Below are positions 1 through 64,000 of a stretch of 64,000 bases of DNA, one piece after another. The position numbers were made by a program, and so were the translations under genes. Positions within the stretch are counted from its first letter, which is position 1, and the number at the start of each line of letters is the position of its first letter. A model generated the notes under the pieces. It ran no database searches. It was not told where the DNA came from and saw nothing but the letters and a program-made list of their open reading frames with translations. Source of the stretch: Podarcis vaucheri (Eukaryota); assembly GCA_965113315.1 (NCBI GenBank), contig OZ220363.1; one strand, written 5' to 3'.

Positions 1-1779
1 GTTTTTTGACAATACAGCCTAAGAGACCAATAAGCCTGACATTTCAGCTCGCCCGAGAATTCTCTAAGGAAAATTTGACCATCCTTCAGGGAGGGTTCAT
101 GTTTCTGATTCTGCTCCAAGAAAACACAAAGCATATACTTGTTTATTTTGCATAAATGTATTACATTTGTAATATTTCTTTGCCAATATTTTAAAGGAAG
201 TTGAACAGGATGGGAAGAAAAGTGAGATCCTGGTTATGGGCAGGGAGTACCAGTGAGGAAGAGAAAAAAGGAAACCACAAAAGGAACTGAAACTTACAGT
301 GCACTCTATATATCAGGAGTAGCCAACATTGTACTGGGTAGGTGCTGCTGGACTCTAATGCCTACCATCCCTGATCTGGGGGGAGTTGCAGTCCAATTTT
401 GGGAGGGATTATTCCTTTGCTTTTAGATCAGGGGTGGGGAACCTCCAGGCTGAAGACCAGATTTTGACTGCCAAGGGTTCCAGTTTGGCCCAGAAGGCAG
501 TTCTCCCCAAATTACACCCACCTGCCCCATGACATCATATGTGGGGCAGGTAGAGACACAGACACCAATGCACACTGGGAGCCTTAAAGTGCATTCCTGA
601 CTGTGCATTGGTTAGGGAAAGCAGGCTTCAGCTCTACTGCCCAGATAGGTGAGAGCCAATGCTTCCCCTAGAGTTCCCTACAAGGAACTTGTTCATGCAG
701 CTGATGCCTGCAAAAAGTAGGATTCAGCTCTCCTGCCCATCAGCTGACTGGTGGAAGAATGGAAGCCTGCTTGTTGCAGGAATCAGCTGCCTGCTGCATT
801 GCCGTGGGGGGCTTATAGAGCTGCTTGCAAGCCCCGCACAGCAATCCAATTTCTGCTTTCCTGCCTATCAGAACCACATTACCGCTTCTGTGACACAAGA
901 TAACCCAAGGAGAAAGGACAGTGACTCTGCTGAGTTTCTTCCTCATTCTGTTGGTTGACCTGCCTGCCTACCCTGTAGCTGATTTCCTTCAACATTAGGG
1001 AAAAGTTGCAAGATGAGAAGAAAGACAGCAGAGGAGCTGCTCAGCTCCTAGGGGTGACAGAGGAAAAGAGCAGAGCTAGTTGTTATTAAACAGGCCAGTT
1101 TCTACATATGCAGCAAAAACATTTATTGATCACACATTTATCACCCATTCTTCAGTGGCTAACATACCAGAACCTATATATCCTCTCACAATATCACCAG
1201 TTACTTTTGGATTTACAGAGGCATACAGAGTCATCTGTATTCCAGGATCATATCTGATTTTGGCTCACTTGACTACAAGTTGGTCCCAGCCATGGAGCAA
1301 AATTTATCATCTCACTGCTCTGTTATATGTCTGGATTGATTTTTGAGATGTGTGAGAATAAAGTCCTTCACATCATCATATGCTGAAAATTCATCTGGCT
1401 GCTTGAAGAAACCATCAAGTGATCATTGCACTACAGTTTGTGATAACAAACACTGAGCTTGTGGTGCAGCTACAAGCTTTTCAACAGAAATGGTCCCATG
1501 CTGGTTGCCGGAAAAATGTTAAGTGCTGTTGGTGAGATAAATACTAAAGTCTGATTCTCACAACTTACATATTTTTCAGCCTGACTCAAGCAGGATTGAC
1601 AGTAAAACATCTATGTGGTTTACACACAAGTTAAAAAACAGTTTGCGTTAATTGACCCTAACTTGTTCATTATGGTTTGAATGATCATAGCCAACAAACC
1701 ACTTCATTAGATGTATGAATTTTGCTGAGAAAGTTGTAAAGCAGAACACAAGTTACCCACATAGTTTTGCTGCTCTCAC

Positions 1780-1841
1780 CTTTTCCAGCTTGCTATCCTG
1801 TTGCAAGCAGAAGCCTCTTTCCAGCAAGCTGGTGGAAGTTC
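1780..1841 (-). CDS. ZNF408: ZNF408 coding exon 3 (62 nt)
   Basis: Acceptor ccttactctcacgtttcag|, donor AAG|GTGAGA; [20 protein letters not shown] aligns to human [20 protein letters not shown]. Confidence 0.8.
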
Positions 1842-4800
1842 CTGAAACGTGAGAGTAAGGGGAGTCCCAGTTAGAGAGGTATTTTAATTCCCACAGGCAG
1901 ATCTTAAGCCCAGAACTAATGGGCTAGCTGTCCTTTTCACCTGAGGGTCAATTCAACAATCAAGCTGGCATATTAAGAATGAGTGTGGTGGCCTATGCCC
2001 TCAGGGCCAACATACATAGAATGTAGGAAATATGCTGTGAGGTCTTCCAATGTCTTTTTATTTACTTGAGAGCAGCTATGCACTCTCATCTGGACCACAG
2101 CCTTCACACTGTTTCCTCTGTTGAAATTAACATCCTAAGTTTAAATGCACAGCTCACATCCTCTAGCAGCTGTGCCTTCAGTACTGTGGGCCCAATTTTA
2201 TGGAACTCCCTTCTATTTGAGGTCAGACAATCTTCCTCCCTGTTGAACATTGGGTGCCTACTGAGGAGTTTTTATTCTGGCAGACATTTAAATGAAATTG
2301 ACTGATTTATGGTTTCAACTCATTTTTATCTTTATTGTATTACACTATTGTACTTTATTTAAGAGACTACCGTAATTAAGCAATACATAAATTGTCAAAA
2401 TAAAAATAAATGAATGAGCTGTTGTTTGCCCTCCAGGAGGTGGAGAGGAAGTCAGGTAATGTCAGGGGCCCCTCGGTCCTATCAGGATTGGGCACCTGGA
2501 GGTGGAGGGTGTGGGTCGTCTCCATGCAACTTTACAGTGGTGCCTCGCAAGATGAAATTAATCCGTTCCGCGAGTCTCTTGGTCTAGCAGTTTTTTCGTC
2601 TTGCAAAGCAACCCTATTAGTGGCTTAGCGGCTATTAAAGGCTTAGTGGCTTAAAGGCTATTAGTGGTTTAGCAGCTTAGAAAAAAAATCGGAACACTCG
2701 CAAGACGTTTTCGTCTTGCAAAGCAAGCCCATAGGGAAATTCGTCTTGCGAAGCAGCTCAAAAATGGAAAACCCTTTCGTCTAGCGGGTTTTCCATCTTG
2801 CGAGGCATTCGTCTTGCGGGGCACCACTGTATATGTCAGAAAAGGGGAAACAAAGCTACATCCTCTTAGCTCTTGCCACCTCTCCTCTTGAGAAATGCAG
2901 ATAATCATTAGGGAGGGAGGACGACTCTGACTAGCCAGACTAGCTGAGCAAGAGCGGCTCGAGGGACAGGGGCAGGACAGTCTTGTGGCCACCAACCCAG
3001 TACCACTTTTGTAGGTGGGATCAGCTGCATCTGCCCCAGAGAAGCACACGTGTGCACGCGCAGCTGGCTAGTGAGGCAAGACAGTCTCGTGAGTGAACAT
3101 ACTCCATCTAGTCTTTTTAAAACTTGGTGGGAGGGGTGTGACAACCATTGGGACATTTTCTAGCGTCATTCATATAATCAAGAATTGTAGAGTTGGAAGG
3201 GAACTCGAGGGCCATCTGGTCCACCTCTCTGCAATGCAGGAATCTTTTGTCCAGTGTGGGGCTCGAACCCACAACCCTGAGATTAAGAGTCTCATGCTCT
3301 ACCAACTCAGTTATTCAGTTCTAAATCACTTATCTTGCTCTTGTAACTTGAACTCTTTACGACTGAACCTGTGCTTGCTGCTAGCCTGAGTAAAGATCGC
3401 TTCCTTACTATGAAGTAAGCACTGTGTGATTTCAATCATGGAAATAAGGGGAAAGAGTCAATCATCTTCCCTAAGCACTGCAGTATGTTTTTTTTAGCTA
3501 TTAAAAAAATAATCCCAAAATACAGTGATTGCTACTATATCACATACAGTTCAGCCATCAGATCTACAGTAACAATTATTGGTAACTACTGTAATTCAAC
3601 ACATGTTCAACTGAGTTGTCAGAAATGGGATGAGCTTAGATTATTATTTGTAATACTACTACTACTACTTGTAAAGTCACTTTGGGGAAATATAGCCAGG
3701 TGGTGAACTGTTTGCCTATAGAGCTTCAGCAGCTACAAACTATCCCCCCATTTTCATTCAGTTGTAGTAAATACTTGCCTCGCTAGATGGCCTGATACTA
3801 CAGATGACCAACTCTCCCTACACAGTTGCGGTCACTCTGCAGTGACCTTTTAAGCAGCTGGGGGTAGTGCGCAGTAGTGGCTAGACTATGTAGGAGACCA
3901 AATGTTAAAACTGCTCAGATAATAGAGGAGTAAGTGGCCTTGAGCAACAATAACTTTCAGTGCCCCTTCACAGAATTGTTGAGTGGATAAAAATGTGTCT
4001 GACTGTAAGTTGTCTTGAGTACTTACTAGTAAAGTGGAATATAAACTAAGCAGACATCATGCCACATTCAGTCAGTTTCAACCCATGCAAGGAGCAGGGA
4101 TATGCCAAGTGAGGGCTGAGTTGTGTGCATGATGGAGCAGATACATGAATGCTTCATGAAGGAGGGAGAGAGAAACTTCACCTTTGAAGCACATTCTCAA
4201 TGGGACAACTAAGTAACATGAAGTGACTACAGTTCAGACTTCTATAGACAGAAAGAGGAAACTGTGGCACCAGAGCTAGATGTGTGTGCAGTTATCTTAT
4301 AACATGAAAAACCTTGCTAGTTTGGACAAAAGGTCCCTCTAGCTCAGCATTCTAACAAGTCTGATATGAGGGCAATAGCCCACTCTGTGATGGTATTCAG
4401 TGGCATTCAGAAGCCGAAACACTGTGGCTAATAACCATTGGTATTTATTCCCCATGAACTTTTTAAATCATCTTTTAATGTCATCTAAGCTAGTGGACAC
4501 CATATAGTGTGACAATGAATTCTGCATATTAATTATGTAAGTACAGAAGTACTTCCTTTTCTATGCCGTTTTGTTAGCTTACTGGGAAGCTCTAGCATCA
4601 TGAGAGAGGGGGAAATGCCTTCTATCCCCTTTCTCCCACCCATGCGCAGGTGTCAAGGATACCAGAAACCAATAAAAACTATTTTTTTGGCCACCCAAAA
4701 GTGACTAGATAACACTAAGACCAGGACAGCTGCACTTTGAAGAGAGAAATTGGGCAAGCAGGCTGCTTTCTTAACTGGTGGATAGAACAAGCTACGCCTG

Positions 4801-5244
4801 CCAGAATCCCTTCTCCCGGCAACCGAGAAGGGTCGGGCGTCTAGATGTGGTTGGCCGGGCAGGGGCGCCCCCACCGGCCTGAGGGCTCTGACTGGAGGCC
4901 CAAACTTGCCCGCCCATCGCTCACCGCCTCCTGCTCCTCTTCCTCCGGACCAAGCAGGAGCAGCAGCGCCCCCGGCTGCAAGGGGCTCCCCACACACCAC
5001 ACCCCAAGGCCCCTCTCGGCGGACAGGGAAGGGCCCAGGGCTAAGCCCCGCGGAAGGCTCCACACTGGGCAGCAGGACCAGCCACCGCCGCCGCGCGCGT
5101 CCGGGGGCCGACCTGAAAGGGAAGCAGAGACACGAAAGGGACGGTGAGAGCAGTCAAGGACGCGGGGCAGCAAGCGCCCTCCGCTCCCTCCCGTCTCCCG
5201 AAAGACACCCGCTCGCCCTCACTCTGGCCGGGGCTCTGCTCCAT
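1780..5244 (-). CDS. ZNF408: ZNF408 (PRDM17) zinc finger protein, 5' part only: coding exons 5244-5223, 5112-4925, 1841-1780; remaining exons (C2H2 fingers) lie left of the window
   Basis: Spliced translation [90 protein letters not shown] matches the human ZNF408 N-terminus as I recall it ([26 protein letters not shown]; W...CAC....W.S). GT-AG junctions are phase-consistent (1, 0, 2). Head-to-head with ARHGAP1 as in human. Confidence 0.88.
2160..2410 (+). mobile_element. L2/CR1-group LINE 3' end fragment
   Basis: [13 protein letters not shown] resembles the L2 ORF2 C-terminal AFS.A.P.LWNSLP motif; T-rich UTR and AATAAA-rich tail. Confidence 0.55.
2535..2829 (-). mobile_element. Tc1/mariner-type MITE (CAGTGGTGCCYCGCAAGA TIR family)
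   Basis: TA TSD on both sides, TIRs, internal CGCAAGACGA repeats; opposite orientation to the 22115/27738/48373 copies. Confidence 0.85.
3170..3320 (-). mobile_element. tRNA-Lys(CTT)-derived SINE with CR1-like 3' tail
   Basis: Minus strand GTTGGTAGAGCATGAGACTCTTAATCTCAGGGTTGTGGGTTCGAGCCCCAC (tRNA-Lys core, decayed acceptor stem) fused to ...CCCTTCCAACTCTACAATTCTTGATT (CR1-type tail). Confidence 0.8.
4925..5112 (-). CDS. ZNF408: ZNF408 coding exon 2
   Basis: Acceptor tctctgcttccctttcag|, donor GCG|GTGAGC; encodes [30 protein letters not shown] (ORF 4841..5173). Confidence 0.88.
5223..5244 (-). CDS. ZNF408: ZNF408 coding exon 1 (MEQSPGQ+1 nt)
   Basis: ATG at 5244-5242 (GTTATGG); donor A|GTGAGG at 5222; phase 1 matches the acceptor at 5113. 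Confidence 0.7.
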
Positions 5245-5379
5245 AACGGCTCCTGGGCGGAACGTTCCGCGCAGCGCGCCGTGTTTGCGCCCGGACAGCT
5301 TTTCCTTTTCTCTCGCCGGCCTTTCCCCGAGGAGGCGGGAGCGTGTTGCCACGGAGACTCGTCCTTTTTTCCGGTTCGG

Positions 5380-5545
5380 AGGCGGATGTTTGTGAAAGGG
5401 GGGTTTGACAGGCGGGAGTGGCGGCTGCTGGCGAGCGGAGGAGCGCTCAGGGAGCGCGCAGCGCAGGAACTCCGTACTGGGCGCGCGTCGTCGGGGCTGC
5501 ATCTCTTCCCTTCCCCCCATCGCGCACACCTTCATGAGATAAACA
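5380..5545 (+). other. ARHGAP1: ARHGAP1 probable non-coding exon 1 (start approximate)
   Basis: Donor ACA|GTGAGT at 5546 inside the CpG island; the TSS cannot be determined from sequence alone. Confidence 0.55.
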
Positions 5546-8500
5546 GTGAGTGGAGGCCCAGGCGCCTCTTCGAGGGCGGGGCTCCTTCTGGGTTTATTCT
5601 CCTGCTTATTGGGGGTGGGGGGAAGCGGGGGGCTGGGGACAAAGTTGAGGGAGGGCGCATGCGTCGACTCCAGCCTCAGCGTGACTTTCGGTGGGAAGGA
5701 GGGAGGTCTCTTGTCAAGCGGGGGCCGCTACCAGGCTTCTGGGCTGGGCTTCTGTCTCGACCCTCCCACAATCCCCGTGGGTGTCGTCGTTCTCAGGGCT
5801 GCCAGGTTCAGATCTATGTCAGATTTTGGAAGACGCCCCCCCCGTTCCCTCAGCAACCCAAGGGGCCCCCATGCCTTTGTTGTTAAGGAGCCCCCCCGCC
5901 CTCGGTGCTTTCCTGGAGATCTTTTTTGGTGCTGGCAGTGGAGGTGCCTACACTGGGGAGGCTTTTAGGAGTGTGCGCGTGCGTGCAGGTGCTTAAAGGC
6001 GGCGGGGGTGGGGGGAGATGGGAAACGTTCGTTTACGTTAAAGTGAACTGATTTTAGGACCCAAACCCTTGCCACCTGTGCACACTTTTTTTGGGGGGGG
6101 AATACTTGCAATTTGGGAAATACTTGCAACTTAGTTAAGCAGGGGTAGTAAGGTCAAGGGGTTGTGGGTTGCTTAAAAGTAAACATATAAAGACTTTCCC
6201 GCTGCAAAAATAGTGACAGAACTCCCCATTTCTATTGAATGGGGCTTGTCAGAGTAGTGTCGGATGACTGCATGTTGGCCTCCTGTCCCTTACGCAGAAG
6301 GGTGCTGGAGTGAATTGTGATGTCTCCACTGCCATGTGTATGAAGCTGTTGGGTTCCACTAGGGACCCCATTTGTCCCATGGAGTTAAGCGTATGCTGAT
6401 GGTACTCCATTTCTCTGTTACACCTGAATCAAGTGTGACTGTGGAAGCCCGGGATGAGTATGTGGTATGCACAGGAAGTGGGGATGAATCCTGTTAAGAC
6501 CAAGGCCCTGTAAGTGACTAGCTCTGTGCATGGATTTTTTCTGGACCAGGGTTCTACTCCCTCTGCTGGAACTGGAATGTTATATGGGGGTGCTCCTTGA
6601 TCATTCTTTGTTTCTGGGGAAACAAATGACCTCAGTGGCTAAGGGTTACTTTTGCCACCTTGTACTCTTGCACTAGCTGTGACCATTCTTGGACCAGTGC
6701 AGCAAAGCTACAGTGACCCATGCATTGGTAAGCTCAACTGCTCAAGCTCAACTGCATTATGGCAGTTTGGTCCATGTGGGACTGGCCTTAAGGCTGGTTT
6801 GGAAGTTGCAGCATATAACATCTGTGTTGAGGGACTTGTGCTGCTGAGCGAAGTTGAAGGTTTCATTATACCTACATATTCCTAAACTTAAGGGGAAAAA
6901 GTTTGAGAGACTGCCTTCTCACATATAGATGTATCTGTTTGCTAAGGTCTTCAGAGAAGGCCCTATCACTTATGCTGTGGCCCACAGAGACTTACCTCAT
7001 GTTAAGCTGGAAGAGGGCCTTCCCCTTTTTGGCCTCCAGCCTGTGAGATGTACCTACTGTGGTGAGCTTTCATCTGCTGTTAAAAACACAGCTACCTTAT
7101 TTGAGGCTTCCCTGGCCTCTGATACAATGATGTGTTTGTGTTATGTTTCTTTTATCGGACTGTTTCTATTGTATATAGAATTGCTTTGTTACACTGAATT
7201 ATTTTGTTGCACTCCATCTTGATATTTTAAAGAGGTGGTATGTAACTATTTTAATTTAAACTTTCAAAGTTTCTGGAGCCCTTTTGGGGTTTTAATCTGG
7301 TAATTCTAAATGTATGCTTTGCTAGTTTCAATAAATCATCTCACAGAAACTGCTTTATCCTGCTTTTATCAGGATTCTTACATCATGCTTCTGTGGTAAA
7401 TGTAACCCCACAAATACTTGAGTCTACTGCATAAGGCTTTGTGGCCCATCACAAGATTGTCACTAGGGCTTTGTGGTTTACATATTTGAGCTGGAAAGAA
7501 AGGGGGAGTTGTATAGTTCTGTAAAGGAGAAAGAGTGGGAAGTGTGGGATGTGGTAGGGGCTCAGTAAAACCAGAGAGGTGTGATAGCACTTGTTTAAGG
7601 AGAAATCATTATTTATTGTGTTTTGGTTCATGCATGTCCATAAACAGAGCATTGAACTAGGATGAAGCCACTTATCAGATTATTATGTCTGACTTGTGAA
7701 GAGCATTCTGAAGAAGGAAATATGACAGGAATGCCCACTTTCATGACAAATTTGTGCTTTGAGATAATGAGTGAAAGAAATTAGAGGGATTATGTAGCCT
7801 GCTTGGAAGTCTTTGATGTTCAGCTGTTCCTGCTGAACAAAAGCAGTCAAATTTAAAGTTCTTTGGTTTAAATGAAATGTTTGAGATTATTCTATGCATC
7901 TATGTTTTCATGTCCTTTGAGCTTGCAGTAAAAAAGTTAAAGCAAATAGACAGAATTATCCTGGAAGCAGGGTAAGTATGTGCGTTAAACATGTGGCACA
8001 ATTCTTCCCCATCCCCCACCCCATGATTGAATTTGTGTAACATTTCCAGAGTCTCAGTGTAAGCTCAGCAGCTGGAAAAGGTTGGCTGAGGCAGGGCTGA
8101 GTAGTCAGGTTTATGATCTGACCGGAAAGGTGTGGTGTCTTTTTAGTTCTGTCACCTAACTCAGTTCTGGGAGTTCAGCAGATTGCGTTGTTCAGTGAGT
8201 GTATCCTGTTTGATTTGAGCTGGTAGCTTCTGAGGGGAGAGAGGATCTGAGGGAGGGACTACCTTGGCTTAACTCTTCTCCCTCCCCTTGAGGCTGACAA
8301 CAGTGTTGGCTAGGTAAACGTAATGGCTGCCTTTCTTTATCGTACTAAAATATGGATAAAATTAAGTGGATTTCACAATCAATGCAGCACTGGAGGCCCA
8401 AACAGCTGTAGTGGACACTTCTATATTGAGTCAGCAGGGTTGTTGATAATATGAAAGAAATAGGGTGTGATGTTCCCATGACCTAAAAGCAGGAATCTTA

Positions 8501-8599
8501 ACTCACCAGCTGTTAAAACTATGATTAGTTGAAAACCTCTCTTGCAGTTAATATCTTCAGAGAGATCCCTTTTCCAGTTATCATTTAAGTAAATTTGGT

Positions 8600-9780
8600 T
8601 TATGTAAGTATGTAACAAGTTGTTATAACACTGCATCTATGGAATAGTTTCCCTGTGGAGATTTGCTGTACAGCAACACATAAATGAGGGTCAGAGTAGG
8701 TTTAAATGGTGGTGTGACTGATGCTTTTAGAATGTTGCGAGGAGTGAAGCAAGGTTGCATTATGGCTCCCACTCCTTTTAGCATTTATATGAATGATTTG
8801 GTGCCGTATTGAGGCAGTGCAAATGCCCCTCTCTGGTAAGGAACAATCTCAATCTTGATGTATGCAGATGATTTAGTGCTCCTCTCTCATTGCCGATTGG
8901 GTCTCAAAAAGCTCCTGGAGGTGTTCAGCTCATACAATAAATTGGGAAGCCTATCCATAAAACACTCTAAGACCAAGATTATGCTTTTTGGCAAACACAG
9001 TCCTAGGCAGTGCTATTTAGAAAAAGAGGTGCCAGAACTCACTATGAACACCTCCCTTGTTCTTATAATGACAATGATGCCCACCTGAAAGGTGTGGGAC
9101 CAAGTTCTGGTGAATTCTGACTTTAAAAAGTGCCCTGGTTCTAGGTATAAATGGTGCTTAGATCAGAAAGCTACAGAACACACTTGCTCATTTAGATACC
9201 ATACCTGGGCCTACTCTTTAGTGAAACCCTCTTTTGGAAGTGCCATATGGAGGCAGTGGAAGCCAAAGCACAAAAAACCATAGCGGCATTGATGAAGTTC
9301 TGTTACAATAAGGGAGGGAAACTGATTGAACCTGCTGTAAAAATATTTGGTAACAAACCACTTATTCAGATCCTCTTTGTAGCATTGAAATATGTGGCTT
9401 TGATTCAACTCCATTAAAGTTTTGGAAATTGCGCAGAATGTTCTCCCCCCCCCCCCAGCTATACTCTCTACAAACAGGAATATCAGCAGCTCATCCTCAT
9501 AAAGAACCAGTTAAGGCAAGAGTGGGTAGTTAAAGTATATTTTTAAAAATACTACTATGCCTGTTGAGAGTTTTCCTGTACTGTGCTGTATGGAATTGGA
9601 TGAAAACCAACTCTGGAAAGCAGCTTGTCAAGAAGTTTTAGATCATTATTGTTTTCTAGAACTGAGCTCTGCTTTGACCTTGAATAAGTGTCAACTAAGG
9701 GATTGGCTCTGCTGGATAGAATCCAGAAAGGACCTGCAGCTAATTAGAAATACCACATTCTCTCCCCGCACCCCCCGGTA
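8600..9780 (+). mobile_element. Degenerate non-LTR retrotransposon (LINE) reverse-transcriptase fragment, clade uncertain
   Basis: RGVKQGC (8738-8758) and MYADDLVLLS...GLKKLL...KTKIMLFG motifs with stops and frameshifts; boundaries approximate. Confidence 0.78.
9008..9137. mobile_element. hAT-type MITE nested in a LINE fragment
   Basis: 8-bp TSD GTCCTAGG (9000-9007) / GTTCTAGG (9138-9145); homologous to 21245-21357. Confidence 0.7.
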
Positions 9781-11049
9781 TCCACTCTTGATAACTATTG
9801 TGAAGCATAGATTGGAAAAAGCCTACTGCTAAATAATACAACAAATGAACGGCCATGGTATATGAAGCTTAGGGTGCTTCAAATGTAACACCAACCATAA
9901 TTTGGTGTTATGAGAATGTAGTATCATTTTCAGGCAAATGGAAATAATGGTTTTCCAGTTTGGATGAAAAAGCAAGCCAGCTAAGTTTCAGTCCTGATTT
10001 TCAGTAATCAGTTACTGATTTTCAGGAATCAGTAATTTACAAGGGTAGGAGAATGTGCAAGTCAAAGACTCCTCGGGCATTCTTACATTCCTGAATGTAA
10101 ACCCATGGTTGAATAACCCATTAAAGTTGTTCAGATCTCAGTGATGTTTGTCACATGGGGCAAAAATGAAGTAGAAACACCACAAAGTCTATATGGCAAG
10201 GCTGTGGAATTTTCAACACAATATTCAGCAGTCAGATTCAACCATAATCTAAAGTCCTTTAACATCTCATGCCTCAGGAATGGTGAGCCTGTGACCTTTC
10301 AGACGTTGTTGGACTCTAACCTTCATCTTATCCAGCCAGCATTGTCAATGATCAGGAATGATAGGAACTGTAATCCTACAACCAAAGGGTCACAGGTTCA
10401 CCATTCCTAGAGCATGGGATGTTAAAGGAGTCTAGATTATGGTTGAGTCTGAACGCTGAATATTGTGAGTAGGTGGAGTCTTGCACAACTCTTTTATTTT
10501 GCTGACTTTTGTGTAAAAGCATTTAGATCTGGATCAGATTTTTAAATGAATAGGCATATTTAGCTACAACACAACCTGACACTAGGGAAAATGAGATTTC
10601 AAAAAATATTTTCACTGTGTCTGCCTCCAAATGGAGAACAGACCTAGCTGAAAGGTCCAGAGTAAGAGGAGTTATTTCATAATATGATAGGAAGAATTAA
10701 GATATGCTTAACTCTCTGCTAGAAGTAGGATCAGTCTCCACTGAACACTCAAGTTTTTTAGGTGGTATGAAATTTGACTATAGTGTTTGGTCTGTGGTGG
10801 TCATTTCAGTAAGCTTCTCAGTCTAGTGATACCAACCTTTTTTTGGACCTATGGGTACACATAAATTGGATAAACTGTTGAGAGTGTCACACACCTCATC
10901 CAAATGCACACCACATGTTCTGTTAGCTACAATCGGAGTCCTTTTTTAAAGCTTAACTTAGCAGGGTAAGGTGCTCCAGGGAAGGCTTCTGTCGGTGTAT
11001 GTGCACACCCAGGAACCACATTGGTGATCCCAGTTCTAAGTCATCAAGT

Positions 11050-11330
11050 GAGGAAAATGTATATGTAAATTCGTCCATAAAGCTGTATAAACAAATACCA
11101 CATGAGTTTTGTCCACCAGAATCCCAAATACCCAGTACTCCAAATTCTTTCCCATCCACTAGTTTGGCAATGTCTACATTCAACAACCAGTTTTCCATGT
11201 TCAGCAAGAGTCTTCTTTCTGTACATGGGATGTAAAAATAATAAATTCTCCTGCTAAAAAGAATATCAGTAGCATATCTACCGCATAGAGCTCATAACTT
11301 ATTCTTAAGTGCTTTGCTAGTGCAGATCTG
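11050..11330 (-). mobile_element. Very degenerate LINE apurinic-endonuclease fragment
   Basis: Minus strand GATATTCTTTTTAGCAGGAG resembles a frameshifted DIL(F)LQE, followed by W.SGG.NSCG-like sequence. Confidence 0.4.
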
Positions 11331-12969
11331 GCAAAAATGTAGCCCCCCAACACTGCAGTGATCCAGTTGCGCACCACGAGTTGAGAATATTCAGAATCCC
11401 TTGGTAGAAGAAAGCTTGGGGCTGTCTGCATCCTGCTGCCAGGGTAGGTTTTTCTTGGACAATTTCAGATAGCTGTGAGAGTAAGTTGCTGGAGCTAGAC
11501 TTGTTTCGAAACGAATGAGTCACGGCAAATGCTGGTTAGAGTTTCCATAGAAACTGGGTACATTGCTAAGGGCAGATGGTTGACTGCAATTTAAGCATGG
11601 TTACAGCATAAGCTAATAGCTCAGAGGAGCAAAGTGTCTTGCTCTTTACCCCCACTGAGGTCAAGCATCTCCTCCAGCCTGGAGAGACTAGCAAAGAATA
11701 GCTGTGGCTGACTTTGCTGATCTGCTGTGCCCTGAATACTTCCTGATCTGCCTTGAAGATCATCTGCCCATATATGTCGTTGTTTTGTCTGGTTACAGGA
11801 ATGTGATTTGACTTGCTGCGCAATAAGCTTACAGCCATCTGGAAAATAAGGACAATGAAATAATTGTGTAAGCATTGAAGGAGAAGGGAAGAGGTCTTGT
11901 GCAAATCACAGCTCCCTTCAACACTCAGAATTTGGACAAACACTGGTGAATTTTTTGGGAAATGTCCAGAGATTCCCTTAACGAAGCATGAGTGACATTC
12001 ATTTGACCTTCTCTGACCATATATTTATTGAAATGCTAATATTGATCTCTGATCTTAGCTGTAGCATTAGCTTTGGTCACAGTAACTTAACTTCTGTTTG
12101 AGGGCTGATGTTTTAGACCGGTTGTTTTCGGAGGCACTTTCTGTTTCTTCTTGTTTCATGATAGAACTGTGTTCATGTCCTACCTCTTGAGAACAATGAT
12201 TAACCTTTCTAGTGATCTCATATATGCGGTTATTTATTGACCAGTGGTGTGCCTCCTTTGGTGGTGACTCTAATCAGGAGTCCATTAATGTTTTAGTGAA
12301 CATCTAAAATTCCAAAGCTGTTGTCTTTCTCAAGCTAAGAATGACATTTCTTCGTGGAGAAGGTCCAAAAGTACTAGGAACTGAATTCTTCTCAAACTCC
12401 AGAACTCTTTGGCTGCTTTTTCAACATGCGCCACTCAAGGACAACCTGTCTATTGTTGAATCTGCCCCCTCACAGTTCTGCTTGTAGCACTGTGAAGAAT
12501 CCTCATGTGTGTCTCTGTTGTTGGTTTGATAGGCCAGTGGGGGGAGGAGTATTTGGGCACCCTTCCAGTGCAACACCTTGCTGTGCAAGCTGTTTGGCTG
12601 TATGCCAACTCTGCCAATGGAGCGCAGGAAATGGGAGCCTTTAGAATCAATGCGTCAGACAGGGGGTTGGTGTAATCTGTTGCATTTCCCTGCCGTTTTG
12701 GCTTGTATGCTACAAACAGAAAGCAACCAGGCCGTATTTGCACAGGAGGGGGAAATGGATGGAGTACAGCCAGTGGTGTTCCCCTAGCCAGCCCTCTCTC
12801 ACCTTTGATATGAGGAAAGGTTCTTCTGGACAAGACATCTGTGGCAATATATAAAGGAGCAGCTTTGGGAGATAATATTGAAGATTGCTATGTATTTGCT
12901 TGCTTGATCTGTGAATCCCTGTGCTCTTCCTTCTGGGGTTTTTAGGAGAGCAGCTAAAGCTTGGAAAAC

Positions 12970-13102
12970 ATGGAGCAATACCCAGATCTACAGGAAGACC
13001 TGAGTTTGGAGGATACCAATGAATCCCTTAATCAGCTCAAATTGGCCTCTCTAGATGATAAGAACTGGCCACCAGATGAAGTGCCTGTTTTTCCTAAGTC
13101 AG
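12970..13102 (+). CDS. ARHGAP1: ARHGAP1 coding exon 1 (exon starts 12946)
   Basis: [44 protein letters not shown]; tttag| acceptor, |gtgagt donor. Confidence 0.95.
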
Positions 13103-16100
13103 GTGAGTACTTTTACTAGCAATGAAGTGACTAGAAAGGAATCTATATGCTGCAGCACTAATCTTAAAATATACCTTTAATAGCTTTTTATTTATTAGAT
13201 TTATTTATATCCAGACTTTCAGGATAGGCAGCATCCAAATGATATCAAAATAATTAATAACATAATAAATAAGTGGAAAAATAACAAGATTCAGGGTTCA
13301 GCAGGTTCTTTTTGTGTTATATTCTTGCATGATAGTTGTATACAGTATAGCCCTGTGGGGGCAAGGGTAGTCTAGTGGAGCACTCTTTGAGGTCTTTGCC
13401 TGTCTGCGTCTCTTTCCTCTTTAAGATGCTGCAGAAGTACTAGTTAGCCCCTGTATCTAAACTGGGATGTAGATCTTATCTAAATGGGGTGGTGAGAGCA
13501 TGGAATGCTACAGACCTTATATGCCAGAGAAGTATCTGTCTCTCTGTGCAGTGTAAATAGTTTATTCTAGTGGATGAATGTGGAATTCTGTAGTGGAGAA
13601 TTTTAGATCATTGATTACTTTCCACTTATAGTGTGTTTATACATTTGAGGCAAATATTGACAAATAAGCTAGCACAATTGGTCTGAATGCATGCAATGTT
13701 TTGTACTGAACATAAAATGAACAATTGCACAAAACTAATGCTATTCATCACAGTTCCTTCTGGTTCCGTGATATACCTGATCCCTTCTCTGTGTTTTTGT
13801 ATCTTTGTATAGCTGTGCTGGTTTTTATGTTCTCTGCATTTTCCTCTCACCCCATCCCCTTTATTTTAAAATGTAGATGACTTCAAGGGCTCCCCTGACC
13901 CTGTCACTCACTTACGATGGGATGACCCATACTACGACATTGCTAGACACCAGATTGTGGAAGTGGCAGGTAATGGGTTCTTTTCATTTCTTTTTCTTCT
14001 ACTTCAGAAAGCATTTTGATACGGCATAATGACTTGGGATAGAGGGTCTATTTTATTGTTTTGCTGTTTTGTTTTATTTATGTTCATGTTTTTATCCTGT
14101 ATTTTATTCTGTGAACTGCCCTGAGATCTTATGATGAAGGGCAGTATATAAATCTAATAAAAAAGTAAACAATAAAATAAAATTAAAATTAAAATAAAAT
14201 AAACAAGCCCAGCAGTGGCCCAACAATAGGTTGGATCCCAAGTTGTCTTTTAGTGAATGATAGGATTCCTTCTGTTTGTAGAAGGAGCCAAGATCCAGCA
14301 GAGGCTCCTGCTGGAGGAAGCAAGCAAGGAGGAAGCTGTTTTTGCCTGTTCCCCTTGCAGGTCACGGCACAACTGTCCATGCTGTCCTGGAAGATTCTTT
14401 GACTTGTAGGTGCAGTTCTGCCCATGGGTAGTCTGGATCCAGCCAAATAGCTTGATTCACATAGTGGTCATCGTCGTTGTGAAAATAGCAATTGTACAGA
14501 GGAAGAGAACTTTGAGAACCATGGGCCCATTAGAGTTATTTGATAGTCACTTGAAGCAGCAATCTGACCCCAGACTTACAAACTACGTTATGAACTCTTC
14601 AGTCAGATGTTGCATTGGCTGATAGTACCATGAGTTACTGAGGTTTGGTTGGCTGGGGTCTGGAGAAGGGCCTTTTCTATTGTAGCATCTGCTCAATGGG
14701 ATGCATTCCAGGGTGGATGGGTTCCAAAACTGGGATGTTTCCACCAACTGTTGCAGATCTGTCTCTTTCCCCTGGCATTTCCTGACAATCATCAGTTTGT
14801 TGCTCCAGTTACTGTGGTTATTGCAATAATGTTTTTACTTGATTTTAATTGTTTGTTTTACTTGATTTTAATGGATTTTGTGTATTGTGAACTGCATCAA
14901 TATTTTTGCTAATGAAAAGTATCACATAAGCTTTGAGAATACATTCTGATAAATAGTGACTATAGCATACTGGACTTAGAAGAGTTCAAATCCATGGTCT
15001 GCCATGAAGTCTACTAGATGACCTTGGGTCATTCATTGGCTTGTATCCGACTGAGTCATACTCAGAATAATTTAATTCCATTGATTGCAGTGTGTCCACT
15101 GTCAGTATGACATAATCAGATAGAACCCATTATCCCTCATCCTGGCCTACCACATAGAGTTGTTATGAGAATAAATAGCAGGAAGGGAGGACCACGAACA
15201 CGTACTGTACCTCACCTTGAGTTCTTTGGAGAGAAGAAGGTGGGAGAAAAATAGTACGTGCAAACCTGAAAACTCATTCTCCCGAAGAAAAACTGTTTTA
15301 ACTTGTTTGCAGGCTAGAAGAGACTCTGCATGTGTGCCTCTAATTTTCCTGAGCCATGGCAAATCCCTCAACTGTCTAAACAAATCAGTCAACTTTAGGT
15401 GACTGCCAAGTCACACTTGAGTCCAGGGCATCAGTGGGCAACCTGTGAACTTCCCTATGTTGCTGGACTCCAGCCCCAACCAGAATTGCCAATGGTAATG
15501 GAATATGAGAAATGTAGTCCAGTATCACCTGGAATGCCACAGGTTCTCCACTTCTCCTGTGGAGCATCCTAGAGTGTGGAATTGTGCCACAGCTGCAAGG
15601 AAAGAGTTAAATCTTAAAATTATTTTTTTTAAAAAAACTTATTGATAAATGCAATACTTACAAACACAAAACAGAAAGCTAAACAAACTTATTATACATA
15701 GATACACACACCTCTCAATTTAGATTACAAAAAAGAAAATAAACAAACAAAACATACAAACATAAATCTTGACTTCCCTCCACCTATGTGTGGCTTCCTT
15801 TATTTCTTTTCTTCTTTTCGCTGTGCTATCACTATTATTTTTTACTATCTCATCTTATACCCATTTCTTCTTAATTTTTTACTCTATAAGTTTCATTCAT
15901 TTCATGTTGATATATTAATACCAGAACAATGTTTTTTGATGTATTCCTTCACGCAAGTCCACTCCTCTATCAGTTTTTGGTCTGATTGGCCTCTTACCAC
16001 TGCTGTAAGTCTTGCTGAATCTATATTTTCACAAAATCTTATTTGCCATTCTCTTACTGAGGGAGTTTTTTCTCCCTTCCAATTTTTTGCTATAATCATT

Positions 16101-19100
16101 CTGGCCGCAGTGGTTGCATATAAGAAAACTTTTTTCCTAGTGGCAGGAATGTCAGTCAATATAATTCCCAAGAGGAATGCCTCTGCGGTTTTTTACATGA
16201 TATTTTAAGCATTCTTTTAAGTTCCTCTTGAATGTCACTCCAAATTTTTTAATATACACACACTCCCACCACATATGATACGTGGTTCCTGTTTTATATC
16301 TCCAGCACAAATTAGATTTTGATTTATAAATTTTCGCCAATTTGACCGCAGTTAAATACCATTGATATATCATTTTCATTATATTTTCTCTGATTGTGAC
16401 ACAGGCTGTGAATTTGATATCATATTTCCATAATTTCTCCCATTGATCTAAACAAATCATGTGGCTTGTATCTGTGGCCCACTTAATCATAACTTCCTTC
16501 ACCTCTTCATCTTTTAATTCCTATTCTAATAATAGATTATACATTTTACATAATATCTTTTTAGGATTTTTTAATAACTCTGTTTGTAGTTTTGATTCTT
16601 CTTTGCCAAATCCGATAATCTTATCCTGCCTGAATAGGTGATCAATTTGATAATATTGTAGCCATGTATTACAATATTGGCCAAGTTCTTCATAAGATCT
16701 TAACCTTAATTGGCCTTGATCTTCTTTTACTAATTGCTGATATGTGACCCATTTGCCTTCCGTATTTTTCTTTTTTCTTTTTTCCTTACATTTCACTGAC
16801 ATTCCTGGGCTGTCCTGTATGGCTGCTTCACTTACATTGTCTGCAGTTCAGTTACTGATTTTAGCAAACTTGGTTTCCTGCAAAGAGGAAATTTGCTGTG
16901 TAAATGATTGCTGGCAGATTGCTGGCAGTGCTGTTCAGAAACTGGAGGCAGGAATAAATGCTGGGAGCTTATTTATCACCAGCTTTTGCTATTGACCATT
17001 ATGCCAGGTATTGCAACAGTACATCCTCTTGGCTATACAGACCATTATTCCTTATGCACATTGATAGCTACTGCCAACCAGTGCAATATAGAAGTGAAGA
17101 CTGGTTAATTTATAGCAAGCAACTGATCGTTAGAAAAGGGAAGAAATTGAAATGGCAAATGATCTGGAAGAAGTAGGAGCTGTGCTTAGCTTTTACTTAC
17201 GCTTTTACTTACATTTTACTAACATCTGCGTGGAGTTCATCTCCTCCCTTATTGGTAGCAATGTTTGTTTTGGGCTCTAAAATTACTGAATTCTCTGGAG
17301 TTTCTCTCCTCCAGACATTCTGGCTGCTCAGGATAGTTCAAGGAATGGTTATTTCCTCTGAGACCAAACACATCTTATCTTAACAGTTTTTGAATTTAGT
17401 TTTGATTTTCAGTGTGTGACCTGAGAAGTCCTCAGGATGGGATAGTTCTCTCCTCCCATTGCAGATACATTGAGGATATCTTTCTATTCCCTGGGATGGT
17501 GAATTGACATTAAACAATTTAATCAAACAAAGATCCGCAGTGTTAAGTGACTAGATGAGTTCAAACAAGATATTTTCTGATACGCATTGTATTCAAATGT
17601 ATAATAATAGCTCTATTGCTGACATTCCAGGATTTCAGCCAATTGAATGAGCTTCACTAACATCATGCCCAAGTCTGGCAGTATTGCACATTCATATACC
17701 GTATTTTTTGCTCTATAAGACGCACCAGACCACAAGACGCACCTAGTTTTTGGAGGAGGAAAACAAGGAAAAAATATTCTGAATCTCAGAAGCTAGAACA
17801 GCAAGAGGGATCGCTGCGCAGTGAAAGCAGCAATCCCTCTTGCTGTTCTGGCTTCTGGGATAGCTGCGCAGCCTGCATTCGCTCCATAAGACGCACACAC
17901 ATTTCCCCTTACTTTTTAGGAGGGAAAGAGTGAGTCTTATAGAGCAAAAAATACGGTACTTTGATAAATAAAGAATTCCCTAACAACTGACATATCCTTT
18001 CCCACTATTGATAACATTAGTTATTTCTTTGTTCGTATAGATGTATTTTGAAGTACTTTCCCCTGTAGGACTATGTATTACTGAAGATTCATTTCACTTA
18101 ATATTTTTTTAACTGGCAACTACATGCCTTAGATTCCTCTAACATCTATCACCCAGAGCGCTAGCACTGTGTTGGCTTCTGACATACTGAATGATGGAAA
18201 AAAACTCTTCACTGTGGGCTCCCTTAGCTCTCAACATGGTTCTGTGAATTTTCAGTGTCAATAAGGCTTGTGGGTGGAGTTGCAGTGTGAGCGAAGAGCA
18301 AGCTGGAATTTAAAATAGCTACATTTCTTTAAAATGTGTATTGCATAGATGCATTTCTAGCACCACTAGTATATTCAATATTTAGAGAATCATCTCAGAA
18401 AGTAAAAGCTTTGAATACACAGAAATGTGTAGGCTCTTTATTACTATACTTACAATAGAGGCACATTGGCAAGGGTTGTGTGGGATTGTATATCCTGCCA
18501 TAGCCTCCATTTACTGAAATTCCCTGTTCAGAGTTCTAGTCCTAATTAAGAAAGGTTAATTTGTCCACCTTTTGCCAAAAAAAAGCACAACTAAACAAAA
18601 TGACTGCAAAGAAATAGTTTGACTAGATGCTGTATCTGTTAGCAGCTATCAATGTCTTGAAGGCATTTCAAGGCTGATTTTGTTTCTTCTATCTCCAGGT
18701 GACAACCTGAACCACTGCTGCTACTGATTGATAGCTTGCACAATGGAAGCAGGAAGCTCTTTTTAATCCTCTAACGTCTGCCCTTTCAGATGTTGTTGGA
18801 CTCCCACCCCAGCCAACAATGCCTGTGGTCACAAATGATGGGAGCTGTAGTTGTAGCTAAATATTAGGCTAGTCTAGGTAGATATGCAACTTCCTTGTTG
18901 AACTAGGGATGGTTGCCTGAGGCAGAGACGCAACCTCAACTTTGGGGAAATGTGGTCATTTCTGATACCAGGCAGTGTTGTAACTTTGGTTTCAAAGACA
19001 ATGGAAATGCCGTGTCCTTATCCCAAGTGATCATCCAGATTACATGCCATAGGCTATTCTGAATTTAACCTTTGAGACGCCTATCTTTTATTACTGTGGG

Positions 19101-20261
19101 CTTGGGGCCCTTGATATGCCTTGACAATTTTGGGGTTCTCTGGAGTCTAGAAGTATGAAAGTTCCTGGAATAGCTTGTGATGGGGGAGCATTGATTAGTA
19201 AATCTTTTGGTTTCCTTTCTTTGTTTGATTCTGCTTTAGGCTGAATAATTGGAAATGATTGTTAATACTTTTGAATTCAGTTACTTCAGTGTCTGATGAG
19301 CAATTATCATGCTGTACTCCAGTGATTGATTTGGGGAAAGCCTCTTAAGGCTTTCTGTGTTCTTGCAGCAGCATTTTTAAAACTGGGAGACTGCCATTGA
19401 GCATGCGTCTATGTGTTGTAGTGGGACTTTGGGACACTCTAGGTAAAGGATAGGGAACCTGTGGCCCTCTAAATGTTGCTGGTCTACATCACCCATCAGT
19501 CCTGGCCAGCATGGCCAATGGTCAGGGATGATTGGAGTTGCAGTCCCAACAACATCTGAAAGACCCAGGTACAGCATTGTTGCTCTAGGATCTGGCCTAG
19601 GGCTGTCCTTTTGCAATGTACATCCTTTTGCCTCAAATGGAGCATGCTTACTTTCCTGTAATCTACAGGAACTTCTCTTCCTGCTTCTGCCTGTGTATGT
19701 TTGCTGGCTTTTCAGAGGTATTGACCAAGTAATGAGGGATTTGATTTCCTGAATTATTGTTTTGTTTTTTTTAGTTCTGCCAAGCAAGAAGCAGTCCTTG
19801 ATCCCAGAAGTGTTAGGAACTGAAGTTGCTTCTTAAACTCCCCTGTGACTGGCTACTCTTGGGTCTCAAAACTTGTGTGAAAGAGGAGTGGAGCAGGTGG
19901 TGGATCTGAGTTCTTAAATCCTAGAGCATTCTATTTTCTGTATATCAGGACCAATATTAAGGACCTTGAAATGGACATGGGAACATTCAGTTTTGTAACT
20001 GAAAATGGGTTCACTGACTTTTCAGTATTAGCAATATCCTGTTGTTTAAATGTCTGGTAGTATGAAAAAGCTACTGTTTACCTTTTCATGCATACCTTGT
20101 ATGGGAAACCTGACATATAAAAAAGCAATAGTTCATCCAGATTGTAGCAGAGTCTAGAAAGGGAGGAGGGGGGAAAATCAACTTCTAGATTTATCTAGTT
20201 AACAACTAGTAATCATGTTTTTGAGCTCGTTGTAGTTTTGAGTGTATGCAACTCGTGTGTG

Positions 20262-20294
<33 letters not shown>

Positions 20295-23200
20295 TGGAAC
20301 TTTTCTGTCCAGCCCTTTCAGCTCGGTCCTTAAGATTATTCTGGTTAAAGGACTTCGGTTATTATGGTATAATGTAACTTTGTTTCTGTTCCTCCAGGGC
20401 AGGGTGCACTTCATGGGGTCCAGCCAGGTAGGTGGAATACCTGGTGTCATTGGCATTTAAAGAATGTGGCATTCTTTAGCATGACTGTGGCCTGTGGCTG
20501 GGTTATCTCAGGGGAGCCCAAATTCTGCAAAGCTGAGGGTGGCATCCCAGAACCTCAAAGTTGCACTTGATGTGCATTATGTCAAGTAGATTGCAGCCAT
20601 GCTTCTCTAAGCTGGTGGTATAGACATCTTGGTAGCTTTCCAAACTGGATATGTGGCTTGGAATTTCCCTGGCAGAGCTCTTTGTGGACTTCAGCTTGCG
20701 GTCTTCACTTTGGGTGCCGCAGTTCTCATTTGATGCTTCAGCCTGCCTTCTTTTTTTCTTGGATGGTGATGGGTGTACTATCCATCAGGACATGTCTCCC
20801 AGGCAGTCACTACTGCTAACTTTCCCAATCGGAAATCTTTTGCGGGTGATTTCTTCTGCAGCTAAGAGTTTGCAGGATATTGCATGACAGTGATGTGTGA
20901 TTTATCTTATTTGGAATCTATGCAGGATGGAGCTGTTGTTGCTTTATTCCCACTATAGTATCATTCAGACACAAATCTTTGGCAGAACTTGGCCTTCTTT
21001 ATCCCCTGTGACCCAGCAGTAGGCTGAACCCATTGTTTGCTGAACAGCCTATGCAAGTACATTTGCCTGCCATTCTCTGTTTATTCCGTAGCAGGTCTTC
21101 CATTCTTCATCATCTCTTCTTGCAAGTGGTCACTGGCCTGCTGTATCTGCAGATCATGTCTCTGATTCTATGCTAATCATTTCTCCACCAATTTTGATGC
21201 AAGTAAATGGTTACTTTGAAACACTGACTAGTGTCAGTTCTCCACTGTGCTATTTTTCTAGATGAAGAGGTGCCAGAACTCATGAACATCTCCCTCGTTC
21301 TCTTATAATGGCAACCTGAGAGGTGCTGGAACTGAGTTGTGGCTGAAAAATGCCCCAGTTCTCCATCTCTAAATGTAGCCATTGACTTTTGGCTTCCTCA
21401 GGCATCTCTGCATATATCTAGAAGCTCCATGAAGGTCGCTTTGATCACAGAAGTGGTGTAGGGGAAGCACCTTGAACTGCCACAAACCCTGAAAATTGTC
21501 AGCCTTGTTTATGATGACAAGACTGTTTCCGCTTTTATATTTTTTATAATGCTTTTGTACCTTCAGAAATATAAATACCCTAGACAAAGAGGTGCTAGCT
21601 CTTAACTATACCACGATTGCTTTAATTTCTTTGCCTGCGTTATGTCTCAAGCCATTTCCCCGATCACTTTAAGGGCTGTGTCATCAACTTGATAGTGCAG
21701 GAAAAGGAGCAGCTTCCTGTTTAATCAAGAGCTGTGACAACTCACTGTGTTATTTGCAACATGCAGTTCTCCACATTCTGCATTCTGAGAACTTCTCTGA
21801 GGCTTTTTAAACAATCTGTTGTTTCCTTACTCACTTAGGTTAATTTAGATGTATTTCCCCCCGCTACATGGAAAGAATCCCTGCTATGGGAAGTGCGGTT
21901 GTTAACCAGAGTATTCTCAGAGGAATAAAAGAACTGCTGCATGTCCAACAATGTGACGTGGACATGTTTTCCTAGATGGGGAGAATGTCAGTGTGTATGT
22001 GTGTGTCTGTGTGAATTATAAAATGGTGCTGTGTTATAACCTAGGGTATTTTACACTTTTTATTACAATAGCAGAATATTTCTAATTAAATGGGCTGCCA
22101 TGTGCAGATGAGTACAGTGGTGCCCCGCAAGACGAATGCCTCGCAAGACAAAAAACTCGCTAGACGAAAGGTTTTTTCATTCGCAATTTGCCTCGCAAGA
22201 CGAATTCCCCTATGGGCTTGCTTCGCAAGACGAAAACGTCTTGCGACTTTGTTAAACCGTTTAAACCGTGCTTCGCAAGAAGAAAAATTCGCTAGACAGC
22301 AAAAATTGCGGAACGAATTAATTTCGTCTTGCGGGGCACCACTGTACTGTAATTCCACACCTGAGGCATTAATCAGGTCATTAAAAAATATCTTTTCTCA
22401 TTTGATTTGCATAGAAACTTGACACATGGGTTATTGTTTCATAGAGTTCCTGAAGTTTATCACACTTTGGACTTGTTGCTCAAATTTCAAATGGCCTGGG
22501 CATTTTTCTAGATAATGGAATGAAACATGGAAGTGCTTTAGTTTATTTGAAGATAGTCTTGTAGAAGTTGTTGTTATTGTTAGCTTTGCAGCTGTACCTG
22601 GTAACAACAGGGCCACACACCACAACTGTGCAATGGAATTTCTAATGCATACAATATTTTTATGGTTCAACCCCAGCAGGGGCTTTATTTCAGATTTAAG
22701 CAGGAGCTTTTATGATAATTACAGCAAACCCGTTTGGGACAAAGGCAGTTGAATAATTGCTTACTGTTGGGTGCATGCTGAATGCTCCCTGCATGGACTG
22801 ATGGAACTCTATCTGGTTGTGTCATACAAGAATAGTGTTAGGGTGCATATTTACATTTAATGGAATGTTATGCTACCTTGACTAGAGCTTGGTCTAGAAG
22901 TAGAAGCCTATAGAAATAAGCCTTGCTTAGTCTATGAAAAACAAATAGAACAATCAGGAGATGAGCTAGAAAGAATCAGTGACTATTAAGAGACTTAATC
23001 ACTTGATTTGAGATTTCATATGGGATGCTTACTTCAGGTAACCAGAAGCTTGTGGGGCAAGTGTAACCATAAACTGGCTTTTAATTGTCCGGGTCCTGAG
23101 GAGCTAGGTTTGACCTGAAGTTGTAGTCTTTCCCAACTTTAAGACCTTGAAGTGGAACCATAGTTATATGTGTTCCTTTCTCTTGACACTTACAGCTGGC

Positions 23201-26200
23201 AATTTGAAGATCCATCCTAAATACCCCATCTGCCTGATGTTGTTTTCTGATCCACCAGTTGGAAAATGCTGCTCTAAAGCAGTAGATGTCAATATAGTTT
23301 GATCTTGCATTGTGTTCTATTTATACACTGCCAAGTTTTAAAAATCAATTTCTCAAAAACATCTGCACAGGACTAATTATCATAAAATGTTGCATTGGTG
23401 AAAGTGACTACTATAATTCCACACCTGAGTTATTAATCTATTCAGGTTCTTTTCCCATTTCCCATTACAGAAATTCACATTGTCTGAAACTACCTCTTTG
23501 TCAAAGGAAGATTCTCCATTTCTTAATAGAACAGCTGTGGTTTGCAGAGTCAACAGATACTACCATTCAGGTCTTGCCACTCAGACTTCTTTGGGCAGGG
23601 GCATTTCTTCTTCCAACCTAATAGGGTTTCTTTTCATGATATATTGCACCATCATGCGTACCGGGGATTATTTTTGTTCTCATCAAAAAGGGGTGCAAGG
23701 CTGCAAAATATCTCATAGGAGCACCATTTTACTACATTGGTCACAAGATTGTGACACCATTCAATGTACTGCTAGGAGCATCTGCAATCTACTCCAGTGC
23801 ATACACTGGATGTGCGTACACACAGTTTGTGGCCATTGAATATATGGGAAGCTGTTTGGAAGTCCCTTGGTTAGGTACTCTATTTTTGGGCAACCGTGGG
23901 ATAAACTGTTGGACATTGGTCTTGTGATCTGGCTGTAGTTTTGTACGGTCGTTCCAGATGACCTCTGCATTGCTCTTCTTTTTTTTCTGTCTCTGGTGGG
24001 TGCCATGTTGTCCTGCAATGTCTTCTACCTTCGCATGCTTCACATGTGTTCATGTGATGGTATATCATCCTTGCATCCCCATGGCATTTACCTGGTGCTC
24101 CCCCTCTACCTTAAGCATGTCCTTGACTTCCCATGCTGCAGCTGTTTGCATATATTTTTTGGGCGGGTGGAGTAAGTTTTGTAGCTACATAATCGCTGTT
24201 TATGTGTTGAAGGAAGTAAAATGAGAAGAGGAAAATAGGCAGGATGAAGGGAAATCTCTTATTATGGTTAGGGTTTTAGGTGGGTAGAGTAGCATACTAG
24301 ACACATAGCTTAATTGACTCTTTCTGTTCCTGTGATATGCAGGCTGTCATTCCTTTTGTGTATATACAACATACTAGAGACTGCCACTCCTACTTTCTCT
24401 GTTCTGTGAAGCAAAACACTGAAAGATGTATCCATGACTTTTAATTACTTCCCTCTCATGAAGGCATTTGATTTGTTTGGATCATGGGTTGTAGTTGGTA
24501 TATTTAAAGCTTTTCTACCTTGCTTTTTAGTAAAAAAAAAAAAAGCTACTAGAGCAGCTTACCCTAGAGATCAATAAAAACAAGACTGTCCCTGCTGACT
24601 TTCTTAAAAACACAGAGAAAGGGAGAGAGAAAGTGATAAGGAAGGAAGAGGAAAACATGTAAAGTCTGGCACCAGTTTGTAAAGTTACAAAGCTATTATG
24701 AAGACCAACTGGGATAGCAAGGGTCCAGGGAGAAGAAGAGCCAAAAGGAGCTAGTTCCTTAGAGTTTATGGAATGGTCCTGCTTATCTCCCTCATTTGTA
24801 ACTTAATGGAATGGTTGCTGCTAAGTGACAATTGAGGGTAGAGGGAAGACCAAAGGGTTGCCTTCTAAATTAGATAAATCTTTATCACCCATGAATGAGT
24901 TTCATTTGCCATCCAGTATGTGTACTGAACAGACTTCATGCTTTTTGTTCTTTTGAATATGTAGAACTCACAGAATCCTGAGGCCATCTTCCTTATTTTA
25001 TTTTACTTTTTAAAAAACAAAACTCTATTCCCTTCTGAGCCTGGATTAAGTATAAAGTGGGTTGGTAGTGGTAATAAATGTGAGGTAAAGGTAATAAATG
25101 ATGGTGGCTGACTTTGCAGCATGGAAGGTGTATATTTTTAACATCTTCACTGTTATGATAGTGAAAGCCCCAAAGAGCCTTGTGGCACAATCTAGTCCCT
25201 CCTCATATGCAGAAATGTGTACCTTTGCACACATAGGAGATGGTCGTTGGTACACACATTTCTTCCTCATGGGTACAGGTTTGTGTGCGTGAAGAGATTG
25301 ATCCTGAGAGGGTGATTTATTTATTGTAGCATGAATGTTCCTAGAATAGAGCTAACATTGTCAAATGCAACCAGCTGCTGATGAGGAAACTTCTAGTGAG
25401 AAGTCCATGATCAACCAGAGCATTTAATGGCCATTCATTAATATGACCCGCTTCCTTCTACAATTTTGTTTTACTTATCAAATGCTTTTAGCTCTGCTCA
25501 GTGTAAGTAGACAGAGAGGCAAGACTGTGTTTATGTGTTGTTCTACTGATAAGTCATTATTACTGCTCTTAGCCATAAAGGTAAAGGTAAAGGTACCCCT
25601 GCCCGAACGGGCCAGTCTTGACAGACTGTGGGGTTTGTGCGCCCATCTCACATTTATTGGCCGGGGGCCAGCGCTGTCCGGGGACACTTCCGGGTCACGT
25701 GGCCAGTGTGACATCGCTGCTCTGGCGAGCCAGAGCCGCACACGGAACGCCGTTTACCTTCCCGCTGGTAAGCGGTACCTATTTATCTACTTGCCCCCGG
25801 GGGTGCTTTCGAACTGCTAGGTGGGCAGGCGCTGGGACCGAACAGCGGGAGCGCACCCCGCCGCGGGGATTCGAACCGCCGACCTTTCGATCGGCAAGCC
25901 CTAGGCGCTGAGGCTTTAGCCCACAGCGCCACCTGCGTCCAGCTCTTAGCCATAGATTATTGCAAAGGCTTTTACTGTTGTCATAAATTTCACATTAGTG
26001 GTAATTTCACTGTCATGAAATAACCAGAAAAAACCCATGATAAGGCATTTATTGGACTTTCATGTGACAAGAGCTATATATCACTCCCAGGCCTAGTTTG
26101 TAACACTGCTGAAGCAGACTTACTAGGTCATCTGCCTCATTTGGGACTGGGGAAGAAGTTAAAGATTATTTTACAAAGTATTTGTTCCAGGCTGATAGCA

Positions 26201-29200
26201 CAAAATCTTGTGCTTCTGCAGTTTGCTGGTGGCTTCTTCTCACAGCTGATTCGCTTTCTGATCCATAGTGTTTCAGGCCAATTCGTCATTGTGCAGTCCT
26301 TGATTTTGTTTGTGTTCTAGTTATTTCCTTATCTAAAAGGACAGCAGGTGGTATGGAACTGTGGATACACTGGGGGGAAATGATGGACAAGGCCAATACT
26401 TTGTAAAGCATCAGTGACCTTTTCTCTGAATGTTTGTGGGGGAAGTATTGTCTTTCCTCCCCTCTCCACCTTGGAATCACAAACCTCAGCAATGCTTACT
26501 AGAATAACCCTGTGGATACTCTGCTCCTCTGGGGGTATTTTAGGCTGTTTCCTGCTTGAGAATCATTTCAAATTGTCTGCTCGTGATCCAAGAGTATGTG
26601 CCCCTCATAATTTCTTTTCATCATGCCTTGCTCTATTCCACTTCTCACCCTTGGGTCCTCTCAAAATGCAGCCTTCTCTCCATACTGGTGAAGTTTCATG
26701 TTGCATTGTTAACTTTTTTGACAAAGCAGAACCTTTGAACTTTCCACTAGTATCACCTTGGAATAGTTGAGTACTCCACAAGCAGTGCTCCATTATTTGC
26801 CTATTGTGGTGTCTTCATGCTTTGTCTTTCAACCTGCTGTGATGTGTGGCATTTTTTGTCCTCAGGTGACGACAAGTATGGGCGGAAAGTAATCCTGTTC
26901 AGTGCCTGCCGGATGCCTCCCAGCTATCAGCTTGATCATGTGAAACTGCTGAGGTGAGTGCTGCTGGAGCGAACCACCTGCTTTGGTCAAGATTAGACCT
27001 GAGACTTTCCCCTGATCATTCAAATCTGTAATGATTTTGACAACATGAATTTGGGTACCATTTAACCCCCAACTAAGATATAAGTCAAAATTCCTTAAGC
27101 ACTTGGTTAGGAGTGCCCTTCATCAATCTGACCCCACCCTCTGGCTGTATATTCACTACCTCTGTGCCTGTGTTACCTATATTATTTTCCTTATGCTGTG
27201 GCTGCAGGAGGCAAAGAAGCAAATACATATTTTTTAAAAACTCTGGAGCTTAGGTATGTCCATCTCTCCTTAGCTATTTGAAGTATACATTGGACCAGTA
27301 TGTTGAGAGTGATTACACCTTAGTCTATTTGCACCATGGCCTGACCAGTGAGAACAAGCCATCCCTGAGCTGGCTGCGGGATGCCTACCGGGAATTTGAC
27401 CGCAAGTAAGTGTGTGTGGCTGTGGATTTTGCAAGGGTCAAATTGCTGTGCGGGAACTTTTTTGGGTGAAAGGGTTGGCTTGGCTTCTCATCTTTCTCTC
27501 ATTATTAGATACAAGAAGAACATCAAAGCATTGTATATTGTGCACCCAACGATGTTCATCAAGACACTGCTGATACTCTTCAAGCCCTTGATCAGGTAGG
27601 AAAGTGCAAAGGTACTTTGCTCTGTGGTGGAACTCGCTTTGGTATGAGGAGGAGTGGCTTCCTTAGGAGCCAAGTGGGGTTTTATCATCAGAATCCTGAG
27701 ACTTTTTTTGTTAAGTAGGTTGCTGGTAACTTGTGTACAGTGGTGCCCCGCAAGACGAATGCCTCGCAAGACAAAAAACTCGCTAGACGAAAGGTTTTTT
27801 CATTCACGATTTGCCTCGCAAGACGAATTCCCCTATGCGCTTGCTTCGCAAGACGAAAACGTCTTGCGACTTTGTTAAGCCGTTTAAACCGTGCTTCGCA
27901 AGAAGAAAAATTCGTTAGACGGCAAAAATTGCGGAACGAATTAATTTCGTCTTGCGGGGCACCACTGTATTTGTAAACACTTACTGTGATGACAGCATCT
28001 GATAACACCTTTCATTTAATTTTACATTTTTATCCATGTCCTCCTTCCATGAAGCTTGAGGGCAGCATGCATTGTTACCCCCAGTTTTATCCTCGTAACA
28101 ACTCTATGAGATAGATTAGATTGAGAGAGAGAGAGAGAGAGAGAGAGAAAGTGACCCACCTTGCAGGTTCAGATCCCCACTTTGCATCTCCGTGGCTTGT
28201 CACTACACAATATTGGCTCTAATTTCTATAAGCTATAATTTCTATAATGTGGGGCTCTTAGAGTGTTTGTTCATTGCAAGGATATGCATAGATGGCTCAT
28301 CTTGTATATTCCATATCATTTTTAGACAGCTGTTGCTCACTGATGTCAGCTATATCCTGTCATAGTTGCAAGATCCCCTCCATTTTCTGTCCAAAGCTTT
28401 CAGTGTGCACCCTGAATTGCATTATATAGTCCTATGAGGTCAGAGGAAAGTGGGTGTCATGTTCCTGCATACTCTTGATCTCTATCTGAGAGTGTGGAAA
28501 TTGTCCTGCAGATTAGTACTTCACTGGAGCTTGTTGCTTCCTCTTTTCTGTCTAACTGAAGAATTAGGTTTGATAAACTTTGTTTCTGACTTATGCTGAG
28601 TGACTGACCCTGACATGCAGGCCCCTGCTTGCATTGTTGTCCTTTAGTTGGCTAATAGCCCAGACTTGCTTCAGATATTTCCTGGCCTCTGCCAGAGAAT
28701 GAGGAGGAAATAACAAAGGACATAACTTGTATTGTCAGCAAAATCCCCAGGTTGAGGCACCAGAGAAGTACCTTTTAGCACATTGTCAGGCCTAGCTGGG
28801 GTATTTCAGTAATGGACAAATCCCTGCCTATGTGTTGGGGAACTGCAGAGTGGTGCAACTGGTACACAAGCATTGCCTCACAGTTCTCGGTGCCATTTTT
28901 ACCTCTTCATCTCATCTCTACAAGCCACCCACAGATGTACTAGTGCTGCTGCTCTGTACCCTAATTTCTTTCTTACTGGTTTGTCACCTGTCTTGCAGCT
29001 TTAAGTTTGGACGGAAGATTTTCTATGCAAACTACCTGAGTGACCTGGAGGAGCATGTGAAACTGGAGCAGCTGGGTATCCCAAGCCAGGTGCTAAAGTG
29101 AGAGCATGTTTAATTATTTGCTGGTGTTTAATTTTACTGTTTACTATTAGATTCTGATGGATTGTTTAATGTTGCTTTGTTTGACATAAGTTGTTTGTTT

Positions 29201-29275
29201 TAAAGTTATTGTGACTTTTTATATTTATATTGGATTAGATTGTTATTGTTTGATGTTTCATTATGCTTTTATACC

Positions 29276-29315
<40 letters not shown>

Positions 29316-32300
29316 ATTATTATTATCAACATCATCATCATTATCCACTTTGCCTACTAGCTTACCTTTTGTTTCTGTAGAGGAGGCTGTAACAGGGAGG
29401 AGAACAGGGTGAGCAGAGAGGGAGTGGGGTGGCGAAGGGACACTGGGAGTCTGACTTGTCGGCACATACAGTATGATGTTGTGAGCTGCTGAGATGGCTC
29501 TCTCCTCTGCATGGCTTGCTCTTTATTGTCATGTGACCCTCAGAAGGTTTCCCAAGAGGGAGTGTGGCTTCGGGCTAAAAAAGGATCCTCGCAACTGATG
29601 TAGCAGAAGTAGCTTGTAAGTACTTCTTACAAGAAGTAGCTTGTAACTAGCGTAGTGCCAGGGCCTCTGGGCTTGTGTTTACAGGATAATGGGACACTGG
29701 ACACCAGCTTAGCACTTTTTGGTGTAGTTTAGAATGATTCCATACATACATGTTTGTGTCTGTCTCTCACTGTAGGTATGATGAATATCTGAGATCCCTG
29801 CAGAAGCCCTCCCAAGTGCCTCAGAAAGTAACCCCACCACGCCCACCTCTGCCAAACCAGCAGTTTGGAGTTTCTCTCCAGCAGTGAGTATCCTCATCTT
29901 TTTTCTTTTCTTGGTGGACCAGTGATACCTATAATCTATCTGTGGGTAGTTCTGGAAATGCTTTCCAATCATCTTGAATCGGCACCTGTGGTTAGCTTGA
30001 CTTTTGCCAGCCTTGAGTTTTCTAGATCAGGGCCAGTGATACACTGGATATTATGTCTGATTCAAAGATGTTTCTTTGGGGGAAGTGACAGGAAGAGTCT
30101 AAGCTTCTCCTTTCTCAACAGCTTACGGGAGAAGAGCTTGGATCAGAATCCCATTCCACTTGTGGTAAGGGAGACCATTGCCTATCTGCAGCAGCATGGT
30201 GAGTGAGCTAGGAAGACCCCTCTTCTGACTTGTCTTGTTGCTACATCCACTGTCCTTTGTCTCCCAACAGCACCCTTCTGTTGCATCAGCCTAGCCTTTT
30301 TAAGATGCCTTAGCACAGACTCATTCTTTTTCCACTGCCCATCTTACTATCTTTCTTGTCATTTGATTCTGGTCTTCAGAAAGACACAGCAAAATTGAAC
30401 ACTAGGGAGCTGAGGGATTCTACTAACCTAATTCCCCAAGTGCCTTCTGCATAGCTGTTCCCATGCAAGTGTCCCTGTGCATGTGGCTTTCAGGATGTCC
30501 TTGTCCTGTGATATTGGAAAGACTTGCTGTTATGTGTGGTAGGTCTTCCCTGAGACTGTGCTCTTCTGTTTCTCTTTGTCCCCAGCTCTTAACACAGAGG
30601 GGATTTTCCGACGATCAGCAAACACCCAGACAGTCAGAGAAGTTCAGCAGAAATATAATATGGGTAAGTGCCTGCATTAGGTTCCAGAAGTCTGCTTAAG
30701 CTACTCCACTGCCCCTTACCACCATTCTTTTTGTCTAGGCCCCAAATCTGCCCTTAGCACTTTGGACTTGTGCCCTCCCACAACATGCTTTAACTTCTGA
30801 ATAGATCTCTGTTTGAAACTTGGCTGGAATCCAAGGAGTTTATTCCTTTTGACATAAACCTATTCCAGTCTAAATCTATACCCCCTGGATAAAGGAGGTG
30901 CTTAACCTTCCACAGCAATTATGTTTGATCAATGTATAATGTGTTTCCTCTGTTTCATCCTCTGGGGTGTGTGTGTCTCCATTTCCCTAATATTTGCTGG
31001 AATCCTGTTGCTGGTATTTTTGAAGCAATTCTTCCAATGCTCCTAATGATTGCTGCTTTGGAGGAGGATTGAGTACCACTGATCCTTTTTTTTTTTTGAC
31101 AGTGTGTTTACCTGCTCCTGCCATGCTTCTGCCTCTAGTTCCCGGTCTTTGGATAAGTTCCTTATTCTGCCAGGTGGAGGGGGCTCAGCCCTGGTGCTCT
31201 AGTTATGGCTTTGAACCTATCCACTTTCTTACCAGGGCTGCCTGTGGACTTTGTGCAATATGAGGACGTGCACCTGCCAGCTGTGATTCTCAAGACCTTC
31301 TTGCGGGAGCTGCCTGAGCCTCTCCTCACCTATGGTCTCTACAATGACGTCGTCAATTTCTACAGTGAGTTGCTACCAAGAGTGTCCTGATCCCAAAGCA
31401 GAAAACTCCTCTAAATATGCTCTACCCAGAATTGTGCTGTACTCTCACAGCAGATTGGCTGTATTATGCTTTCCCAGGGCAGCATAGTAAAAGTCCTAAT
31501 TCTAGTACAGTCATACCTTGGAAGTTGAACGGAATCCATTCCAGAAGTCTGTTCAACTTCCAAGCTCCTGCAGCCAATTGGAAGCTGCGGAAGCCCCATC
31601 GGACGTTCGGGTTCCAAAGAACATTCACAAACCGGAACACTCGCTTCCGGGTTTGCGGCGTTCAGGAGTCAAAACGTTTGACTTGCAAGGCGTTTGGGAT
31701 CCAAGGTATGACTTTTTGAGGGCTTTTCATCTGCAATCCACCTCTCCACATGAAAGCTAGGACTTTGCTTGCTGGTATAAATGCCCCACTTGCTTTCCTT
31801 TCCAGGTGTAGAGGAAGAAAAGCGTGTAGATATTGTTCGCAAAACCCTCCAGAGTCTCCCGGAAGAAAATTACCAAGTTCTGTGTTCACTGATGTCCTTC
31901 CTTGTGCAGGTGAGCTGTCCCAAAGCATTTCTTTGCACAGCATGTATGCAGTATCTGAAATTTGCTGCCACAATATACGATGATAGGAATGGGCTTAAAT
32001 GGCTTTCAGGGTGAATTAGGCTTTTCTCTCTTGTGAATTTGCGAACTATAGTAACTAAATGGTGTGTGTGTGTGTTCAGAAGCAGAGTACATCTGGATAC
32101 TTGATGCTGGGGACAGCCAATGGGGTGGGGTTGTTGCTGTTACATCCTGCAAAAGGCTATGATTTACAACATCTGTTTTGCCATTTAAGTAATCTGTTAA
32201 TGCTTCTCTCTGAAAGCTTGAAGCCTAAATGATTAAAGGAGGAGTTGATGCAAAAGTAGGTTTTATTTCCATTAATCAATAGAAGAAAAGAGTTTCAGGC

Positions 32301-32691
32301 TAAAATTTCCAGCCAGTGAAGGAGCAAGAATTATTGCAGCCACATTTTAGTGTCTCGTCTGCAAGTTATCTCTTCATGCATGCTTTCCATTGGCTGTTCC
32401 TTTGTTTATAAGCTAGAGGCTTCTAGAGGCAGATGGTGAGGAACTAGGGAAGACAGAGTCAAAATATATTTGTCTCTAAATTGAAGTATTTTCTTCCTCC
32501 CTCCTATGTAGGTCTCTGCTAACAGCGACATCAACAAGATGACCAACACTAACCTGGCCGTCGTTTTTGGCCCAAACCTGCTGTGGGCCAAAGATGCAGC
32601 CATTACCCTCAAAGCCATTAATCCTATCAATACGTTCAGCAAATTCCTACTGGACAACCAGAGGGAGCTTTTCCAGAGCTTGGAGGCTTGA
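12970..32691 (+). CDS. ARHGAP1: Rho GTPase-activating protein 1 (p50RhoGAP/Cdc42GAP), 435 aa; join(12970..13102,13877..13969,26866..26953,27274..27405,27509..27595,28999..29097,29776..29883,30122..30198,30586..30663,31236..31364,31806..31909,32512..32691)
   Basis: 12 GT-AG exons sum to 1308 nt with an open frame; in-frame TAA just upstream of the ATG. Contains the BCH/Sec14 domain ([25 protein letters not shown]...[14 protein letters not shown]), Pro-rich PPRPPLP, and a RhoGAP domain with arginine finger [22 protein letters not shown] and [17 protein letters not shown]. Confidence 0.97.
13877..13969 (+). CDS. ARHGAP1: ARHGAP1 coding exon 2
   Basis: [31 protein letters not shown]. Confidence 0.95.
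15622..16790 (-). mobile_element. 5'-truncated L1-clade LINE (ORF2 C-terminus, 3'UTR, A-rich tail)
   Basis: Successive frameshifted ORFs 16521..16802, 16152..16502 and 15902..16171 with a Cys/His motif CWR...YHMWWEC and [10 protein letters not shown]; T-run at the left end. Confidence 0.82.
17699..17956 (+). mobile_element. Tigger/pogo-like MITE (CCGTATTTTT.GCTCTATAAGAC TIR)
   Basis: TA TSD; TIRs CCGTATTTTTTGCTCTATAAGAC / GTCTTATAGAGCAAAAAATACGG. Confidence 0.85.
20255..20294. repeat. (GT)n microsatellite
   Basis: About 20 GT units with one interruption. Confidence 0.95.
21245..21357. mobile_element. hAT-type MITE, same family as 9008
   Basis: Shared AAGAGGTGCCAGAACTCA core; perfect 8-bp TSD GTTCTCCA at 21237-21244 and 21358-21365. 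Confidence 0.7.
22115..22344 (+). mobile_element. Tc1/mariner-type MITE, 230 bp
   Basis: TA|CAGTGGTGCCCCGCAAGACGAA...TTCGTCTTGCGGGGCACCACTG|TA perfect TIRs. Confidence 0.9.
25578..25941 (-). mobile_element. Sauria (Squam1/POM-type) tRNA-derived SINE, full length
   Basis: A/B boxes, (ACCTTT)n tail, 13-bp TSD GCTCTTAGCCATA at 25565-25577 and 25942-25954. Confidence 0.9.
26866..26953 (+). CDS. ARHGAP1: ARHGAP1 coding exon 3
   Basis: [29 protein letters not shown]. Confidence 0.96.
27274..27405 (+). CDS. ARHGAP1: ARHGAP1 coding exon 4
   Basis: [43 protein letters not shown]. Confidence 0.96.
27509..27595 (+). CDS. ARHGAP1: ARHGAP1 coding exon 5
   Basis: [28 protein letters not shown]. Confidence 0.96.
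27738..27967 (+). mobile_element. Tc1/mariner-type MITE, 230 bp
   Basis: Same TIRs and TA TSD; about 6 substitutions versus the 22115 copy. Confidence 0.9.
28123..28148. repeat. (GA)13 microsatellite
   Basis: Seen directly. Confidence 0.95.
28999..29097 (+). CDS. ARHGAP1: ARHGAP1 coding exon 6
   Basis: [32 protein letters not shown]. Confidence 0.96.
29276..29342. repeat. Compound (TTG)n(TTA)n(TCA)n microsatellite
   Basis: Seen directly; explains the poly-N ORF 29235..29465. Confidence 0.95.
29776..29883 (+). CDS. ARHGAP1: ARHGAP1 coding exon 7
   Basis: [35 protein letters not shown]. Confidence 0.96.
30122..30198 (+). CDS. ARHGAP1: ARHGAP1 coding exon 8
   Basis: [25 protein letters not shown]. 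Confidence 0.95.
30586..30663 (+). CDS. ARHGAP1: ARHGAP1 coding exon 9 (arginine finger)
   Basis: [25 protein letters not shown]. Confidence 0.96.
31236..31364 (+). CDS. ARHGAP1: ARHGAP1 coding exon 10
   Basis: [42 protein letters not shown]. Confidence 0.96.
31508..31713. mobile_element. Tc1/mariner-type MITE (CAGTCATACCTTGG TIR)
   Basis: TA|CAGTCATACCTTGGA...TCCAAGGTATGACT; right terminal base and TA lost. Confidence 0.75.
31806..31909 (+). CDS. ARHGAP1: ARHGAP1 coding exon 11
   Basis: [34 protein letters not shown]. Confidence 0.96.
32512..32691 (+). CDS. ARHGAP1: ARHGAP1 last coding exon
   Basis: [59 protein letters not shown]; TGA at 32689-32691. Confidence 0.96.
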   Translation, partial: VSANSDINKMTNTNLAVVFGPNLLWAKDAAITLKAINPINTFSKFLLDNQRELFQSLEA

Positions 32692-32858
32692 TTGAGAGCC
32701 TCTTTGTGCTGACACACCATGTGTCCACTGTGACCACTTCCTTCCTTCTTCCCTCCCCCTCCCCTTTTCCTTTCTACTTTATCTTGGAACCGTGGCCAAG
32801 CTTAGAAAAGCATAAGGTGATGAGTGGAGTGAAAGAGGAGTAGGAGATGGTATTGAGA

Positions 32859-32888
32859 GTGTGTGTGTGTGTGCACATGTGCATGAAA

Positions 32889-32930
<42 letters not shown>
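32859..32930. repeat. (GT)n and (GA)19 microsatellites in the ARHGAP1 3'UTR
   Basis: Seen directly. Confidence 0.95.
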
Positions 32931-32933
<3 letters not shown>

Positions 32934-35837
32934 AGTGGTCAAGTGGGCTGGGAAGCTGGCCTCCCCATCTCTAGAAGTGGAGTGTCCAGATTACTCTTAA
33001 TTCCTTCAGTTCCCTTCAAGTAGCTCTTCTTGTACCCCAGCAGAATCCCTACCTCTTGGTGCCTGTGTGATCTGGACTAATACGTGTTGCTGCAGTGGCC
33101 CTTTGGCTGAGAGGAATCTATTTCTACTTCTCTTCTTTGGCTCACATTAGTGCACCCAAGTCAGTTCTGAGCATTCCCATTTTGGAAGGCTACGGCTGCT
33201 ACTGAACACAACCAGCTTGCTACCCTTGATGGAAAAGCTGATCCCCTAAGCCCTATGGAAAACATGGGGTATAAAAGAAGATTGCTTTGTCCTGGAAGTG
33301 CCCATGTTTCTGAATAGAGAGCTATTTGTACATTTCAAGGAACTCTAGCACTTGAGGTAGGTGCTGTTACAATTTCCCTGCCATGATTTAAAGTTTAGTG
33401 CCCTCAGATATTGTGGAGCCCACTCTATCTTTCTGTAATGCCCTTCTGAAGAGAGTGTCTCTGCGAAACTGGCCTTGCCATTAAGGTTTTCCATTTGGGG
33501 GGGGGGGGTAGTGATTTTGTGTGTGTTTTGCTCTCCCCCCTGCCAGACGGTAGGAGTCATGCAGGGGGTGTCTGCTGTGGTGGTATTAGCTCTTCAAAAT
33601 GCCAAAGGCCAGATTAAAACACTGCCCATTCCTGTAACTGAAGCACAGACATCTGTGCCTCTGGTTGCTGCTGCCTTACCATTGTGATGAGAGCATACTC
33701 AAGCAAATGACAGATCACTGAGGCCAAACTCAAGAACCTTATGCAGAAACCTCCTTGCCCCAATCTACTGGGCAATCATGTGCCAAAATTAGGGGAAGGT
33801 GAGTTTTCTCATTGAAGGACCACTGCCATTGTGTCCTTGTTGAGCTGAAATATAGTTGTTTTACAAATACCAGAATGGCTCTGATGGACCCTTGGTTTCC
33901 TTGGCACATGGAGATAGGAAGCATTGCTGCTCTTTTCTCTGACCTGAGAAAGGTTATACAGCCCATGCAGTATGGTTATTCCATAGATTCTTGCCTATGT
34001 GAGTCGTTCCCCCTTTCATATCAGAAAGCTGAGTTATTCTAAACTCTAAACTAGGCTAAGCCATTGGCCCAAGCACAATAAGTTTTAAGCCAAATGTATT
34101 CTCTCAAAAATAGCAGTTTTCTGCTGGGCCTATAGAAGCTTCTGCTTTTTAATAGTGTTGTAAAAGTGCATTTTCACAATGTATTACTGCCAACTGTCGT
34201 AAGGCTATTTTGTCCACACCCAACCCATTAGTTGGCCCTGTAAAATGGCAAGCTTGGAGTTCACAGGATTAGAGATGTTGGGGGTACTTTTCTCCGCCTT
34301 CCCAGAACCTGTGGCTTCCTGTCACAAGACAGTTAGAGGGAAGCTGGCAAGGTGAGTTTTGTAAATGCACAATAGGCTACTGTTTAAAATTGAATAAAAG
34401 AAGGACTGTGCTATGGTTTAAAATCGACAAAGTGAGCACTAAAATCTGCATGTGAATTATCAGTGCCCGTAGCCCAGCCAGCTCCTGTGAACTGGATTCC
34501 ACATCTGTCACAGATGGCTGGAAATGGTGAACTGAAGTGCTTGACACTATTATGAGGAGCTGACGAATGTGTTGGTCAGAGTTCATCATCCTACGTAAGT
34601 TACAGGATCAGTCAGCATATAGGAAGTGTTCAGTCTGATAACATATAAACTTAGTTAGAATTTTGGAACAACACAGCAGTTGGGAACATTGATTTTTCTG
34701 TTTAGCTGAGACATGGAGAGGCTTTCACCAAGAACACTAACAAGTGAACGGCTATGGGAGGAGCAAGAGCCTTTTGCCTTCTAGTATCTCTTGTATAGAA
34801 TAGTTTAGCATGGTTAACTTGCTCACTCCTGTTCAAAGTTCCCAGGTTGGAAGGAGAAGCAGCTGGTTTCCATGGGAATCACTGCCTCGGAAATGGAAGG
34901 CCCAGGCACTTTAGGACACAAGGCTGCAGGTTCAGCCACTGCACTGTAACATTAATTCCTCATCTTCTTTTAGGATTAGGAGCAAGATCAGGCAGAAGGG
35001 AGAAAGTGCTGTCATAGCTGCCCAGTAACACTTTTATGAAGTCCACAGATTCCCAATTTGTGTGCATGTGTGATTTTCCCCACCCCAAACACATTGCAAA
35101 TCTTTGTATTGCTAGCTACTGCACACAGTTAAAAGTGCACTCACAAAGCCCTGCAAGTAAGCCAGTGTAAAATAGCTCTGTTGCTTTCCCTACTTTGTGG
35201 GAGCTTCCAGGACACCTGGAGTACATACATGGCAGCAATGTCTGCTTTGCCTCATTGCCCTCTCCCCTCACCATTTTTTTTCCATTTTCAAATCTCTTAC
35301 CATTGTGGGCGATTGGTGGAGCTGCATGCTAGGCCTGACTGCACCCTACGAATTAAGTTTGCATCTTTGGCCAGTTAACTCCGAACTTCCTTCCCCTTCC
35401 CTTTTTTTGATTGCTGCCATGTGTGCTGTCTGAATTAGGATGGTAGGCATCCAAGCAAGTGGTTGGAATTACAGAAGACCAGCATCTCAAAGGGCCAAAT
35501 ATGTCCTTCCATGCTCCTCTTGTAATAGAGGCCAAGAGCTGGTTAGATCGCCATGGCTGCACATTGTTTTCTGTCCTCCTGCAAACTTCCAGTGCTACAC
35601 CTGCTTGGCTGCCCCCTTGTCATGTAGCTTCCATGTTAGATATTGGCCACGGTGCTTCTGTTGGGTGGAGCGCTCCATCTCTATTGTATCCTTTGCTTGC
35701 CTAATAAAGCCCATCAGTGTCTTGGTACCCCCTGAATACACTCTGTGCTCTCACCTCTAGCAGTCAGTCGTGTATCTGTAGTGAGAACAGCTTATGGGTG
35801 GTGCTGCTTATGCTGAAGCTAATTGGATGCCTTGTGG

Positions 35838-35972
35838 TAGGAGTGGGAAACCTGTGGTCCTCCAGATGTTGGACTCCAGTGCCCATTAGCCATAGCCAGC
35901 CTGGCCAGTTTTCAAGGATGATGGGAATTGTGATCCAGCAACATCTGGAAGGCCACCGGTTTTCCACCTTTG
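35838..35972. mobile_element. Fold-back hAT-type MITE in the ARHGAP1 3'UTR (related decayed copies near 315-420, 10275-10410, 15427-15555, 18770-18855, 19447-19575)
   Basis: Long imperfect TIRs (GGGAAACCTGTGGTCCTCCAGATGTTG / CAACATCTGGAAGGCCACCGGTTTTCC); 8-bp TSD CCTTGTGG / CCTTATGG. Confidence 0.75.
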
Positions 35973-36243
35973 CCTTATGGCAAGTCTCTTTGCTAACTCA
36001 GCAGAGGTCTTTGATGGCCAAGTGACCCCTGGTTGTGTGTTCTCCACCAGGGTCTGTATGCAGAGTTTACAGCTTTGCTTTTTGTTGCTGTTATCTTGCA
36101 TTTTTGTTCTCATTGATGTTTATTGGGAGCAGGGCTGGGGTTTTTTATTTTTATTTTTACTGTGACATTAATTTACACACCCATGTTTATTTCCTTCTAA
36201 TGGTACCAATCTTGTATTTCACAGTTTGCACTTTTTGTACTTC

Positions 36244-36249
36244 AATAAA
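36244..36249 (+). terminator. Likely main ARHGAP1 polyadenylation signal (3'UTR about 3.5 kb)
   Basis: AATAAA with an upstream U-rich/TGTA stretch and a downstream GT-rich element; alternative AATAAA at 34393 and 35703. Confidence 0.6.
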
Positions 36250-37818
36250 AACCCAAAGCCAATACCAGTTTTGGTGTTTTTCTTCAATGTGCTGTTCTAG
36301 AATCAGTCAACAAAAGAGACTGATTAGTATCATCCACCTGGTGCCTATACATCAATAGAGTATGTGGTGAAATGCAAATATAATCTCCTTCAGGGAGGTT
36401 ATTTGTTCATCCTTGAGCTCATCCTTTGCCCAGTGTAGCATTGTCTGGTAGGTGTAAATGGATCATGGGACTTTTCCACCTTTTATTCAGGCTGTACTTT
36501 GTTACATTACTTGCTTCAAAGCTATCTGTGCTATATACAGTAAACCTGCAACTTGTGCTTGTTTTACTTGTGCAATCACCTTATGCAGATGAGGAATAAA
36601 TAGAGAGCTGGGGAAACCCTACCCTGTGCATATTTATCCCGCACCCCACACACCCAGCAGGGTATTCCTTGTTTAGTGGGCTTGGGGAAGGGAGTGCATA
36701 ATCTTGACTTTGAGTGTAGACCCCTGGAACTGAACCCTCATGTGGGCCCACTGTATTTAATATAGTATATTCATCTTCCAACATAACTAGCATCAAGTTC
36801 CTAGTTTTAAGGTTTATTCAGCTTAAGTTCACCAACCTGAACTCATAGCTGATCATTTCCCAGGCAATCATGTTCCCCTAAGTGAAAGCTGGTGAAAATC
36901 AATCTTTGCTAGATAATGGGTATGACAAATGTTTTCCCCTGTGTGAAGGGAGGATGTGCCCCTGCCTTTGACCCCCCCTTTTTTACTGGTTTTTGGTTTA
37001 AGAATGGCACTACCACCAACTTCTGTGTTGGTAACCTCAAGGCTGGATCATTCCAATGAACTTTCTGTGGCTAGCCCTTGGGCCTGATGCAGAACCTCCA
37101 GCTGGTGCAGATTGTGGTAGCTAGACTGATGGGGAAACATGGCTGACAACACTAATTAAAACATCTACACAGGTTGCCTGTGCCTGTTGAACTTGGCTTG
37201 GTAGTTAATTTACAAACACTAAACAACTTGGGCCTGAGGTTCCTTTGGGACCATCTGAACCAGCTCAACTACTGAGTGCCTCTGTAGGCACATTGCTGGT
37301 CATCCCCTGGTATGGCTTATTTGACACTAACAAGAAACCAAGTCTTTCATGCCATTGGCCCAATCCTGTGGCATACTCTTCCACTGGAGATTGAATAGGT
37401 ATATTCAATATTCAATATTCACCTTCAAAACATTTTGATGGCATCAGACATATGCATAATAAGAAAAACATTGTCTGGAATATAGGTAGTTGATGACCTG
37501 TGATTTTAAATGTTTTTTGTGTGTGTGTATATAGTATTGCTGTAAACCATGTTGATTTTTTTAAAAAAATGCAGTATACAATTTTCAGTAACTAAAGTAG
37601 TTGAAGAGTTAGCATTTTCCAGCAGCTCCACCACTTATCTCTTTGAAATAAGACTTTTCACTAGGCCTCTGGCTGACAGCTGAAGTAAGTGACATAACAT
37701 TTTTATTGGAAAGTATATGAATACATGTTGAAGTAACTCTTGAAAATTAGTTCTAAAGAAATATAATTGAGGACTCTTCTCCTTTTAACCAAAACACTTG
37801 TAAATTATTAGCTATGTA

Positions 37819-38046
37819 CAGTGGTACCTTGGGTTACAGACGCTTCAGGTTACAGACTCTGCTAAGCCAGAAATAGTACCTTGGGTTAAGAACTTTGCTT
37901 CAGGATGAGAACAGAAATCGCGCGGCGGTGGTGCGGCGGCAGCAGCGGGAGGCCCCATTAGCTAAAGTGGTATCTCAAGTTAAGAACAGTTTCAGGTTAA
38001 GAACGGACCTCCAGAACGAATTAAGTTCTTAACCCAAGTTCCACTG
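37819..38046 (+). mobile_element. Tc1/mariner-type MITE (CAGTGGTACCT TIR)
   Basis: TA TSD, TIRs CAGTGGTACCTTGGGTTA / TAACCCAAGTTCCACTG, internal GGTTAAGAAC repeats. Confidence 0.82.
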
Positions 38047-38639
38047 TATTCTCATTTATTGCAATAAAGTACCACATAAGGAGCAGTAAGGTATCTTTCT
38101 TTGAAAGTCTGAAAAAAACTGGATCCCTGTTCTACATTAGTAAATTAATATCTTGATCAGGTCTAACTAAGGAATAATGTACTCTTAAACTGAACCAAGT
38201 AGCAAGACTTGGAAAACCACAAAGAAAGTAGTATAAAAAACCCAGCAGCGCTGCATATTCCGTGCATAGAGGCACATCTGTATTTATTGGGCCCTTCCAT
38301 GGCAGTTCTGTGCAGAAATATATTGGTCTGAAGTAACTGGGACAGGCAGCAACAGGCTAACTTCCTTTAACTATTGCAGAATCTTGGCGTGAAGAGGAGA
38401 AACTATACAGGCATTGCCATCATATGGAGAAACTTCAGGGGGAAGCTGCAAAAAATAGTTATGAGTGATCTAGTAACTATAATTTGGCTGGTAGGGAGGC
38501 AAATGTCACTTGATCATTGCAGCGGGATCAGCCACTCTGCAAGTAACTAACCAGAGAGCAGGCAGATGTTCCCGTAACAGATTCTCTTGTCAGTGCACTA
38601 AAGCCAACTTATGTAGACAAGATTACCTCCATAGCAGTA

Positions 38640-38885
38640 CAGTGGTACCATACCTTGAGTTACAAACGCCTCAGGTTATAAATGATTCAGGTTACAAACT
38701 CCGCTAACATGGAAGAGTTACCTCGAGTTGAGAACTTTGCCCCAGGATGAGAACGGAAACCGTGTGCTGGCGGCGCAGCGGCAGCAAGAGGCACCATTAG
38801 CGAAAGCACGCCTCTAGTTAAGAACAGTTTCAGGTTAAGAACGGACCTCTGGAACAAATTAAGTTTGTAACTAGAGGTACCACTG
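38640..38885 (+). mobile_element. Tc1/mariner-type MITE related to the 37819 copy
   Basis: TA TSD, ends ...GAGGTACCACTG|TA, colinear body with the 37819 copy. Confidence 0.8.
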
Positions 38886-41108
38886 TACTATCATCATCAG
38901 CTGGTCTTGGGAAAACCATTGGTCACCTTGTAGGTCATTATAGGAATATAATTTCATTGTGCTATATTCCAGTATGACTAGAAGGATAAAGAATTCCCAA
39001 AGCACCTAACAAACCACAGAAGGCCCTGGATCAGACATTATACAGTTTGTGGCATTTTGCAAGAGACTTTTAGGGGTAGTTTTGATATTGATATTACTTC
39101 TGCCAAAGACAACTACCCAGAAGCACTTTTGGCCAGAGACTGGGGTTAGATCATGTATTTTCATGGACCAGTGTCATGCAAAGGCATTGCCAGTAGCTAC
39201 TTTGAATACAAATTGAAATGCCATATTTGAGCACATAAATAAACTCACAATTTTGAGAGTTAGTAATGCAAAACAGCAACATGCTTGAAGGCAAGAAATT
39301 GGAGCTTCAGCTCATTTCTGTCCAGCAGTAGGGGTGAGAAACCTAGAGAGGTTACATGGTTAGATGATGGCTGTTGCCTAAAACAAACAAACCCCCTTCA
39401 TCAACAAGAAATGGAACCATATACTTCAGGAAGTTAACATCTCATTACTTTAATCAGGAAACCATAAATGGTCCTTCATGTCCGCAGTCATAAGAAATAG
39501 TTTATAAGAGAACAGGTTGCAGGGAATGGTCTTCGGCATTTTACAGTACAATCCTAAGCACATTTCCTCAGAATTAACTTCCACAGAGTTTAATGGGATT
39601 TACTCGCAAGAAAGTTTGCACAGGATTGCAGTCTCAACTTGGTTTCTAATGAAAAGGAAGAAATAAGTTGTGCCCAGAGTCTAACTTATCCCTGAGCTGA
39701 TGCTTAGTGTTGTTTTTCCTTCCCCATATTTGGTGAAGAACAGAGCAGGCAGATCAAACACATAGCAATGTCAGCCAATCACACTGCTTAATGGCTAAGT
39801 CATTAGAAAAATAAACTTTTAGCCAATCAAAACCCCATCAATTAAAATAAGTACCACAAACGTCTTTAAAATGTGCTTGTCTGAAAAAGCTACTTTCTAA
39901 CTAAGTGCAGACCACAGCGAATGTATAAGCCTGTCAGAGACAATCATTTTAGAAACTTTCTACCAGTGCACTGCATCAACGTGCATTTTTATTTATGACA
40001 TCCACAAACCCAACGGGCAGAATGGAAATCGAGTCACCAGAAGAGATCACTTTGAAAGCATAACCATGTCTGTTTCTGAAAATAAGTATTATAGTTTACC
40101 CTGCAAATGGGAGTGGGGGAAATGACAGCTGTTTGGAACAACATACTTGCAGTGACAAAGGACAAAGCAGCCTATATGGCTACTTTACAAAGTGAAAGCA
40201 TCCACATACATTTTTTTTAAATATAGGTTTCCTTTAGAGTAATAAATATTTCTTATTTTATGATAGAGCAGCAACATTTGAGGGGAATAGAGGAAAGAAC
40301 TTTGGACTAAAGACCCCCCCCAAATTAAATAACCCTAGAGAATTAGGATTCCTAATTCATATTTACAACTGCTGACTGTAAACACAGCCTACAAACTCTG
40401 GATCTTCTCCAAATGCCACAGACCATGCTTGTGGTCTTGGGGAGGCAATATATTGACACACACCGTGTTGGCAGGTAATATACAAAAAACAATTCTTTTA
40501 GCGTCTGTGGCTTACTTTGAAACTGCACTAGACAATCAGGTCAGGCCCCTCAATTCTTGTTTCCACACAGATGTGCAACATTATGTTTGCTTTGTTTAGG
40601 GCACCACTGGTGAAAAATGCCCCCTTGCCCTTATGCTTTAGCTGCACTTGCTGAAGGCAAGCCGGTGTTTGAACCACGCTAGCAGAATCTACAGTGCTCA
40701 CAAGACAGTTACATTTCGTCAGAGTTATTTCTGCTTGGCGTTACTGCAGACGCAGGGGAAAAGACTGTCCCCAGGAAACCAGATTGTAGAGCCCTGTTGA
40801 GGGAGGAAGAAGCATCAGTGTCTCTCAACACATGAGAAAATGGAAGAAGAACGGGCCTTGATCTTGTTTCCTAATGCACTGTATTCAATACGAACCTCAC
40901 ACGGGTAGGAAAGCAAGTCACACCCTTCCCAAGGACTAGTTCAAAGAGATACAGACCATTGTTTCTGCACCTGACAGAGCAAAGCAATAGTGCCTACGAA
41001 ATTGGGGGACGGGGACAGAACAAGACACTAAGGGAAGAAAGGCAGAATGCATGGGCTTCCTTTTCCAGGGTGTCTAAAAAGTTCAATGCTGCTGTAGAAT
41101 AAGCCGTT

Positions 41109-41186
41109 TTACTGTAAGGTCTCTACAAAGGCATCAAATTCTTTGACATTTTTCTCATGGACAGCCAGTTTATCTGGTAGAGAATC
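41109..41186 (-). CDS. ATG13: ATG13 last coding exon
   Basis: [25 protein letters not shown]; TAA at 41111-41109. Confidence 0.96.
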
Positions 41187-44100
41187 CTGTGAAGACAAAG
41201 AAAAATTATCAGTAGCTACATTAGCCAGTTCTTTTTTCTTTCACATAATACACAGCAGGTGTGGGGGCCCTCCAGATGTTGTTGAACTCCAACTCCCATC
41301 AGCACCAGCCAACATGGTCAGGGATGATGGGCATGGTAGTCCAAGAGCATTTGAGGGACCACAGGCTCCTCACCCCTGAGACACAGGAATAAAAGAGGTA
41401 GTTCAAAAAACATAAAACAGAAGAGCAGAGTAAGGCATAATTAATAATAATAATGCTTTATCTGAAGACAGATTTGATTCAATAGATGCAGCACAACATT
41501 ACTATCAAACTATGAAATGCTCTCAAGATCTCCCAACCTGTATGCACAGCTACCCTGGAAAGGAGTAAAATGCTGGAAACAGCATCTATCCACGTCCATG
41601 GCTTGTTTGTAGGTGTGAAGGTGCATGAGATTGTGGCCTCTGAAATTTGCTGGAGCAGCTTTAGCACAATTACACTTGTCAGCCTGCTGCTAACAGATGG
41701 CAACTTGCAGGGATTTTCTTTAAAAACCTTTTGTACATTTTACAGAGTTTCAGAGGCAAAAACAAACATGTCATTAACCATGAAGAGCATATGATCTACA
41801 ATAAAGCAGAGAAAACAAAAGGGAGGGAGAGAAGAGTGTGAGCAAATGCAGTCAGACTTGCTTGGCTACAGTTGGGAATGAAGACTGAAGAGTTAAGACA
41901 AAGACCTCATGGGAAAGATATGCTCAAGGGGCAAGGGGAGCACTGTGCTTAAGGAATCAGTTCTGCACATAGGAGAAAATATGAAGTTGTGACTGAGTGC
42001 AGGATACTGTCTGAGGGAGCTAAGGATGATACAATTCTGAGGATGTAGGGAAGCAGGGAAATGAGAACCAGTGTCAGAAAACACCTTGGATCATCTTGTA
42101 ACAACATATTTATGTGGTACTTCAAAATGTTACTTCTTCATATACTGTGCTTTATTATCTCAAGGAACCCTACAAAACCCCTATAAGGCATGTCAAAATG
42201 ATTATTCCAATACATTGTGTGGGTGGTCACTGGGGCGGTCTAGGGTGATGAGAAAGTGGCCTGCCTAAGGCCATGTATTTTTATAGCACTTACAAAAGAT
42301 TTGAACTTGGCACTTTGGCACTTTTGAGTTCACAGCACAATTATCTAACACATTAAATAATGAATGACCTGTTTGATCAGTCCTCTCAAATAAGGCATAT
42401 TTGGTTTATGTATGGCAGGGAGCAATGCCCCTCAAACTGAAATCCCATTTTTGCATACCAGATCTTCTGCCATGGACTGAGCCCCAATGTCAATGGAGAG
42501 GCTGCTGAGCTGAGGAGGATTCTGAAATTCACGGTAGAATGTTCCAAGGTCTATTGGGAGAATGTCATCCTTAGAAAATGCCGGTTTCTAGAATTAAATG
42601 GACAAATATCAGTCAGCTGTACATTGATAACACAACAGTGCTCTGTTCAATCATCATCTGATGATGTATTTAACCACTATCAATGAAATGCATTCCATTG
42701 TTTCACCCAACAACAGCACAATGTATGGCATATAGTAGAACATGTTTTCATCTTTCTCCTATCAAAACTGGTCATCTGGCTATTCTCTGGACTGCAGGTG
42801 AACCTGTAGTCTGTAATGTTATATTGCTTTTACTATTTTTGTTGGGAGCCGCCCAGAGTGGCTGGGGCAACCCAGTCAAATAAGCAGCATATAAATAATA
42901 AATTGTTGTTATTATTATAACCTGTGTTGTAGACCACCTTCTTAGATACTGCTCTTTGCTCATGTCACCCTATAATCTGAGTAACGTAGAGAATTTGCTG
43001 AGATTGATTTGGGGTGAGAGTTTGTGAAAAGGGCCACTTTTGGACAGAAGGCTGCACCAAATAGCCTTTGAGTTCTAGTCCTATGAGTAAAACTCATCAT
43101 GGGTTCTTAAGAATAAAAGTTTCAGGTCTCTCAAAAGGGTCCAGTATGCTGGAATTCCTGCAAGCTCAGTCTCTCAATATTTTGGGAGGCCACATCAGTA
43201 CACTTCTGCTTTTTAATGAAATAATATCCAGAGCCATTTGCCCCACATTGGTTCTGTGAAGATGCCTTTTCCTAAGGAATTTCATATATTTTAGCATTTC
43301 AGTTCTCCTTCAGACATTGAGGCGAAGGTTGTATGTGTATGTAAAGGGCTGCATCAACTTACAAAGTCAACCATAACAAAATCGTCATGGATGTTCCCAT
43401 TGCTGCTGCCACTGGAGCCCACTGAGTGTAGGCTGCCCTGGAGGGGAGACTCTATTTCTGGAGAGTCAGGAGGATTCACCTGTTGAAGAAATCCAAGTGT
43501 CAGACCAACATACCCAAACACTGGCATGAGGGAATTAAATGGATGCTAAAAGTTACGTTTTTCAGACAGAAAACAGAAGCATGCTAATGGCTGGGTTAGG
43601 AAATTCAGACCCACTCAAATCTGAGAAGGCCGGACTGAGCAAGACTGGCATTTCTTACCATGGGGTCATTATCTTCTGGCTCAATGTTCTTGGGAGCAAA
43701 CATAGCAAAAGGAATGTCCAAACTGGCCATGGTCACCTAGAAAGGATCAAAAGACAGAATCCCAAATGTTCAGTCAAATGCCGCTCCTCTTACCCAGCAT
43801 GCAACACAGAACTGTGAATCTTCAAACTATGATCAACTAATGTTCAAAGAAGAAAGAAATAGAAAGGCTGCTGTTGTTTTCTGCCTCCTGTGTCAAGGGA
43901 GAGGATATTCCTTGAGTTTTTTCTTTCCTAAAGAACAGCACATCATAGAATTTCAGAGCTGGAAAAGACCTCGTCCAACCCCTTGCTCAATGCAAGACTT
44001 GCAACCACCATATTTATGACACAAAGTCTCCAAGAGCAATGAACTTAAATTACCTGGTTGATAGGTTTATTGACAAAGGCTCCCACCTTCCGCACAAATA

Positions 44101-47100
44101 TTGTCTCCCAGAGATCATGTGGGGACCCACTCTTTCCTTCACTGCTGTTAGATACAGTTTCTGTGTCCTCACTGAGAGAGAAAAGAGAAGGGGTATTAAT
44201 TGATTTCCTTTTGTTTTTCTTGCTCTGCACGAGCTCTGGAATGAAGCACTGGTACATGAGAGTGTATTATTTGTTTACCCATATGTGGTACTGCAGGTAC
44301 AAAAGGCAGTATACTACACACAAAGGACAATGCATAATGTGTAAAAAGTATCAGCAAAGTTCATGGTGAATCAGTAGTCATCCCAAATAAAACTGAAAAG
44401 GCCCTCTCCTGGGTACCCACTTGCTGTATTTCAGATAGTGGTGAAGGTGGTGGTCCCAAAGGAAGGTCTCCAAAGTGGAGTAGAAATCCTGGACAGACTC
44501 ATTTGCAGGCTGTGTGTGTCTTAACATATTGTGGTCCCAAGATTTTAAATATTGAAGCCAACACTTTGAATTGAGCCTGAGAACAAACTGGTAACCAGTG
44601 AAGTTGGTGGAGGATTTGCGTAATACAATTTGAACAGAACACTCCCAGCCACATTCTGGATAAAAGACTACAAAACTGTTCCCATAGAATATTTCACTAC
44701 TCTTTTCTCTTTCTTTGTGCAAAACAGAATTTTCCTTAATGGATTTTGTTTTCTTAATATTTTCATGGGTTTCTCCCCACTTCAAGTTGTGATTTGTATG
44801 TTGAATTAATATCCACACCATAAATGTCTTCAAAAGGCAATGTCATTCTAGGCCTCTGGAGGCTCCTGATCATATCCCTCATGGATGCAGGTACAGGTGT
44901 GGAGAGGGAGATTACAGCCATATGAACAGGGGCACTACCCAGAGATTATGGAATACACGTGAACAGGCCCTAGACCAAATAGTGCCCCCTACACCTGTTC
45001 AGCTTTTGAAAGCCCTATTTTTTATTGCATTTGTATCCCATTTCATGACTTTGAGGTGTAGTATGCATGGATGATTTATTCCTGTCAAATATGGTGATGA
45101 ATTGGCACATGTGGATCTGTCAATCTGTATATATTGATATCACACATAAACATAAAGGTAAAGGTAAAGGTACCCCTGCCCAAACGGGCCAGTCTTGCCA
45201 GACTCTGGGGTTTGTGCGCCCATCTCACATTTATTGGCCGGGGGCCAGCGCTGTCCGGAGACACTTCCGGGTCACGTGGCCAGCGTGACAACGCTGCTCT
45301 GGCGAGCCAGAGCCGCACACGGAACGCCGTTTACCTTCCCGCTGGTAAGCGGTACCTATTTATCTACTTGCCCCCGGGGGTGCTTTCGAACTGCTAGGTT
45401 GGCAGGCGCTGGGACCGAGCAGCGGGAGCGCACCCCGCCGCGGGGATTCGAACCGCCGACCTTTCGATCGGCAAGCCCTAGGCGCTGAGGCTTTAGCCCA
45501 CAGCGCCACCCGCGTCCCTAAACATAAAAAACACTAAATTGGCTTCTTCTAAGCTTGTGGGAGCTTCCTAACATTAATTGAAATGTACTAACATCAAGAA
45601 ATTGAACTGTACAGCAGTGCTGGCTGGAGCAGTATTAAATAGTGTTACAGCTTTACAAGTGAGGATGAAGTGTTTGCATGTTTATTTAAGTTTATTTAAG
45701 GGGACAGACAGTGGGCAATTTGAGACTAGCATCCCAGGCGCTTGTCTAAATTACATCCTCAGGAAAAATAGAAATGTTAAGTTTGCCAAAGCTACCAGTA
45801 TTAAACTGCAAATGTGAGTGTTGGTACTGTCCTCAACTCTAAAGGGCAAGGTTTGTGCTTAACCCTAACAGAAGCTCAGCAGGAATTGGTGTTTGAGGTA
45901 TTCTTGTTAGAAGCTACAATTATGCTTTAGTACCTGCATTCAGTCATTTTACAGAAATGAAACCAAAACTACTTTATTATTACTAATGAAGAGTCTAGTA
46001 TGTGGAACTAATGAAATGTCACAAGGTGGAAATAGTGGCATTAAAAGTAGCTGGATCAGACAGATGTAGATCTTACCAAGAGTACAGCTCCAGTTCTTAC
46101 ATTTTTAGCTGCTACTGAAATTTGTAAAGTTTCCAAAGTCCAAAACAATGCTGAACTTTAGGTGCTGATCCATCAAGAATAGTGAAAGTTACTGTAATTA
46201 CTGAATACTAAATAACTGAACTAAATAATGTTGATGTTATGTGTGTAGATGCATTTTACTATGAAAACATTCTATCAAACAGCTGTTGGATTTGGAAAAT
46301 TACTGTCCTATCTTCCTACAGGGCTGTAGTTACTGCAAATGTAGGAGAACCCTACTTACACATGCTTTCTCTGCACTTTCACTTTGGGGGGAAAGAAAGG
46401 GAGGAAAAAGAATCTGAATTAGGGAAAGTTAAAATCCTCTAATGATCTTCCTAACTGCCTCTTTCCAGAAAGCTGCTTATAGCCTAGCAAATGAATTATT
46501 ATTTTTAAAACCTGTAGTAAGACTATGAATCACCACGAAGAGATGGAAAACTTACCTGCTAGCTGGAGTAACTGCAGAGTAGTGACCCCCATCCAAAGGG
46601 GTGCATGTTGCCATTCTCTCATGATCAGCCTGAGTGCCATGAACTGGTTGGCTAGGAATCAAGGGCACTCCTCCATCCTTCCCTGGAACCATCAACTGGA
46701 GGAGAAAGGGATAAGAAAATTAGATATTTTAGTATTCATTTAAAAAAGCTCTAGGCTCTTTTATTTTCAAGTGTATGGTTGCCTGACTCTCAATGATAGG
46801 TAGCTGACAGCTGGTTACATGTTATACTCATGATATGAGAAACAGCCTGGTTCTGCCTGAAGGCTTCCTACCAACAGGTAAAGAGAGCTGGAGAGGATCT
46901 CAGTCACTTACAATGAAGTTAAGACAGGGAGCACCAGAAGAAATTATCAACTAAGGAGAGTGATAACCAGACATGACAAAGAAAGCTGGGCATTGGCCCC
47001 CCATTCCCAGCACTTGACTATGATATCTTCCAGTTTTCTTTGCTTTATGGCAGAAAGCCTTCAAATTTCTTAACAGGCAAAGCAAGGCTGCTTCTCATGT

Positions 47101-50100
47101 TGCTCAGCTCTGACTGTACCCTACAAGTAAAATAATGGGGTAAGAATGGATAGAGAAATATGTCAACAGTTAAGGAACAGAGTTAGCTATGAGACATATA
47201 AAATGGTCTCAAACCTCTAAGAATACCTGGTGAGGATGTGCAGCACTCAAGCCGCCAGCAAAGACTACTGGGTAGGCCAGGTCAGCTGATCCAACTCCCA
47301 GGGCTGTAGGCTGATAAGAAAGACGAGAGCTGGAGAGCTAAGAAATGAGAGGGGGAAAGGGAAAGGGAGAGAAAGGGAAAACCCCACACAGTCTGAATAA
47401 TTTTCAGAATTACTGGAAAAGGCCAGGAAAAGAAATCAGATTTGCAGAATAAAATACTAGGCTGGAACTGAGGTAGTCTGAGCCACATGCACACACAAAA
47501 CCAAACCAATCCTAGACATCTTTACTTAAAAGAAAAAGTTGCCACTGATTTCAATGGAACTTATTTTCAAGTTGTGTTTAGGATTACCAGGGACCACTCT
47601 CAAGCCTGGATTTTGCTTTAAAATGATGCACAACACCTACAAATGATGGAGATGGCATTCATATAGGACTGAGAGGATAGTATGAAGTGTGTTGACCAAT
47701 AACATGCTGGACAAGAGAGCAATTACTTAAAAGCTGTGTTTATTATTTGTTTTCTATGAGGGTTTTTTAAAATGACTGTTCTGTGTTTTATTGAAATGTT
47801 TTATATATTATTGTTATATGCTACTTCAACTTCCTATTGATTTTCACTGCCTTTATTAAATAAATGCTACAGAAGAAGCCTGGAAAACCACTGCTCTGAC
47901 AGCAGACTCTAACTGTGGATATAGGTTCATTGTCAAACAAATCATGTGACCAACTGCATGCCTCTCTTTGACTCCCACACCAAGAAGGGCAAAGCCCGAA
48001 CATAAAGCCTCACATTCTGCATCTCAGTTATAGAGGCAAAAGTTTCCAGAGCAGTCATTTTATAGTCCTCAATGTGAAAGTCCACCTCATAGCCCAAACC
48101 TTCCTCTGCTTAATATTTTAAAAATCTTTAAATTGTATATATAACCTAATAAACAATATCATTAAAACAAGAATACTACATCAAACCCTTAAAAGAACAG
48201 TTGTGTAAAAGCATATAAAACAAATGAAAACAGGATTTCAGGGAATTCAAACAAATAAAAACAGGACTGTTTTCAAAATGACTCAGGTAACATTAAAAAA
48301 TAGAATCTATTGGTATCACACCCCCAAAGCACAGTCTGAAACAGCTACAGAAAAACATTGGACAACAAAATACAGTGGTGCCCCGCAAGACGAATGCCTC
48401 GCAAGACGGAAAACTCGCTAGACGAAAGAGTTTTCCGTTTTGGAGGTGCTTCGCAAAACGAATCTCTTATGGGCTTGCTTCGCAAGATGAAAATGTCTTG
48501 CGAGTTCCTGCGGGTTTTTCCCCTCCCCCCCCTTTTTCTAAGCCGCTAAGCCGCTTATCAGATGATCTGATAAGCTGATAAGCCGCTAAAAGCCGTTAAT
48601 AGCGCTAATCCTCTAATCCGTCAATGGGCTTGCTTCGCAAGACGAAAAAACTGCTAGATGAAGAGAATCACAGAACGGATTCTTTTCGTCTTGCGAGGCA
48701 CCACTGTATTAAATTCCTCACTGGGCTATCGGAAAGCTCTGGAAAAGAAACAGAAGAAATGCCTATGTGGAATACTGGGCTCACAGTAATTAATTAATGT
48801 GCTCCAAAAGCCAATGTCTAAGGCCAACTGTAACAAAATTAATCCACTAGAATAAAATTGACTCCTGAGGTACAATAACTGCTTCAGCCCTTTATAATGG
48901 TGACAATAAACTTTTAATTTCTTCAGAGGTGAAAAATACTGTTTATTTCCTGTCCCCTGGTCAACTCAAGAAAACACACAGCAATTTCCAGAAAACTCTA
49001 TTCCACAAAGCGATCAGTATTCTACGATTGCTCTATAAAGTTTGCCCTGTGGCCTAAACTACATATTTTCATTGCTTCTTTGCAAATTTCCTGTTCAGCA
49101 ATAAAGACAATAAATTTATAACTTCAGAGATGTTTGATTCATTTTCTTTTCTAAAAGCTAGTCAGTAAGTGAACAGATTTTGCAAACCTCTAAGCACATT
49201 AAACTCAAATGCATGTTTCATTTTAGGCTAACCAGCCTAAAGAGCCAAATCAAAGGGAAATTATTTACTAGTTAGTGAAAAAATACTTTTGTCATGCACC
49301 TTCTTTATTTTAAAGGTGATGTCAGGCCAAACATATTTTTTTCTACTATGAACTCACTTGATGTGAAAAGGTCAGCCCCATCAAAGGGCCCTTCAATGTA
49401 TCCGTCACGACAGGAGGAGGGGTCTGAAAATGTGCTTTAGTGACAGTAAATACACACTGAACACAGACACACAAAAGGAAAAGAAAGAAAAAGACTTCAG
49501 AAAGAAAAACTGAAAAGAGTTGGATGAAGTGAATGTTGGTGAGGACTGTGGCTACAGCTATGAGAAACATTCATACATGTCAAAGAGTTGCAGAATTGCA
49601 GGGGAGCTGCATGCTTTATAAAGGGTTTAAAATGTCAGGAAACTGTTGTCCGCTTTTTAAAAAAAGTGTTCCTAGTTGTAGTCTTTATCAATGAATTCAC
49701 TGCTGATCATATATAACCAACTGCCTGAAACTCTCTTCTAAAGTCAGATGTTGTAGGACTTTTATTGATCATCTTAACAACTAGGCTTGAATAGCTGTTG
49801 GTGACAACTGAGCAAAGGGGGAGCTATATAAAGTGGAGATCACTCTAAGTCCTCATGCATCTCAGTGATCAAAGCAATCTCCAGTTGCACTAGGCTTGAA
49901 GGTTCAATACAAACAGTAAGACAATAGGCTTTGTCAAACACTGTTTTTTTAAAAAAAGATACCTCACCCTGTTACAGAGCAGCTGAACACAACCCCGAGC
50001 AAGAACAGTGAAAAAGCCTTGAGCCACAAACTCATCAGCTGTGCTGGCTGTCAAAGTCAGAAGCCATGTGTCTTCAGACTAGAGTTTGATTGAGACAACT

Positions 50101-53100
50101 GAAGTAATAGATTCAGAACCTTTTATAGGAACTTGTTTCTTTTGTGATATTTGACTGGGCAACCAGGAGAGCCCCTAAGCATAAGGCAAAAATCTTTAGA
50201 GTGCCCCAAAACATACATAAATTGGAACTGGCCACTTTGATCCAGGAAAACAGGGGTGAAGCAGAAGGCTGTGCCCAACCCACAGCTGCCTGTAGAGCAT
50301 GCCCTCATCCTCTAGCCTGAAGTTAAGATATGATCCTCAGCAATTTCCTAGGATTATGTGCACCACAAGTGTTACATGCCTTCTCCTTCCCTAACAACAT
50401 CTGTTTACATATCTTCTCTTCTGGAAATGCAATCAGAAACTCATTTCCACAGCAGGGTTGCCCTAGTGAAGGAGATTCGAAAACTAAACCTTCAACACCA
50501 ACTGCACAGCTCTAAAGGCTCTTTGCCAGTCTTTTAAATCTATGGAATACATCGGCCAGAGTATGCAAAGTTTTAAAAGGAAAAGAGAAGAGAAAAGTGA
50601 CCCAATCTTTAAGTATTTTACACTTGCCAGGTATAGAGAAAGGTTTTTAAATTGCAGCAGGATGGAAACAGGTGAATACTATGCAATCAACAGATTGTCA
50701 GCAAAATTGATTCAGAACTTAAACTGTACTCTGTGCAATCAAGTGTGACTAATACCACATTGTTTTATCTATAAAGAGACAGAATTTTTGTATGCACAAG
50801 GAAACTTATCATTAGGCACAGATGTAGTAAACTATCATTTAGTTTCCAGTAACCTTCATTTTTGTATTTGTCTAACAATCTGTAATATTCAATTTTTTAA
50901 AACGTTAACTAAAAATACAAGTGTCTGTAAACTAAAACGTGCCTTGTTGACAAACATGACAATACAGCTAGGTGCCTCTCTGAAAGAGGCATGCTGGAAA
51001 ACATACAATGGTCTCTGAAAAATTGTTTACCTGTGATGGTGGAGAAGTAGAAAAAGAGGTGGTGCAGGCTTCTTGAGAATCTTCCACTGATGGGTATGCA
51101 TTTTCCTCACCAGCTGTTCTGTAACAGAAGGAGATAAACTTCAAAATGGGAATGTTCAATAAAACGCAAGATTTAAAGTACATACAGAGACAGACATTGT
51201 AGACAGACCCAGAACATCTGAGTGGAGTTGAAAGGAGAATTATGAAGGAGCTCTAACTCTTTCCTTATCGGGGTTTAAATAAATGCTACTAGAGTGGATT
51301 AAGTCTGGATTTTATTTGTCCAGGAGAAGTATGAAACATTATTCACCTATCCGCCTTTTAGTTTTTGTTAGGAAGATTCTTCCTGATAAATGTTACCTAT
51401 GCTACCAGCTGTAGAACATAGCTGTCAACGTTTCCCCTTTTTAAAGGGAAATTCCCTTATTCCGAATAGGATCCCTCACAAGAAAAGGGAAATGTTGACA
51501 GCTATGCTGTAGAGATGTACAAAATGTAGCTTCAAAGCCAGTTTAAAGCACCTTATCATTGCTTTTGGTCTGACCGCAAAGGAAATGTTTATAAAATACA
51601 ACCTTTTACTAAAACAACTCTTTGATTTTGATGACCACTTGTTATGTATGCTTCAGTTGAGATTCCTGCACTGCAGAGGGTTGGACTAGAGGACCCTTCA
51701 AACTCTAAAATTCTATGATTCTTTGTCAAAGTATTATACATTGCAATGGGTTGGCTCTAGGATTCCCATAAGTGGAATTCCACTGGATAAGGAGGGGGTA
51801 GTTATTCATCAGTTCCTAGTTTCACTGCTCCTGAGGGTTGCAAAAAGTGAGGGAGATGGCATACCTCCGATCCCTCTTCCTCCAGCAGAAGCATCTGCTG
51901 GTAAACATTCCCTTTCACAAATTAAAGTAGACCCAGTATTTGAAAACTATATGAAATAAATGAACCACATATGCTTTTGAATGCTGACACTTGAGTGTAC
52001 AAACACTAAAATCAATGCTTGCAATGCACTGTGTTAGCTTTCTTCTGCAACTCATTTCACTTAGCAGTTAAGAGATTTCACTCTGCATAGTATTTTTTCT
52101 GATTATATACTAATGATGCAAATGAGAATTCATGTGAACCGCTGTCTACGTGAACTGGAGAGAGTCTGAAACTCTAAGAACCCTCTAGACCATATGCCAT
52201 TCACCCACTTCTTATAGAATAGAAAATGCAGGGTTTTCCATTTCATGTAAGAACTTTCTTTTCTCCACCCAGCAGTGCATGGTGTAGAGGCTCTGTATTT
52301 GGGAAGAACTGCCTTCACCTATGATCTGTGATTTGTATTTCCTCACCTGTAATTGCAGGGATGCATGGGTGAGGAGCTGGGGTAGGGACGTTCCACAAAG
52401 TGATCAATGATAATCCCCATGATAGGTGGGGTCCTCTCAAACTGCCTGCAATGCAACAAGCAAATGGTGTTATTCATAAGACTGTGTTCTCTTCTCTGCT
52501 GCAACCCCAATTCTGACAGCTAGACTGCTCTTCTGCATCAGTTAATGGGAAGCAGAGCATCCCCACAATTCAACCCTACAACTCCACACATGAACAAGGA
52601 AACTGGTGTTCAGGAGCATGACTCAGGGCTACCAAACAATATCACTCCACAAAATCTGAGAAGCCCAGGATTTTGGGCTTCAGAAGTGGAAAGTGTCCTG
52701 GAAAATGTGGCTTAGTTTGACTCTCATGCTCTCACCTGGTAGACATGAAAGCTAGGTTGATTCTGTAGGCACAGGACAAAGTGATGGTGCCTAATGGAGT
52801 ACCCACTGTCCCAACACGGACGGTCTGAAATCCTATGGAAATAGAAAAATTATCAAGAATAACAACAACAAAAAATAGTCAGCATTAAAGATAAAGATTG
52901 ATTTGCCATTTCTCTGTTGCTGAATGACATAACCTGTCATTCATGGCTTTCCTGCCATATCCCTTACTGAAGGCATACCTCTTCCTAATAAATCTCTCAG
53001 CACCTTTTTTTAAAAAAAGTTATTTTACTAATTGTGCTAGTCCATGTAGGGACTGATGCACTTGCTGTTAATAAACGTTATATTGCTATTATTGACCTCC

Positions 53101-56100
53101 AGTAAGGGAATATCCTAATTCCCCCTACATCCAAAATCCTTCATTTTATTCTTATATTCTCCCTGACTGTTATGTTACTGGTATATAGTAGTTGTTTTTT
53201 TTAAGTCTTCAGCTAGTTTGTTCATTGCCAAACCATACCTTCTCCCAAGCCACTCAGCTGAACTTCTCCGAAGTATATCCTATGAGAGAGAGAGAGTGCA
53301 TTAAACATAGTCTACTAGGTAGTATAAAGTCAGGTGCACTAAGTGTTTATCATTGAGCTGTGTCTTCTGATTTACAAAGTACTTTACAAGATTAAGATTC
53401 TTTACCCATACAATATTTATCTGAGTATTATTGCCTTTTACTCATGAGTAACTGGGACTGAAAGACAGCAGTTTGCCCAATGCTATCATCCAGTAAATTC
53501 ATGGCTGAGCTGGAAATCTGAACCCACAGCTGATATGCTATTCACTGGTCAGCAGATGAACCAGAAATATCATTGTAAGACCCAATTCAGGCTTGCCTTT
53601 TCTATTTAAAAAGGATCCCCCCTCACCCGCCAAATCTTTAGCAGTCCGAAAACTTTCTACCAGACATGTTCTAAGACAAAGATGGGAGAAAAAAGTTATG
53701 TTTTAACTAAGGATCCTTTTAAAGGAAACAACTGAGGAAGCAAGCTGGCTTTTAAAGGGAAAGATATTCTAAGAATATGGAGAAGCTAAAGAAAAATAAT
53801 GAAGCGTTGATCAAGAATTGCAAAATACCATAGGAAAAAATGAGTGGGAAAAGTGCATAAGAGCCAATCGTTCTATTGTTTCTATTTCAATATTTATTAC
53901 CTGTACAATATTACATATTCATGACCTTGTTTCCTAGAGAGTCTGTAGGCAGGAGTCACCCTTGTTATAGCAAGTAAAGACTTCAGTAATAGAGACAGTC
54001 TGTTGTACACAGTGTAAGAAACTTTGATTTCTTTATCACACCTAAAAAGCACACAGAAAGAGTTAGTCCGACATTCTCAATGAAGTGACACAAAGTACAC
54101 TAATACAAGCTAGAGACAGTGACATTTGGGGTCTACACTAGATTTAGCCATGTAAAATAGAAGCAATTGAGATTACAACCTGCCCTTAGAAACACAATCT
54201 ATTCATATACCTTATGCAATTTGTTCCCAAAAAATATTTATCGAATTGCAAAAAAGTATTTGCAGAAGTTACAAATAATCTTGTACTAGAATTAATTACT
54301 GTAAGTTTTTGAGCATTTTTTAGCTTATTTTATTATATAGCTTGTAGATACCTATATAATTATCTTGCATAATTCTTATTTGTAATCAATTAGAAATCCT
54401 TGTACTTCAGCACAAGATACACATGACTTTAAATACTGAGCAGGTATGTTCTGTGAAAAAGACACTTGAATTTCTCAGCTAACAGATACCAAGAGTTCTC
54501 TCTTACTTGAATGATAAATGTGATAAAATCTTAAGTCCCTTTGCAATTTTTCTAGTCTAGGAGACAAGTAAAAGCTACGAAGCAGCAGATGGTTGTGGCT
54601 AATTATGTTTGCCTAATGCAGAATTTAAAAAAAATCAGAACTAAACTGCTGACTCACTGTAGATAATTTAACTCCAGTGTCTTCTACAACACTGTTAAAT
54701 CAAAACAGGCCATTTATATCATGGGTCAATAGGAGGATTTATTTTAGAGCTTTCTGCCATCTAATAATAACTGCCCTTTTAGATACAGGGTGGATTGATT
54801 TAAATCAGTCATTTAAAATCACCAACAACCAAAACAACCAGCAGAAAATAACCTAATTTAACTCAACTTTCCTATTTTGTAATTCATGCATTTCCTAAAC
54901 CTGAGTGCACACGACGAAGTGGTTGCTATTACCATTTAACCATATTGGCTTGCAACTATAGTCACTGAAGATAATCCAAACCCCACATGGTTTTAGCTCT
55001 ACCCTGTTATATCTGCTTCTAGGCAAGTGGGGAAACTGTGAACATGACTAAGAACATAAAAAGAGTCCTGCTGGATCAGACCAAATAACTATTTAGTTGA
55101 GTATTCTGTTTCCCACAGTGGCCAACCAAATGCATATGGGAAGCCCACAAACAGAACATGAGTGCAACAGCCCTCTCCCATTGTTGTTTCCCAGCAACTA
55201 GTATTCAGATGAAGTCCTGTGCCCTTATGCACTCAGTCAGCCAAGAAGTATCTGCTTATTGGACAAGTATCAGCAACACACACTTACTTTTCATTCATTT
55301 CCAAACACCAAATTTCCAACTCCATGGAATCCCCCTGCAGTGGAAAAAGGAATGTTTAAATAACATCTTTGTGAGATGCTCAATGAATGGGAAAAACCTG
55401 CAAAATAAGTTTATCATCATATGAATAATCATTTTAGATCTTACTGTGGTCCCTTTGGAAGTTGAATGGAGACACAAAATTCAAAATACTACATGTAATA
55501 ATGAATTTGTAGCTATGGTTTGCTCCTTCTGATTCATAAGATTAAAGATTTGCATATATAAACAGGAGCACCCTTTCCCCCTTGTGAGATGCACTCAGCT
55601 TCCTTTTGACTTCAAATGACAAATATACCATATTTTTCGCTCTATAAGATGCACCAGACCACAAGACGCACCTAGTTTTTGGAGGAGGAAAACAAGAAAA
55701 AAAATATTCTGAATCTGCGCAGTGAAAGCAGCAATCCCTCTTGCTGTTCTGGCTTCTGTGATAGCTGCGCAGCCTGCATTTGCTCCATAAGATGCACACA
55801 CATTTCCCCTTACTTTTTAGGAGGGAAAAAGTGAGTCCTATAGAGCAAAAAATACGGTACCTACAAATGGCCTCAACAGTTTGGCCCCATCCCACATGCT
55901 TCTGGTGGGCTGTTGGTTTGTTGAAAGCAGCTTGTTTGCTTGTTTAAAGCTCACCCCTATACGTGGTAACCATCATACAGTTCATTTTTTATTTTTCTAA
56001 TGATGATTATTTTAAAAACAGATACTGTATTTAGGCTGAAAAACTATTTTGGATAGTTAGGGTGCCTCTACACAACCCTCTATAAAGAATGTGACAACAA

Positions 56101-57998
56101 CATAGTAACTGCAGTTTATGACCTAGGGTGGCTCTTTTTTATGTATAGTCTCTCCTTAACAGTGTCAGTAGTGTTGTGTTAAAAAATGCTTGCAATAGAT
56201 ATCATTTGCATAGTATGAAGACATTGCTGACATGAGCCTTAAACCATGAAGATGGCAAAAGTGTAGTTTTGCTTAGGCTTTACCTCAGAGGTTTTGAGAG
56301 AGATTTCCACACACATTGACCGTCCAACAGCAGGCAGCTGTCCTGCCAAGGCTTTTTTTGCTTCATGGGTAACTTCTGGGATATCTTTGATTGCCAAGTT
56401 GAACTGCAAAATTAAGAGAGTTGATTTTACTTTTGAGGAACTTATTTGAGAAATCTACCATGTGTCACACAACAGGAATGTATGCATTGGAACTTACAAC
56501 TTATTGTATTTACTCAAATGTAATGCACACCTTTTTTTGCCAAATTTCATCACAAAAATTAGTGTGTGCAGTAGATTTGATGGCGCATTTACATTCGCAA
56601 GGAAATACTTTTTTGGTTTCCAGGTTTTGAAATTTGAGGTACACATTAGATTCATGTAAAGACGACAACAGGACAAAATATTCTCTGCTGTCACACACTG
56701 ATGATTACTAATAACAGTCTTGCTTTACTTTACTTTTTTTTTGTAAAGCAGATAATACCATCACAAAAATTTCCCAGCTCCTTCCTTGTTCTCTCTATTT
56801 ACAGTTCCTCTCTTGAGAGCTTTTATCAGAGCCACAGATGAAAAGCAATTAAGAGAAATCCACCCAGAATCAGCTGAGGTAGAAACTGTTCAGACATATA
56901 TATTATTTGTATACCCAGTACCACAAGATGCCCAAATAGTAGTTTTATGTGGTTAAAAAGAAAAGGAATACTGTTTAAACATTTTTGCATGGTTCTATGC
57001 TTGCAGTTCTGCTTCAGTCTTTTGTTTCCTGTATCTTAACATGGCACAAGTATGGGAATAATGGGATTCCTATGAGGAATATAGTTTACCCAGTCAGAGC
57101 CTGTTGGCGAGGATGATGATCGAGTACAGATTTTTTCACCAAGTCGGGCCTGGACAATCACTTGTACAGTCTGAAAGAGAAAATATGAGATTTGTGAGAA
57201 GTCAAGATTTGTTACTAAACAGGAGAGAGATGAGATGAAACACAGAAACAAAAGTAACTGCTTTCACTACTTCAGTGTTTTTGTTGGTCTTCCATTATTT
57301 TATCGTTCCCCTCTTGCTGTTGAGATCATTCACCTCTCTTGTTAGTAAAACCATACATTTCTCCTTTAATCTGTACACACGCTTTCCCAGCTTGCTCTGC
57401 AACATCTATACTAATCTCAGTTAATCAGCACAGGACAATCAATGGGTGCTATAGGATGCTGTCTATAAGCAAGACTTTGATATCTAGATACCTCCCTTCC
57501 CTAACCTGGCATCTTTCATATGTTTAGACTCAAGCTCCCAGCAACCCTGGCCACTGTGTGGCTTCCTGCTTTGTCTACCTGGAATGCCAATTCCAAACTC
57601 CCTTTCCTTGACTCTTAAGCATGTGTGATTCAGTCCCAAGGTCTGCAGATGGGTCACCTGACAGTCAAATAGGAGCTTGTCATATTCAAAAGCTTGATGA
57701 CTATGGGGCTTTGTTTTGTTTTGATACTATAATCTATATTTTTTGAAATCCAAATGAAGTCAGAGATCAGCAAAAAATGTTGTTTTAAAAGGTTTTGACA
57801 TTGCATCAATCAACATTATGGCTCGGCAGCATGGGGCACTGTAATAAGTACAGGGAGTTTTGGTTTGTCACAGTGCAACAGGAATGTGGATTATTTTTTT
57901 TACTTCTATTCCAAAAAACAATAAATTACCTTCAGGGCAAAAAATTTGATGAACTTGTCCAGGTCCTTCCTGTCCTGGGAGCTGAGATCAGTGTCCAT
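41109..57998 (-). CDS. ATG13: Autophagy-related protein 13, 550 aa with all exons; complement join(57930..57998,57090..57170,56284..56403,55288..55334,53901..54041,53239..53279,52736..52832,52347..52445,51031..51118,49358..49456,47227..47337,46556..46695,44054..44171,43659..43736,43363..43479,42459..42587,41109..41186)
   Basis: 17 GT-AG exons sum to 1653 nt in one frame. N-terminal HORMA domain ([36 protein letters not shown]...), LIR motif DDFVMV and C-terminal [10 protein letters not shown] are near-identical to human ATG13. Confidence 0.97.
41256..41378. mobile_element. Fold-back hAT-type MITE in the last ATG13 intron
   Basis: Same family as 35838; 8-bp TSD ATACACAG / AGACACAG. Confidence 0.72.
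42459..42587 (-). CDS. ATG13: ATG13 coding exon 16
   Basis: [43 protein letters not shown]. Confidence 0.96.
43363..43479 (-). CDS. ATG13: ATG13 coding exon 15 (LIR motif)
   Basis: [39 protein letters not shown]. Confidence 0.96.
43659..43736 (-). CDS. ATG13: ATG13 coding exon 14
   Basis: [26 protein letters not shown]. Confidence 0.95.
44054..44171 (-). CDS. ATG13: ATG13 coding exon 13
   Basis: [39 protein letters not shown]. Confidence 0.96.
45157..45518 (-). mobile_element. Sauria (Squam1/POM-type) SINE, full length
   Basis: About 10 substitutions versus the 25578 copy; 10-bp TSD TAAACATAAA at 45147-45156 and 45519-45528. Confidence 0.9.
46556..46695 (-). CDS. ATG13: ATG13 coding exon 12
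   Basis: [46 protein letters not shown]. Confidence 0.95.
47227..47337 (-). CDS. ATG13: ATG13 exon, 111 nt (alternatively skipped in human)
   Basis: [37 protein letters not shown]; phase 0-0. Confidence 0.94.
48373..48706 (+). mobile_element. Tc1/mariner-type MITE, longer variant
   Basis: Same TIR family, TA TSD, internal TAAGCCGC repeats. Confidence 0.88.
49358..49456 (-). CDS. ATG13: ATG13 alternative (cassette) exon, 99 nt
   Basis: [33 protein letters not shown]; phase 0-0, long polypyrimidine tract, CAA|GTGAGT donor; resembles the 33-aa insert of the long human isoform. Confidence 0.85.
51031..51118 (-). CDS. ATG13: ATG13 coding exon 9
   Basis: [29 protein letters not shown]. Confidence 0.95.
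51417..51506. mobile_element. 90-bp hAT-type MITE
   Basis: TIRs CATAGCTGTCAAC.TTTCCC / GGGAAATGTTGACAGCTATG; 8-bp TSD CTGTAGAA / CTGTAGAG. Confidence 0.8.
52347..52445 (-). CDS. ATG13: ATG13 coding exon 8
   Basis: [32 protein letters not shown]. Confidence 0.96.
52736..52832 (-). CDS. ATG13: ATG13 coding exon 7
   Basis: [31 protein letters not shown]. Confidence 0.96.
53239..53279 (-). CDS. ATG13: ATG13 coding exon 6
   Basis: [13 protein letters not shown]. Confidence 0.95.
53901..54041 (-). CDS. ATG13: ATG13 coding exon 5
   Basis: [46 protein letters not shown]. Confidence 0.96.
55288..55334 (-). CDS. ATG13: ATG13 coding exon 4
   Basis: [15 protein letters not shown]. Confidence 0.96.
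55628..55857 (+). mobile_element. Tigger/pogo-like MITE, same family as 17699, with internal deletion
   Basis: TA TSD, matching TIRs and body. Confidence 0.85.
56284..56403 (-). CDS. ATG13: ATG13 coding exon 3
   Basis: [40 protein letters not shown]. Confidence 0.96.
56504..56665. mobile_element. Old Tigger/pogo-like MITE
   Basis: Degenerate TIRs TGTATTTACTCAAATGTAATGCACACC / GGTACACATTAGATTCATGTAAAGACG. Confidence 0.55.
57090..57170 (-). CDS. ATG13: ATG13 coding exon 2
   Basis: [27 protein letters not shown]. Confidence 0.96.
57930..57998 (-). CDS. ATG13: ATG13 coding exon 1 (exon starts 58011)
   Basis: [23 protein letters not shown]. Confidence 0.96.
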
Positions 57999-60900
57999 TT
58001 CATATGGAAATCTAGAATAGAACAGGCATAAATATTCCAATTTGTTACTAACAGGAGAGAGAGCTTACTATATTATTTAAACTAATCAAAGTTAATGAAC
58101 TTCAGGAAACTACAGTAATCTTAAAGAGACATAAAACTAATCTTAACCTTGCTGAGATAAATTTGTGTGATTTACATTAATACACTACTAGCTACGAAGA
58201 GAATATGCACCAGTGAAAAGTTTATGTGCATTTTCAGAATCAGCTCAGTTGTTATGGGAACTGGAGCAGGAAAAGATCACATTTCATTTAAGCTGCTGAA
58301 CTTGCTAGAACTAAGTGCCAAATGAGTTTGGTCATTATATGCATTTAAAGAAACTCTAGCATATTTGTACAAAGCAACAAGAGTCTACACATGGAAGTCA
58401 TTCTTTCACATAAAAATTGACCTATGTAGGCAGCATAGCAATATTGGCAGGTGACTGAGCCCCTGATGGCAGTATAGCTGATGATATTTTTATTAAGTCA
58501 TCCAATTGTGTTGCTGGAGTGGAGATGTGGGCAGAGCTGGCATTTGTCATGTCACAGCCCTACTGTAGCTATGTGCTAAATAAAAATAACAAGTCATACT
58601 TATGAGCAGGTGCTAGTCTGTCAAAGTTCATGCCATAATAAATGTCCTCAAGATACCACCAGACACTCCCCACCATCCCATAATGCTTCACAGGAACATT
58701 CCTTGCAACAATATAATGTTAAAATGCAATGGACTCAGCACTGGGCAAAAGTGCAGAGTATACCTGAACAATACTGTCTCTTTCACTAAACAGGTGTGAT
58801 ATTTGATAAACTATTTCATTTCTTGATAAATGAACAATGATACCTACCTAGTTATCATGAAACTGTGACAGATAAAATGCAATGTAGAACAAAAAGGGCT
58901 AACAGATTTTACCTAAGCTGTGGTTAGGAAAATTTGCATGTTTGCTTGTTGAAAATAAAGTTATATATATCAGAATTTGACCAATATATGGATCATGAGC
59001 TGGATACAGACTAAGTCGTGCTTGAGAAGACCCACTAAAATCAATGGAACACAAATTGACTAACTTGTCCCGTGAATTTGAGGGGATCATGCTAAACATC
59101 ACACACTATTTTCCTCAGTGATCTACCAATGTTACTGAACACAGCTGGAGCCTGAATGTCAGAATATTTATTTTTAGCCCAGAGGATAACCAACATTATC
59201 TAAAAGGTGAGATTTTTGTACCTATGAGCCAGTCAGGTCAGGGAACTATTGGGTTCTATGCTTCAGAAAGCCATATTTTTTTGCAACTGACACCCCCATC
59301 ACCACATGAAAACCAATACACATAAACTGTAACACTTATCAAAAATTTCATTTTTGAAGTTTTGAAGAAAAACTTCCATTATATAATGGAAATCTAACAC
59401 AAATTCACATATGTGACACACCTTCTTTGTGATGGTCCATTGTATATTTCAGACATGCTTGCGCTTTACTGCATGGTGGTAATTTCCACAGGACCAATCC
59501 TACTCTAAACCCTTGTTGCTTTTAGTGCCTCTTTCCTGAGTAACTATAATACACAGCATATCTAAAGCAAAATATTTCTATTTCTGTTGTTGTTGTTATT
59601 TATATAACACTTTTCAGGTGATTCTCACGAAGTGGTTTACAAAAAAAAATTAAATTAATAAGTGATAATTAAAACTGTGTAATAAAGCAGCCAAAAACAA
59701 ATTACAATGACTCCCCCCCCCCCCAAAAGCTAGATATCGACTTCTCTCAGGTCAAAACTGTTTTTTAATAACACTGTGGTGGCAGGTTTCTTTTTACAGG
59801 GTAAGGAAACAGCTTTCTTTGCTCTCTATTCTGGCAGACACATTTAAAACAAAGGGTGTTAAGAAATGAGTAACCTCAACCCATATAGTATTTCAATGAG
59901 AAGACAGGATGGACAATTATACTGTTTAAGTCTCTCAGTGCAGTGATTCTAGAACCTTCACAAGGTACTAGAATATCAGAGATACTTCATGATTCTCAGG
60001 TTACAGATCATTCGCTTTGGGATGAACTGTAGCTCAGTAGTAAGGCATTAACTTTGGAGACAGAAAGTTCCAGGTTTAATCACCAGTTAAAAGTACTTCG
60101 GTAACAGGAAGATGTGAAAAACTTTGGATCAACAACTTTGAAAGCTACTGCCATTCAAAATATCCAATACTGGGCTAGATGCACTCAGTATAAGACAGTT
60201 TTCTATTTCACAAGGCTTTCCAATTAACAGCAGCATTGCTTTCTCTAGTGCAAACTCCTTAAAAGCAGGAAAACATTTTAAAAGATCCCAATAAAAAAAT
60301 TCAAATAAAAGCCAAACACTTCTGGGTGACACACAAAGCATTTATGAACCTGCTCCTCCTTTGCCTGTTTACCATGTTTTGAGAGTAGGGAGCAGTTGTC
60401 TTGGCAACATTTGCATCACAATCTCCTAAGAGGAACAAGAAACACTAGATAGAGCTCCAACTTAGGGGTTGAGTCTTTCAGGAGAAATAATTATCCTTGA
60501 ATTCAAGTCCAGGCAGATCTAATGTATGCCACATCACCATTAGTCTTTCTTGGACCCAGAGAACTGAGTGTAATGTTAAAGTTAAGAAATTTTAGCCTGC
60601 TCAGTACCTGGAAAGGAGAGTTTGTGGGAATCCACTGTAAGTTACTGATTTCCTGAATTAAAAAACAACAGCTACATGTAATAATAATTATAAATTATTT
60701 AACAACATTAGAAGAAAACTGACTATATAATATTTTGGGCCAGTAAGAATATGTTGCAGTATGGAGTGCTTCTGTATAGTGCTCCAGTAAGCCAAGCCTT
60801 CCTTCCTTACACTCCTGGCGTCACCCACCTCAGTCAATGTACTCAGCCTTCAATAGGCTGTTTTGACTCCCCTGCCTCAACCTAAAGATTTTTAGTACTT

Positions 60901-62195
60901 TTGCAAGCTGGGATACCCAGAAGCCTGCTGATATCTCTCTCTTGTGCATGCATGGTAATGTTTTGATTACATAAACACTGGCCCTTGGATAATTGAATTT
61001 GCTCTTAGTACAGATTCTATGATAGAAAGCATATGTCTATAAACTTGACAAGCCGGATCTCATTTTGTTCTGGAATGAAAATTAATTCTGTTACATCATG
61101 AACATATATTTCTAAATTTGGAGAAAATACTAAATATGATGTCCTAAAGACCTATGGTTCCCTTATCCCCATTTATTCTGTTTCCTAAAATAGTGAGACA
61201 GCTTACAAGAATTCCCCATTTTGTACCTCCTGAGGGCTGCTTCCAGCGTGTCTAGTATAATATGTGTACCTACAACACTGCCCACTATGTGCAAGAACCA
61301 TTTAATTCTGTTTGATTTGTGTGCTCTCTACAGATGTCATCAAAAGCCACGGCTGGCTCTGGGGTCCCTCAGTGAATGCAGCATACATGAAAATCAACTA
61401 GAGCAGACATAAAATTCTAACACTTTACAAGGAACCCTATTGGCAGATATAGCACACAGAGGCATATGCCTTAATTCCTGTAAATATGAAGCAGCCCAAT
61501 TTTAGGTTTTGTGGTAGATTTTCTTCTTGATAGGAACCAAACTATGATTATCAACTTTTTTATTCTTGTTGTTACAACAAACTGGAAGGCAGCAAACATT
61601 GATTAGTCCCTAAGTTAATATAAATTCTAGGGGAAAAGAAATGAAGAAATGTAATTTTAAGGCAAATAAAAACATGTTTCTAAAATGCCTTTTCGCTTTT
61701 ATTGAAATACAAAAAAGCCAGTGATTCTAACTAAACTATTATTTGTTTATGTGAATGGCCTAGTTTTTCCATTACGCAATAGGTATATTAAAGATCCAGA
61801 GCCACATTCCAATGCAGAGTTAGGCACACCAAGACTGAAATACTAAACATATTAACTAGAGAGAAAGTCCCACTCCTCGTAGCAGAATTGCACTGTTTTG
61901 GTTAAGATTTCAGTGAACTTAAGCATACTTGAATTTGTGTTGAATTGTGGCCCAAGAGTTTGAAAATCCTCACATTATTTCAGTCACATTTTTGCCTGAA
62001 AGATTTAGAAATATCTCTAGATCAAAAGTCCATGAGGTCAGATCACATGATGAAGACAAAGTATGCAGCATAAAGACTGGCAGCTTGATCCTCAAAGGAA
62101 CACATGATGTAGAACTAGTTAGTGAAAATAGGTCCTGTGTTGCTGGAATCCTTTGAAGACTGTTGCTTTAAAGCAGCTTAATCAGTTATCATATA

Positions 62196-62540
62196 GGGAC
62201 GCGGGTGGCGCTGTGGGTAAAAGCCTCAGCGCCTAGGGCTTGCCGATCGAAAGGTCGGCGGTTCGAATCCCCGCGGCGGGGTGCGCTCCCGTTGCTCGGT
62301 CCCAGCGCCTGCCAACCTAGCAGTTCGAAAGCACCCCCGGGTGCAAGTAGATAAATAGGTACCGCTTACCAGCGGGAAGGTAAACGGCGTTCCGTGTGCT
62401 GCGCTCGCCAGATGCAGCTTTGTCACGTGACCCGGAAGAGTCTCCGGACAGCGCTGGCCCCCGGCCTATAGATGTGAGATGGGCGCACAAACCCCAGAGT
62501 CTGTCAAGACTGGCCCGTTCGGGCAGGGGTACCTTTACCT
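62196..62540 (+). mobile_element. Sauria (Squam1/POM-type) SINE, full length, different internal variant
   Basis: A box TGGCGCTGTGG at 62206-62216, B box GGTTCGAATCC at 62260-62270, ACCTTT tail, 14-bp TSD TTAATCAGTTATCA at 62178-62191 and 62541-62554. Confidence 0.9.
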
Positions 62541-62939
62541 TTAATCAGTTATCAACAGCAGATCTGAAACAACTTCAGTCAACAAAACTCCCTTTTGGCA
62601 AGGTCATGAAATAAGTTACAGATATATTCAAGCTCCCACATCACACATGCTAAGAAATTTAGTGGTGCAGTTGGGTTTAAACCCAAGGTCATGCACGTGC
62701 CACGTCATACGTTGACTACATCACATCCTCAAGGAGGTTTTATTTTCAGTACTCCTTAGGTTCTGAAAGGTTTGTCTAGAAATAAACAGTCATCACAGCC
62801 CTATTTTCCCTACTACCCACAACTCTATACAATCAGACTGTGATCCGCTGCTCTCCCCACCCCTACCTACTCTGTGGGAGAAGACCCATCACCCTACTCC
62901 AGCAGAAGCCTAGTCGAAACCCATCAAATTATGTGCATC

Positions 62940-64000
62940 TGAGGTGCAGGGGGGAATTACCTGCGGGGAGAAGGCTGAGGTGACGGCTCGGGGTCTCATT
63001 CCGGGGACGAGCCCGGAGGCTATCTTAGTCCCTCCTCATGGTCAGACCCAGTGGGCCTCTCCGAAATCCTCGCGGCTGGTTTCGACTCGAAGGGCTGGAA
63101 GGGGCCGCCCTCGCCGCCTCCTGTGGCTTCTTTCCTTGGAGAGGAGACGTGGCAGTGAACGTCCTTTGCTGGGTCACCTCAGGAACCCCAATGGGGGCTC
63201 GCAGCACCAAGACCCCTCCGGCCCCGCAGACTTGAGGGCCGCCCGCCTCTCGTTTCCCTTCTTCCTGGCGCCCCTTTCGCGCTCGGCTCCGCTGCCCAAT
63301 TCCCGCGCGGGACAAGGCTTTCCTCAGCCCCCGTCTGGGAATATGGCGGGGGTGGGGGGTGCGCGTAGATTCGTAGCCCAAGCCTGCGGGAAAACAGCGC
63401 CTGCTGGGGAGAAGGCCTGTTGAGACCTTTGGCCCCGAGGCGGGTGACCAATATCCGGCCTCCACTCGCCGCTGCCCAGTGCTTGGTCCAGCCCAGGGAA
63501 GGGGTTGGGAATGCCCGAGGCTGGCTGGCCCGCGTACGAGTGGAGTCTCCGCTTGCGCCGCCCCTTCGAGGAAGGCTCTGAGGAACCGGCGCCGGCCTTC
63601 GAGGAGAAGTCGCTTAGCCTGTCAGCCCTACGAGCCGACCTGCCCGTCGTCGCAGGTTACACATCCAGGGTGTCCCTCACGGCCGCAGACTCCCCCTGCA
63701 GCCGCCGCCGCCACCGCCGCCATTGCTGCTGTTTGTTTTCATCCGCTCAGGGCGAGCGGAGAGCGCTGACTCCGCATCCGCCGCGGCACTTTCCACAGAG
63801 ACGAGGACCCGCCTCCCGTTATCAGCGACACCCCCCCACCCGCCCCAGTGGGCCAGCCCGCAGCCGTTAAGTATCGGCGGGAGGCGGGAATGCCCACCTG
63901 GGAGGCTTAAAGGGGTGAAGGGCCGGTCTCGTGAGGAATCTGCGACTGGGAATGAACAGGCCGGGCGTCGTGAGAGGGACTTGGAGCTCCGCCTCGGGAT
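62940..64000. promoter_or_regulatory. CpG island, ATG13 promoter (probably bidirectional with HARBI1 beyond the window)
   Basis: High GC/CpG; CCAAT at 63296 and 63448; E2F-like GGCGGGAA near 63883; forkhead-like TGTTTGTTTT at 63730-63739. HARBI1 is inferred only from human synteny. Confidence 0.8.
62961..63770 (-). other. ATG13: ATG13 probable non-coding exon 1 (5' end approximate)
   Basis: Donor CGCAG|GTAATT at 62960 at the edge of the CpG island; minus-strand YY1-type AATGGCGGC at 63724-63716, typical just downstream of a TSS. Confidence 0.55.

Follow-up and report, generated by a model that had tools for sequence, protein, structure and literature searches.

The 64,000-nt stretch of Podarcis vaucheri DNA analysed here, referred to as the window, carries the core autophagy gene ATG13 on its minus strand, with the start codon at 57998. 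The identity of the gene was settled by a solved-structure search, in which the exon at 53900–54076 matched solved ATG13 chains at E 9e-26 and positions 57932–57998 matched ATG13 residues 1–22; two of eight exon frames were matched by Pfam, below cut-off. Convergent with ATG13 lies a plus-strand RhoGAP gene at about 13870–32688, for which three of four exon frames match PF00620 and which is, by synteny, presumably ARHGAP1. The head-to-head, divergent neighbour of ATG13 is presumably HARBI1. A CpG island at the upper end of the window is predicted to hold the ATG13 promoter and a non-coding exon 1, and a second CpG island occupies 5001–6000.

57930–57998, minus strand: first coding exon of ATG13, with the ATG at 57998
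62955–62963, minus strand: putative 5' splice donor of the non-coding ATG13 exon 1, CAG/GTAATT, with the GT at 62960 (approximate matrix)
62900–64000, no strand: CpG island, inferred ATG13 promoter and exon 1, GC 0.66, o/e 0.79, continuing past the end of the window

Upstream of the first coding exon, in DNA that is plausibly the first intron, lies a SINE containing the 10-bp palindrome with which this analysis is concerned.

62196–62543, plus strand: young, full-length Squam1/Sauria SINE in antisense orientation to ATG13, with (ACCTTT)2 at its end; 33 CpG, none decayed
62178–62191, plus strand: left TSD, 14 bp, T-initial; 4 extra nt precede the SINE head
62541–62554, plus strand: right TSD, overlapping the final tail bases
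62206–62216, plus strand: Pol III A box, the same in all three window copies
62260–62270, plus strand: Pol III B box, the same in all three window copies
62403–62405, plus strand: second deletion junction, in the neighbouring hairpin, with 4 nt lost at a 3-nt GCT microhomology
62422–62431, no strand: GTCACGTGAC palindrome, CLEAR consensus and USF-type E-box, at a 9-nt deletion between two CACG repeats
62432–62438, plus strand: ETS-like CCGGAAG, followed by A here and by T in the sister copies

Squam1/Sauria SINEs are described as having a tRNA-type head with A and B boxes, a length of about 350–360 nt and an (ACCTTT)n tail (PMC10670947, PMC10058329, PMC13295347), a 3' end shared with the Bov-B LINE (PMC13295347), and an insertion signature made up of a T-initial TSD and a thymine run about 10 nt upstream. 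The element at 62196–62543 is 348 nt long with two (ACCTTT) tail units, and its 14-bp TSD begins with TT and has TTT 8–10 nt upstream. Its head boxes, length, tail, T-initial TSD and upstream thymine run together fit membership of the Squam1/Sauria family. By-eye comparison with supplement sequences allowed its body to be aligned to published lacertid Squam1 copies and revealed the same young lineage marks as in P. muralis supplement fragments, and its translation matched Podarcis gene models containing SINE pieces. ARAGORN found no intact tRNA, and a scan of bacterial and archaeal genomes for stray lizard SINE DNA returned 0 loci. The SINE origin and youth proposed in the first-pass annotation are borne out by these family features, by the intact TSD and by the absence of decay at all 33 CpG dinucleotides; the intact TSD is not peculiar to this copy, since all three copies in the window have one (14, 10 and 13 bp). 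The UniRef P. muralis proteins P0004, P0005, P0007, P0008, P0009 and P0011 contain translated antisense Squam1 at one end, and are probably gene-model artefacts or cases of rare exonisation.

The motif had been placed about 530 bp into ATG13 intron 1 and next to the CpG island. The distance stands, at 529 bp between the 10-mer and the donor at 62960, which is the top-scoring minus-strand donor within 57900–64000 (5.4, with the runner-up at 5.3); this donor was placed with an approximate matrix, and a position within intron 1 is plausible. The island does begin about 0.5 kb away, but about 350 bp of CpG-poor DNA intervene (62544–62900; o/e 0.26, 4 CpG). CACGTG is absent from the visible part of the island, so that the SINE site would not be redundant there. 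Mouse Atg13 has been reported as a Zfat target, and the Zfat consensus GAA(T/A)(C/G)TGC has two matches in the island, at 63786–63793 (minus strand) and 63936–63943 (plus strand); as start-site markers these are only suggestive, since the 14 matches in the window compare with 11 expected, i.e., chance frequency. On the minus strand the antisense SINE itself contains donor-like sites at 62538 (AAG/GTAAAG, 4.1) and 62369 (CTG/GTAAGC, 5.1), which lie downstream of the inferred exon-1 donor (5.4) and could alter splicing of the ATG13 5' UTR.

Two further copies of the family in the window permit the history of the palindrome to be reconstructed.

45159–45518, minus strand: undeleted sister SINE in an internal ATG13 intron, with the 19-mer at 45271–45289 carrying GGCCACGTGACC and CCGGAAGT; 10-bp TSD
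25582–25940, minus strand: undeleted sister SINE, intronic to the plus-strand RhoGAP gene, with the 19-mer at 25694–25712; 13-bp TSD

The two sister copies are 97.5% identical to each other and 92–93% identical to the copy at 62196–62543, and the 19-mer was found in both of them exactly where the first reading had put it. In the copy at 45159–45518, removal of 9 nt yields the 10-mer by five equivalent placements, which amounts to a 4-nt microhomology; the copy at 25582–25940 has TGTG as its second repeat, through a CpG transition. A second deletion in the ATG13-proximal copy lies about 20 nt upstream of the first. Both deletions were scored against the nearest relatives of this copy, a P. muralis chr3 fragment and P0004, and neither the 4-nt nor the 9-nt microhomology deletion occurs in any other Squam1/Sauria copy examined. 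It is assigned to a source lineage other than that of its two sisters because it keeps the state of published copies at several of the positions where they differ.

The proposal that the 9-nt loss is a derived microhomology deletion is upheld by every copy that could be scored, young or old. Undeleted young-type copies comprise both sisters in the window, 3/3 P. muralis supplement fragments and the one protein fragment spanning the site (P0004), and undeleted old-type copies comprise 13/13 rows, 3/3 supplement fragments and 6 protein fragments. With the deletion in 0/6 other young-type copies, the 95% upper bound on its frequency is 39%. These samples are small, and the 13 old-type rows are biased, having been picked by similarity to an undeleted query; in one of the supplements each record covers about 400 characters, and the comparison with supplement sequences was visual, not made with an alignment tool. 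Exact-word searches found 0 occurrences of GTCACGTGAC in both supplements searched, a method that overlooks deleted copies carrying further changes. Protein searches with the SINE reading frames detected SINE pieces in 1/2, 11/192 and 0/88 candidates, and none of these 12 proteins shows the deletion: seven are undeleted across the site (six old-type, one young-type), one is too diverged, three stop short of it, and P0011, which starts exactly at the deletion edge with residues identical to those of the copy at 62196–62543, cannot be scored. Four matches of the representative search were dropped, one having weak repeat-like SINE alignments and three having none.

The parent of the palindrome is an inverted repeat, GTCACG-CTGGCCA-CGTGAC, with a 7-nt loop, and folds as a 6-bp stem. 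Because the arms of the hairpin are inverted repeats, any collapse through CACG inevitably leaves a perfect palindrome. The 10-mer is one of 16 possible products of 3–15 nt deletions with at least 4 nt of microhomology over the whole element, and with only 16 such products its recurrence would be expected among tens of thousands of copies. Within the window GTCACGTGAC at 62422–62431 is, as had been claimed, the sole exact copy; it arose in 0/100 shuffles, and Markov models expect 0.006–0.008 per window. These whole-window statistics were set aside as the wrong null, since the parent repeat already holds 8 of the 10 motif bases in place. In old-type sequences the stem reads GTCATG...CATGAC in 12/13 rows, compared to GTCACG...CGTGAC in young copies, and this one compensatory pair suggests that the E-box arose as a side effect of an RNA stem. 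Folding energies in the region are no better than those of shuffled sequences (z 0.25, -0.69 and -0.39; isolated hairpin, z -0.31), so that any structural importance depends on that single pair.

The contribution of the deletion to factor binding can be gauged from what the undeleted copies already possess. The palindrome is the preferred site of MiT/TFE factors, which also bind the M-box (PMC9363479), and an M-box core, TCATGTG, is present on the other strand in 12/13 of the old-type rows. Both undeleted window copies carry GGCCACGTGACC, which contains CACGTG and the half-site TCACG, a partial CLEAR motif listed for many TFEB targets (PMC8301958). The same sequence is the USF site of the adenovirus major late promoter (PMC10570711), an exact match that is coincidental and implies no descent. 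Judged from these copies, the E-box is pre-existing and the deletion is an upgrade of one flank toward the preferred MiT/TFE consensus. The ETS-like word noted beside the motif is present as described, yet it is family-wide, reading CCGGAAGA in the copy at 62196–62543 and CCGGAAGT in both sisters, and the former is the poorer match to the ETS consensus. In the sister 19-mers (45271–45289 and 25694–25712) and in the supplements, the compensatory stem pair turns the M-box into a full E-box, and on this comparison young Squam1 is a family-wide source of USF/MiT-type sites. The old-type motif may correspond to the IgH muE3 site, and TFEB was reportedly cloned on the adenovirus site; neither point was used as evidence. 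In literature listings that lack most subscription papers, nothing surfaced that links Sauria SINEs to an E-box or CLEAR motif, and a full-text literature search with words from the SINE sequence gave no match.

The position of the SINE is unexceptional for its family. Lacertid genomes hold 65,094–130,894 Squam1 copies (PMC10670947, Table 1), or one copy per 12–21 kb, and the 64-kb window has 3. Assuming uniform placement, 13–23% of genes would have a copy within 1.5 kb of their start, the lower figure being computed with genome size taken as 1.4 Gb and with the copy density of the window; at one copy per 12–21 kb, promoter proximity is therefore ordinary and an insertion near ATG13 is expected. 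CLEAR elements are described at up to 200 bp from the transcription start, and the TFEBexplorer scan range is given as -2000 to +500. The distance from any start down to the motif exceeds 529 bp, and would be 1.3–1.6 kb for a start in the upper part of the island; the motif is, given the inferred donor on which these distances depend, outside the described CLEAR promoter zone.

CpG content was also considered as a proxy for methylation and was rejected as uninformative, decay being found at 0/33 sites in this copy and at 1 and 2 sites in its sisters (Fisher p 0.55). Copies remote from promoters retain their CpG equally well, and the retention is best read as showing youth, not hypomethylation. 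Flanking DNA outside the SINE is depleted of CpG (o/e 0.16 and 0.26), consistent with germline methylation there; bHLH factors mostly prefer unmethylated E-boxes, with some methylation-tolerant binding by USF1/2. The suggestion that ATG13 had gained a "new" TFEB input is the part of the first-pass annotation that draws no support from anything examined here, since undeleted copies already have an E-box and TCACG, proximity to a gene is ordinary and the site falls outside the CLEAR zone.

The reading that we prefer, with a probability of about 0.78, is that slippage made a CLEAR word in a SINE that happens to lie near ATG13, without material effect on the gene; the motif is real, and probably a passenger of the transposon proto-motif kind. 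Young lacertid Squam1 carries the hairpin, the 3' arm of which is already a full E-box, and once 9 nt are lost between the two CACG repeats, the arms join to form the palindrome. Template slippage during the RNA or reverse-transcription step is the most likely cause of the loss, whether in this insertion or in the copy from which it derives, as suggested by a second microhomology deletion next door and by the absence of CpG decay, which leaves little time after insertion. The signature at its ends indicates that the copy entered the likely ATG13 first intron by target-primed reverse transcription, which in Squam1 is attributed to Bov-B in the literature. The site would then probably be methylated, or bound without consequence, with ATG13 driven from its own CpG island 0.5–1.6 kb away.

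As to when the deletion arose, by rough judgement an origin in the source copy is the leading option while falling short of an even chance, an origin during this insertion is only a little less plausible, and an origin after insertion is the least favoured. Inheritance from an active source copy would imply a minor subfamily that spreads the perfect 10-mer. Two deletions and further substitutions without CpG decay would suit accumulation in a source lineage, the Pol III boxes are intact, and some other traits recur in P. muralis (in DNA, an additional T within AGATGCAGC; in protein, the residues VTKLHLAS of P0011). Against such a subfamily, the 9-nt deletion is absent from all six other young-type copies, GTCACGTGAC does not occur in the two supplements searched, and the 4-nt deletion is likewise missing from the closest relatives. 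Moreover, the deletion removes the hairpin, which is present in 12/13 old-type rows and retained by compensatory change in young ones, so that the deleted RNA may mobilise poorly. An assembly or sequencing artefact at the hairpin is scarcely credible: both deletions do fall in hairpin-forming repeats, but the microhomology junctions are clean, the TSD is perfect, the window contains no N, and the rest of the copy shows no error-like noise.

Two alternatives to the passenger reading would give the site a function. The deletion may have produced a functional CLEAR element, through which TFEB/TFE3 would be recruited and starvation-inducible transcription added to ATG13 in this lineage; we regard this as very improbable. 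The exact consensus about 0.5 kb from a CpG island speaks for it, the 33 intact CpG would fit protection near the island (p 0.55), and maturation of SINE motifs is favoured beside existing regulatory sites (PMC8240256). Against this stand the position beyond both the 200-bp zone and the TFEBexplorer limit of +500, the single site, the ETS neighbour degraded relative to the sisters, and the chance expectation for proximity to ATG13; in two reviews ATG13 figures only as a target of phosphorylation or miRNA, and mouse Atg13 is reported to be a Zfat target. It is somewhat easier to imagine, though still unlikely, an open site bordering the island that is bound constitutively by USF1/2, and sometimes by MiT/TFE, and that nudges basal transcription of ATG13 or of its divergent neighbour, in which case the undeleted form would act much alike. 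The parent is the original USF site and USFs are ubiquitous (PMC10570711), USF1/2 are partly methylation-tolerant, and no CpG has decayed in the copy; but the CpG-depleted stretch of about 350 bp separates the site from the island, and CpG retention is equal in copies far from promoters. The most far-reaching scenario joins these elements, with an M-box converted by compensatory change into a USF/MiT E-box plus ETS site, a CLEAR-perfected deletion derivative acting as an active source that seeds TFEB-responsive sites genome-wide, and an ATG13 copy that is unmethylated, working and polymorphic across species or alleles, which would amount to a natural experiment on rewired control of autophagy; as a whole we consider it a long shot.

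The nearest known counterpart of the proposed passenger motif is mouse RSINE1 (PMC8240256), in which imperfect E-boxes are dispersed by a SINE, individual copies attain the canonical motif, and proximity to existing regulatory DNA matters. In RSINE1, maturation proceeds after insertion by point mutation, mostly CpG deamination, whereas the ATG13 SINE has a deletion at one locus; RSINE1 is backed by ChIP-seq enrichment and reporters, whereas the ATG13 SINE is known from its sequence; and only a minority of RSINE1 copies became enhancers. By this analogy, hairpin collapse is a modest variant of the maturation seen in RSINE1. Like the CLEAR elements of MiT/TFE targets (PMC10626434, PMC11864625, PMC6614182), the site has the exact 10-bp consensus near an autophagy gene; unlike those known elements, it is single, lies beyond the start-proximal zone and is situated in a young repeat. 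If functional, it would represent a SINE motif matured by hairpin collapse instead of point mutation, and a reptile case in which a young insertion links a central gene of autophagy with the MiT/TFE network. That link is testable, since 19,914–31,580 Squam1 insertions differ between two Podarcis species (PMC10670947). The more durable point is that young lacertid Squam1 copies hold a ready-made USF/MiT E-box beside an ETS site; irrespective of any effect of the deletion, the number of such sites may run to tens of thousands, and on present evidence the ATG13 site is one draw from that pool.

Several other features of the window were recorded. Between the SINE and the island, a CpG cluster at 62685–62715 in otherwise CpG-poor DNA includes a second E-box, GCACGTGC (core at 62694), followed directly at 62700 by CCACGTCA, a CRE/UPRE-like word. 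The cluster has no repeat match within the window and, as a candidate native element of the intron, may be preferable to the SINE site. Rfam returned one chance match on 61500–64000 (E 0.45). Elsewhere, four related elements at 22113–22348, 27736–27969, 48371–48708 and 2533–2833 have terminal inverted repeats, are flanked by TA and are MITE-like and, by appearance, of the Tc1/mariner type, the first two being 97% identical. Another short element with terminal inverted repeats is present in two copies, at 17694–17959 and 55623–55860, which are 85% identical.
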